Shown: one piece after another, positions 1 to 64,000 of the stretch
How the letters are laid out: each line of letters starts with the position of its first letter
How positions within the stretch are numbered: the stretch's first letter is position 1
Source of the DNA: Podarcis vaucheri
Taxonomy: Eukaryota
Reading direction: 5' to 3' (one strand)
DNA length: 64,000 bases
Assembly: GCA_965113315.1 (NCBI GenBank)
Contig: OZ220372.1
Translations under genes and position numbers: made by a program
The notes under the pieces: generated by a model
Told to the model about the DNA's origin: nothing
Databases searched by the model: none
Seen by the model: the letters and a program-made list of their open reading frames with translations, nothing else

Positions 1-535
1 TGCATAGGTTAAAAAAAAAAAGAATGCTGTGGCTAAAGAGAATGTATGAACCCTGGTCCTTGGATTAATACACTTCTACAACTTCTTAAAAATGTAGTTT
101 CTTCCCTTAAGCATAGGTGTGACACAACAGAATCCAAAGTAATGACTGCGTAATCAGTTACTGCTTGTATAAAGATACATTATTAGTCACCAGGTGAAAA
201 AATGCTATAGTTTCTTATCTTTGCCACTCCAGTGAAAGCTGCAAACCTTTGCACTGGCTAATACTCTCTGACTCATGGACTTGCTGTCTAGAGCTATGAC
301 GTTATACTTGTGTATTCAACTGAAATGAAATAATTGAGATAAATTCTAGTCACTTATCTCTGTAAATGTCTTGGAGGGCCAATACAATTAGCCTGCCATT
401 TTGAGCCAAAAAGTATCATGTTAGTGGTTGATGTGAGCTGGCTTGTTTCTGTCAGTCTTGGAGGGCAAATTAGGCATATTAATGTAGCTTTTGGAAATAA
501 TTGCTCAGGAGGAAGCCTGTGTTGATGTAGAACTA

Positions 536-712
536 GGAGGGTGTGTGGCTCAAGCGGTAGAGCATCTGCCTTGCCTGCAGAAAAAGGTTCTGATTCAGGG
601 CTGGAAATGTTCCCAGTCTGAAAGAGTCTCTGCCAGTCTGTGTGGGCAGTACTGAGCTAGATGGACCAATGTTCTTGACTCTGTATAAGGTAGCTGCCTA
701 TGTTCCCATGTT
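536..712 (+). mobile_element. tRNA-derived SINE (Squam2-like), degenerate
   Basis: A-box-like head TGGCTCAAGCGGTAGAGCATCTG; tail TACTGAGCTAGATGGACCAATG...CCTATGTTCC shared with copies at 20240 and 21995. Confidence 0.7.
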
Positions 713-907
713 ACCCTGGGTCCTCCTTGTGGTTCTTGACTGGTTGCAGTAATAGTTACGAGTGCAACCTCCTTGCTACTGCCTTGTCTAATGCAAAACA
801 ATGTTATAGACACACCCAGTTATTATATCCCCCACAATATTTCTTTCAATTGATACGGGGCAATGAGAAATATGTTTGTAGTCCTCTGCATGCCAGTGCT
901 ATTATGC

Positions 908-1042
908 GTGTGTGGAACCTGTGGCCCTCTAGATGTTGCTGGATTCCCAACTCCCATCAGCCCCAGCAAGCATGGCCAGTGTTTGTGGATGATGGGAACT
1001 GTAGTTCAACAACATCTGGAGGGCTAGAGATTCCTCACCCCA
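908..1042. mobile_element. Palindromic hAT-like MITE
   Basis: GGAACCTGTGGCCCTCTAGATGTTG...CAACATCTGGAGGGC foldback; related copies near 7065-7570, 12893-13030, 14270-14365 and 16045-16150. Confidence 0.7.
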
Positions 1043-2202
1043 CAGCTATGATGACCTTCAACAGTGGGGAAGGTCCCTCAGTAAATGTAGGTAATGATTA
1101 ACCGCCACAGGTGACCAAGGGAGTGTTCATCCTTTACTGCAGCCCCAGATTTGCTACCTGTTACACCTTGGATCAATCCAATCTACTTTTTGAAACTCTG
1201 GATATTTATTTCCCCATCCATCTTCTCCAAAGAGTCCAGAGCAGATAGGGTGACTTGTAGAAGAATTTACACAGGATCAGTTAAACATGCCCAAATTAAC
1301 TTTTGAATGATTTGGATTCAGACTAAAGGGGCAGCATACCAAGTCAGATATAACTTGGTCTGAAAGTACTTGGAATAAAAGGTAAAATTGTCTGAAATGT
1401 AACAGCAAAAGAAGCTGTCATCCATGCAAGCCTTATCTGTGTGTTTGAGGTTTCCAAGGATGGGGACAACTAGAAACTGAGGGTAATATCCAGTGTTAGT
1501 TGTGCTTAGAATATACATGTTGAAATTGAGAGACGAGTAATTTGTCCATTGATTTCCATGTATGACTAACGCTGGAGATCTCCTTAAGAGTTACTGTAAT
1601 TTGAGAGCCAGAAGTGACCAGTGAGTGAATAAGCATGCCCACTTAACTGCTATTTATTTTTCTAGCCTAAATTGAGACAGGCTTTTTGCACAGTACAGCC
1701 TTCTTATTTAATTCGTTATGCTTACTGCTGTGGCGTGCTTGGGCAGCATGTGACCTAAAGGTCCTGTATTCCATGAACTCCTGTTAATCCAGAGAGTTTG
1801 ACTTGAATTTAGGGCTGGAGGTGAAGGGAGAGTAGCCCATTACATTCTCACTGCAGTTTTGAGAGTTAACTTTGGTACATGCTAGTCTTGTCCTGGATAA
1901 CTTCAGATTATTTCCCTTCATGCAGAACCTGAATTCTGTTCTCCTTCCTCCTTGTAAAGGAGCTCATCTTGATTTTGGATATGTCTCCCTTAAGGGTTCC
2001 AAAATTCCTCCGTTAAGAGCTACACTTGGAGCCTTTAATCTCGTATTGCAAAATACTGCCATAAGTGCTCTCTTAAGAGGAAGTCTTGGAGTTACAAATA
2101 CTTGGGGGAAGGAAGAAGTAATACAGTAGACTTTTGAGAAGAATTGGATGCCATTTATTAAATAATGGAATAGATGCTGGAGTATTTGCCATAGCGGGCA
2201 TT

Positions 2203-2660
2203 CAGCGTTCAAAATTAGCTGGGCGCCAGTTGCATTTTGCGACTGGCAACTGGCCTCCTGCAACTGGATGGAGATATCAAGGAGGCATGCTTTGCGCCTA
2301 GCATGTCCACCTGCCTGGCTGTAGTCATCTGGTCTGCCGGGCACTCCCGCCAAACACCTGATTTGCCCAACGGTACAGCAGGAAAAAACACACTTTTTTT
2401 GCTTCCATGCTGCCACACTGGGGTGAATCAGGTGTTTGGCAGGGTAGAGTGGAAGCAAAAGACACGTCTTTTGCTGTTGCACTACCCTACAGACCCTCTG
2501 ATTCTCTAGCCAGTTCCCCCCGCCCCCAGTGTGGCTACCTGGTCTGGTAGCAGGGCAGGAAAAAACAAACAGTGCACCTAGACATTTTGTTTTGTCGCCC
2601 ACAGCCTAGGTCCCAGGAGCCACATGGCTTCTAGCATTCCTGTTCCAGTTTCTAACACTG
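2203..2660. mobile_element. Putative non-autonomous DNA transposon, imperfect TIR CAGYGTT, 6-bp direct repeat GGCATT
   Basis: GC/CpG-richer island starting CAGCGTTCAAAA and ending TTTCTAACACTG; GGCATT at 2197-2202 and 2661-2666. Confidence 0.55.
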
Positions 2661-4656
2661 GGCATTTTGATAATGGACTAAGATGGATTTAGTTAGCATG
2701 TAAACCATCTAACCTGGAAGCTTGCAATTAACGTGGTAACATTTAATTTTTTGTTTTATGCTGGCCTATGTATTTTTAAATCTACAATATTGAAATGTAA
2801 ATTTAAAAAGAGGGGGAGTCTTAGAAAATATGCTGGATCTCTTCTCTTCACATCTCATGTACTAGATGATTGCCAGTTTTTAGTGGGGTTTTTTTTTACT
2901 GACATGTGACCAAATCTTAAATGTTTTGTGCTATTATTGTACCATGTCAAGATGCTGCTGGTAGGAATACATATACATATACGTACATACTTAGAGAGAG
3001 AGAGAGAGCTTGTTTTGTGGTATTATGTAAGTTTTACCTTAAACTGTTGAATTCTGGCAGAAATCTTTGGCCAAGATTCAACTTCCCACCCACTTTGAGT
3101 TCATGAGTGAAAAGTGCTTCTGAACATGCACGAGGGAGGGTCTGGCAGCAGTCCTTTGTACCTTATGAAGTACCGCACAATGGAGCCCATGACCTAGAAG
3201 GGTGCATGAGTACCCTAGAATAACTTCCACAATTGCTAGATTTTATTTTTTTCACTTTTAGAATTACACTTGTGCTAGTTTGGGTCCTGGTCATTTTATA
3301 TCTGCTTTTCAAAAAATCTATAACTGGAAACTGCTGCTGAATGGGCATAGCTCAGCCTCCAGTTTGTAGCTGGTGAGTGCTTGCACTATTCACCTTGAGC
3401 TGTATCTAATTTTTTTTCATGTATTTGGACACGGCAGGTGTTCAGGTAGGCCAGAAACAGGCAGGCATGGAAGATAATGCAAGTTTCTCTCTTGAGCCTG
3501 GGGCAAATGTGCACTATTAATAAAAGGGACCATATTTCAGAGTATCTTTATTCTAACCGGTCTCTGCAAAAATGGTTAGTCAATGCATGCACCCAAAATG
3601 TCACTCGTATAAAAATCTGACTTAGAATTATTTACTTTCTAAAAGATGACTTGGACAAATGATGATCTACATAGCGGGGGCAGGTTTTAACTTTCTACTC
3701 CTACATATCATGCACAGGGTTACATTTATTTCTTGTCTAGGATGCCATAATAGGGTGAAATCTCCCAGAGAAGTCCTGGAAGGTACAGGCACTCCAACAA
3801 TGGGTACTTGTAAAATTTTCCAAAGCCATAAGTGAAGTCCTTCTTTTTGGAGGATGCTGCTTAGTACTTGGGCCAGATCCCACAAAGCAATTTCCTTATG
3901 AAGCAGCAATTCCGATACTTAGTTGCCATATTCCTACAAGACTGCTCTGAGCTATCAAATTTCCACACATCCAGCTTGCTAACAGAGCTATGGAAAATAG
4001 TATAGATCCACCTTAACAAGAGTGCTTATTTTCATAGATGTAAATCATAATTTGGGCGGTTTTTTCATGTGGAGACTTTTCATGGCATGAACAGACTCGG
4101 TAGCTTAGATCTAGTTGTGCCATGTTTATATGCAAACTACTGCCAGCTATCAGCTTTTAGGCAAATGTCTTCTCTGATCTGATGTGTGTTCACTGTCAAT
4201 AGCTCCTATCTATGCAGCCTGAAATGTAATAGTACTGGATTGCCTGAAGTAGCATAGTTCTTGTTGACTGTGAATCTAAGATGACTTTGTTCTTACCTTG
4301 ACTTGAAGCACCCCTCCCCGTATGACATATGTGACAAAAGAACATGGAAAGAAGTAGCTAAAGACTTGATGGCAAGAGTACATGGACTGCTTGTGGTTAC
4401 ATACAATTACAGACTCATCCCTAGAAGCTAAACATTAAGTAATGCATTATTAGTACCAATACCTAATTTTAGATTACTTCTTTCATGTCCAGCCCTTTGG
4501 GATATGTCCTCATCTTTCTGAACATTTGCCTTTGCTGTTGATTTGTATTGAAGGAACCATTATGTTGTTGTGGAATGGGGATGGGGCTATATTTTCTCCA
4601 CAATATAGACTATGGCAAAGTTCTCTCACCCTCCCATTAAGCTTCTGGTATCCTGC

Positions 4657-5000
4657 GGGTGGCGCTGTGGGTTAAACCACAGAGCCTAGGAATTGCCAAT
4701 CAGAAGGTCGGCGGTTCAAATCCCCGCGATGAGGTGAGCTCCTGTTGCTCAGTCCTTGCTCCTGCCAACCTAGCAGTTCGAAAGCACGTCAAAGTGCAAG
4801 TAGATAAATAGGTACCGCTTTGGTGGAAAGGTAAACAGCATTTCCATGCGCTGCTCTGGTTCGCCAGAAGCGGCTTAGTCATGCTGGCCACATGACCCGG
4901 AAGCTGTACGCCATCTCCCTCGGCCAATAAAGCGAGATGAGCGCCGCAACCCCAGAGTCGTCCGCAACTGGACCTAATGGTCAGGGGTCCCTTTACCTTT
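4657..5000 (+). mobile_element. Sauria SINE (Squam1), subfamily A
   Basis: Pol III boxes TGGCGCTGTGG and GGTTCAAATCC, ACCTTT tail, TSD TATCCTGC at 4649-4656 and 5001-5008. Confidence 0.92.
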
Positions 5001-5260
5001 TATCCTGCAAACACTGCTTCCCTGTGTATTTTGAGGAAATGGGAAAAGTCACAGCACACTCATGCCTTTACCCAAGCCTAAGACAGTATGCTATATAGGG
5101 CTATCTTGTTTATCCATACACCAATTAGGCATGGGCTCTGAGATAGGTTTAACAAGAGGATCCAAATGGTTCTGCATACAGTAAAAAATTTATTGCCTGC
5201 CTTGGACTAGGGTAGTTTAAACAACATGGATCCCAGTACCAATTTTCATTAGTCTATAGT

Positions 5261-5457
5261 AGTGGTTCCCAAACCTTTTCCCTCTGAGACCACTTGAACA
5301 TTGCTGAGGGTCTTGGCAGACCACTTAATGATTCTCCTGCCTCTTAGAGCAATTGTAATGATTATGCTGTGCTAGATGGTGTATGATTTTAATTGTATTT
5401 TTAGACACACTGGGCAACTTGAATGAAACTTGTCGACCACTTGTAGTTTGGGAACCC
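5261..5457. mobile_element. hAT-Charlie-like MITE, old
   Basis: Termini AGTGGTTCCCAAAC ... GTTTGGGAACC. Confidence 0.6.
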
Positions 5458-6636
5458 AAAGATTCTAAAAGTTCTAGTGACCTTAAGAGGTTGCTGCAAA
5501 TACAGAATGTTAAATACAGAATGTGCAATCTTTCATGAGTTTGCTAACTTTTGTACCAGGCTACCACTTCATCCAACTTACTTCCAATGACAGTATCCTA
5601 AATTTAATTAAATGCTTGAAAATGAGTTCCTTTGAAAATCATGGGAATTTCTTCCAAACACATTCAAATGCATTGATAAGATTTAGATGAATGCAAAGAT
5701 TATCTTTAGTATCTCTAAAATAGTACATTTCATCTACTCACCTGATTGAAACAACCACATTCCCCCCCCCCCAGTGGATGAATACATATCTTCAGCAAAA
5801 ACTTTGAAGTTCTAATTGAGAACCTTGTGTCTTCAGACATAAGCCTGTTGGTATTACTGTATGCTTTTAATTCAACCAAAGTGACTGCTAATAGAAAATG
5901 TGGGTGAGTCTTTCTCACAGAAGCACTCCAATACCATCTTTGTTGCGTGAGAAGCAGCTGGGGAGAGGAGCCGCAAGATATTCAGGAAGGGTTGAACCCC
6001 TTGATCAGTGTGTCCTCTCCCAAAATATGTGATGAGGCCACTCCAAGATTAAACCCACACAACTGCTGCAGTGTCTAATATTGCCCTAAGATGCTGTTAG
6101 TGGTAGATTTTGCATAATCACTAATCAGTTTGACAGTGGCACTTGAAATTATTCAGACCAGTTAGGAAATGCCTTCAACCCAATTAGCTTAGCAGGTAAG
6201 CCCTGCTCCTTACCACTGTTGGCTATGAAGTTCCTTTCAAGTAGAGTGAAGTTGCAATTGCTGGACTACACTATGGGGCTTATTTTTCATTTTGTGCAGT
6301 ATTATGCAAGGTATTTAAAGTCTAGACTTGATGTTAATGTGCACAGACTAGGTATCTTAGTTATCCCTCAGGTTACTATAGACGAAACGAAGAGGGACAA
6401 CTTTTGTGCTATACAGTAGTGCTGAAGCTGCTTGGGCATGCATCATGAAAGCCTTGGGAATAATATATATAGTAAAGCCTTTGGGTACTTCCATGGCTCC
6501 AGCCTGCATAAAATTTCTTCTTGTTTCCTCTTAACTAGCTGTTTTTCCACATTTCATATTGTTTAATAGTGTGCTTGTACAAACCTGCTACATGTGTTTG
6601 AAGAGCAAGTTGCGATACAACACAAATAGTATTATG

Positions 6637-6746
6637 GGTTGTATCCAACCAAGTTCAGTTCAGAGCACACCCACTGAAATTAATGGACCTAAGTTAGTCA
6701 AGGGCATTCATTTCTATGCGTCTACTCAAGCACTGGATACAGCCCC
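6637..6746. mobile_element. Short palindromic MITE
   Basis: GGGTTGTATCCA ... TGGATACAGCCC termini; related to 1481-1583, 32605-32721 and 49297-49410. Confidence 0.6.
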
Positions 6747-7153
6747 TAATGCCCTTTTTCTTGTTGTCTGATATGAGGAAGCACAGCTGAGAGATCCACT
6801 AAGGACTTTTTCTTAGAAATGGTATTTTTAGGCACTCACTGCTGTTCCAGCTTCCAGTTACAGTCTTGCCCAGACCTCCAAGCTACTCTATCTTATTCTT
6901 AAACTGTTCTCATCCCCTGAACTGCTCTTTTTTGTTTCTCCTGGCTGTAACTGAGCCTTTAGTCCTTGAGTTCCCCTCCATCCTATTGCTTGCCATATGT
7001 ACATCTTGCAGGAGTCTTCAACAATGTTTTTCCAAAATGAGGGGCAAATAGTTGGGGTACTCTTTCCCAGTTGGTGCCTTCCAAATGCATTGGATTACAA
7101 TTTCCATCAGGCCTAACCAGCATGGCTAAGGATCAGGAACAATAGGAGATGTA

Positions 7154-7518
7154 AAGGTAAAGGTAAAGGTACCCCTGCCCGAACGGGCCAGTCTTGACAG
7201 ACTCTGGGGTTTGTGCGCCCATCTCACATCTATTGGCCGGGGGCCAGCGCTGTCCGAAGACACTTCCGGGTCACGTGGCCAGCGTGACAACGCTGCTCTG
7301 GCAAGCCAGAGCCGCACACGGAACGCCGTTTACCTTCCCGCTGGTAAGCGGTACCTATTTATCTACTTGCCCCCGGGGGTGCTTTCGAACTGCTAGGTGG
7401 GCAGGCGCTGGGACCGAGCAGCGGGAGCGCACCCCGCCGCGGGGATTCGAACCGCCGACCTTTCGATCGGCAAGCCCTAGGCGCTGAGGCTTTAGCCCAC
7501 AGCGCCACCCGCGTCCCT
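7154..7518 (-). mobile_element. Sauria SINE, young subfamily B, full length
   Basis: Perfect 13-bp TSD AATAGGAGATGTA at 7141-7153 and 7519-7531; CpGs intact; inserted in an older palindromic MITE. Confidence 0.95.
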
Positions 7519-10500
7519 AATAGGAGATGTACCATAGTCCAAAACATATGGAGGGTACCAGACTGGGGAAGGAAGGCAGGTCTAGGGAATCTTGTACTAC
7601 CTAATGTTCATAAACTGTTCTCTAGAAGTAGACGTTTGACAAAACATGGCTGAAAAGTGACTAGCTAACTTTTTACCTTTCACCTATGTCTTCAGCAGTC
7701 CCAGTTACAAGCATTTCTTTATTGGAGGCTCCCAAGCTGTTTATGGCCTTTAGGTTATCTTAAAAACAAGCTTGCAACTGCAGTTTAGCCCATTTGTTTG
7801 TGTCCAGGGGCATGCAGTAAAGAAGGGAGGCTGGGCCAGGAATGGTCGCTGGAATGTCTTTCTTTGTGCACAACATTTCTCCTTTGTGTTGGACCAACAC
7901 TTGCTTTTGGATAAGGGAACATCCCAGGAAAGTAGTGCTGGCAGATGGCAAAGGGCTGTGCCAAAGGGATAGGTAACATTTCTGAGTAGGTGGTCACAAG
8001 GCTTTTAAAAAGTTGTATATGATTATAATTCTGTATTGAAATTTTGGAGAGCTTTAGTTGCTTAAGATACTCTGATGACACTGAATGTTCAGAGCTGCTG
8101 CTGCTGCTATCTAGAACTAGTGAGCCTGAGGCTGGCTTTCCTATGAAACTAGCTGTCACTTTAGCCAAGTTGCCAGACCTTATAAAACTCATAATGGAGC
8201 AGGAAATGAGGGATTATCATTACAACATGAAAAGGCAATGGTGTAGCCATAGATTCCTGATCATGGACAATTATTAGCTTGTTTCCTTTGTGGTCACGAG
8301 AAGTTCAGGATCAGTGGCATTTTTTTTAAAAAAAGTTGTTGAGGGTGTGGCAGATCCTTGTTCCAATCTGAGCCAGACAGTACTAATGTTGGATCTGCTT
8401 TGGTCCTATCCTGGCCCTCAGATAGAAATGAATTCAATTCATGAAGAAAATCACTTGTGGGGAATGCCAACAGCCTCCTTTTTCCTGCTCTTGATCCGTT
8501 AGAAACCACTTGCCCTACTTTTCTGTCTGCTCCTGGGATAGTGGTGGTCTGCGTTCAGAGAGAAGGAGCTACTGCTGCTTGTGTAAGGTATCAGGCTTTT
8601 GCACTTAAATGTGGACCAGAAAGATGATACAGAAGAAATGTCCATGAAGAGAGAGTGCTTTAGAAGAAAGAAGCATAGCATTGATGCAAATTGCAGAGTC
8701 CGTAAAAGAATGAGAAGGCATGATCATAGATGGGAGGGGTGTTGACTCTGACATATGTCTTGCATGAACTCGACTGGAATGGTAAAACCAGCAGAAGAGG
8801 CAGCCTTGCTTTCAAATCTAAGTAAATAGGAATAGTGTTTCTACCTGTGGCACAGCAGGGAAGCGTTTAGTTATTGGCTCTGATCTGCTGTGGAGGTATT
8901 GTTGGCAGTACTTTGGGCTCCTATGCTGAGCACTCAAAGCCTGCGGGGATAGGAACTTTTGCTTCAATATTGTCATCTTGTGCAATGTCCCAGGCCTGTC
9001 TCTTAAGATCCTGTTGCCCAGGGAGACATGGTGAACTCTAAACCAAACCCTTTGAGCAGCAGGGCTGGGCTGGAGTCTCTGAAGCCACTGCTGTCATCTT
9101 AAAGTGGGATTACTCTACTGAGTGGTCATGAAGAATGTGTTCTCCCTCTGGAATGTTTTCCTTGTGGGCATGCTGTCTCTTTCCTATGCTGAGAAGGCAT
9201 GTACTGCACACATGGTAATAGGAAACAACAGTTTCAGAAAGCATACTATGCTACATTTAGCTTGGAATAAGATATATTCCAAACTTTTTAAGCTTTGGGT
9301 TGCTGCCAGTTGGGCTTAAGTGTGCTGCAGATGGAGTTTGAAACTAATAACCACCTCTACACCCCTCCCCATAACACAATATGCTATTTCCATGCACCAG
9401 TTCCCATACTCTGTAAGCTGAACTAATTAATATCAGCTTCACTCTTGAGTGCAACGTGTCCTAGGACTTAACTCTGCAGTTGGTTTGTAATGGCAGGAAT
9501 GGCCTGTCACTACTGTGGCGTTTCCATACCACTTTTCCACCCCTGCCATTGCACTTCTGGATTTCAGCAATGGTGATTGTTTGGGGAAAGGGTGGTAAGA
9601 CAAAACATGATTAAGGGCAAAACATGATTCTTAAGAAATACAATTGTGCAAATAGCTTTCCTAGCTTTGAATGCAAAGTATTTTGCCTTGGCAGTAGTAC
9701 CCCGCCCCACCCCCCAATATCCTAATCCGTTTGCAGGGGTACTTCTGTTTTTGTTGTAACCACGAGCCCATCTAAGTTTGCATGGGCTCTCTAGTTAACC
9801 AGTCGCAAGCCTTCTGAGAAGAAAAGCCCAATCATGGGTTTCCCTTGCCTCCTGTTATAAGAATGTTTCCCTTTGATACCATACAGAGACTAGTAATGAC
9901 TTGTTGGTCTGCAGCTGGCATTCCTCAAGTCCTGTAGAGGTGAGTCGGGAAGAGTGGAAGAAGGAAATGGTTAAATAATATAATTATTTAATCTAAGAAT
10001 TGGGAAGCAGCAAAAGCCGAACAATTCATTATGAAGGGAAAGATGACTTCTAAATTGAAAGTGAGGCGGAACTTTTAAGAAGAGTCTGTTAATTTTGTGT
10101 TAACAGTTGCAACCAATAGGGCCAGAATATGGGGATAATCTTAACATGTGAACCATATGGTTTGGGTTGCATCTTCTGTTTGTACGTAAAATGGCAGAAT
10201 TGCTACTGTCTTTCCAATATAGGTAATTTGTAGACCCTCCCTTGCAACCACACTGATACCAAGAGGTTTATGCCTGTTAAAGTTTCACACGTATTTCGTG
10301 TTGTGGCATATACAATTTATATTTCCTTAGTGCAGAACTTGCTTGACACCAAGTGAATAATGCAGTTCATATTTTTTGAGTGGTGGCAGCCCTGTACCCT
10401 GGGATAATAAACTAAACTTAAAAATGAGTGCTCTGAAGTAGTGCATCTAAGTACCATACAGCTGCAAAAAAAAAAGTAGACTACTTGAATGTTGAGAAAG

Positions 10501-10541
10501 AGCTCAGATTCCTGGAGAGAGAGACTTTAACAGTTACTTAA

Positions 10542-10631
10542 GGCTGCAATCCTATGCTTACTTACCTAGGTATTAGTTCCACTCAACTCACTGGACCTTG
10601 CTTCTGAGTAAACCTGTATAGGATTGCACTG
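10542..10631. mobile_element. Short palindromic MITE (possibly Harbinger-like)
   Basis: GGCTGCAATCCTAT ... ATAGGATTGCAC; related copies near 54098-54190 and 59795-59865. Confidence 0.6.
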
Positions 10632-11908
10632 CATATCAAATATTATTGTGACACACCATATTTAGTTTGTGTGAAAGCCTTGACAGTTATTTTTTCCCAC
10701 TGTCACAGAAAGGCGCCTCATTGCAGTTAACATTGCTTTTATAAAAAAGTGTGTGTGTATGTGAGTGTTGTGAAATACTTATCATTGAAACAAAGGCTGT
10801 GCCTGTATGAGGAGCAACTTGAACTTGTGAACTATAGAGCCCTCTGGCTTCTCACTTGTGTTATAATGTGGTTCTCCCAACTCAGCATTCAATTTTGATC
10901 TTGCAACTAATTTTCAGTTGCTCTGACTCCTTTTTTACTGCGCAACATCAGCAACAGGATATTGCTAATCAGAGTGCCTCTCATTTCATAATTTCAAAAG
11001 TCAAGGAGTGTACTGCTGTACTTGTCACCTCAATTAATCACTGAGTACTTTCAACAGATTTCTCTGCTTCAATTGCTCTGTGTTACAGAATGCACAGGTA
11101 TGGGGAATACAGCAATGCCCCCACGTACAATTAAATTGGAGAAAATTGGGCATAAAGACTTCAGATGACAACTTTGCATGTCCAAAGGAAATGTGAGACA
11201 TGAATTTGCTTTTGCCATGTTTGACAAATGAAGCTCAAACATCTTTATAAGCTGTAGAAATTTCTACATGCCTCTGTCTTTAAGTACCGTAGTTTGTGTG
11301 CTTCAGATTTTGAGAGTAATTGAATGTGTTGCTCCTGAGAATCAGAGGCTCAGTTTCTCCACAGATTCAGGAGAATACCCAGTGAATCGGGCTTTGTCCT
11401 GTAAGCAATAGGTTTGAGATCATGATCACATAGTGCACTTTCACCACCTCACCCCTTGCTTAACCTACACACTGCACTTACCAGTTAGGTAGCATTTGCT
11501 GTGTAATTATATCTTACTGCTTCCCCCTCCCCCTTACACTTGAGCAAACCGTGCTCAGACTGCTTGAGCAATAGAAGCTTGGTTCTATCAGAACAAAGTG
11601 CAGTATAACTCTGGGAACAACTTTCCCCCAGAAATTTCATTACAGACTTCATTTGGGCTATTCTGTTGCAAGGCTTTGGATTTGATTTAGGTGGGAAAGA
11701 ACTAACTGCTTAGGTCCTATTAGGGCTCAATAGTTAAATACTCCAAACGGGTAAAAATGAACTGTCATCTTTCCCTGAAGATGAGGCTTTAACTACAACT
11801 GAAAAGGTTATTGTCTTCTCACTCTCCAGCAACTTTGCCTGGGGCATGCTGTGCAGTTACCTATTTGCAAGAGTGTGCAATGCTTAAATCAGGAAAAGCT
11901 GTGTGGGT

Positions 11909-12048
11909 TAATATTCATTGGATACATTCAAGCAGCATGGTCATTTAGAGACAAAATTTCCTGTTTGTTAAGCAGTCTTTCTGCTTATACTCTTTTATAT
12001 TAATGTGCTGACCTTGATGAGCAATGGCAGAGTCCCAAAAGCAATTCT
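11909..12048 (+). repeat. Copy 1 of ~140-bp local direct duplication
   Basis: Aligns with 14623-14767, with identical blocks AAATTTCCTGTTTGTTAAGCAG and TGAGCAATGGCAGAGTCCCAAAAGCAATTCT. Confidence 0.9.
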
Positions 12049-12892
12049 TTGGCCACTGATAAAGTAAACAGTAGGCCAAGGGGGTAATACAAATAGTACT
12101 GGAGAAATAAACGGCAAGCAGTGTGTCCTGTTTTTCCAGATGCTTCTGAAGCCTAAAGGAAGCTTCACTTTTTTCAGGGGGCAGGTTCTCACAAACCTTT
12201 AATACTAGAAATCCTGCAGAAAGGGTTCAGCAAATGGAATGTCTAGATTCCTGAAAGGTAGACTGTATCTCACCCTCTCCTTCCCAGTCTTGTGGTGCAG
12301 ATGGTGTATTCAGTTGTCAGCCTTCATCTGAAACACCTGGATCCTGTAGAAAGCTCAGGAGTTGAGAAAGGATCTCTTGTGCATGTTCAGCAAATAGTGT
12401 ATTGAAATGTTCCCTAAAATAGAGATGCAGGTTCCATAGTGTGTGGGGTGCATGGTATAACTATGGGAAGGTGGGTGGGGCGCTGGTGAACTAGGAAATC
12501 CCTGGTTCGAAAGCCATCATTTGGTTACGTACCCAGTAGGTGGCACAGTGCAGCTCAGATTCTGCAGAATACTAATTGTGTGTCGCAACTCTGTGTTATG
12601 GCTGAGTGAGACGTTTGCCAAATCCTTACTGTTACCACACTCTTCTTGCGCAAGCTGCTTTTACCCTTTGCAGCAAGGGGGAACATATTGGGGGAGGTGA
12701 TTTAGTAAGAAGAGTTCACTTTCCACCTTCTGTTAGAATTTGGTAGTCATGCATGAGTCTGCTGTTGTCATGACCAGTTTGGCTCTTATACAGTTCTGTG
12801 TTCTCTTGACTTCCCATTTTAAATAGGAGAACAGCAACCTACCCTAACAAGGTGACTGTAAGGATTACTGGGAATATATGTGACTCTTTGGA

Positions 12893-13030
12893 GCAGGGAT
12901 GCGGAACCTGTGGCCTTCCAGATGTTGTTGGGATCAAAGTCCCATCAACCCTAGTTGACATAGTCCAATGGTCAAGGCTGTAGTCCAGCAGCATCTGTGT
13001 GGGGTGTGTCAAAGTTTGCCCATTCCTGCC
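12893..13030. mobile_element. Palindromic hAT-like MITE (family of 908-1042)
   Basis: GCAGGGATGCGGAACCTGTGGCC ... TTTGCCCATTCCTGC. Confidence 0.65.
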
Positions 13031-13682
13031 ATATGCCTCCATCAAATATATGCACCACAGAGGCTGCATTTGTATTCCCTCCCATGGATGATTATGGTGT
13101 TAATTAACTTTTGTAATGTCTGCATGCATGGCTAGACTAAGATGCAACTTCTCTCACCTTTCCCATTGTCTTCACTTCACATCTATACTGAAAGGACTGT
13201 GGCTGTGGTACACTACAATATTATGAGTAAAGGAAGGTGAAGGTGCTTCATTTGAAATGTTTTTTTGCTCACGTGAGAAAGAAATGTTTGCTCTGAGAAT
13301 GCTGAAACGCCCTACAGTCTCCCTTAACCCTACGTGCTTGAAATGATCTGAGTTGCTTCTAGATGTCTTGGATATGACTGAATCAAAGTCTGGATGGTAA
13401 CAGGGACCACACACCTGTAACTAGCCCAGCTTTACAATAGAATGGTAAAGAGCCCAGTGGGCAGGAGCACAGGAAAGAGTCTCTCCCAAACATCTGCTGT
13501 TGCATGTGCTCCAGCAAATCTCATTATGGTCTCTTTCAACATCAAAGGGGTGGCTACCTGCCCAATACTCTTGCTGTTTAGCGTCCCGCCATGACTGCAG
13601 ATGTTGATGCCATATCTGTAATTAGCAGATCAGTTCTAGGAACAAGCTGGATTCTGCATAGTGGACCCAAACTTCTTTCTTA

Positions 13683-14047
13683 AAGGTAAAGGTAAAGGTA
13701 CCCCTGCCCGAACGGGCCAGTCTTGACAGACTCTGGGGTTTGTGCACCCATCTCACATCTATTGGCCGGGGGCCAGCGCTGTCCGAAGACACTTCCGGGT
13801 CACGTGGCCAGCGTGACAACGCTGCTCTGGCGAGCCAGAGCCGCACACGGAACGCCGTTTACCTTCCCGCTGGTAAGCGGTACCTATTTATCTACTTGCC
13901 CCCGGGGGTGCTTTCGAACTGCTAGGTGGGCAGGCGCTGGGACCGAGGAGCGGGAGCGCACCCCGCCGCGGGGATTCGAACCGCCGACCTTTCGATCGGC
14001 AAGCCCTAGGCGCTGAGGCTTTAGCCCACAGCGCCACCCGCGTCCCT
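13683..14047 (-). mobile_element. Sauria SINE, young subfamily B, full length
   Basis: Perfect 14-bp TSD AAACTTCTTTCTTA at 13669-13682 and 14048-14061; 3 substitutions versus the 7154 copy. Confidence 0.95.
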
Positions 14048-14622
14048 AAACTTCTTTCTTAGTTGAGTTTTACTGTTCAGTTTAACATTTATGTTGGCTT
14101 CCACTAACTTGTATCATCTTAGTGTACAGCACGAGGTATCCAGTAAGATAATGCTTGCTTAGAGTAGGGGATTCAGCAGCTCCTCCATTGGAGAGTCTGT
14201 GCACCTTTAACATCTTAAGAAACTTGGCTTCCATTCAAAAAAATAAAATTAAAAAATAGTGCTGGGAGAGCACTCCTCAACCCAGTGCCCTCCAACATGG
14301 TCATGGTCAGGGTTGTTGAGAATCTTTGTCCAAAACCTCTGGGGGGCATCTGGTGGGGAAAGCTGCTTTAAGTTGAAAGAAAATTCATGAAAAACACATT
14401 AACTAGCAAATACTCAAATGGTCAAAAATCTGTTCTGCATTGATAAAAATGGAGCAGCATCACTAGCAAGCAAAAAAAAAAAAAAAGGATGAAGGGGAAA
14501 ATATGATGTGCTACAAATAAATGTGTGCTGCGAACTTGAACAGTTATTCCACCCCCCTTTAACTAAATCCTATGCCGTGTGTGTGTGTGTACTATAAAAT
14601 ATAATTTTCTTGAAAGCAGACA

Positions 14623-14767
14623 TAATATTCATTGGACACATTCAAGTACCATACCCCCGTCAGTCTGAGACCAAATTTCCTGTTTGTTAAGCAGATTTGT
14701 TGCTTATGGTCTTTTATATTAATTTACTGACCTTGCTGAGCAATGGCAGAGTCCCAAAAGCAATTCT
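14623..14767 (+). repeat. Copy 2 of ~140-bp local direct duplication
   Basis: See 11909-12048. Confidence 0.9.
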
Positions 14768-16902
14768 GTTCAAGTGGACTTGTATGGTTGAAAAGTGTTT
14801 CCTGTGATAAACATTCAACAGTTGGTTGAAATGTGGTACCTTTTCACAGCTCATAATGCTGATAAAGTGATGTGCAGATCATGTTAATGATACCGATAAG
14901 GTGCAGCCTTTGATCTCTCAGCATTTTTCCAGCATACATTCAGTGTTTAATAAGTAGACAATACGGACCTGTGCTAGAGCTGACTTTCGCTAAGTATGGA
15001 ACACTAAATTAGGTAACATAGTTGTTTTTAATAATGCATTTTTAAAAAATATATTTAACAGGTGACAACCAATAACAAAATGGGCATAAAGAAAGAAAGA
15101 AAAACAAGTACAGAATCCAAGTTATTCCATGGAGAAAACTCATAGTTGTGACAGCATAAAGGGGCAATTGGTTCAGTTAGGGTGTATGATGACTAGTGTA
15201 TGTCACTTGGTGTACTGCTGATAATTGCTGTCAGGATGTGGTGTCAGCTTTTTCACATCCTACAACTGGCCTGTTGCCATTTCCTGTTAAAGCTTACAGT
15301 CTCTACTAGATCATCATATGTGTGACTTAAGGAAGGTCTAACATTTTTCCTTTTCTTGGTCCCTTGCTGTTCATCTTATAGACATTGTCCCACCCTTACT
15401 CTGTTGTTTGCACTCTTCTTTTTGCATTTAGTAATGACAGACATTAATAGTTCCTTTTTTGGTTTTCAAATGTCCTATAGTCAAGGAACACATAGATTTG
15501 TCTTTCACTGAAGCCCTGTGAACTAAAGCGGATTCTGAAAACACTCCAAGGTTCCTTCTCTCCTTATGCTGGCTAGGTCTTTTCAGTCTTGCCACCTTCT
15601 GTGTGAATTTGGTGTGTGCTCAGGAGCATGTTTAATATTCCCCCATGGCTGTACATAATGTGGCTCCCTGAGAAACTCCTAATAAGATTATGGTTGCTAT
15701 TGGATCTGTTACCTGGATCAGAGCTCATAAACTATTCTAGTAGAACCTGAGCCCAGTTTCTGTTCACTCTTAAGGCTTTTCACGTACCTGACTGCACACA
15801 CAGTTTGGCACACACCTGTTTGTGAAATGTATGGATATGTTGGTATAATTCCACTGCTGTAAGAATGCCCCTCCCCCAAATAATCTTTTCAGTTCTTCAT
15901 AATTTGTATTATGAATTGGAAATGTTTGCCAATTACTTCTCGGAAAAAGTGAACTCGAGTAACTGGTAGTCTTTGTGAACAATATTACAACAGGGGCCCC
16001 TTCTCTGCTAAGATGGTGAGAAATAGATTTATGTGCTGCTGGGGCAGGTGAGGTGGAAAAACTGTGGCCTGCTAGATGCCATTAGACTTCAACTCCCATT
16101 GCACCCGCTCATTGGCAAAGCTGCCAGGGGCTTATGGGATTTGAATTTCAATGCTAGGTCCTTGCTGCTGAAGATACCTAGTGACTTAGACTGTGCACAG
16201 GACATGGAAGTAAAATTTCCAGAAAGTCATGCATCTCAAAGGCTGTCAACCAAAATAACTCTTTTTCTCTGAAGGCATGAGGAATGACAAAACCATGCCA
16301 GATGTATTCTAAGCAGAAAGGGCCTAAAGAAATAGAAGAATATTTTAAGCTGACTATACAGCTCTTCAGTTAGTTTTCAGGAAATGATGAAACTGAAAGT
16401 AACCAAATTCAGCTGGAAGCGCTCATTCTCCTGGTGTGTCTTGCTCAATTATGGCCAAAAAAGGCAAGTAGTTAGATTCTTGGAAGTTGCAATTGCAGGA
16501 AGCTGTGTAGCAGAAGTTTAGACTGCAGCTGTTGCCTTGCCAGCCTTGATACAATTCTGAATACAGTACAATGATTTATTCCCCACCTTTTCCTTTGGCT
16601 CCTGAGTGACAAATTTATGGACCTAAATCACCAGAGTTTTCTCCTATTTTAGCAAAGACCTGTGGCATATTTTTGGCTCCAACACTATGATTAGGCATCA
16701 TGAAGCATGGTGTATCACTGGAAATACTTGGCTCTAGGATAGTTCTTGTTTGTTTGAAGAGCTTTTATTGGGTTTTACATAATGTAACTTTTTGCTTTTT
16801 GATGTCTCCAGCAAATTCTGCCAGTAGGAGCTTCACATTGGTTTTATTGTATTAAATATAGCCCCAGCACATTATTCCTGTTTAATTGCTTCTAATTTGC
16901 AT

Positions 16903-16977
16903 CTGGTTGGTCACTGTGAGAGGATGTTGGACTAGATGGGCGATTGGCCTGATCCAGCAGACTCCTCTTATGTTTTC
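16903..16977 (+). mobile_element. CR1-type LINE 3' end remnant
   Basis: GGATGTTGGACTAGATGGG...GCCTGATCCAGCAG...CTTATGTT, typical squamate CR1 terminus (recall). Confidence 0.55.
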
Positions 16978-17103
16978 AATTTCTAGCAAAATCCAAAGTG
17001 CCTTGTTTGCATGGTTAATCATAAGTAAATGCATATTTAGGTGAATGCAAGCTATCTAAATACTTGCTTTTGAGACTAAGGTGACATAAAACTGATGGCT
17101 TTC

Positions 17104-17104
<1 letters not shown>

Positions 17105-17155
<51 letters not shown>

Positions 17156-17156
17156 T
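17105..17156. repeat. (CTTT)13 microsatellite
   Basis: Perfect tetranucleotide run. Confidence 0.95.
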
Positions 17157-18597
17157 GAAAGGCTTAATGGAAACGTATATCCACAGTACGTCCTTGAACA
17201 AGTCTTGCTGCAGTTTACCAACTATTTTGTAACTTGGTTGACTCTGTAGGGAGACCACTTTTATTCTAAATGTCTTCATGGGCAGCTTTGGCTAGCAGCA
17301 TGCAGCAGTATTGACACTGTGGTGTGCAAAGGCTGGCTGAAAAGCTTGGTTCTTGACAGCTGTATGCATGCACACACAATGCAGAGAGACAGGAAGTTTG
17401 TAAGGTTTTGAAATACCTAATACAATGGAACACTTGTGTTGCATAGTGAGCCACATAAAGTGGCAAGTATAAAATTACTTTGCCTTTCACCTCCTAAAGT
17501 AGTTCTGAGGTTTTTTTCTCCTTGTTGAAAAATAGAAGTGGCTACCTGGCAGCCACTTTTTTCTAATCTCACATCCCTGCTCTAGTCAGGGTGAGTCTCC
17601 TGCCAGCCTGGAGGTTTTACTTTTACTTTCAGGCTATTAACAGATGCCACAAGGGATTTAGTGAGGCTGGCAGCCCAAGTTAATCATTTGTAGGTGTAAT
17701 AGCAAAGAAAGAAATTCTAATTTCTAGATAGGAAGAAAAAACTACCTGCTTTCCTACCCATGCTAGGGGTGCCAGTCTGTAAGTAGCTGCTGTATGCTGT
17801 AAATAACTGTAGACCACTGTAGACTTAGTCAGTATTTCTTCAGATATATTACATTTGTTCCAGGGAACTGACAAATGTTGATAAGAAATCGGGTTGTATC
17901 ATAACTACTGAAAAGTTATTAACCTTAGCAAGTTTTTCATCTCTGTATTTCCTATGATTTGGCATAACTTAATATCATTTTGCAGTTTCATTGGGGTAGA
18001 ACGTGTATATTCTCCTCAGGTGTGACCTATCCATTTTAAATAGCTGTTTTTAACTGAGGGGAAAACCACTTTGACTATGTGAAGCTGCCCCCCCCCCAGT
18101 CTAGTTAAGGCCTAGGGGGAGGAGGCTAATTGTAGCACTACCACATTGTGTTGATATGTAGTTGCCAGCTTCTTGTGTGTGCCTTCAAGCTTGCTTGCTT
18201 GCTTGAGTAATTGGATTCTTTTATGCATCCGGTCACTGCCTATTTGTGACCCACAGGGGCTAATGAATCTGTGGGGAAGCAATAGGTGAATAGTTTATCT
18301 GGGCATGCAACTTGGAGTCAATGGCCTTGTCTACTCAGAACCCCTTTACAAGGACCTAAAATATCTATTCAGTCATCTCTAGTGTTCTTGCCTCTATAGA
18401 GTGTTTAAGCTGACAACATGAGCCTACTTCTAATGATTGCATGGCATTTAAGCAGTAACATGGTCAAATATTTGAAATTGTGTTGGTGAGGGAACTGGTG
18501 CCTATTTCAGATGACTCAAAGGTTGTAGTGTCAAAATGTTGGCAAGGTAATAACATTGCAACTTCTTCTTTTCATAGGTCCCTGGTTATAAACCACC

Positions 18598-18930
18598 ATG
18601 GCTCAGAGAGATGCTGACAAATACCTCTATGTGGATAGAAACTTCATCAACAACCCTCTTGCTCAGGCTGATTGGGCTGCCAAGAAGCTGGTGTGGGTCC
18701 CATCAGAGAAAAATGGTTTTGAGCCTGCTAGCTTGAAGGAAGAAGTAGGAGATGAAGCCATTGTGGAGCTTGCAGAGAATGGGAAGAAAGTGAGAGTCAA
18801 CAAAGATGATATCCAAAAGATGAACCCACCCAAGTTCTCGAAAGTGGAAGATATGGCTGAACTGACCTGCCTGAATGAGGCCTCAGTGTTGCACAATCTG
18901 AAGGAGCGATACTACTCAGGGCTTATCTAC
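18598..18930 (+). CDS. MYH9: MYH9 exon 2 coding part (exon starts 18578, 20 nt of 5'UTR); N-terminal SH3-like domain
   Basis: ttcatag|GTCCCT acceptor, Kozak ACCACCATGG, 333 nt coding, TAC|gtgagt donor. Confidence 0.97.
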
Positions 18931-20239
18931 GTGAGTAATGACTTTTTCTGCTAGTTATAGGATCTAACTAAATCTTACATGTCCCCAGTCTTATACAATT
19001 TCCCCCTGTCTACATTCTAAACTAAACAGTACTTTCCCTAGTAGAGTTTTTGTAGAACATTGTGATGGAGTGGCTTGACTCTTGTGTGTTTGTGTTGGAA
19101 GATATATTAGAAATCATGTACAGCGTTTGATCCAAGCTGAACACACTCTTCATGTAGACACCTGGCTTGCTGCTTCTGTATCTGGAACCTCAGTATAAAA
19201 GAGCAGTAAAACTAAGACTGCAAAATAACAAAGCTCAGCTGCACATAAGGCAGTTGGGATATAAAAAAGTACTGTCGTCTGCTTTCAACCAATCAGAATG
19301 CTGACAATTAAGAACCTCTGAATTGCCTAGGTATTGCACTTCAAGCCTCCAACATGTGGTGCTGCGAACAGGTGATTCTTGGCCAGGGGAGGAGTGGAGC
19401 TTGCAGACAAAGATAAACTCCTCCTGGAAGCTGAGTCAAAAAGCACTTGTATTTAAAAACAACAAGCAAACCCAAAACAATTAGTAGCTAGCAAGCCTTC
19501 TACCAATTTCCAGTTTGTCACACAGCTAAACCAGCAAGTGGCTGGGCACTGTGTTTGGTATCCTGAATAGTGGATAGAAAAAGAATGAAAGAAACATTAT
19601 AGAGTACAGGTAAGAGAGATGCCATTAATGGTCTTCTCTATGCTGGCTGGGTTACCATGCAAACAGGAAATGCCTAAGGACCCCTGAAGAGGAGCCCTTT
19701 CCACCCCCTATAGCCTCAGTTCTGCACTGAGGCTGTACACCCTACTCTCCACTAGCCAGAAGAATGCTTCACAGTAAGGCCAAATTTCTGTTCTTGGCCA
19801 GTAGAGGAATGGATTATACAGGCAAGGGATGTACTGAAGCAGTGAGCTCTCCATCCTTGGGCGCGCTGCAAATCAAAGACACCATACTCAGAATTTTTTT
19901 CCTCTTGAAGGCAATGCCTGATGCTCTACCAGAAGGACGCTTCACAGTAAGGCCCAACTCAGTTCAGAATATACTGAGCAGGTAGCTTTAATTCAACTCT
20001 CATCAAAAGTGGCAGCAATGCTCTCATGAGCTTGATGCCATGGAAACAAGAATATTCAATTGTTTATACGTGACTTAGCATGGACTCTGTTCAGTGGTAA
20101 GATGCTGACACTGTTTACTTGTTGGCATTATTGCTCCATCTGCTGCACTGAATAGAGACTGTAGAGATAACTCCTCAGCTGGAAAAGGGGGCCCTGCAGC
20201 AGTTGTGGTAGAGGATGCATACAATGTGCTGATACCTAG

Positions 20240-20410
20240 GGACATATGAAGTCAACTTCTGCTGTGCCAGACCCTTAGTATATTTAGCTCAGTACTGTTT
20301 ACACTTACTGACAGCAACTTCCTAGGGTTTCAGGGAGAGGTCTCTCCCAGCCCTACCTGGAGATTGACCTTCTGCATGCAGAGTGATTGTTCTACCACTA
20401 AGCTTTCCCC
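20240..20410 (-). mobile_element. tRNA-derived SINE (Squam2-like), degenerate
   Basis: Reverse complement reads AGCTTAGTGGTAGAACAATC...GCATGCAGAAGGTC...AGTACTGAGCTA. Confidence 0.65.
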
Positions 20411-20566
20411 CCTAAAGTAGTAAAGTGTTAGGGCACATAAGGGTGGGCTGCTGTGCAGCTCATAATGGGTAGAGAGGTAGCAACTGTGTGTATGGTTTTT
20501 AGGCACTTGCTCTTCTGAAGATCTTGTGCTTATTCCTGGGAGACAACTGCTGTCAGTTGTCACCTA

Positions 20567-20875
20567 GGTAAAGGTAAAGGGACCCCCTGACCATTAGGTC
20601 CAGTCGTGGACAACTCTGGGGTTGTGGCTCTATAGGCCACTCATCTCGCTCTATAGGCCGAGGTCGTGTGGCCAGCATGACTAAGCCGCTTCTGTCAAAC
20701 CAGAGCAGCGCACGGAAACGCTGTTTACCGTCCTGCCGGAGCGGTACCTATTTATCTACTTGCACTTTGACGTGCTTTCGAACTGCTAGGTTGGCAGGAG
20801 CAGGGACTGAGCAACAGGAGCTCACCCCATCGCGGAGATTCGAACCGCCAACCTTCTGATCGGCAAGCCCTAGTC
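20567..20875 (-). mobile_element. Sauria SINE subfamily A, 5'-truncated, with internal deletion and a duplicated CTCTATAGGCC
   Basis: Tail AGGTAAAGGTAAAGGGAC; body matches copies at 4657 and 21535. Confidence 0.9.
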
Positions 20876-21534
20876 TCAGAAAAAAACTCTGGCCTTATTG
20901 GCATACAGGAGATTGAGAGGAGGGTTGCAGTTGTCTTGGTGGATCTAATTTTGGGGTACTAATCAGTTTGACAGAGAGCTATGGTTCACAAGTGGCCAAG
21001 GGTACAGGAGGAGAGAAATTGGCGTTTGTCCTGAGTTCTATATTCAGGGCACTGATTGGATCAAAGTATATGCCACTGCTGCCTTATACATAAGCTGCAG
21101 CTGAGCCCGACTCTGTAAAAGGGATATTTTGCCAGACTTCACTGATTTCCATTTGTTCCCTTCAAAGTGTTTCATTCTAACATCCATTTAGCTGTTTGTT
21201 GCTGTCTTGTCACATGGATCAGCCCTTCTGTGCTCCCCATACATGGACTCTTGTAAGACTTTGCACAGTGAAGTCTTTGTCACATGTGGCAGTCTGCCTA
21301 CACAGTTTCTCCCCTTTGGAATGGGGAATGGCACATATCTGTCTTTCTTTGCTTTACAGCACATAAAAAATGAAGGTTGTCAGTGTGTACATGTAGTAAA
21401 ATAGACATGTGCAATTTTTCACATTGATGGCTAGAGTACAGATCTTTTGTACCATGACTTTAAGCTAGGCAGTGTACAATTAAGGATGTTTATATATAGA
21501 CCATTTTTTTCTCTCTGAGGCTATACTTGCCAGT

Positions 21535-21881
21535 AGGGACGCGGGTGGTGCTGTGGGTTAAACCACAGAGCCTAGGACTTGCGATCTGAAGGTTGGTGGT
21601 TCAAATCCCAGTGACAGGGTGAGCTCCCGTTGCTTGGTCCCTGCTCCTGCCCACCTAGCAGTTTGAAAGCACGTCAAAATGCAAGTAGATAAATAGGTAC
21701 CGCTCTGGCGGGAAGGTAAACGGCGTTTCTGTGCGCTGCTCTGGTTCGCCAGAAGCGGCTTAGTCATGCTGGCCACATGACCCAGAAGCTGTACGCCGAC
21801 TCCCTCGGCCAATAAAGCGAGATGAGCGGCGCAACCCCAGAGACATCCACGACTGGACCTAATGGTCAGGGGTCCCTTTAC
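21535..21881 (+). mobile_element. Sauria SINE subfamily A, full length
   Basis: 14-bp TSD CTATACTTGCCAGT at 21521-21534 and 21882-21895; CpG decay evident. Confidence 0.94.
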
Positions 21882-21994
21882 CTATACTTGCCAGTGTCTC
21901 TATCACAGTTCTGACCCACTCAACATGTGAGTATTTTCTTTCCTTTGATAGTTTTGTGTGTTTGGAAAATAAGCATCTTGTGTGAGCAAGTATT

Positions 21995-22322
21995 AGTGGC
22001 AAAATATCTGCTTTGCATGCAGAAGGTCCCAGGTTCAATTCCCAAGTAGAGCTGAGAGAGAATCCTGGCAGCAATGCTGGAGAATACTGCCAGTGGCTGT
22101 AGAAAATGCTGAGTTAGTAGGACCAGTGGCCTCAGTGGCGTAGCGTGGGGGGTGCAGGGGCGGCCGGCCACACCGGGCGCAACATCTGGGGGTTAGGGTT
22201 AGGGGGTGCAAATCCATGGGTTAGGGGGCGCAAATTACTTGCCTTGCCCCGGGTGCTGACAACCCACGCTACGCCACTGAATGACCTCACTTGGTATAAG
22301 GCATCTTCCTAGGTTCCTATGT
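21995..22322 (+). mobile_element. tRNA-derived SINE (Squam2-like) interrupted by a MITE
   Basis: CTGCTTTGCATGCAGAAGGTCCCAGGTTCAATTCCC head; tail GGTATAAGGCATCTTCCTAGGTTCCTATG resumes after 22287. Confidence 0.75.
22133..22279. mobile_element. hAT-type MITE with internal TTAGGG repeats
   Basis: Perfect 17-bp TIR CAGTGGCGTAGCGTGGG; degenerate 8-bp TSD AGTGGCCT/AATGACCT. Confidence 0.85.
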
Positions 22323-25300
22323 AGTAACTAATTGTCTCCTAATCTACAAGTTTTGTATGCAGTTTTTTAGTTCAACAGTGACTCAGTCAGTGCTCTAATT
22401 TACAATTCATTTGGGCCTGTGCTAATCTTTATTGGGTGATGATTAAGGAAAGGAAATCTAACCCTTGAGATTTAAGATGTATTTTATACCTTGAGTTGCC
22501 ATGGCTACTGGCCCTGACAAGTATATTTGCATGGAGTAGTTCCCCAGATACAATATTCCTGATAATGACATTCACTCATCAGTGACCTGCTTAAAATTTA
22601 TTTTTATTTCTGTTACTTGTGATCTTATGGACTCCAAGATCATTCCAAATAAATGAATGTTCAGAAGTAGTAATGAGTCCCCCGTTGTCTGACTGGAAGA
22701 GATTCATACACCTACAATGACATGCATATGTGTTGTTTTTAGAAAGACCTGATCCTGTAAAATGGAATGTGTTTACAAGTTTGCCCAATTTTTATTTTCT
22801 ATTCCTTCCTCTCTCCTGATATGATACACCCTTAACTTTTCTGCCTTATAAGGAACTTCTCAAAATGCATCTCTTCCTTTGCGTTTCCTGAGGTTTAGTT
22901 AGGCAATAATTTTAAAACATTACATTCTCACTAATTAGCTGCTATGGCTATGTAGTTCAGTTTCAGTGAACCTTTTAATGTTTATTTTTCTTTAAGCAGC
23001 TACAATAAATAACTTTTTACTACTAATATAGCTAACTTTTTTGTACAGGTTTAAAGCCTTTTTGCTTCCATTTGTCATGATCGCTCACTAATATGGTATT
23101 GGGGTTGTTAACTCTGATTTACAGAGGACTCTGTGGCATGTGCAATTTCCTTGGGTCACGGTGCTTTTTACCCAGTGATACTTAATCCAACTACACTTTA
23201 TATTATAGAAACCTCCCCTGCAAAGTGGGGTATCTGAATGTTGCTTTATTCCAACAGCCTTGGTGCAACCTGAAACCTGTTGTCACCAAAGGTTAATCTC
23301 ATGAAGTCTGCAAATCAGTCTATTACAGTGTGCAGACTTTGTGGTTTTAGCAGTACTCTACATAATCTCTCTACTCCCCACTCCCCCAGCAAGTATTTTG
23401 CTCAACCTTTCTTTATTTTAGATGGTTTCTGTACTAATTCATATTTTCAGAAAAACCTCTAAGTGGTTTACAGCATGTCTCAAAGTGGGGATTCTCAGAC
23501 TGGGGGGCAAATTTGGTCATCCAGGCTCCTCTGTGTTCCCAGGCCACAAACTTCACTGGCTCTGCTTCACATCCAGAGTTGTTGCTTGGCAGGTGTCATT
23601 GAACTCTGATAATGCCTTTTGCTTGTATTGATGGATAGTACAGAGGGATGCGTGTAGAAACTGGCCTATTGTACAAAGCTAAAATAAAAGAATCATTGCC
23701 TTCCCACTTTTGTTTTTGGCTCCACCCACTACTGGGATGCGGTCCCTGCAAGGTTGCCCAGAAGGCATTGTGGCCCTTTGGCACTTTGACAGAAAACATT
23801 GCAAATGAAAATCAAATACAAGAGGTGCACAATTAAAACAGCAACAAAACAAAATATACTCAACATTAAAAAAATAGAGCTAACAGTTATATTCAAAAAT
23901 ACAGTCAGGATTCCACAAGTAAAAAACAAATAAACAGCTAAACAGGTCATTGAGGTAGGTGCCCTCCTTCCCTCCACATTAAAGTCCCCAATGTATTCTT
24001 AACACTGCCAGTCTGGTGAAAGTTTACATATTTAAGCTCTCACCCCTGTAAACTTGGTATTTTTTTCCTGTGGGCTAATGCAGCTTTTGGATCATTTACA
24101 GGAAATGGATAGATATTCTCAGCAAGGATAAGTGCAACTAAAACGCTCTGGTTCAGTGTCCTATGACAGAGGTGCCTGTTTCAGGACAAAATTTTTAAGA
24201 GAAACAGCTTTAATCTCTTACTGTGTTGCAGCCCTCTGAGTAAGTGACTTAGAGTTGGAGTCCTTGAGGTGCTTGAACAGATACAAAGCCCATTCAGATC
24301 AGTGCTATGTCTTCCATGGACTTGTTCAATAATTTTGCATTTGTCGCTTGGGAGAAGCTCCCTCTTATAACTAGTCTTTTTGAAATCAGATTTTTTCTAC
24401 TCTACACTTTTGCTGTTGGATCTCCAGTTCAGTTAGATTTCTAGTATAAAATGGTTACTCTTCCAATTGAGTTTCTTCCAAGCTCTCATGGCTTAAACGG
24501 CAACTAATGTGTATTTCCTGAACACCCTTGGGGTGCCAATTTTTATTAGAGAGCTTCACTTTTTATAGAAACATTTAAAACAAGAACACAGAACAAAGAG
24601 TTGGCAAATTGCGTAACTCCTCCTAGTTTTGTAATTGCTTTGTATTCTCTACTGTTCCCTGTGATCAAAAGACTGTTTTATACAAGCCACAATATGATGA
24701 CCACTATCAACTGGAGGCTTATATTTGTTTCTTGCAGAAGTTTCCTTACTTGTAAATATCCAAGTGTCAATTTTGAGCTGCGCATGTCAAAGAGCTTCAG
24801 CTGGCTGCTGACACTTAGACTATGCTCATATCTTTGTTTCCTAGCTGGGCCATTTATACTTGAGGAAATGCAACGGAAAATGGTGGTTGCCTACAATTCT
24901 GCCTTTCTAACATTAAGAAGTATTAAGTGAAGTGGGGCATCTGCTTCCATATTTGCTGTCCCACTTGCATCTGGAAAGGTCAGCAAGGAGGCTGATCTTC
25001 TTAGCTACTTACTTTGCTTGGACCATGAGTTTAGTAGAGGGGGCAGAGAAGGAGGCAGTTCTTCAAATATACTTTGCGGCAGAGTATCCTAACCTGGTGG
25101 GTACAGACGTTGAGAGGAACAGGAGCTCATCTCTGGTGTCTCGCTGCAGTTGGAAGCACTGAGAAGTGTTGCTGCTTCCAGACATCTTGGATGCCATACA
25201 ATGTCTGGGATGAGCTCTCATCCCTCAGAGGTGGTAGGGGCAGGATTAGTGTATATAACTGTGGCCAGCCAAAATGTTTTTGCACTTACAACCTTGGGGA

Positions 25301-25450
25301 AAACAAGCACACAAAGAGGAATTCAAAGCTTCCTACTGACAGTCTTGGGGAACCTTTTGTAATGGTGCCACTGCAAACCGGATAGCATTATCCCGTCCCC
25401 GTCCCCCTGCATTTCCTGACATATTTCTGCTTTGGATATTGAGGGAAATA

Positions 25451-25816
25451 CCGTATTTTTTTGCACCACAACACTCACTTTTTTCCTCCTAGAAAGTAAG
25501 GGGAAATGTCTGTGCGTGTAATGGAGCGAATGCCTGCGGGTGGCGGGGGGGGGGATCTGCTGCAGTTGTGAGCAGAGGATCCATGGTTTCCCTTCCTTCC
25601 CTCCTCCGTGGTTACAAAGCATGGATCCACATGGATCCTCAGGATTTTTGCATTGGGCTACTCCAAACTCACTGTCAGATCACATGTCTGTGGCCACAGC
25701 ATGAACCACAAAAATCATATATCCACTATTTCATTTAGAATATTTTTCTTGTTTTCCTCCTCTAAAAGCTACGTGTGTGTTATGGTCTGGTGCGTGTTAT
25801 AGAGCGAAAAATACGG
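25451..25816. mobile_element. Tc1/mariner superfamily (Tc2/pogo-like) MITE
   Basis: TA|CCGTATTTTT ... AAAAATACGG|TA termini with TA TSD. Confidence 0.8.
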
Positions 25817-26002
25817 TAGTTGGCAACTTCTCTAAAAGCCTTTTAATGCTGGATTAACTCGTAATAAGCATTCTGTAGAGTTGTGCACATGCGGTGGTTA
25901 CTTCTATATGTTCTTTCTCCACTGAATGCTGCCTTGGCCTCTTAGAGTGAATGAACATTCATATGCATTAAGTGGAATAAAAAAGGAAGTATGTTCTAAC
26001 TG

Positions 26003-26354
26003 TGGCGCTGTGGGCTAAAGCCTCAGCGCCTAGGGCTTGCCGATCGAAAGGTCGGCGGTTCGAATCCCCGCGGCGGGGTGCGCTCCCGCTGCTCGGTCCC
26101 AGCGCCTGCCAACCTAGCAGTTCGAAAGCACCCCCGGGGGCAAGTAGATAAATAGGTACCGCTTACCAGCGGGAAGGTAAACGGCGTTCCGTGTGCGGCT
26201 CTGGCTCGCCAGAGCAGCGTTGTCACGCTGGCCACGTGACCCGGAAGTGTCTTCGGACAGCGCTGGCCCCCGGCCAATAGATGTGAGATGGGCGCACAAA
26301 CCCCAGAGTCTGTCAAGACTGGCCCGTTCGGGCAGGGGTACCTTTACCTTTACC
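26003..26354 (+). mobile_element. Sauria SINE, young subfamily B, slightly 5'-truncated
   Basis: 13-bp TSD TATGTTCTAACTG at 25990-26002 and 26355-26367; about 99% identical to copies at 7154 and 13683. Confidence 0.95.
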
Positions 26355-27206
26355 TATGTTCTAACTGCATCAGGATTTTTAAAATTCAGTTTTGTAGCTT
26401 ATAAGTTAGCATTTAAATTTTAGCCATATGTGTAACACTGGCTTGACATGTAAATGCATCAGTGATAACCAGTGAATGCTGCATCTTTAAGTGTTTTTGC
26501 AGTTTACTTCTACCCATACTTGGTTTTATCCCAGCCTTTTACTTGGAGGAGGTGATACGCACCTGCTTTCTCAGGTGCTTTAATGATTTTAAAAAGTTGT
26601 AGTTGTAAGGCTTAGAGAGGTTTGGAAATGTGTGGGCAATGCTTCATTAAATCCTGAATGCAAGTATTGCTTGGACTTTAGTGGTAGCTGTAGGTTCTCA
26701 TCTCTGCCACCCCCACAAATTCTGTGGCTAGCAAAATTAAGTATGCACAAGTTTGCACATAACGTGCAGGCAATAGAAAGGATTTAAAAATCTGGTGCAG
26801 GATATGTGCAACTCTGAAATAGAGCTTTGTTAATATATGTGAATCTTTTGTTCTGCTCCATGCTGGCACTGAGCTAGTGTCGAAAGATACCTATTGCCTA
26901 AGTTTTGCTAAAATGCCACTCATTTTTGTGTACTGTAGAGCTATAAACAGTGAATAATAATGCAAAGTAAAATGCATGTTTCAGTCATCTAAGATGAATA
27001 GCCATATTCAAAGTAAATGACAGATGTGATTGTTAGTTCAAAATCTCTGGTAATGGAAGGCAATTATGGCAGCCCAAGTAAATTTTCAGTATGCGATTAT
27101 TGTTACCACTCTTGTGAGTTGGGGGGATGGGAGGCGGGATATGTGGAGCCGATGAAACTGTAAAACCACGGATGCTTCTAAATTCTTCTTAAATTCCATT
27201 TTGCAG

Positions 27207-27363
27207 ACCTACTCAGGCCTGTTCTGTGTTGTCATAAATCCCTACAAGAACCTGCCTATCTACTCAGAAGAAATTGTGGATATGTACAAAGGCAAAAAGA
27301 GACATGAGATGCCCCCTCACATATATGCTATTACAGACACTGCCTACAGGAGTATGATGCAAG
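27207..27363 (+). CDS. MYH9: MYH9 exon 3 ([14 protein letters not shown]...RSMMQ)
   Basis: ttgcag|ACC ... AAG|gtaggt, 157 nt. Confidence 0.96.
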
Positions 27364-30300
27364 GTAGGTACATTTTAAAATATATTCTGGCCATGGCAGT
27401 AGCTATGCTCAAATGAGTAGGCTCTTGTAGAGTTGCCACTTTTGAAATGTCAAATGTTGATAGGGATACAATATGAAAGTTTCATGTTCGGGTGGAGGTC
27501 TGCTGCAGTGCAACTTTTGATTCCAGTCAATCTTCTGGTCTCTGGAAAGCAGCATTCCTCCGTTGCTTTCAGTTCTGCCTAATCCGTGGGGGAGGCTTGG
27601 TGCAGCAGCCAGTGGTATGGGAGGAATCTGTATTGAGCACAGAAGATGAAAGGCCACAGTGCTCTGCAAGAACCAGAGGCATTCAGGATTAGCTGTTTGT
27701 GCCCTAGACTCTATTCAAAGTCTAACAGGCAGGAAATCTTTCATGGTTTTGAGCACTTCTTAAAAAAGCATGGCAAGCTGATGTCTCTGGCCCATTCTCA
27801 GCATGGGGGTGCAGTTATTTCCCTGAGCTGGTGAAGCAGAAAGACCTGCATGTTAATTGGTTAGATTCCAGCACTTGGTTTAGGGCATGCTAATTGGCAG
27901 CCTGCAGAGGAGGAGCAGGGGCTTGCTTGGTTTCAACTAATACCCAAGTTTCTTAACCTTTTTGTAATGCGGCCAGACTGTGTGTCACTGCCTCTTTTTG
28001 GAACTGGCATCTCTTTTGGCAGCCCATATAGTTTTATGATGATGAAACTCCCTGCCCCAGGCCAAATCAGCTGGCAGAGGGAGGGGCATAGAAGTCAGGT
28101 ATATATATGCATGGCTGCGTCTGAACTCTGGATTTGCTAGGACCTTGGGTGTTAATGTAGGTTGCAATGGATTCAAGAAGGCATCAAGATAGGCATCAAT
28201 GTGTCCTTCATGAGTTTGCTTGTGTGTGTATGAGAATGAGGAAACAGCCAGTCAGTATCCTTTTATGAGGCTGAACTGCTGCTCCAGTATGTAAATAAGT
28301 AACAGTGGAGCCAGAGTACCTTTTATAGGTGGCTTGAACAAACCCAATAAATTATGACAAACTGGAATATGTACAACAGTCTTCCTTGCAAGCCCACTAC
28401 CACCAGGCTTTTGTTTGCTTCTCCTTGTTGCATTGCAAGCTTGGGATAATGTAGTATGTAGGATTCTGCCATTTTGGGGAATCAGGGAGGGTTCTTGGTG
28501 ATCTTTAGGTCTCATTCAATAGCCTTGTGGCTGAGACTTAAAGCTGAAGACTTCCTCTCTCCCCCCTCCCTCCAATATCTGTTAAATGTTAAATCTTCTG
28601 TGTGAAACCCATAATGTTTACATATTTCAGAAGTTGGGGCCAAGAATGTACTATTTGTTAGTCAAGTCTAGTCTGGCTTGCTTCGTGTAGCATTCCATGT
28701 CCCTTTTGAATCAAGTCTTGTTTATGCTAAATCTTTTGTTCTGGACTCTGATTCACAAAGGGAGGTTTAAAAAACAACAACTGGGTCTTTATTTTGTTAA
28801 AGGCCATGACTTTCATATAACCCCACCAGCATTTCTCTTAAATGTACTTAAGAGAGGGAAATGATTCTGTCAGCTTGCCTTTAAGAGTGTGGAGGTCAAT
28901 TTCCCAACAATGGTAACCAGGGCAAATAGGCTCCATGTTGGAAATAGCTCATGCTTCACAATTTTCCTTCTCGAAATACTATCTTTTTTTGTAAGTCTGA
29001 TTATATTTTATCATACCGACAAGTTTGATTATATTTTATCAATACGGAAATGATAGGAAAACATATTTAATATGAACAAGGGCTACTATGGCTGTCGAGG
29101 AAAAAAACACAACACCTCGACTGATGCTGACATTGTCATGGTTGACTTTTGCATACATCTTTACATTTGCTGCAAATTATGCCAGTGGAATCTGCATTTT
29201 TAAAAGAAAAAGGTAAAATTTGAATGTCACTACATGCTGATTCATATTGCATGTCTCTAGATGGCAAGGTAGATGACAAAAAAGGCAGTTGGTTTAGACA
29301 AGCCTTCCAATAGGAGTGGAGTTCTAACATTCTTAGTCGTCTTGGTGTCTCATGATTAACAGCTGTTTTTCCCCAACCAAATTAAACCCACAGAATATAA
29401 AAGAGCATTTTTTTTATGATGCAGACAGGAAGGAATGAGATAGTGTTTTTTAAGTGACTCTCTTTGTATGTGAAACTGCTTCTTGCTGTAAATTCATTTA
29501 GTGGGAAATGAAATTAGTTCCTCTTAAAATTCTGCTTTGGTCATGTTCTAATTGTCTCCAGTTAACATAGTGGGAGGTGTGAAGAAGACATTTCATCTGT
29601 TAATGGTGAGGTCCATCTGACAAGAACAGATGCAAGTTTGCGTATTTTATCCTAGAAGTACTGTACATGCACTCAGAATGTTTCCTCTTGAAATCTCATG
29701 CAATGAGTTGAGTAAGATTTAAAAAGTGAAAGAACCTGTATTGTTTGCTTAAAGATGCAGAAAGGTTGGGGTAACTACTGGACTTTGTTTCCCAAATTGG
29801 GGGTCAGCCAGTATTGTTTTGTCCCAGAATCCTAAGTATATCCTAGTACCTAGCAAAGATGAAGCGAATCAAGTCTTGAATCTAGATGCTGACCTTTTGA
29901 CTATAATATCAAGCCAATTCTCCCATCTTTCTCCTACCTGCCCCTTGAAGTGTTGTAGAAAATTCAAAAGCTTGTTCCCATGATTTTGTGACATATTTGG
30001 TCCCAATAAAAGTTAATTGCCCAACTGTTGAATTTTAATTGAATCAAGGTTTCTGTAACCACTTTTGGATTCTAAACGTCTCCAAAACCTTTTATTAGTC
30101 TTTTAGTTCCGACAAGTCAGAGTATTACTCAGAACATTATTATTGACCAACTTCTTAACCTCTTGGTGCTCTGTTCACTACTGTATCATCCAGGGGAAGG
30201 AGATGGTAAGGAGGAAATAATGTGTGCTAGGAGTCCTCCCCCACCCCTCCACCTCATTTCCAAAATTTTAAAAGACAAGTGAAGTACCCCCTGAGGCTTT

Positions 30301-32604
30301 TTCCAGTGTTGAGATGGAAAATGTGTTACAAAAAGAGCACTGTAAAAACAAAGGAGGCAAGATAGCTGATGAGATGTATGATAATTCATGTTCTATATCC
30401 ATCCAGTCAGATGGGCGGGGTACTACTACTACTACTGTTAATTACAGTGCCTTAAATGCAGTTACAGGTCTTAGCTGTGATGCCTAAATATTTCTGATGA
30501 TAAACCATAGAGATGGGGGAAACTATCTTTTTCAGTAGTTAGGAGGTAGGCTTTGCTCTTTAGCAATAGTCAAACTGCCTGTGTTAATGAATCAGCTATA
30601 ATCAGGGATCAAACCTTTTGCCTTTTTAGCTCTGCTTCCTCTTGGCTTGAGAGATGATGTCACTGTAGTGTGAGTGCTATGTTCTCCTTTTATGGAGTTA
30701 AACAGACTCAACTCGGAGTTGCTCATGCAGAGGAAGTGGGTGATAAAGGCCTGTTAGGATATTCTGTAACTGAGTTGTGAAGCACTAAGCAGCATGTTAA
30801 CATTTTCTCTTCTTATCCCCACCCTCCCCAGAGTTCAAAATATAATCTCCTCTTGGGCAATTAGAACACCTCAAATGCATGTACTTGGGAAGCATGTAAT
30901 AACTACTATTATTTTGACACTTCTGCTACAGAACTCTTCTATTTTTTTCCAGCTACAAGGATTCCACAGATACATAAAACTATATTTAAATTTGCATGAT
31001 GAAGCAGTTTGCATCAAATGCTTCCAAGCCAAGCATCTCATAAGATGGACTCTAGTCAATGAGAGATTGTACCACAATCTCTCTGGAATAAATAAAAAAT
31101 TTGCCTCTTTAAAATCTGTATTGCTTCTTAAGTGTTAAAGACCAGGCTTGATAATAAATATTGAACAGAATTTGTACAGCTCATAAGACAGCTGCTCATT
31201 GAATAACTGCTCTGAAATACAGAGCCAGTGCTATAAGACTAATGCGTTACTTATTAAAAGCATAGTCAAAAGATACATATCTGGGCCTGTAAAGCAGATG
31301 TAGACTCCTTCTTTAATTATCTTATAAATGAGCATTTGGTTACATTTATTTTCCTTCTTCCTTTCTCACCCCCCTCCCACAGCAAAACAAATCTAGGCTA
31401 TCTGAACACTTGCATACTCCCCAGAAGGAGCACCCAATATCCTTCTGGACAGTCAGTTTTGAAATGGGTGCCTCTGTTGTATTTATTTTATTTATCGAAA
31501 CTTACAGATCACATAATAATGATCAAGAAAGAAAAATTTCTAAGCAGTTGACATAAAATAATGAAAAATATTTATCTGACAATACAAACACGTTTAATCT
31601 GTAGGATAATCTCATGAGCATAATAGAGCCCAGATTGAACGGAAAATATAATATTCTAAAACATAACATAGCTGCTGTATCATTGTGCAATTGTGCAGCT
31701 TTTTCTGTGTGTGCGTTAGCTTACTGTTTTGGGGGAGGGAAGTCTGTTTGTTCTAAGAGTTGAGCAACAGGAAGTAGGATACCATGCGCCACTTCTCACT
31801 TCTCAGGCAGAAGAATTCCAGCTATCCCAGTGATGACTGCTCTACTAGGCTGGGAAAATGCTCTCCTTCTCCTCGCCCCCCCTCCTCCAAAGGGGCCTAT
31901 TTCCTTTTATGGTAGTGTCTGCATACTTGCCATGTGACTTGCCTGTACTTGTGCAGGTACATTCTTTAAAGCTTAAGGAGGAGGTGACTAACCAACCTGC
32001 AGCTGACAATAGAGGGGGAGGGGGGGATTGCTGCCACACGTGGAGTTTTTTTCTGACTAGTTTGCCTGCTAATGCATCAAATTCTATAGGGATGAAGGCA
32101 CTACTTTTCCCACAAGGAATTTCAGGCTAATTGGTCAGCTGCTGAGTTATGTTTCTTCCTGCAGGCTGGAATGGAAGTAGAATGGCTCCTACTGTAGGCA
32201 AAAGGACGGCTGGTTATGACTCAAGATGCATAGGGCTACTGCAGGCGTTCTCCATTTGGCTTCCCCCTATAGTAATGAGGCATGAATTGATGTTTGGATA
32301 CAGAGACAGTGTACTTTAAGCACCTGTAGCTTCTTTTAAAAAGTGCCATCATTATTCAGAGAAACAACTGCCTTCCTGGAATTGCCTGCATGATACAGAA
32401 CCACCCAGTTGTCTGTGTTACTGAATACACCTCCTGGGGCTATGTGCAAATGAATCAATGCCCAGTCATGCAGAGCCCATTAACTGTTGAGAATCCTTCA
32501 ACTCGTATGCTCTTATGAACTGGTAGAGAGTCCAAAAACTTGTCACTTACCTTGCAAGGCACATGTATGCTAGTGGAGTAATCTAACTGGTCATTAATTA
32601 ATTT

Positions 32605-32721
32605 GGGTGATCTCCAACTAAGTCATACTCTGAGCAGACACACTGAAATCAATAAACTTCAGTACCAAGTCAGTTTATTTCAGTGGCTCTACTCAGAATA
32701 TGACTTAGTAGGAGATCACCC
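32605..32721. mobile_element. Short palindromic MITE with ~30-bp near-perfect arms
   Basis: GGGTGATCTCCAACTAAGTCATACTCTGAG ... CTCAGAATATGACTTAGTAGGAGATCACCC. Confidence 0.75.
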
Positions 32722-33349
32722 TCTGTATGTAGCTAAGCACCATATAAAATGCACTGTATATGAGTAGCTGAACTACTAACCCTGAATCCCAGCTCTTCAG
32801 TTTCTTTGATTCCTGTAGCAGTGGTAAAAAAATCAGGTAAAAAAAAATTGCTATTGGATATGGCTCTGTATCCACAAAGAACTCTGGCTTGCACGCTTGG
32901 TTAAGTTATGTCACCTTCTAATCTTACCTGACACAAAAAGGAATTTTAGTTATACATGTAGGAGAGTATAAAACAAGTGATATGGTTCTCCCAACTATTT
33001 GGAATTTTTTTCTGCGCATACCACACTGAGAGCAGGAGTTCTGTAGATAACATGGTGGCTGTGAAAATAGGCAGGATTTGTTTATCAGTAATCCCAGTCA
33101 TACTCTTTTACTTGAATAAGGGCAATACAGGCATTGAGGCTACTCTTTAAGACCCCACCCCTCCATTCCATTTTGTTGAATCTGCTGGGGGTGTATGTGC
33201 AAGAAAATACAACAACAGAGGTGCAGGCTATGTTGAAGAGATTTGCCAAGAGGCCTGAGACTATGCAACTTTGCTTAAGAGGCAGTGAGATGGAATAAAG
33301 GTGACCTTGGCCTGAATCTGATCGTCTTTTGTTTGCTTCTTAATTTCAG

Positions 33350-33377
33350 ATCGAGAGGATCAGGCCATTCTTTGCAC
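33350..33377 (+). CDS. MYH9: MYH9 exon 4 (DREDQAILCT), absent from ORF track
   Basis: tttcag|ATCGAG ... CAC|gtaagt, 28 nt, phases match neighbours. Confidence 0.95.
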
Positions 33378-33818
33378 GTAAGTATTTGCATAATTTCCCC
33401 ATTGCTGATATAGTTCTTGGCAGTTTAAGCAGCTTTTTAAAATGTAGTTGACTCACAGGAGTGGTTTTACTGTGAAACTTTAATCTCTCCGGGTCTAACT
33501 AATACTTTGAAAGGCAGGTGTGTGCATAATTTTTCACATGTTTACCAAGTCTCACTAGAAAAAGATAAGGGCAGATAAAGACCAGGAGAAGATGTTATAG
33601 GCCCCCCTAGTGGAAGCATATCAAGTGTAAATGCTTGGAGAACTGGTAGTTAAGAAAGCAACCTGATAGGTATTGTGGTAACCTTGTTCACCATATACAA
33701 GCTAGCAAGACATTTAGGGAAATGTGTGGACTAGGCTCCTGAAAACAGTATTTTAGAAAGTTGCTAAAGAGAGTTAAATGTTTGCAAATATATCCTGATA
33801 ATGCTTTGTCTTTTGCAG

Positions 33819-33912
33819 AGGTGAATCTGGAGCTGGTAAGACAGAAAACACCAAGAAGGTCATTCAGTATCTGGCTCATGTTGCTTCATCACACAAGAGC
33901 AAGAAGGATCAA
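33819..33912 (+). CDS. MYH9: MYH9 exon 5 (P-loop GESGAGKT to loop 1)
   Basis: ttgcag|AGGT ... CAA|gtaagt, 94 nt. Confidence 0.96.
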
Positions 33913-36900
33913 GTAAGTTTCTGTATTCTAATAGGAATTTGCTCTGCTATTTCAACTGCAAACACAAGCTGACCTCTTTATGGGAGATAATTTATTACTG
34001 ACTGATGCTTTGTAGTAATGTGAATGGTCCCGAATTTTATGTGAGACTGGCTAATATTGTGCTCCTGACTTGTGTTCACTGACTTCAGTGAAGTGGCAGT
34101 AGATGTTGAATTGTGTCTAAATGACCGCTGTATGTGGCAGGGCATTCACCTACTGGCAGGGAGGTACCATCTGCCTCCTTATTGTAGCGTCAGTTTAAAA
34201 CTACTTGACCACCTCTTCTCCTGGAGTTGTGGCTGCCCCGCCTTTCATTTGCAATGAAGAAACTGTTCCATCACTAGAGCCTTCTTTTCTGTTATAGGTA
34301 GTAACCAAAAAGACTCTGACAGTGTGTGTCTTTTGTGCTGAGGGTATCTATGAAATATTGTCTCATTTATTTTTCCTCCCTTCTCTTGATGGATTATGTC
34401 CGAACTCATCAGTTGGGACTTCATAGGTGAGCTGCACGTTTACTGCACGATCTGCACCAGGAATGTGTGTGTTGCTCTACTGTGTGACTTATAGCCGCTT
34501 TTCACTCCCACCAATGTCACTTTTTGCTACTATCAGTTCACAGTTTGAATCACACAGCTTTCTTCCTCCCGAGACGTCCCGAATGGGAGACTACAGTTTA
34601 CCTCATGACACTTTCTCACGTATAGTCAAAACCTATTAGTAATTCTCACTTTAGGTCTTTCTGAATAGAATTTCCCATGTGCACCGAGAGGCATTCTGCG
34701 CAGTGACACAGATACTCTGTGCTGTTCCAAAGAGGTATCTGGTATCCATGGTATTCTGGCTAGACAGAGCCAGCTGACTTTCTCCACTCTCCTCAACCCA
34801 TCCAGCGTACTTGCTGTGGTGCAGGATGCTGGGAAAGGTCATGAAGAAACTGCCCCGGCACAGGCTGGATGTTCCAGCTCAGAGCTCTTTGCCCGAGTTA
34901 AACACATGAGGAAATGCTAGTTATCTTGTAAACATTATAATGAAACCCAGATGCCAAGTGTATTCCCTGTTGCTACATAAAATCTTGGGTTTTGATTCTT
35001 TAATGTACTGGCATGCTGTGTGTCCATAGGGTTAGCTCTCAAAATATCTCTGCATGGTGTGTGTGCGTGTGCGCACATTCTAATGAGTGGCTTTTGGAAG
35101 CAAACCAAGATATAGTCTTCTGTATGCCAAACCTTTTGAGAGATGACAGCTGTTCCAATAGACTGTCAGTGAGAATACTTAGAACAGGCACAAAAAACAT
35201 TTCTGTGTTAGGATTTAGGGATCTGAAAGCATGTATATTCTGTCGCAGTGCTATCAAAACCTAGGATATAAGGTGGCAATCATCAGCCCCCAGTGTAACA
35301 GTTTTGGAGCCCTTCCCCCAGCTTTAACTTGAAGTCCTTTTGGGGTTTTTTAAAGATTAGTCAAAGTACTGTATTGCTTTTAGAAGCCTGAAGCAGACAT
35401 AGAACTTTTTTATGTTGTGTGTGTTGATGTTTAAATCTAACTATCACAACCAATCTTTCCACCCATGCTTTTGAGTAGGAATTAACAATTATTAATGGCT
35501 TATTTAGGAGAGTTTTGATTCCCCCCCCCAGACATGCTTAGAATCAATATTTGTGATAGTTTCCAGGGTCAGGAGACAGGCCTGTTGATCAGGAAAGTTG
35601 TGTTAAAGGATGGCTGGATATGACATGCACCCGGCTTTATGTATTAATAGTGCTAGGCTTTAGATTGCAGAGTTTTAAAACCACAACTTGGGCAAACTTT
35701 TCACTTTGCAATTGAAATTCTTAGCACCGTAGTGCTTTCAAGCAAAGCTGTCCACAGCATTTGGTATTTTCTAAAGTTTCTCAGCAGCGGCATTGCTGGA
35801 GGAGGAGGTTGGCATGATCTGCTGTTTCAGCAGACCGGCTGGTTAGTTCCAAGGTGGGACAATTAGTTCAAACTGTCTCTTCTCATTCTGAATCCCTTCT
35901 GAGATCTGCTTCAGCTGGCTTTAGTCATGAGTAGAGGGGTGGAAATCTTTAAAAGCCTTTTCCGGACCAGACATCAAATATCTGAAGACTCCCAAGGGTG
36001 ATACTGTTCCTGGATTCTTTCCTGGAGGAAGTATTTGGAGCTGCTGTGTGGGAAAATTGTGAAGATACTCTTTATTCAAGTTTTTCTGAAACGATGAAAG
36101 GCTCACGCCCACACTGTGGCCAAATGGAACAGAATCTGTGGCTGTAGTGACATGCATGATTAAATTGGCTATGCGACACACAAAAAAGAATGAAAAAGTT
36201 CAGGCTGCAACTGAAGAAAAATAAATATTAGCAACCCATATTGAGGACCTGTTAGGACATTATTTCACTCCTGGGATTGTGTCCAGAAACAGGCTTTGGG
36301 CTCATATGTCCCTCACTGTGTGATCAAATGAAGAAATTGCATAGGGTATGGGATTTCATTGGTTCTGTGGTACTCTACAATGACACCTTAAGTCATGTTC
36401 CTGATCTCTTCTTGGTGGGAAATAGTATCCGAACAGACCCTAACTCATGAATCAGATATTTCAGAAAAAGGACATTGTATATTACTTGATCACAATATGC
36501 AGTCATTCCCTCTACTAAGAATTGTTGGTGGTGAGTGCTGGCAGAAATTGAACTAAAATGGGACTGCTGAGAAACAAGATAGTGGTATTGGATTGAGGGA
36601 GTCTCATATTTGCAGAAGTACAACAGCAGTCTTAAGCAACGCCCACAGCCCTATGGGGACAATCCCCCAAACAACCCATTGAGGACTGAGCATGCACAGT
36701 AGTCATAGTTGGGGAAAAAGAAACAGCACTCCTATTTGGGGATGAGTATGCATTGCAACGTCTTGTTTCAAATGCATTTGGAAGCTCTAGGTTTTCCTAA
36801 TCTTACTGTCATCTAGGTAGCCAATTCCTTTCCTAAATTTTCCACTGGTTAAGTTCATATAGGGAGCTACAATAGCTTGTGCTTCTTTGGGTCTCTAAAA

Positions 36901-37829
36901 CAGCCTCTCCCTTCCTTCTGTGGCTGGCTCCAACCCATTTGTGTCTCTTCTTAACCCCCCCCCCCATTTTTCTAGTGAAAAAGGTGCAATGAATTACTGT
37001 TGTCTGCAGAAAAACACTCAAAGAAACCATTGCTCCTTATAGTTACATTTTTAGCCCTGGAGTCCTGCATTGGAATATTTAAGCTGCTGCTGCTTCCTCT
37101 AAACATAGCTTTTCTTCAGATCTTGACCCTGCGCTGAAGTTGTAGTGTTTCGGTTTGTGACATCACTCATTTCCATAGCAACAGATTGCAGTAACAAACA
37201 AAGGATTAGGACTCCACTGCAGGATCAAACGGAGAATTGTGCGGGGGGGGGGGCAGAGGCCTCTTCCTAGCACACATACATGTGTGACAATAGAGGAAAT
37301 TCTACATTGCTGGCAAAATAAACTTTTCGGCACCCATCTGAGGCTTTGCTTCCTTCTCCACAGCTGATGGGGTGGTCTGTGATGGATAGCAGCTGTCTTA
37401 ACCAGAATCTATTCCCATGGCCCAACAGCCCTCTGTCACCATGAATAAATGTTGTTGCTGCTGCTGTTGTTGTGGTACCAAGCTGCACAACGGACAGCAG
37501 AGTTCAGAGCTCTTCTAAATGTATGTGAAGTTGGATCACTTACAGAAAACCCAAAGCAACAGTTGAGTAAAGGCCCCTTTCTTAGCCCTGCATTCAGCTG
37601 AGTGAGCAAAACTGTCAAGTTTACTCTGCAACTGTTGTAGCACCAGCAGCAGATTTGGTGCTATATGGAAACTGAAGAGTTGTGTATCTGAGCTCTGGGA
37701 GGTACTAAAGTCCAGTGAAAAGCAAGTTCAGAAACATGGAAAGCTGGAATAGGAGGACAAGTTGATGCAGTGTGATCTTAGGTCAGCAAAAATGGAACAG
37801 TTTTTCAGCAGCTTTGTAGTCATATAAAC

Positions 37830-38082
37830 TAGGGGTCAGCAAACTTTTTCAGCAGGGGGCCAGTGCACTGTCCCTCAGACCTTGTGGGGGGCCGGACTAT
37901 ATTTTGAAAAAGAAAGCAAGAATGAATTCCTATGCCCCACAAATAACCCAAAGATGCATTTAAAATAAAAGCACACATTCTACTCATGTAAAAACACGCT
38001 GATTCCCAGATCATCCGCGGGCAGGATTTAGAAGGCAATTGGGCCAGATCCGGCTCCCCGGGCCTTAGTTTGCCTACCCATG
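37830..38082. mobile_element. hAT-Charlie MITE
   Basis: TIRs TAGGGGTCAGCAAACT and AGTTTGCCTACCCATG; 8-bp TSD ATATAAAC at 37822-37829 and 38083-38090. Confidence 0.88.
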
Positions 38083-38313
38083 ATATAAACCTTGAAGGCA
38101 ACAGGTTTTGTTTCTCTGAGTTTACTGGATGGAGAGATTTTTCTTTTGATGCGATTAGCTTACCCTTAAGGAAGTGTATTCCTTAAGGCATACATCTCCC
38201 AACAATCTACACAGTGCTACTTATGGAAATAAGAGTTTGGAGCCAGGAGTTGACAAAATATATCGCCTTCTAAATGAATGGGTTGAAAGTAATTTTCATG
38301 TCTGATTTCCTGA

Positions 38314-38433
<120 letters not shown>

Positions 38434-38647
38434 TGAATTATGCATTTGAAGTTTGGGGGGCAGGGGAAGGATATAGTTGAATGTGGTTTTAGCTGTTTGG
38501 CCTTGGATGTAGTTCTGAATGCAAACTTCACTTTGTCCGCATTTGAAGGGTATTTGGGGCAAGCAGATTATCCACAAACTCGTATTAATAATATATGCGT
38601 GAGTCATCCTAAACCTTGATTGCCTCTGATATAGTTAACAATATCGA

Positions 38648-38790
38648 ACATTTTATTTGTATGCTGCCTTTCCAAAGTTAAAACCATGCTCAAGGCAGCT
38701 TACATATATAAAAAATTACATAACTACATAAACATAATGAAGTAGTCATAAACAATAAGCAAAAGTAATCATAAACAAAAAAATCAAATA
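38648..38790 (-). mobile_element. L2-type 3' tail remnant
   Basis: Reverse complement AAGCTGCCTTGAGCATGG...GGAAAGGCAGCATACAAATAAAAT, an L2-like terminal stem-loop plus AATAAA. Confidence 0.55.
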
Positions 38791-39193
38791 TACTTAGCTG
38801 TTTACTGTGTAAAATATCCTTTTTAAGAATGATTTGAAACATTTATTTTAAAAGGAAACTGAAGCCATAATGGTGTGGTATTAGACACTGAATACTATGT
38901 GCCATGTAGCGCCTGGAAATGAATAGAAGCTAAAGTGGCCTATTTAAAATTATATTTTCCCTGCCTTCACCACAAGTGGCATCTGAGGCGGCTGATGTCC
39001 TAGGCCCTGGTCCTCTACTGAGATCCATCTAATTTATGAATCACTTAATGCTTGTAGGAGCATCCCGTTATCAAGTTCCTTGGCTGTTCTGTAGAATGAG
39101 GCTGAGTTTTATATAGAAATCTAGAATAGCAGCTGTATATCCCACATTTACAATATGTGTAGTCGGCTAAGAGTTCTTGTTTTCTTCTTTCAG

Positions 39194-39257
39194 GGAAAGT
39201 TCATCAGAATCAACTTCGATGTAAATGGCTACATTGTAGGAGCCAATATTGAGACCT
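39194..39257 (+). CDS. MYH9: MYH9 exon 7 ([21 protein letters not shown])
   Basis: tttcag|GGA ... CCT|gtatcctt, 64 nt. Confidence 0.96.
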
Positions 39258-39624
39258 GTATCCTTCCCACAGATAGGGAAATCCAAATAACAACTAAAGT
39301 GGGGGGAGGAGGAGAGCACACAGGCATCTTGGCTTAAGAAAAGGTGTGGGCGGATAGTGTTTTGAAGTTGTACTTTGAAGAAGCAACTTGCCTTTTATGA
39401 AGATGATAAAATTTCAGAAGAGCTTGGCAACCTTCGATTGAAGTGCGTATGAGTAGTGATCTTATAGCTACATTTAAAATAAGATCTCTTCCTCAAGTAC
39501 TTGTGATCCAGTTCAACACTAATACATCATTTGTGAACATTTGCGTTAACTCACGTGCACTATGGGCTCAGCTGCTGAGAGCCACGCTAGGGCAGAAGCC
39601 TCAATCTGGCAGAGTACTGTAATA

Positions 39625-39972
39625 CAGTGTTTTTCAACCTTTTGGGGGCAAAGGCACACTTGTTTCATGAAAAAAATCACGAGGCACACCACCACTGTGT
39701 GCGGAGAGGGAGATGTCAGAGCCCCGCTGCTCTCTATGGGGAATCGGATGAGAGCGGACCGCCTGTCCGCTCTCATCCGATCCCATCCGATCTGATCCCC
39801 ACCCAGGATGGATGGAAAATAGGGTGGACACAGTCCGGCGCCCGCCTAGTGGGCGAAAATTTGACTTTTTTTAAAAAAAAAATCTTTTGAATTTTTCAAT
39901 TTTTCCCACGGCACACCAGGCAACATCTCGCGGCACACTAGTGTGCCGCGGAACAGTGGTTGAAAAACACTG
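39625..39972. mobile_element. hAT-Charlie MITE, young, inside the U12 intron
   Basis: Perfect 15-bp TIR CAGTGTTTTTCAACC; perfect 8-bp TSD CTGTAATA at 39617-39624 and 39973-39980. Confidence 0.92.
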
Positions 39973-40105
39973 CTGTAATACATGAGCTGCCTTTTAAGCA
40001 TACCTCATTGAGTCTGAAATAACAACTCTTTGCATCCTCCCCACAAAACCCTTTATTCTGTTCTACCAAACTCCTGCACACTTAAAGTTCATGCAGACTG
40101 GGTTA

Positions 40106-40331
40106 CAGTGGTACCTCGGTTTAAGTACTTAGTTCGTTCTGGAGGTCTGTTCTTAACCTGAAACTGTTCTTAACCTGAAGCACCACTTTAGCTAATGGGG
40201 CCTCCCGCTGCCACAGCGCTGCCGGAGCCCGATTTCTGTTCTTATCCTGAAGCAAAGTTCTTAACCTGAAGCACTATTTCTGGCTTAGTGGAGTGTGTAA
40301 CCTGAAGCGTATGTAACCTGAGGTACCACTG
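40106..40331. mobile_element. Tigger/pogo-like MITE inside the U12 intron
   Basis: TA|CAGTGGTACCTC ... GAGGTACCACTG|TA; repeated TAACCTGA subterminal motifs. Confidence 0.9.
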
Positions 40332-40577
40332 TACTTTGTTTTTGAAAAGTCTTCTATGTATCTTTTTCTTTAGTAGTATGGTGACAGAAGGAGAGGATAA
40401 TATGAACAGAAGTCGAGCATTCAAAGTATAGAGGCTTAATTCCTGAATGTGAGAGGTTTTTGCAAAGACAACTTGCCCAGTTTGGGTCTGAGAAAGATGC
40501 CAAGCTACCTGAGAATCCGTATACATAGAATTTATGTAGACATGGGTCGTTGTTTTTTCTCCCTTAACTTACCAAAG

Positions 40578-40676
40578 ATCTGTTGGAGAAATCAAGAGCA
40601 ATACGTCAGGCCAAAGAAGAACGAACATTCCACATCTTCTATTACTTGCTGACCGGGGCAGGGGAACACCTGAAGA
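40578..40676 (+). CDS. MYH9: MYH9 exon 8 ([25 protein letters not shown]...)
   Basis: ccaaag|ATC ... AGA|gtgagt, 99 nt. Confidence 0.96.
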
Positions 40677-41423
40677 GTGAGTACTTGGTGCTTAAATTAT
40701 AGACTCCTAGTTTACTGGTAGTCTCTTTCGAACTGCTTTGCACAGGCATTCTGTCTTTTTTTAACCCTTTCCTCTTGTATAGTCTTTGTTCCCCCAAGAC
40801 TGATTTAGCTTTGTCAGTCTCAAACAATGTCAACATTTCCTTATCTGAAGGCTGTACTGAGTTAATTAAGGACATGAGAAACATCAGGTTAGGAGTGTTA
40901 ACAGCACTCTTAGAATACTGCAAAAGAATTTACTGAACTTGCAGCAAGTAATTGCCCTTCACATGATTTACGGGTGAGAATATAGGCAACAGGGAGTCAC
41001 TGTTTTTGTAAGTAAGCTGGTTCTGCTGCTTTTTCCGTAAGTGTTGTACCAAATGGGTTATTGAAGTTAGACAACCATTTAATTGAAGTTAACCCAACTA
41101 ACCATTTTTTGTGGGGGCGGGATAGTTCTTACCTGTTTACTACTGTTGCATAACTATCGGCAGAGCAGTGTTTAGATCTCTAGATAAGGAACGAAAAGAA
41201 AAAAAGATTCACGTGACCTTTTCAGATGGAAACAACATTAAGCTTCTGCTTAATGTTGAAGATCTAGCAATTGCTGGAATGCAAGAATACTTAGCCTAGG
41301 GTTTAATATAGGAGGCCTAATGCAGGCATCCTTAATACCGAGTCGTTGTATATTTGAGTTGTCAGACTTGTCATATAAGCCTTGCTACTTGCCCTGAATG
41401 TTTACCCTGAAGTTATGCACTAA

Positions 41424-41648
<225 letters not shown>

Positions 41649-41803
41649 TAAATAACAGTGAAATTCCTAAGCACCTGGATACTTTGAGTTGTTAAATTAG
41701 TGATCTGCATGTGCCTATCTGGGGATGTTAGATAGTGGCCTTTCCCTGCATTCAGGTTAATTTTGGCAAGTACCCTTTTTCTGCAAAGAGAGGTTTCAAA
41801 AGG

Positions 41804-41808
<5 letters not shown>

Positions 41809-41874
<66 letters not shown>
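41809..41874. repeat. Compound microsatellite (CT)17(CA)16
   Basis: Direct reading. Confidence 0.95.
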
Positions 41875-41878
<4 letters not shown>

Positions 41879-42215
41879 CAAGTAGCTTGCCAGCCTACAT
41901 TTCAAGCTGCCCAGCTTTCTTTCCACCTTATTTGCAAGCTTGGTTAAAACAGCTGCTCCTACCGCTTTGTGTTGTGGATGAACATCCAGTGTAAAGGTTT
42001 TTAGATAATTTGTTGTGTATTTAGCAGATTAATTGCGCTGCAGAAAGCGTGCTGGGGAGACCACACATTCAGGAAACAATGAAGATACACAAAAATATCT
42101 TTTGCTTGGCTTTAATTACAAAAACAAAAACTCCTTTTACATCCAATCTATAACTATGACCCATCCATAGACCCATTCACCAGGGTACTGAGAGAGGCAC
42201 ACGCTGTTCTTTATA

Positions 42216-42571
42216 CAGTGGTACCTCGCAAGACGAATGCCTCGCAAGACAAAAAACTCGCTAGACGAAAGGGTTTTTTGTTTTTTTGAGCTGCTTCGCA
42301 AGACAATTTTCCCTATGGGCTTGCTTTGCAAGACGGAAACGTCTTGCAAGTTTGTTTCCTTTTTCTTAACACCGTTAATACAGTTGCGACTTGACTTCGA
42401 GGAGCAACTCATAGAACGCGGTGTGGTAGCCTTTTTTGAGGTTTTTAAAGACTTTGGTGATTTTTGAAGCTTTTCCAAAACTTTCCCGACACCGTGCTTC
42501 GCAAGACGAAAAAAATCGCAAGACGACAAAACTCGCGGAACGAATTAATTTTGTCTTGCGAGGCACCACTG
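42216..42571. mobile_element. Tigger/pogo-like MITE
   Basis: TA|CAGTGGTACCTCGCAAGAC ... GTCTTGCGAGGCACCACTG|TA; about nine GCAAGAC-like motifs. Confidence 0.9.
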
Positions 42572-43748
42572 TATACTATACCCAATTGCTGACACTGCTT
42601 AATTAATACAACTTAACAGCACCTGCTATGCTATTTCACAGCTGTAAAACTAGGTCATGATATTTACTCTGGCCTTTAAAGAGATACACATCTTGTGAAA
42701 CAATAATGAACCTTAATATTTAAATAAACCATTCAACATAATTGAGTGATGAAAAAATGCTCCTCCTTCCCTGTTTCAGCTGCTGAACGCATTAAATACT
42801 ATACAGTATTAAGCATGTGAAGATCCCACATCTGGAAGGCAGGTGGTTTGAAAGTCTGATTTTAGGCTCAAGGCTTTAAACCTCTTTAAAACATGTTTGT
42901 TTAAATTGAATAAAAAGTAACTTTTTGGCTGGAGAAGTTGGTCCATCTGATGGAGCAAACATACAGTAGGAAATCATATCTGTGTTTTTGGAGTGACTTA
43001 TATAGGTTGCCTTAGCTTGGAAGTTTGGAGCTTGGGATGTTTAGCCAGAAATAGACAAGCCCCACAGGGGTACTGAAACCTAAAATGAGATGCTTGACTT
43101 TGAAAGAGTAGAGTATCTGCAGGCCCATTTTTTCCACAGCTAATATTTAATCATGATACTCTCCCCATTGTGTTGTTTGGGGCGAAGTCTGTGATCCTCC
43201 CATAGGCTCTTAACTCATGAAGAACAGGCAAGTCAGTAGCCCTCATTGATTGGAGACAGCAGCATGGTTCATAGTAAACTTGCAGGTGCTGTAACGTAGT
43301 ACTGTATCCTGAGTGTCAGAATCCTTAGTGCACCAAGGTCCCTGCCCGTAAGACATACCTGACTGCAGATGTGGCATCACAGGAGACAGGGCCTAGTGAC
43401 TGTCTGCATCTGTCAATACAGCACTGGACTCAATGTTTTGGGGTAACTTAATTGTAGGTGACTCTGGAGTCTACCTGCTTCAGTGCTGGCATTGCCACAC
43501 AATGTTAGTGCTATTACTTTGTGCTTTAGAAGCTTGGAAGATTAAAAGGTCATTTTATAAACGTCATTGTATATACAATATCAGTGCTCCTCCTGGACCT
43601 TTTATGAGTGGACCCAAATGTTTCATTTTGTAAGCTGCTTTGGGTCACTTGTGAAAAAAGACTAATAAATGCTATTATAGTAACATCCACTCTCCTCTTT
43701 CATAATAAATCTGTTAGGCAAAATGTGTCAGTCTCTTTGTATTACATA

Positions 43749-43792
43749 TTCTGCTACCAAATACTGATGCCTTTCAGTATTTGGTAGCAGAA
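43749..43792. repeat. Perfect 19-bp inverted repeat with 6-nt spacer
   Basis: TTCTGCTACCAAATACTGA-tgcctt-TCAGTATTTGGTAGCAGAA. Confidence 0.95.
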
Positions 43793-44331
43793 ATGATACA
43801 TTTTCTGAAATGTCACAGGTTGTAAGATTTTTTCTTTTTTAAAATTATTTTCGTTGACTTGTGGGACGCATGAGCTGGATGATAATAACGTCCAACTTAA
43901 GGCTCAGATGCCTCTTTTGAGCCATCTTGCCTTTTCCAGGAATTACTGTTTCTTATATTTCTGATCAGGCATGCATGTAATTGTTTTGTAGGCTGTATGG
44001 TCAGAATATAAATCTAACATGAATACATTGTGTAACCAAAAAGGTACTAGATGGAGGTTTGGGAAGGCTTAGAAAATTCCAAGGTTTGTAGAAGTACCAA
44101 GAAATATTGAGATAAAAAAAAAAAGGTGGATGACCCTCCGAAAACATGGAAGACTGGCTATTGGGTAAGAGGAGAAATGGTGTGGAGTATTGTGGAGGAG
44201 GCCATGGCTGACTGGGACAGTGAACAGAAGCATTTTGTTGCAGATCCATTTGTGCAATTCTGATATACCAAAAGGCTAGTGGGAATGAAACAATTGGTCA
44301 GTCGTTCATCTGTGCCTGGTTTGCTTCTTAA

Positions 44332-44466
<135 letters not shown>

Positions 44467-46010
44467 TAAATTCCCCCATGGGCTGGAAGTCGGGGCTGCT
44501 TTGTGGAAGAGCCCACTTCTTAAAATGTTGGCATCACATATGAAGTCAGACGAGAGTGGAAATATGTACTGTAGTGAACTCTAGTGAGTGTGTGCAGCAC
44601 AGCAATACCCTTGATGGCTTTTTGATGTAAACTGGATATCCTCGGTAACTGCTGTTGCCTCCTGGTGGCAAACATATTATCTACATGTAAATATTGGGTC
44701 ATCCACTGTCTAATTGCAACCACCCGTCAATAGGCACATGTAATGCCTGTTGCTATTACATTATAGAACGCAGAACAAGTGAAGGAAGGGGTGTAGAATG
44801 TAGGGAAAGAGTGAGGGAGCAGCGTCAGTTGGTGGTAGCTGAAAGGAAAGACGCAGAAGAGAAATGGAGGACATAGGAGGAAGAGAGTAGACAAGGCATC
44901 GAGAAGGTGAGGAAAGCTGAACATGGGCAACAAAATTAATAGATAGCAAGCAACTGTGTATGATTGGGATTAACTACAGTGACACAAACTTGACTGGTTT
45001 GGGGTTGGGTCACTTGCAGGAAGTTGATCATCAAAACTAGATACTGATTCTTGATCTATAGGAGTGAATATCTCTCCTCATCGATATTTTAGAACAAGTA
45101 TGCATTACAGACTTTCTTGTGCCAGGCAGAAGGTGAATGAGGGAACAGCCAGAAACTGAGTTCCAGTTGTGTAATGGGAGCTGGCATGCATTTAGGACTT
45201 GAGTGGGGTTGTGATGGAACCTGCTTCCAATTCACGGCTGAAACAAATTAGTTTAAATGTCACACTTGCCCTCTAATATCAAATGTGAAACTCCTGACTG
45301 AGACAGATGTTTTGAAATTGCTGTGATCATGGTTTCTGGCATTTGAACACCAAATGTTAGAAATTTGATGCCAAGCCAGAGGGGCAGTAAAACCTTGACT
45401 CAGTAAGCCAGACCTGATGCCATCTACAACTCAAGTGCCTTAAATGGTGAGGGGAAGTGTAGCCCTGAATCAGGGAGTCTTTCATTCATAAATGCTCATG
45501 GAATTGGTGGAGCCACCAGCAGGTACTCGAGTCTGCAAGAAATTGTAAGCAGCCAAGTGTAAGCTGTTGAAAAACCTTCAGAAATCAGCACACCTTTCTT
45601 AGTAACTCTGAATTTAGTGCTTAAACTGATTTACGCCTTGGTAATCAGGCTTGTAACTGAGATATTTATTTGGTAGTGCAAGTCTGTCAATCAGAAACAG
45701 GCAGGGATTGTTGCCATCCTTTCCCAGAAAACCCAATAACTATTTTATGATCGCATGTAAATCTCACTGTTCTTTCAATGTGGAACTCCTAGGTGCATAG
45801 GGTTAGTAGGTAGGCATCTCTCATTCAGACGGTGACCAGAATTTTTCCTGCCTGGTTTCAGCAAGCTGCTACATACTTTGCCTTCAGATCATGCACTAAA
45901 CCTAGAGTTTCTATAGCAAATGAGTGGTATACACAAAACAGTAATCAACCCTCTGTATCTCTATCTGTGGCACACAAAGAAGCAACAGTTTCAGCTTTCT
46001 CTGTGTTTGA

Positions 46011-46421
<411 letters not shown>

Positions 46422-46539
46422 TGACAATTGATGGGGTTCCTAATGATTCAGGCACTGCAACCTTAAATTTAACAATTGTGATAGTGTTTTTTGCCATCTG
46501 GTTTGGGTTGTACATGTGACTTTCACTCCCTTTTTTAAG

Positions 46540-46692
46540 GCTGACTTTGCCATTGAGGCTCTGGCTAAAGCCACTTATGAGCGCATGTTTCGTTGGCTGG
46601 TGATGCGTATCAACAAGGCACTGGATAAGACAAAGAGACAAGGAGCATCTTTCATAGGAATCCTTGACATTGCTGGCTTTGAAATCTTTGAG
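46540..46692 (+). CDS. MYH9: MYH9 exon 12 (switch II DIAGFE)
   Basis: tttaag|GCT ... GAG|gtaagt, 153 nt. Confidence 0.96.
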
Positions 46693-46872
46693 GTAAGTAA
46701 AGGGCAGCCACACTTTTAAATTCCAACATCCTGTGTTTGGATATTAGTGTTGCTTAAGGAGGGATGTCAGCTAAGAACCTTCATTTGAACTGTGGTCCTT
46801 CCAGTTTCATCCCAGGGCTCAACCAGGAAGGAATTCAAGGGAGCCCACCTTTGATGTACTGGACCATAGTGT

Positions 46873-47338
46873 AATAATAATAATAATAATAATAAATTTT
46901 ATTTATATCCCGCCCTCCCCAGCCAAAGCCGGGCTCAGGGCGGCTAACAACAATCAAATAATCAGTCAAATAATCACACAATCTAAAATATTTCATTATA
47001 AAATTAATTAAATCAAATTGATGGCAACCAATTATGCAGAATTATGTGCAGGTTGCCAGAGGAGGGAGTCAGGCTGCGCCCTGACCAAAGGCCTGGCGGA
47101 ACAACTCTGTCTTGCAGGCCCTGCGGAAAGATGTCAGGTCCCGCAGGGCCCTAGTCTCTTTTGACAGAGCATTCCACCAGTTTGGAGCTGCAGCCGAGAA
47201 GGCCCTGGCTCTAGTTGAGGCCAGCCTAACCTCTCTGAGGCCTGGGACCTTGAGGATGTTATTATTTGCAGACCGTAGGTTTCTCTGTGGGGCATACCAG
47301 GAGAGGCGGTCCCGTAGGTACGAGGGTCCTAGGCCGTA
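46873..47338 (-). mobile_element. L2 LINE, 5'-truncated young 3' fragment
   Basis: Minus strand encodes uninterrupted YGLGPSYLRDRLSWYAPQRNLRSA...RAFSAAAPNWWNAL...FRRACKTELFRQAF (L2 ORF2 C-terminus), then 3'UTR stem-loop and (TTA)n tail. Confidence 0.9.
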
Positions 47339-48161
47339 TTCGAGTATACGAGTATACGTACTCGTATCACATAATTTTTTCAGTGACCCCAGGCAGCAAG
47401 TAGGAACAAAATAGAATTCTTTTGAAGAGAAGCTAGAGACATTCTTAAAGTCCAGTGTAAGCTCCTCTTCTGAAAGATTGTGGCTTGGATCTTAACTAGG
47501 GTTCCACAAATGGAAGGTCTCCTTCCATGGGCTGGACCAAGATCCAGCAGAGCATCCCTCTAGCAGAAAGAGGAACAGGCGGTTTGTGCTGATCACCCCC
47601 CTCCCTGCACTGTGTCTTATTGTACCCCAGAGGTCCCCCAACCCTCTAGACCGGGGGAAAAAGGGGTGCATGGGATGGGAATTGGCAATTCTCGTTTTCC
47701 CCATCTACTGGTGGGGGCATTATGAGTGCAACTCCCCTCAGGGGACACTGCAGCCAACATGAGCAAACTCAGGGTCCCATCCTAGTTTTCAGCGTTAGAT
47801 GTAATATTATGGTCTTGGTATGCCTGAAAAATCCAAAATGACTGTGTTTAAAAATGATTTTGGAACAAAATAAATAACCTTAATATAATGTTTGCTGTCA
47901 AATACTCTTTCTTTCAGCAAAGTACGAATTGGCATGCAGGATTGCTGCTAAGTGGAGAGCAGATGTCTGCTGCTCCAAGTTTAGAATTGATGCTCAAATG
48001 AGTGCTGCTAAGCACCTAACAAGATGCATTCTCCATCTCAGTAAATAAGGCAGTGGAGAAACTGTAGTTGAATGTTGGTTCAGAAATGGGGATACTAGTA
48101 GGTAACCGTTTGGTGGGCAGCATTCACCTAGACCTGCATTGTTCTATTTTTCCGGAATTAG

Positions 48162-48335
48162 CTGAACTCATTTGAACAACTGTGCATTAACTACACGAAT
48201 GAGAAGCTGCAACAGCTCTTCAATCACACCATGTTCATCCTGGAGCAAGAAGAATACCAGCGTGAGGGCATAGAATGGAACTTCATTGACTTTGGCCTGG
48301 ATCTGCAGCCCTGCATTGATCTTATAGAAAAACCG
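48162..48335 (+). CDS. MYH9: MYH9 exon 13 (relay helix, [21 protein letters not shown]...)
   Basis: aattag|CTG ... CCG|gtgagt, 174 nt. Confidence 0.96.
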
Positions 48336-48487
48336 GTGAGTGACTCATGCATTGTGTCCTGGGTAGTACAGAACAGTTATTGCAGTGAGCTTAAGGCCCT
48401 TATGCACAAACCTCTTGATTTATGCTAAGAAGCTGAATTTAGCTACATAAGTGTGGTCTTATGAGCATACGAGGCCACCACCTTGCT

Positions 48488-48600
48488 GCAGCTGAGGTAG
48501 TTGAATATGGTTAGTCCCTAGGTATGAAACTGCCTGGGAACAGCATGTAAGCAGCCTTGGGTTCCATGGTGGAAGGCAGGCATGTTATAAATAAAAGATA
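48488..48600 (+). mobile_element. Degenerate 5S-rRNA-like head plus L2-like tail (SINE3-like)
   Basis: GCAGCTGAGG...TGGTTAGT...ACTGCCTGGGAA resembles the 3' half of 5S rRNA; followed by GTAAGCAGCCTTGGG...GGAAGGCAGG...AATAAA. Confidence 0.4.
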
Positions 48601-48788
48601 ATAAATTTAATTTGAATAAACTTGCAAAAACTCATTTAAATGTAGAATTCTTATTATGAAAAATGGTATATAAAAGGAGCAAGAAATGGGATAGTTTTAG
48701 AGACTGCTTATGGCCAGTCTGGAAAGCTGCTTTGCTAAGAGCAATAGATAGATTTCATTTTGTGCGCTTTTCTTGTTCAAAACCATGA

Positions 48789-49100
<312 letters not shown>

Positions 49101-49565
49101 TAGGCTAGTGTAAGCTATGTAGTGATCAAGTTCCACATTAGGAAAGGAAGCAGTGTGCTCCTATAAAAGTCTACGGCTTTCCATTTAATGGCAAGGCACA
49201 TGAACTGTTGCCGATCCAGCCTTTCCGTTCTTCTCACAGTGGCAGATTAAGCACTTGTTGACTAGCACTTCTGAGGTGCTCTGGATAATTCACATTGGTG
49301 GTATCCAACTAAGTCATAGCTGGAATAGACCCACTGAGATCGGTAACTTAAGTTTGTCATGACTTGAAGCCCATTGACTTATGTGATCTACTATGAGTTA
49401 AATCATACAAATAAGCTATAATTAAGCTTCACCACTTAGTACAGTATCTTTAGAATCATGTTCCATTTCAAGAGTGGGACAATCATAGTTTTGCCTCTTT
49501 TTCCTCAATACTGAGGCAAGGTTAATCTTTTGTAGCTAATATTAATGAATTAATTTCTTCTCTAG

Positions 49566-49685
<120 letters not shown>

Positions 49686-50094
49686 TAACCAGATTTCTTG
49701 CATATTTTTCTTAAAGAGTGCTTATCCAATATCTTCAAGCACTTTATATACAGGGGCTTTCCACTCCCTTAAAATGACAGTGATCACTGCGATCCAAAAC
49801 TTGTGTATGCTTTATTCTGAATACTATCCTCCTCTTGTTGCTGAACTGAGGAGAGATTGGAAAAGGGTCAAAATGTCAGGGGCAGGCAGCATCCCAGAAT
49901 AACATTCAAACCGATGTTCCTTGTACTTTACCACATCCAAATATGGGATGTAATGAGATGAAACCAAATATTGCCTCTAAGGATTTCTTTGCTTATTCCA
50001 GTGCCATTAGGTATCTTGCACTCTGGATTATCTGCTTTGACTCTCACTGTTACTATCTCTTTTCTTGGGTTTTTCTTTGACGTCTCTGTTGCAG

Positions 50095-50157
50095 AGATGC
50101 AGAACGTTCAGAGAGCCTATTTCTATCAACAGTTTCCTATTCTTCATCTAGAACCAG
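50095..50157 (+). CDS. MYH9: Alternative loop-2 cassette exon ('A2', EMQNVQRAYFYQQFPILHLEP), homolog of MYH10 B2 insert
   Basis: Long pyrimidine tract + gttgcag|AG ... CAG|gtgact; 63 nt, symmetric phase 1, no stop; peptide aligns to recalled B2 sequence EIQNIQRASFYDSVSGLHEPP. Confidence 0.88.
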
Positions 50158-52000
50158 GTGACTGAGAAACCCCGGGTGTCGTGTCGTGTGTGATTCCTTC
50201 TAGAGCCATGCAAGAAATGCTTCCAATAAATCTTATCTGCCCCTTTACCATTCCTGCTTGTCTGTCTCATTCAGTCCCTCTGCTTTTTTTGCTAGTAGAC
50301 CCTCTTGGGCTTGGAAAATAACTGATCTTGTTAACAAGGTGTGATCACACAGGCACAGCAACACAAAACACATGGATGGTACTGCTTTAGTGATTCATAA
50401 AAATAGCTATCTAATGTCTTTGTTTAAACATAGACCTAGTAGGTGGCTTCTGAGAAAAAATTACTGTATAAATTATTTTATTGCTAGTGGTGCCATATGG
50501 AGTGATGACCATATGTGGCTCTAACCTGAATATTTTTGTGTATGAGGAGCAGTAATTAGGTACTCCAGTGGCTAAAGTTAAAACTATAAATGTTACTGAT
50601 CCAAAGGATGCAGCTAATCATCCTGGGTGAAGTTTCTGTTCAGAGAAATTACACATTTTGCTGCCTCTGTGCAGATTGCTGATGTTTAGCCATCAATTTT
50701 AAGAGAAGTTGCCAGTCAACTTTATGAATGCTTTTCTTAAGATTCCATTCAGGAACACAACTTGTTTTTACATCAGTCTTGACTCTACTGTTGTTGGTTT
50801 TTTTGAGGGGGGTGAGGCATCATAATTTTAAGCACAAGTACATTATCCCTTAGCAATGATCTTGTCTTTCAGTCTCTAATGCAGTCCTCTTTTTTGACAT
50901 ATTAAAGGTCTTCCTTTGAGTCTTCTCTTATTTTTTTAGGGGAGAAAGAGCTTTTGACAGCCACATGCTCATTGAGATATGTGAAACAGTGGCTGGCTTG
51001 AGTGCACAATTCAGTGGTTTGGTGGATTGCATTTTAAAAACCTGATCTATCCCATTAGGCTCATTCTGATGATTAGAATGACTAATTTTGGTTGAACTAT
51101 CTTTTGTCCATTGTAGTAATATTAAGAGAGGGGTTTAATCATCTTACATAATTTATTTCTTTTATGGCACATGGCGAACTGGTAAATAAAAGAATTGAAC
51201 AAAAGGCTTAGTTGCTTTTAGCACTGAGGGACAGTTGCTGTGACATGCTAATACTAAACTGCCTCCTTGTGTCCAGTGAGACAAGTTGTTCCAGCTAAAA
51301 CACACGCACATTATAACATGGCACACTGGGCAGTGATTTCATAAATTCTATCATTTATGACCCATGGGATATACCAGGGACAGACTCCTTATCAGAGTGA
51401 GAAGGAGAAATGAATCTTGTTAATATATTTAGCTTACAGATGTTGTCTGGTACTAGAAAATGGATTTTTAAATCACATCTGATTCTCTACACCAGGTCTG
51501 ATCAAATATTTTAAATTTTACAGCAGGAACCCTGTAAAAAAATCCCAAGTGCAGTCTTGACTTGACTGTTGACTGCTATAACTTTGTCTTACATAATTCC
51601 ATTACTTGAATTGGTTGCATTCATTGGAAAATATTGAGTCTGTAGGGGCTAGCTTTGTGAGAAGTGATTTTCCTTTTTGATTACATCAAGCATGAGAGAG
51701 AATATTTTGTCCAAATCAAACCCATTGTGCCAGTTCTACTTTACTCCTAGACCTTGGCATAAAATTGCAGTTTAAAATCTCTCAGGCATGAGATGGATCT
51801 TAGTTTTAATAGTCGGCTGCTTTCTTCCCTCCTTGTTTTTGCCCAATACAAATGATGAATTGGTCCTCCACATCTGTAGAGGAGTGAAGCAAATGGATCC
51901 TGCAAACTCCTTTTATCCTTGTTGTATCCAGATATGTTAGGCATTCTCTCACCAAAGCTGTTTAGGGGAAAATATTAACAATCTGGTGTCTTTCCTCTAG

Positions 52001-52194
52001 TTGATCGCATAGTTGGGCTGGATCAGGTGGCTGGCATGTCAGACACAGCATTGCCTGGGGCCTTTAAGACCAGGAAGGGCATGTTCCGAACAGTAGGACA
52101 GCTGTACAAGGAGCAACTGGCCAAGCTGATGGCTACCCTGAGGAACACCAACCCCAACTTTGTCCGTTGCATCATCCCCAACCATGAGAAGAAG
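52001..52194 (+). CDS. MYH9: MYH9 exon 16 (loop 2, actin binding)
   Basis: ctctag|TTG ... AAG|gtaatg, 194 nt. Confidence 0.96.
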
Positions 52195-53105
52195 GTAATG
52201 CATATCAAAAGAAGCATTGTACTATACAGTACTCACATATCAGAAGTGGAAGATTAATATAGATTGCCACTCTTGCCTGTATTACTGACTTCAGGGGTAG
52301 GGGATATTGAGGGGAAAAGCAGCTGTATCCCTACCTTTGTATGTGGCTGCTTTAGCTTGTCTTGGATTTTTTCTTGTTGTTAATTCTTTGCGAGATATGC
52401 TGTGTTTACTCACTATATGACTATTAGAAGGCACCTTTTCATTGCACTTGGAAAGATCTTCGCAAACCTAATGAGAAATAATGGCATTTACTTAGTACTA
52501 AAATAGTGAAGTATTTAATTATGCCCTAACTTTCCATTTTAAAGAACATCCTTAGTGACTTGCAGTGGGAGTAGGGGTTGAGAAACGAACTCTCCCCCCC
52601 CCATTAAAGAATACAGGAACAGTGTTTGTTGTTCGCTGGCTGGCTTACAATAAACGAAACATACAGCCTGGAATCCAACACTGCATGTGTAGCCTTCTGC
52701 TTGCACAATAGGACAAGACAACTTGCAACATGGGGAAAAAATAGCCGCAACATAACGAAAGTAATCGTAATGAATAAATAAGATTGCGAAAATACACAAC
52801 CAAACTAAACAATTTCCACACAAACCTCAAGATCTAAAATATACAAAAACCCATCAGCAACAACCCACCGCCAACTCAACAACACCCCAGCCCAAGATTC
52901 TGTTAAGTTGCCTCAGCTTTTGTAGCTGGAGTTATTCAGGGCCCCAACCTCCCAGGCCAGATGGGAAAAGGCTTGCAAGGCAGGGATGTTGAAGCATGAT
53001 TGTGACTGGACTTCTCTTGGAGGGGTGCAATTTAAGCTGCTAGAAATGCTCCTGTTGATTACCACCAGGGGATCCACAAGCATCTGCACTCATGTCCTAT
53101 AATAA

Positions 53106-53249
<144 letters not shown>

Positions 53250-53686
53250 TAAAACTGAGGCATTGGCTTTAATCTGCATGGTATTGAATGCATTATGTGA
53301 AGTGTTCGTAGGTTGTCAGAGGTCTCTGCATGTAGTTTGTAAAGATAATTGTCTTGCCAGTTAGCAGTCTATTCTTCATAGGCAGCCTTTTAAAGCCCCT
53401 GGTCAGCCTCAAGTAGTGTCAGAGGCCCACTCAGTAGTTATATGGTGTTAGCAGGCCAGGGTCTTGCTTCCAGGACCACTTTCACGACTCTTTTTGTCTG
53501 TGTTATCAGGTAACACCCCAGAGAGATCTTGAGTTGCATTCCTGCTAAGTGTGTTGAGACTTGACTGGGTACCCTTCTTGACAATAGTGGTTGTTACATT
53601 GAGTTTACATGTGCTTTATAAAAAAACTAGCCAAATACTCATACAAATATGAGCTAGTGATATAATGGTACCATCTTCCCTTTTAG

Positions 53687-53756
53687 ATATGAGATCCTGA
53701 CTCCAAATGCCATTCCCAAAGGGTTCATGGATGGAAAGCAAGCCTGTGTTCTGATG
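53687..53756 (+). CDS. MYH9: MYH9 exon 18 (converter)
   Basis: ttttag|ATA ... ATG|gtaagt, 70 nt. Confidence 0.96.
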
Positions 53757-54351
53757 GTAAGTCCTCTGCTCCTGTTGTTGATAACGTAAGAAGGGATTAG
53801 GGGAGCAATATACAATCCATTAGGTAGACATTTCAATAATTCATATTTAGTGTTCTTATGAAAAGTGTGCTTCTATTGATGACCTGCTGGACCTTGGCTT
53901 ATCACTAATGAATCATTACTGTGGAGCAGTGTTCTTAAGTTGTTGCAATTTCAAGATGGAACTGGCATGCGTCTGAATTCCACATTACCTCCTGATGGGT
54001 TTTTCATTCATGAGAAGGAGTATGTTTCAGGGCATGCTCTTCAACAATCACTGGTGACAGCAGCTCCTAAACCACATACATTTTAAAGATGCACTTACAG
54101 TGCAATCATAACCATGTCCTGTCAGGAGCAAGTCCTGTTGAATTACGTGGGCATTACTCCCTGGTAGTAGGAATTAGGATTACAGCCTTGGATTATTCTT
54201 TGTATGAGCATCTCAGCAGGAAAGCTCAGGTCTCTCTTATTTTCTTCAGTGGCATTAAGTCACCATGGAACAGTTATTGTGTGAAGAAATACACCGCATT
54301 GCATTCTCTTCATTAGTCAATGATAAATATTTTCTTCTCATTGCCATTTAG

Positions 54352-54531
<180 letters not shown>

Positions 54532-55114
54532 TAATCCTTCTTGTTAGCTAACATCTGCATCCAGTTGGCAATAAATTGCTAGCATTCTGAATTCTAGATA
54601 ACTTTGAAAAACACCATTTGGCCTAGGCTCATGATTTTCTAACAATTCAGGAAAGCTTGAGAGATTACTTCCAAGGTACACACAAGATGGAATATCTAAA
54701 TTCCAGGATGCTGAGCTTTCTGAAGTTCCCTCTTTACTGTAAAGCTTACATTTGAATCAAAGTAAAATGTTACCACACTCTTAAGAATGAATTGGCTCTG
54801 GAATTTTCATCACAATTTGTGCAAATACAAGAATAAAGCATCAAAATTATATTATGAAAAAGTGCTGGTGGCATTTGTTCCACTATGTGGTATTAACCCA
54901 GTAGGACAGAACTAGATTGAGATGGGAAATATGGAGTGACTGGTGACTGAGTCATCTCCCCCCCCCCCCCGCCAAATGTTCACACAAATAGTGGTAAAAG
55001 ACAAACAAAAGAAAGCAAACATAATGTTTGAATGGAAAAGGCATGATATAGTGGGAAAAGCAAATGAAATATTTTAATGCGGCTTTGTAAGTAGGGTATC
55101 TAGCTTTTATCTGA

Positions 55115-55279
<165 letters not shown>

Positions 55280-55510
55280 TGATAGGCAGTTAGGCTTCAG
55301 AGCCAAACAAGAGCATGTCATCCTCTCCCTTAAAGACACTGTCTCTGGTTCCATGTCCTGTGTTGCATACTTAGGATTGGCCCTCCTTCCAATGGACTTT
55401 GTTGGCCATTAGGAGGGACACCAGGGCTCTGAAACTGTGCAAGACAAAGCAAGTGTTCTGCAGCTGGCTGATAAGCGTGGGTAACTTGTGCTCCAATTGA
55501 TTCCCTACAG

Positions 55511-55642
55511 GTGAAGCCTTTGCTGCAAGTGAGCAGGCAGGAGGAGGAGATGCTGGCCAAAGAAGAAGAGTTGGTCAAAGTCAAGGAAAGGCAGCTGGCT
55601 GCAGAAAACAGAGTGTCTGAAATGGAAAATCTCCAGTCACAG
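55511..55642 (+). CDS. MYH9: MYH9 exon 21 (head-rod junction VKPLL)
   Basis: ctacag|GTG ... CAG|gtgaat, 132 nt. Confidence 0.96.
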
Positions 55643-56264
55643 GTGAATAGATGGTTGTCATTCATAAAAGTGGCCAATCAGCTCCTTTGTTACATATATG
55701 TGCTTGAAAGTCATGTAGTCATCATAGCTGATCTTGAATAGTGTTTTGTAAGTGAATGGTTCTTTGACGCACACTGCGCATTGGGGGCACAAGCTAAAGA
55801 GCTTGGGCACAGGCCCATAGAAGAATGCATATATGCTAATTTATAATTTATATCCAGCTGCCTCTGGACAAATTATAAGTGGGTGGCTTAAGGTCTCACC
55901 AGCATTGTGCTGTAAGCAAAGTTGTTATTATTTTTTAATAAGTTTAAAGAACAGGGTAGAAGTGGGCAGGGAATACATGCCCTGGCACACAAAATGGGCC
56001 TTGGACCCTCTGGGCCACCCTGCTAACAATGTACAAAGGTGTAATCAGGTTTGAATCTGAACTTCGTGTCTGATAGAGAAGGAATTGTATAAAGCTTTTA
56101 ATTCAAAATGTAGTGTAGTGTAATATCCGCCAGACTTCCGCTTCTTTTTCAGTGCACCATTGTGTGAATAAAATCCAGCAGGTTTTTAAAAAATAGCTGA
56201 TTCCATCTTTAGTAAAATAACAGAAGCCTCAGATTGACTTAAGAGATGTGTTTGTTTTGTGCAG

Positions 56265-56471
56265 CTCATGTCAGAGAAGATGCAGCTGCAAGAGCAGTTG
56301 CAAGCAGAAATTGAACTCTGTGCTGAGGCTGAAGAGATCAGAGCTCGCCTGCAAACAAAGAAACAGGAGCTAGAGGAGATCTGTCATGACTTGGAGGCAA
56401 GAGTGGAGGAAGAGGAGGAGCGGTGCCAGCATCTGCAAGCTGAGAAAAAGAAAATGCAGCAGAACATTCAG
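56265..56471 (+). CDS. MYH9: MYH9 exon 22 (coiled coil)
   Basis: gtgcag|CTC ... CAG|gtaatg, 207 nt. Confidence 0.96.
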
Positions 56472-56718
56472 GTAATGGGCTATAATTTAACACTCAGCAG
56501 CTGTTATAATCTTTGGTACATAGTGGCGTCTCAGTAGGAAGTGTAGAAAATGATGCTGCTTCAGGTAAACCCTGGGACCATGTTTGTTTGCTCATCTCAT
56601 GACTAGCTGTTGATATGCATAGACCAATGTATGGCCTCGTGACCATTTTAAAAGTATGGTAAGCGGTCCAATGTTTATCTAGCTAATAAATGCATATATT
56701 CTCTTGTTCCTTGTACAG

Positions 56719-56856
56719 GAACTTGAAGAGCAATTGGAGGAAGAGGAAAGTGCCAGACAAAAGTTACAGCTGGAGAAAGTGACCACTGAAGCAAAATTGA
56801 AGAAGCTGGAGGAAGATCTGATAGTTTTTGAAGATCAGAACTGCAAACTGGCCAAG
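56719..56856 (+). CDS. MYH9: MYH9 exon 23
   Basis: gtacag|GAA ... AAG|gtaaag, 138 nt. Confidence 0.96.
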
Positions 56857-58312
56857 GTAAAGCAGAAACAGAGCTCCCGTGTAGTGGGATGATAGGAGGA
56901 AGGAAATATAGACAGCATCCATGAGAACTGAGGTGCTCTTGTTATTGGCTTTCTTTGGCATGTTGGTGCCACCTGACAGAGATTACTAAAGATATACTTT
57001 GCATGAAGGAGCTGATATTCTATCCACATGCAATTTCATTGGCCTACTGGGCAGATACCATCTTCATATCACCTTTCTGAAAGAGTTCATGCAACCTGGG
57101 ATTTCCCCTCACCCCTGGCACTCCCAGCTTCATCTAGAGTTGCAGCCGAGTTTTCGTGAGCAAGCTATTAGGAAATCATAGCTGTGTCCAAATCGGAATG
57201 TTCTAATTTGGATAGAAAATAACATATTGTTGTACTGGTTCCAGTAAAAGGATTTTTTAATTTTAGCAAGTCTGTTCTAGAAGAATCCTGTCAAAGCACT
57301 GGAAGAGTCAAAGTACTATTTTAATTCAGCCCCTGTGCTGAACAGCAGGACCACCCACACACCAGCCCTTTGCAAATTAATCAGATTTTTTGCTGCAGTT
57401 TGCATGAGCCCAGGAATACATAGAATATCTGAATAACTGTACCTTGGCTGAAAAAGCAAGGCATAACTACTTAGTAGAAAAATGGATCAGAAAAATGGAT
57501 TAAAAAAAATGGTGAGGATGGTTACATTTTGTCCTGTGAAAAGTACATAGAGGAAGTAGGGGAAAGCATCACTCTTCCAACATAATACTTCATTTCTAAG
57601 TGCTTTTCAAGACTCATTTATTTTACCCAGCAAATATGTATGCATGTGCTTTCTGTCCCATGCCCTTGGAGGCGGCGGCGGGGGGGGGGGGGGAGAGAGA
57701 TCTGGGGAAGCAGAGACACCATGAGCAGCATATTAATCTTTATCATATAGTCAAGAGGTATCTAGTAATCTTCCTGGGAAAGTAGGTGGGCCAAACAGTT
57801 GAGCTCTCTTAAAAGTTCATTCTTGTGGCTGTTAGAGCAGTACAGGATTCCTGATCCAAACAAGCTGATCCCTGTTCAAGCCTTCATTACAGTAGGTACC
57901 ACACACATGGAGGAGTCAGTGGGAATGGCCAAGACTAGCCCTGCTCCTTCAACACTACCCCAGGCTCATGAGTACTGAATGCCTAAATAGAACACAAACT
58001 AGATTGCAGCACTCCAGTGCTGAATGAGAATTGGGGTATCAAATGCCCACTTGCTTCTGAGAGAACATTAGGCTGTTTGCATCAAAACTAAACACTGCTG
58101 TCTTTTAATAAAATACGAAGCCTGAGTAGTATTGGTAGCTATTCCACTGTGTTTGGGTGATCTTCAACCCTTGTGACACTTCCAGGGTATTTGCTTTCTA
58201 ATGAAAAATCAAAAGCATTGCAAAGAGTTGTTAAGGTATTCTCAACTGGCTGCAGGTATTCTCAAATACCTGTATTGTTTCTTCAATACAACTCATACCT
58301 TGTTTCCCCCAG

Positions 58313-58436
58313 GAAAAGAAATTACTGGAAGAAAGGATTGCAGAATTCACCAGTAACTTAACTGAGGAAGAGGAGAAGTCAAAGAGTTTAGCTAAACTCA
58401 AGAACAAGCACGAGACTATGATTACAGAGCTGGAAG
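58313..58436 (+). CDS. MYH9: MYH9 exon 24
   Basis: ccccag|GAA ... AAG|gtaggg, 124 nt, [16 protein letters not shown]... Confidence 0.96.
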
Positions 58437-59132
58437 GTAGGGAAGGGCCTAAGAGTGTGGCTTTAATCAGCTTTTCCTCCATCAGCATCTCTCTCTCTGC
58501 ACAGTGTGTTGTACATTTCTGACCATGTTGGCTTTTAATGGGTTAATACCACTGGGTTTGTAGGACAGGTATTGATCAGTTTAATAGAACCATTCAGTGT
58601 ATGGATGGCTGAAGGTTACACACTGCCAGCTTAGCTTTAGTTTGAACAAAAACAAACCTCTAAAACAGCCCAATGGAGAAGAGCAGCTGGTTCCATTTCG
58701 CCTCCTGCTGTGGGAATATTTCTGCTCTTGTGTATTCGGTGATACCGGAATCCTGGGGTTTGTGCTGCTTCTACTACTGACTTTAAAAGATAAGTTTGTG
58801 GCATTGCTAATAAAGCTGGCATATATGCCGTTGCTTAATTTGACTTTAAAAAAAAAAGACTGAGGGCATTTTCAGCATTGTGCTCAGAATGCCTGTGGTG
58901 GTTTTCCACAGCTGGAAATAGTACTGTCTGCCTTAACTGAACAGTCTTATGGAGGGGATTGAATGAACACTGAGGAGTTTGAAGGGCAATACCGTCAAAC
59001 TCACTCTTTGACATGGGTACCTGAACTGGGAGCTGTTACTGTGGCCCATAATTGTTGACACATTTGGATGCAGGTTCTGGCACTCTGGCTCTTCGCATGA
59101 AGTATTGCTTAGGGCTATAAGAGCCAAGATGA

Positions 59133-59336
<204 letters not shown>

Positions 59337-59887
59337 TAAGGCCTTGGTCATGGAATTAAATGTCTACGTGGAAATTAGGAAAAGCAATAAATTTTCCTTT
59401 GTGTTCTTTTAGCTGGAATCCTGAGATTTCTCTAAATGGTTTTAGGAATGAAAGACCTCAGTTTAGCTGGTAACCCTGTTTCATGCAACTGCAAATGTTG
59501 TATCGGAAGGAAGTTAATTTTTAAATGGGATCTGTTGCAGAAATTACTGGTCTGCATAGCTTGATAAGATCAGGAGGCAGCAATAAAGTAAATAGTTGGC
59601 ATGTGCTGTGGACCATAGAAGTTCTGTGCCATAAATTAAGCTCCCACTTCAACCTCTCCAACTTAGTACAGTATTGACCTTCTATTTTGTCTTGGAGGCT
59701 GAAACGAAGCATTTCTAGTACAAGCCAACTATGGTTATAACAAGGCCAGAGCACTGGTGTGTTGTCAGGTTAGCATTCAACACTAACTTCTGTTGCAGTG
59801 CATCCCTAACCTGTTTCTGCATTCGCTGGGACTTACTTGCAACTTAAGTGTGTAGAATCGCAGCATTAGTAACTTTCTTGTAGATAA

Positions 59888-60163
<276 letters not shown>

Positions 60164-60425
60164 TAGCTGCAACGTTCGGTGTTTGATACTGCTCAGACCA
60201 ATTCCACCTCTTCAAAATATAGAGGGGAATAGTGGGTCCAGCAGATTTTACACTTCCAGTGGAACTTGTTGCAAAACTTATTCTTCCTATGCCATGTTGT
60301 TCCTTTCAATTTGTACTTTAGTAGCTCCACAAATAAGTGCCAATCTTCCAATTGCACCCTTGGAACTCATATTGCACTGCATTCTCAACTACTATCTAAT
60401 AGAAATATATCTGCCTTTTAAAAAG

Positions 60426-60570
60426 GTCAAAACGTGAACAAGAAGTGACTATTCTAAAGAAGACTCTGGATGATGAGGCAAAGACCCATGAGGCACAGAT
60501 CCAGGAGATGAGGCAGAAACATGCCCAGGCTGTGGAAGAACTGGCAGAGCAGTTGGAGCAGACTAAACGG
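60426..60570 (+). CDS. MYH9: MYH9 exon 27
   Basis: ttttaaaaag|GTC ... CGG|gtgtgt, 145 nt, [14 protein letters not shown]... Confidence 0.94.
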
Positions 60571-61059
60571 GTGTGTGAGATGTTGGAAAGTTTTTAGTGT
60601 GCAACATATTGTGCTTTTACTATTTTTTGTTGGGAGCTGCCCAGAAATTTTTCCACCCCCCCCCCGAGTGCGTAAAGCTGAAAGCGCTCAAATTAAATGG
60701 GCATAAATTGCTAGTTACCTGTAATTTGAGAGAGCAATGTTGCTGAATTGTGCATATTCTTGCTTACCACCTACTTTTATGAATACATTAGTATTAACTA
60801 CCTAGAATCTTTTTAGTTTCCTTTATTGCCATGAACATCCTGCCTAAGTGAGGATGAAGCTTTAATTCATAGCATCACCTGTACAGCTGTGGAAACCTGC
60901 AGATTTATTGCTCAAATAGTGTTTGGGATGCTGAGCCCAAATTGCAAATCTGTCTTTTGCATCAGGACCACAATTTGGAATAATGGGCTATGAATTTGTT
61001 AGTGAAATCAAATTTTCTGCAAAGACCACACTAAAGCTTTCTGTTCCCGTCTCCTTCAG

Positions 61060-61266
61060 GTGAAAGTGAACCTTGAAAAGGCAAAGCAGGCACTAGAGAG
61101 TGAACGTGCTGAGCTGTCCAATGAGGTGAAAGTTCTTCTTCAAGCCAAAGGAGACTCTGAGCACAAGAGGAAGAGGGGTGAAACTCAACTTCAAGAGCTA
61201 CAAGTGAAATTCACAGAGGGGGAGAGAGTACGAACTGAGCTGGCTGAGAGAGTTAACAAATTGCAG
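61060..61266 (+). CDS. MYH9: MYH9 exon 28
   Basis: cttcag|GTG ... CAG|gtgagc, 207 nt. Confidence 0.96.
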
Positions 61267-61730
61267 GTGAGCTTTCTGTGTTGGTTCCATTTGCCCTCCT
61301 ATTCATTGTGTTCTGGTTTTTAGCACAGAATTTAGAGTGGGAAGTGGGGGAGAATTGGGTTGGGGCTGCAGTGCTGCTTTACTCCTCCTGAAGTTTTGAC
61401 TCTCAGCTGTTCTAACATGATCCGTATTTATGTTGTTACTTTTCAGCCCCAGTAACTTGCATTAAACAAAAAGCTCGTTTGGAGATAATATGAATTAGTC
61501 CACTATCCCTTGATTACACCAACTGGGGACAATAAGCCGATAGCTGAAGTGGTGGGTGGTAGTTCTGATGGGCATCAAGTGCCTAAAACTCCTGTTGTTT
61601 AGCCTTAACTAGTATGGAGTGATTTATGACGATGCTGCAGTTTCTCTCCTGCTCAACAGAGGGGAAAATTGATAGTAAATGGAAGCTCTTTATTAATGGG
61701 ATTGGTTTGACTTTTCTTCTAATTTTTCAG

Positions 61731-61835
61731 GTTGAGTTGGACAATGTCACTGGTCTTCTGAATCAATCTGACAGCAAGTCAATTAAACTGGCCAAAGATT
61801 TCTCTACGCTGGAGTCTCAGCTACAGGACACACAG
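61731..61835 (+). CDS. MYH9: MYH9 exon 29
   Basis: tttcag|GTT ... CAG|gtgagg, 105 nt. Confidence 0.96.
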
Positions 61836-61896
61836 GTGAGGCTTTAAAGTGCTACAGAAATAGGTGAAAAATCAATTAGCTACACCAAAATGTGGC

Positions 61897-62240
61897 AGGG
61901 ATGCAGTTGGCGCTGTGGTCTAAACCACAGAGCCTAGGGATTGCCAATCAGAAGGTTGGCGGTTCAAATCCCCGTGACGGTCCCAGCTCCTGCCCACCTA
62001 GCAGTTCGAAAGCACGTCAAAGTGCAAGTAGATAAATAGGTACCGCTGCAGTGGGAAGGTAAACAGCGTTTCTGTGCGCTGCTCTGGTTCGCCAGAAGCA
62101 GCTTATTCATGCTGGCCACATGATCCGGAAGCTGTCTGCAGACAAACACCGGCTCCCTTGGCCTATAGAACGAGAGGAGCGCGCAACCCGAGTCGTCCGC
62201 GACTGGATCTAATGGTCAGGGGTACCTTTTCCTTTATCTT
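61897..62240 (+). mobile_element. Sauria SINE, older A-related copy with internal deletions
   Basis: AGGGATGCAGTTGGCGCTGTGG head, ACCTTT-like tail, degenerate flanking repeat TAC(A/T)CCAAAATG. Confidence 0.9.
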
Positions 62241-63148
62241 TACTCCAAAATGCAAACCTAATATATAAACCTGATTAATCATGACAGATCTGTTAGACTG
62301 ACAGAAAAATACAGACTGCAGAACAGCGGATGAGGTCCCCACAAATAGTGGTTGATATTTGTAACCAAAATACGTGACCACCAGAATCTTCTTCCTTCCC
62401 TAATGGGGATATATCTGTCACAATGAGCTATAGAGTTGCTCTGAACAACTTCAGGCTTGGGAGGAGGCCTGTGGTTCCTCAAAGTCCATGTTTTGGAAGC
62501 ACAGTGCAACTGGATGAGCCCCAACCCTCCTTCCAAGCTTGGAGCAGGGAATTGTACTTGCAATCAGGCTACATTTTGAACGTGTTCTGAGAACATAAGA
62601 CGCACAGGAGAACTGCAGTCATGATCCCCTCTTCACCGTTCCAAGCTCAGAAACAGATTTTAGGGTTAACCATGTTTGTCAGATTCAGAGTAGTGGTGGT
62701 GCAGGTTTCTGCATATAATCTATAATCTCTGAGGAGTTTGGCAATACTTTATATTAAGAGTAGTTAACTTTAGCTTCTTTTTGTAACTATAGTTGCAACA
62801 CAGATCAAAGTCTAGAGCAATTTAGATATACCAGTCTTCATAATCTCCTTATAACAGCTTGTCTGTCATGCTGCTCCCCTCCAAATGCCTTGTGCCGCTA
62901 CTGGAATGTGGGCTTCCACTGGCAATTCATCCCAAGGGCCACATAACTTTTTGAGGGGAATCTCCACTAGTCTACTAAACTACATTTTGTGGGTCACTCC
63001 AACTGATTTCTGGGGACAAATTAGCTTGCTCAGTGGTATTGAGCCATTGTTTAAGGTTCTCTCTGCTTCAGATGTGATATATATTTGGAAAATTTTACCG
63101 GACTTTTCATCATAAGAGACCAAATCTTTGTTGTGGTGGCTCTTGCAG

Positions 63149-63301
63149 GAGTTACTTCAGGAGGAAACTCGTCAGAAGCTGAGCCTCAGTACTAAGCTGA
63201 AACAGATGGAAGATGAGAAGAACAGCTTCAAAGAGCAACTAGAGGAAGAGGAGGAGGCAAAGAAGAACTTGGAAAAACAGATTTCTGTCCTTCAGCTTCA
63301 G
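63149..63301 (+). CDS. MYH9: MYH9 exon 30
   Basis: ttgcag|GAG ... CAG|gtactc, 153 nt. Confidence 0.96.
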
Positions 63302-63764
63302 GTACTCTAGAAGACTTGAGGAAAGAATGTCCAAATGTAGCTTACAAGGCAGTAGTATGCCTTTTGAATGGCATGCTGGATTCTGCATGGGAAATATGAA
63401 TTTGGTAGCCAAAACAAGCTCTTTTGAAAGTTGTTTTGTCTAATTAAATAGGAACTGTCTTTCTGATGTCTGATAGAGCTGTCCTAGAAACAGTCCAACC
63501 CTGGGAAATATTCCTGGAATTCAGTGGTCATATCCCACTGTTGCATCTTAGTCAGCAAGTGATGACGCTTTTGTTTTGGCAAGTCTCACCATGGAACACT
63601 CTCCCTAAAGATAGTTCATACCTTCACAAAAAATTATAGTTTTCTTTTTAGTGACTCACTGTTACTTGTAAGTTGCAAAATGGTGTTCAATCCCCACATC
63701 TTTTCTTTGCTTCCTTAAAAAATTAATTATTCCTTTTCCCCACCCGCTTGCTTCTGTCACATAG

Positions 63765-64000
63765 GTTGCAGAAATGAAGAAGAAAATGGATGATAGTGTG
63801 GTTTGTCTGGAGTCAGTGGAAGAAGCAAAGAAGAAGCTTCTGAAAGATTTGGAGGCCATGACCCAACGTTATGAGGAAAAGGCAGCTGCCTATGACAAGC
63901 TGGAAAAGACAAAGACCAGGCTTCAGCAGGAGCTGGATGATATTTCTGTGGATTTGGATCATCAGCGGCAGATAGTCTCCAACCTGGAGAAAAAACAAAA
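63765..64000 (+). CDS. MYH9: MYH9 exon 31 (runs off window end)
   Basis: acatag|[19 protein letters not shown]...[27 protein letters not shown] open to window end. Confidence 0.95.

Follow-up and report, generated by a model that had tools for sequence, protein, structure and literature searches.

The 63-nt exon at positions 50095..50157 (+ strand) of a 64,000-nucleotide stretch of Podarcis vaucheri DNA, hereafter called the window, is the A2 exon of the lizard MYH9 gene, orthologous to that of mammals. This cassette exon, defined by the sequence, its homologues and the gene model, encodes a 21-residue insert, EMQNVQRAYFYQQFPILHLEP, for loop 2 of the myosin motor. The anatomy of the exon, its host gene, its orthology and the conservation of its peptide and donor are directly observed in the lizard. 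By analogy with mammals, we consider it likely, with a probability of about 0.9, that the lizard A2 exon is mostly skipped, that it is included at a low level in neurons and possibly in muscle, and that its product is a nearly inactive NM IIA acting as a brake or a tether.

The gene model spans coding exons 1 to 31 of a non-muscle myosin heavy-chain gene (18598..63995, + strand; 1463 amino acids when spliced). It shares 96.4% identity with the skink myosin-9 X1 (P0025) and 93.2% with human NM IIA2 (P0084), as compared to 74.8% with a gecko myosin-10-like protein, and the four top matches to the spliced model are all squamate. In addition, there is a match to the EIF3D family about 85 kb before the start codon; MYH9 and EIF3D are linked in the human genome. 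This pattern of identities, together with the nearby EIF3D, establishes that the host gene is MYH9. The genome's MYH10, MYH11 and a fourth paralogue all reside on contigs other than that of MYH9. The window also contains an approximately 350-nt repeat, which resembles a Sauria SINE, in two subfamilies: three copies that are mutually 99% identical (7152-7520, 13681-14049 and 26002-26355 (-)), suggesting recent activity, and four older copies that are 78-90% alike (4655-5000, 20568-20877, 21534-21889 and 61897-62243). An Rfam scan of positions 1-48000 of the window returned no match.

The A2 exon lies between two constitutive exons of the gene model, exon 15 (49566..49680, +), which ends with ...LWKD plus a single G, and exon 16 (52001..52194, +), which encodes VDRIVGL... 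It is in phase 1 at both ends, and its first nucleotide is the second of a Glu codon, a GAG split by the intron. The acceptor is TTGCAG/AG and the donor is CAG/GTGACT (the slash marks the splice site), and inclusion yields the stop-free frame ...LWKD-EMQNVQRAYFYQQFPILHLEP-VDRIVG... The coordinates, the frame and both splice sites bear out the first-pass annotation of this DNA, which had proposed a 63-nt symmetric exon between WKD and VDRIVG. Chance is excluded and the exon is confirmed as real, because 20 of its 21 residues are identical to the inserts of annotated reptile and bird myosin-9 proteins. Two other identities for 50095-50157 were rejected: MYH10 B2, since the host is not MYH10, the C-terminal half agrees at 2/10 residues and the genome possesses its own B2 exon, and MYH14 C2, since the insert, of 21 residues rather than 33, belongs to MYH9. 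No solved structure contains the A2 insert, as judged from a PDB search with the 21-mer, which gave 0 matches at E values up to 10, and from the top-matching myosin-9 and myosin-10 chains, which have the non-inserted lengths of 1960 and 1976.

How well is the insert conserved? The lizard peptide is identical to human IIA2 (P0084) at 17 of 21 residues (9/11 in the N-terminal half and 8/10 in the C-terminal half), with Asn4, Val5, Gln12 and Gln13 where the human insert has Ser, Thr, His and Arg. A by-eye comparison with the printed mouse peptide (PMC10480317) gave 16/21 identical residues. The lizard exon and the mouse and human A2 exons have in common the gene, the position between exons 15 and 16, the length of 63 nt, the split GAG codon, the GTGACT donor and a branch-point motif at -54. 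The C-terminal half had been described as divergent; this is correct relative to B2 (2/10) and incorrect relative to human A2 (8/10), as this half is the conserved A2 signature FPILHLE(P/S).

When the exon and the intron upstream of it were used as the query, all 24 candidates proved to be matches, namely 22 myosin-9 models and two read-through ORFs. The insert is 20/21 identical to those of the 22 full-length models, which come from birds, crocodile, turtles, gecko and skinks. The separation of the lizard from other reptiles and birds spans about 280 million years. A second search, with the inserted loop of a skink protein as the query, yielded 300 matches of 776 candidates, of which 120 were listed. 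All 120 full-length homologues among the matches listed carry the insert, as expected from searches that select insert-bearing proteins and to which insert losses are invisible. The insert has 21 residues in 112 of the matches listed, 25 in three and 22 in one; four fish rows missed by the pattern, in which the insert is visible on inspection, are excluded from these length counts. The matches listed represent gar, teleosts, squamates, turtles, crocodile, birds, a marsupial and placentals including human IIA2, with no amphibian or cartilaginous fish among the 120; the non-mammalian entries are mostly predicted gene models. Thus, the exon is not specially “kept functional in squamates”, as had been proposed, since it is annotated also in fish, birds, crocodile, turtles and mammals, including human. 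The broader proposal of an intact, B2-related and ancestral MYH9 loop-2 cassette exon agrees with the anatomy, the host gene and the homologues.

Within the 112 listed inserts of 21 residues, Glu1, Gln3, Gln6, Arg7, Ala8, Tyr9, Phe14 and His18 are invariant (8/21 columns), and four more columns are conserved in 111/112. Residue 13 is Gln in the lizard, and is His, Arg or Cys in 112/112 others among the matches listed. Because Gln13 is unusual and the net charge of the lizard insert is -1 as compared to 0 in human, the kinetics of lizard A2 may differ somewhat from those of human A2. At the nucleotide level, 55 of 63 positions are identical to the human cloning primers, as compared by eye. Synonymous codons are changed at 2/16 sites in A2 versus 5/8 in those parts of the flanking exons that the primers cover (Fisher P = 0.02, with small numbers), and this low synonymous change hints at a constraint on the RNA as well. 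Some cyprinid myosin-9 models (P0118-P0121, and other fish rows) are predicted to lengthen the 3′ end of A2, giving 25 residues ending with GDIF, or an insert ending with PGEM. Several predicted fish myosin-9 models also have short inserts in loop 1, while no A1 was found in mouse.

Next, the signals surrounding the exon were considered. The A2 acceptor is preceded by an AG-free, pyrimidine-rich tract (50011..50092, +; 40 T, 19 C, 14 G and 9 A), which had been estimated as CU-rich and about 82 nt long and is exactly 82 nt by count. Among the 30 acceptors of the gene model, whose AG-free zones have a median of 33 nt, it ranks second longest; the longest zone (90 nt, window 63673-63764) belongs to the constitutive exon starting at 63765. 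The tract includes a candidate branch-point motif, CTCTCAC (50041..50047, +), at -54 from the exon, and mouse A2 has ctctcat at the same -54 position (PMC13158602 Fig. S2). At the other end of the exon, the donor CAG/GTGACT overlaps UGACUG, a listed mouse RbFox site (50155..50164, +), and the donor 9-mer is identical in lizard, mouse and human. Our own weight matrix, built from the other donors of the gene, gave the A2 donor 8.9 bits (rank 20 of 30, counted from the weakest) and did not rate it as weak, while the published MaxEntScan value for the same 9-mer is 6.60. The description of the A2 donor as “weak” rests on this published value, because our matrix showed no weakness. The motif GCATG does not occur within 1.5 kb downstream of the A2 exon, the nearest being at 51690; for mouse A2, a canonical RbFox site was likewise not found (PMC13158602).

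A UG-rich element, GTGTCGTGTCGTGTGTG (50176..50192, +), is located 19 nt behind the A2 donor, in agreement with the first-pass annotation. It is the richest UG/GU stretch behind any of the 30 donors (12 steps, the next having 9), and its score of 12 UG/GU steps is reached at five places in the window. The YGCY motifs that had also been pointed out, which could be read as MBNL sites, are present (six in 250 nt), and are without enrichment (3.4 expected, P = 0.13). The window segment 49680-50390 aligns to the read-through ORF P0002 of another genome, which includes a stretch resembling GTGTCGTGTCGTGTGTG. This alignment covers the intron before A2 and about 230 nt of the one after it, so that the surroundings of the exon can be aligned between species. 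CELF-type proteins bind UG-rich elements and PTBP-type proteins bind pyrimidine tracts. Proteins of the CELF and PTBP types may thus bind to the UG-rich element and to the long pyrimidine tract, respectively.

The A2 isoform has already been published, together with its biochemistry and the control of its splicing, and the lizard exon is of a known kind rather than a discovery. A paper by Li from 2008 on MYH9 splice variants reportedly describes the 63-nt exon. NM IIA2, the product of the A2 exon, is known from mouse and human; Das 2023 cloned, expressed and assayed it (PMC10480317), and GenBank OQ689691 is the accession cited in this literature. The label “uncharacterised” that had been given to the lizard isoform is therefore contradicted by this work and by a 2026 splicing study (PMC13158602). 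According to Das 2023, A2 accounts for about 15% of the transcripts in mouse brain and about 5% in muscle, and the protein was detected in brain and undetected in muscle (PMC10480317). The actin-activated ATPase of human NM IIA2 was about 20-fold lower (Vmax of 0.017 and 0.004 per s vs 0.38), near-inactive with or without phosphorylation, and actin gliding was absent (PMC10480317). Moreover, NM IIA2 slowed NM IIA in mixtures, with 20% A2 myosin reducing gliding about fivefold, and it retained the ability to tether actin (PMC10480317). The authors hypothesized, and did not themselves test, that the A2 insert blocks the actin-activated phosphate release, and they reported similarities of 48% and 29% among the human loop-2 inserts (PMC10480317). 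In a 2024 review, the inserts known for loop 2 are given as A2, B2 and C2, and loop 2 is described as beginning the contact with actin (PMC11335295).

As for the splicing, Mallick 2026 attributed the skipping of A2 to the GTGACT donor (MaxEntScan 6.60, vs 8.57 for exon 15 and 8.17 for exon 16), and its inclusion to RbFox proteins, which in a mouse minigene act on GUGACU or close to it (PMC13158602). In that study, MBNL1 and NOVA1 had lesser effects, and neither intron deletions nor a branch-point change raised the inclusion of A2 (PMC13158602). The expression and kinetics of NM IIA2 have thus been measured in mammals.

The same genome allows a comparison with the paralogous exons. A search with exon 16 found three further genes at 80% identity, and all three non-muscle paralogues of the genome (MYH9, MYH10 and the probable MYH14) possess related loop-2 exons. 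The locus L010 is MYH10, with Myosin-10 as its best PDB match and a NUDE-family gene 40 kb away. Its B2 exon, EIHNFQRASFYDNVTGLPDTP (63 nt; L010:7039-7101 (G000:C10)), is intact, with the donor CAG/GTGAAT, rated as optimal in mouse (PMC13158602), and a GCATG motif about 90 nt downstream. A2 and B2 share the same length, position and phase, and are identical at 7/11 of the first residues, 2/10 of the last residues and 43/63 nt; they differ in that B2, which belongs to MYH10, has Ser at residue 9, where A2 has Tyr. The first-pass annotation had given eight matches to B2 in the first 11 residues; against this genome's own B2 the count is seven. NM IIB2 is likewise a low-activity neuronal isoform (PMC10480317, PMC11335295).

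The locus L009 also has Myosin-10 as its best match, but without an adjoining NUDE-family gene, and it is probably MYH14, by elimination only. A POLD1-type family tried as a synteny marker for L009 was uninformative, being on the same contig but about 20 Mb off. The loop-2 exon of L009, EIQNIQKVYFFDSYAVASQGPAE (69 nt/23 residues; L009:7862-7930 (G000:C34)), has the donor GTATGT and a 151-nt AG-free zone. A search with this exon gave three matches among 12 candidates: the gecko and rattlesnake models splice in the 23 residues, and the third match is preceded by intron-like sequence. The N-terminal half of EIQNIQKVYFFDSYAVASQGPAE resembles A2 and B2, and 6 of the first 11 residues are common with A2. 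The mammalian C2 insert of MYH14 occupies the same position but has 33 residues (99 nt) as compared to 23 residues (69 nt), and renders the motor independent of phosphorylation (PMC10480317, PMC13158602, PMC11335295). The remaining locus, L011, is MYH11; in its matching intron of about 120 nt (L011:9300-9420 (G000:C36)), no loop-2 exon was seen. This short intron holds a GCATG motif.

In pairwise comparisons of the first 11 residues, A2 and B2 match at seven positions, A2 and the third exon at six, and B2 and the third exon at five, each reached in at most 1 of 100,000 shuffles. Because of these N-terminal matches and the common position and phase, descent of the three exons from one ancestor is the plain reading. 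Tyr9 is found in 112/112 listed 21-residue A2 inserts and in the L009 exon. The first-pass annotation stated that the B2 serine is replaced by Tyr in A2; the difference itself is real, while its direction may be the reverse, as Tyr occurs in two of the three paralogues in this unrooted comparison.

What would the A2 exon do in the lizard? On the mammalian pattern, A2 would be skipped by default in most cells, with low inclusion in neurons and perhaps also in muscle, so that the earlier expectation of a “probably neural or muscle” isoform appears right, as a probability. Inclusion would lengthen loop 2 of the motor by the 21 residues without a shift of frame. The inserted myosin IIA would bind actin and form filaments while scarcely turning over ATP, possibly because the insert blocks actin-activated phosphate release, as hypothesized for the human protein. 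In mixed filaments, such a motor would brake NM IIA or serve as a tether. The mammalian precedent makes it likely that the lizard isoform is produced and behaves in this manner.

Alternatively, A2 could owe its conservation chiefly to a role in the RNA or to a binding surface unrelated to motor function, with the aromatic insert (YFY...FPILH) providing a docking site or an actin tether. The low inclusion in mouse (15% in brain and 5% in muscle, with the muscle protein undetected), the low synonymous divergence, the invariant aromatic residues and the retained actin tethering by IIA2 are all consistent with this idea. However, A2 is not a poison exon, as the frame is kept without a stop, mouse brain contains the A2 protein, and 20% A2 reduces gliding about fivefold; moreover, a tether and a brake are compatible with each other. 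We therefore regard this alternative as unlikely. It is highly improbable that the reptile A2 forms a C2-like motor, active without light-chain phosphorylation, as a lineage-specific gain. NM IIC2 does show that a loop-2 insert is capable of such activity, and four residues are unlike those of human A2, but the 17/21 identity is to an assayed insert that is near-inactive with or without phosphorylation. Equally improbable is a silent relic that is never included in this lizard: although Gln13 is unique among the matches listed, the frame, the splice sites, the branch-point motif and the flanks are intact, the peptide is 20/21 identical to those of other reptiles and birds, and the flanking intron is alike in another genome. 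The mostly skipped, nearly inactive NM IIA isoform is thus the reading that we prefer.

A wider reading, which we offer tentatively and hold to be doubtful, is that A2, B2 and C2 derive from one loop-2 exon predating the MYH9/MYH10/MYH14 duplications. The shared N-terminal module (E-x-Q/H-N-x-Q-R/K-x-Y/S-F-Y/F) would then be the brake, the squamate MYH14 isoform would be a brake as well, and the always-on C2 of mammals would be a later reversal. If this is true, the inserts would form a natural series in which to trace the residues that turn an off-state loop-2 insert into an always-on one, a matter that the 2024 review calls unclear (PMC11335295). The less familiar point here is the probable MYH14 with a 23-residue A2/B2-like exon in place of the 33-residue mammalian C2.

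The A2 exon is already present in the gene models of other squamates. Our search, in a body of literature with few subscription papers, turned up no study of A2 from outside mammals, and the 10-species alignment in Fig. 1A of PMC13158602 may include non-mammals. The value added by the lizard exon is therefore the depth of conservation: the peptide, the donor 9-mer and the branch motif are common to the lizard and mammals, and the peptide extends to gar and teleosts. Zebrafish or chick could thus serve for an A2 knockout. Such conservation between lizard and mammals, and as far as gar and teleosts, argues that the low-abundance A2 isoform has a real job.
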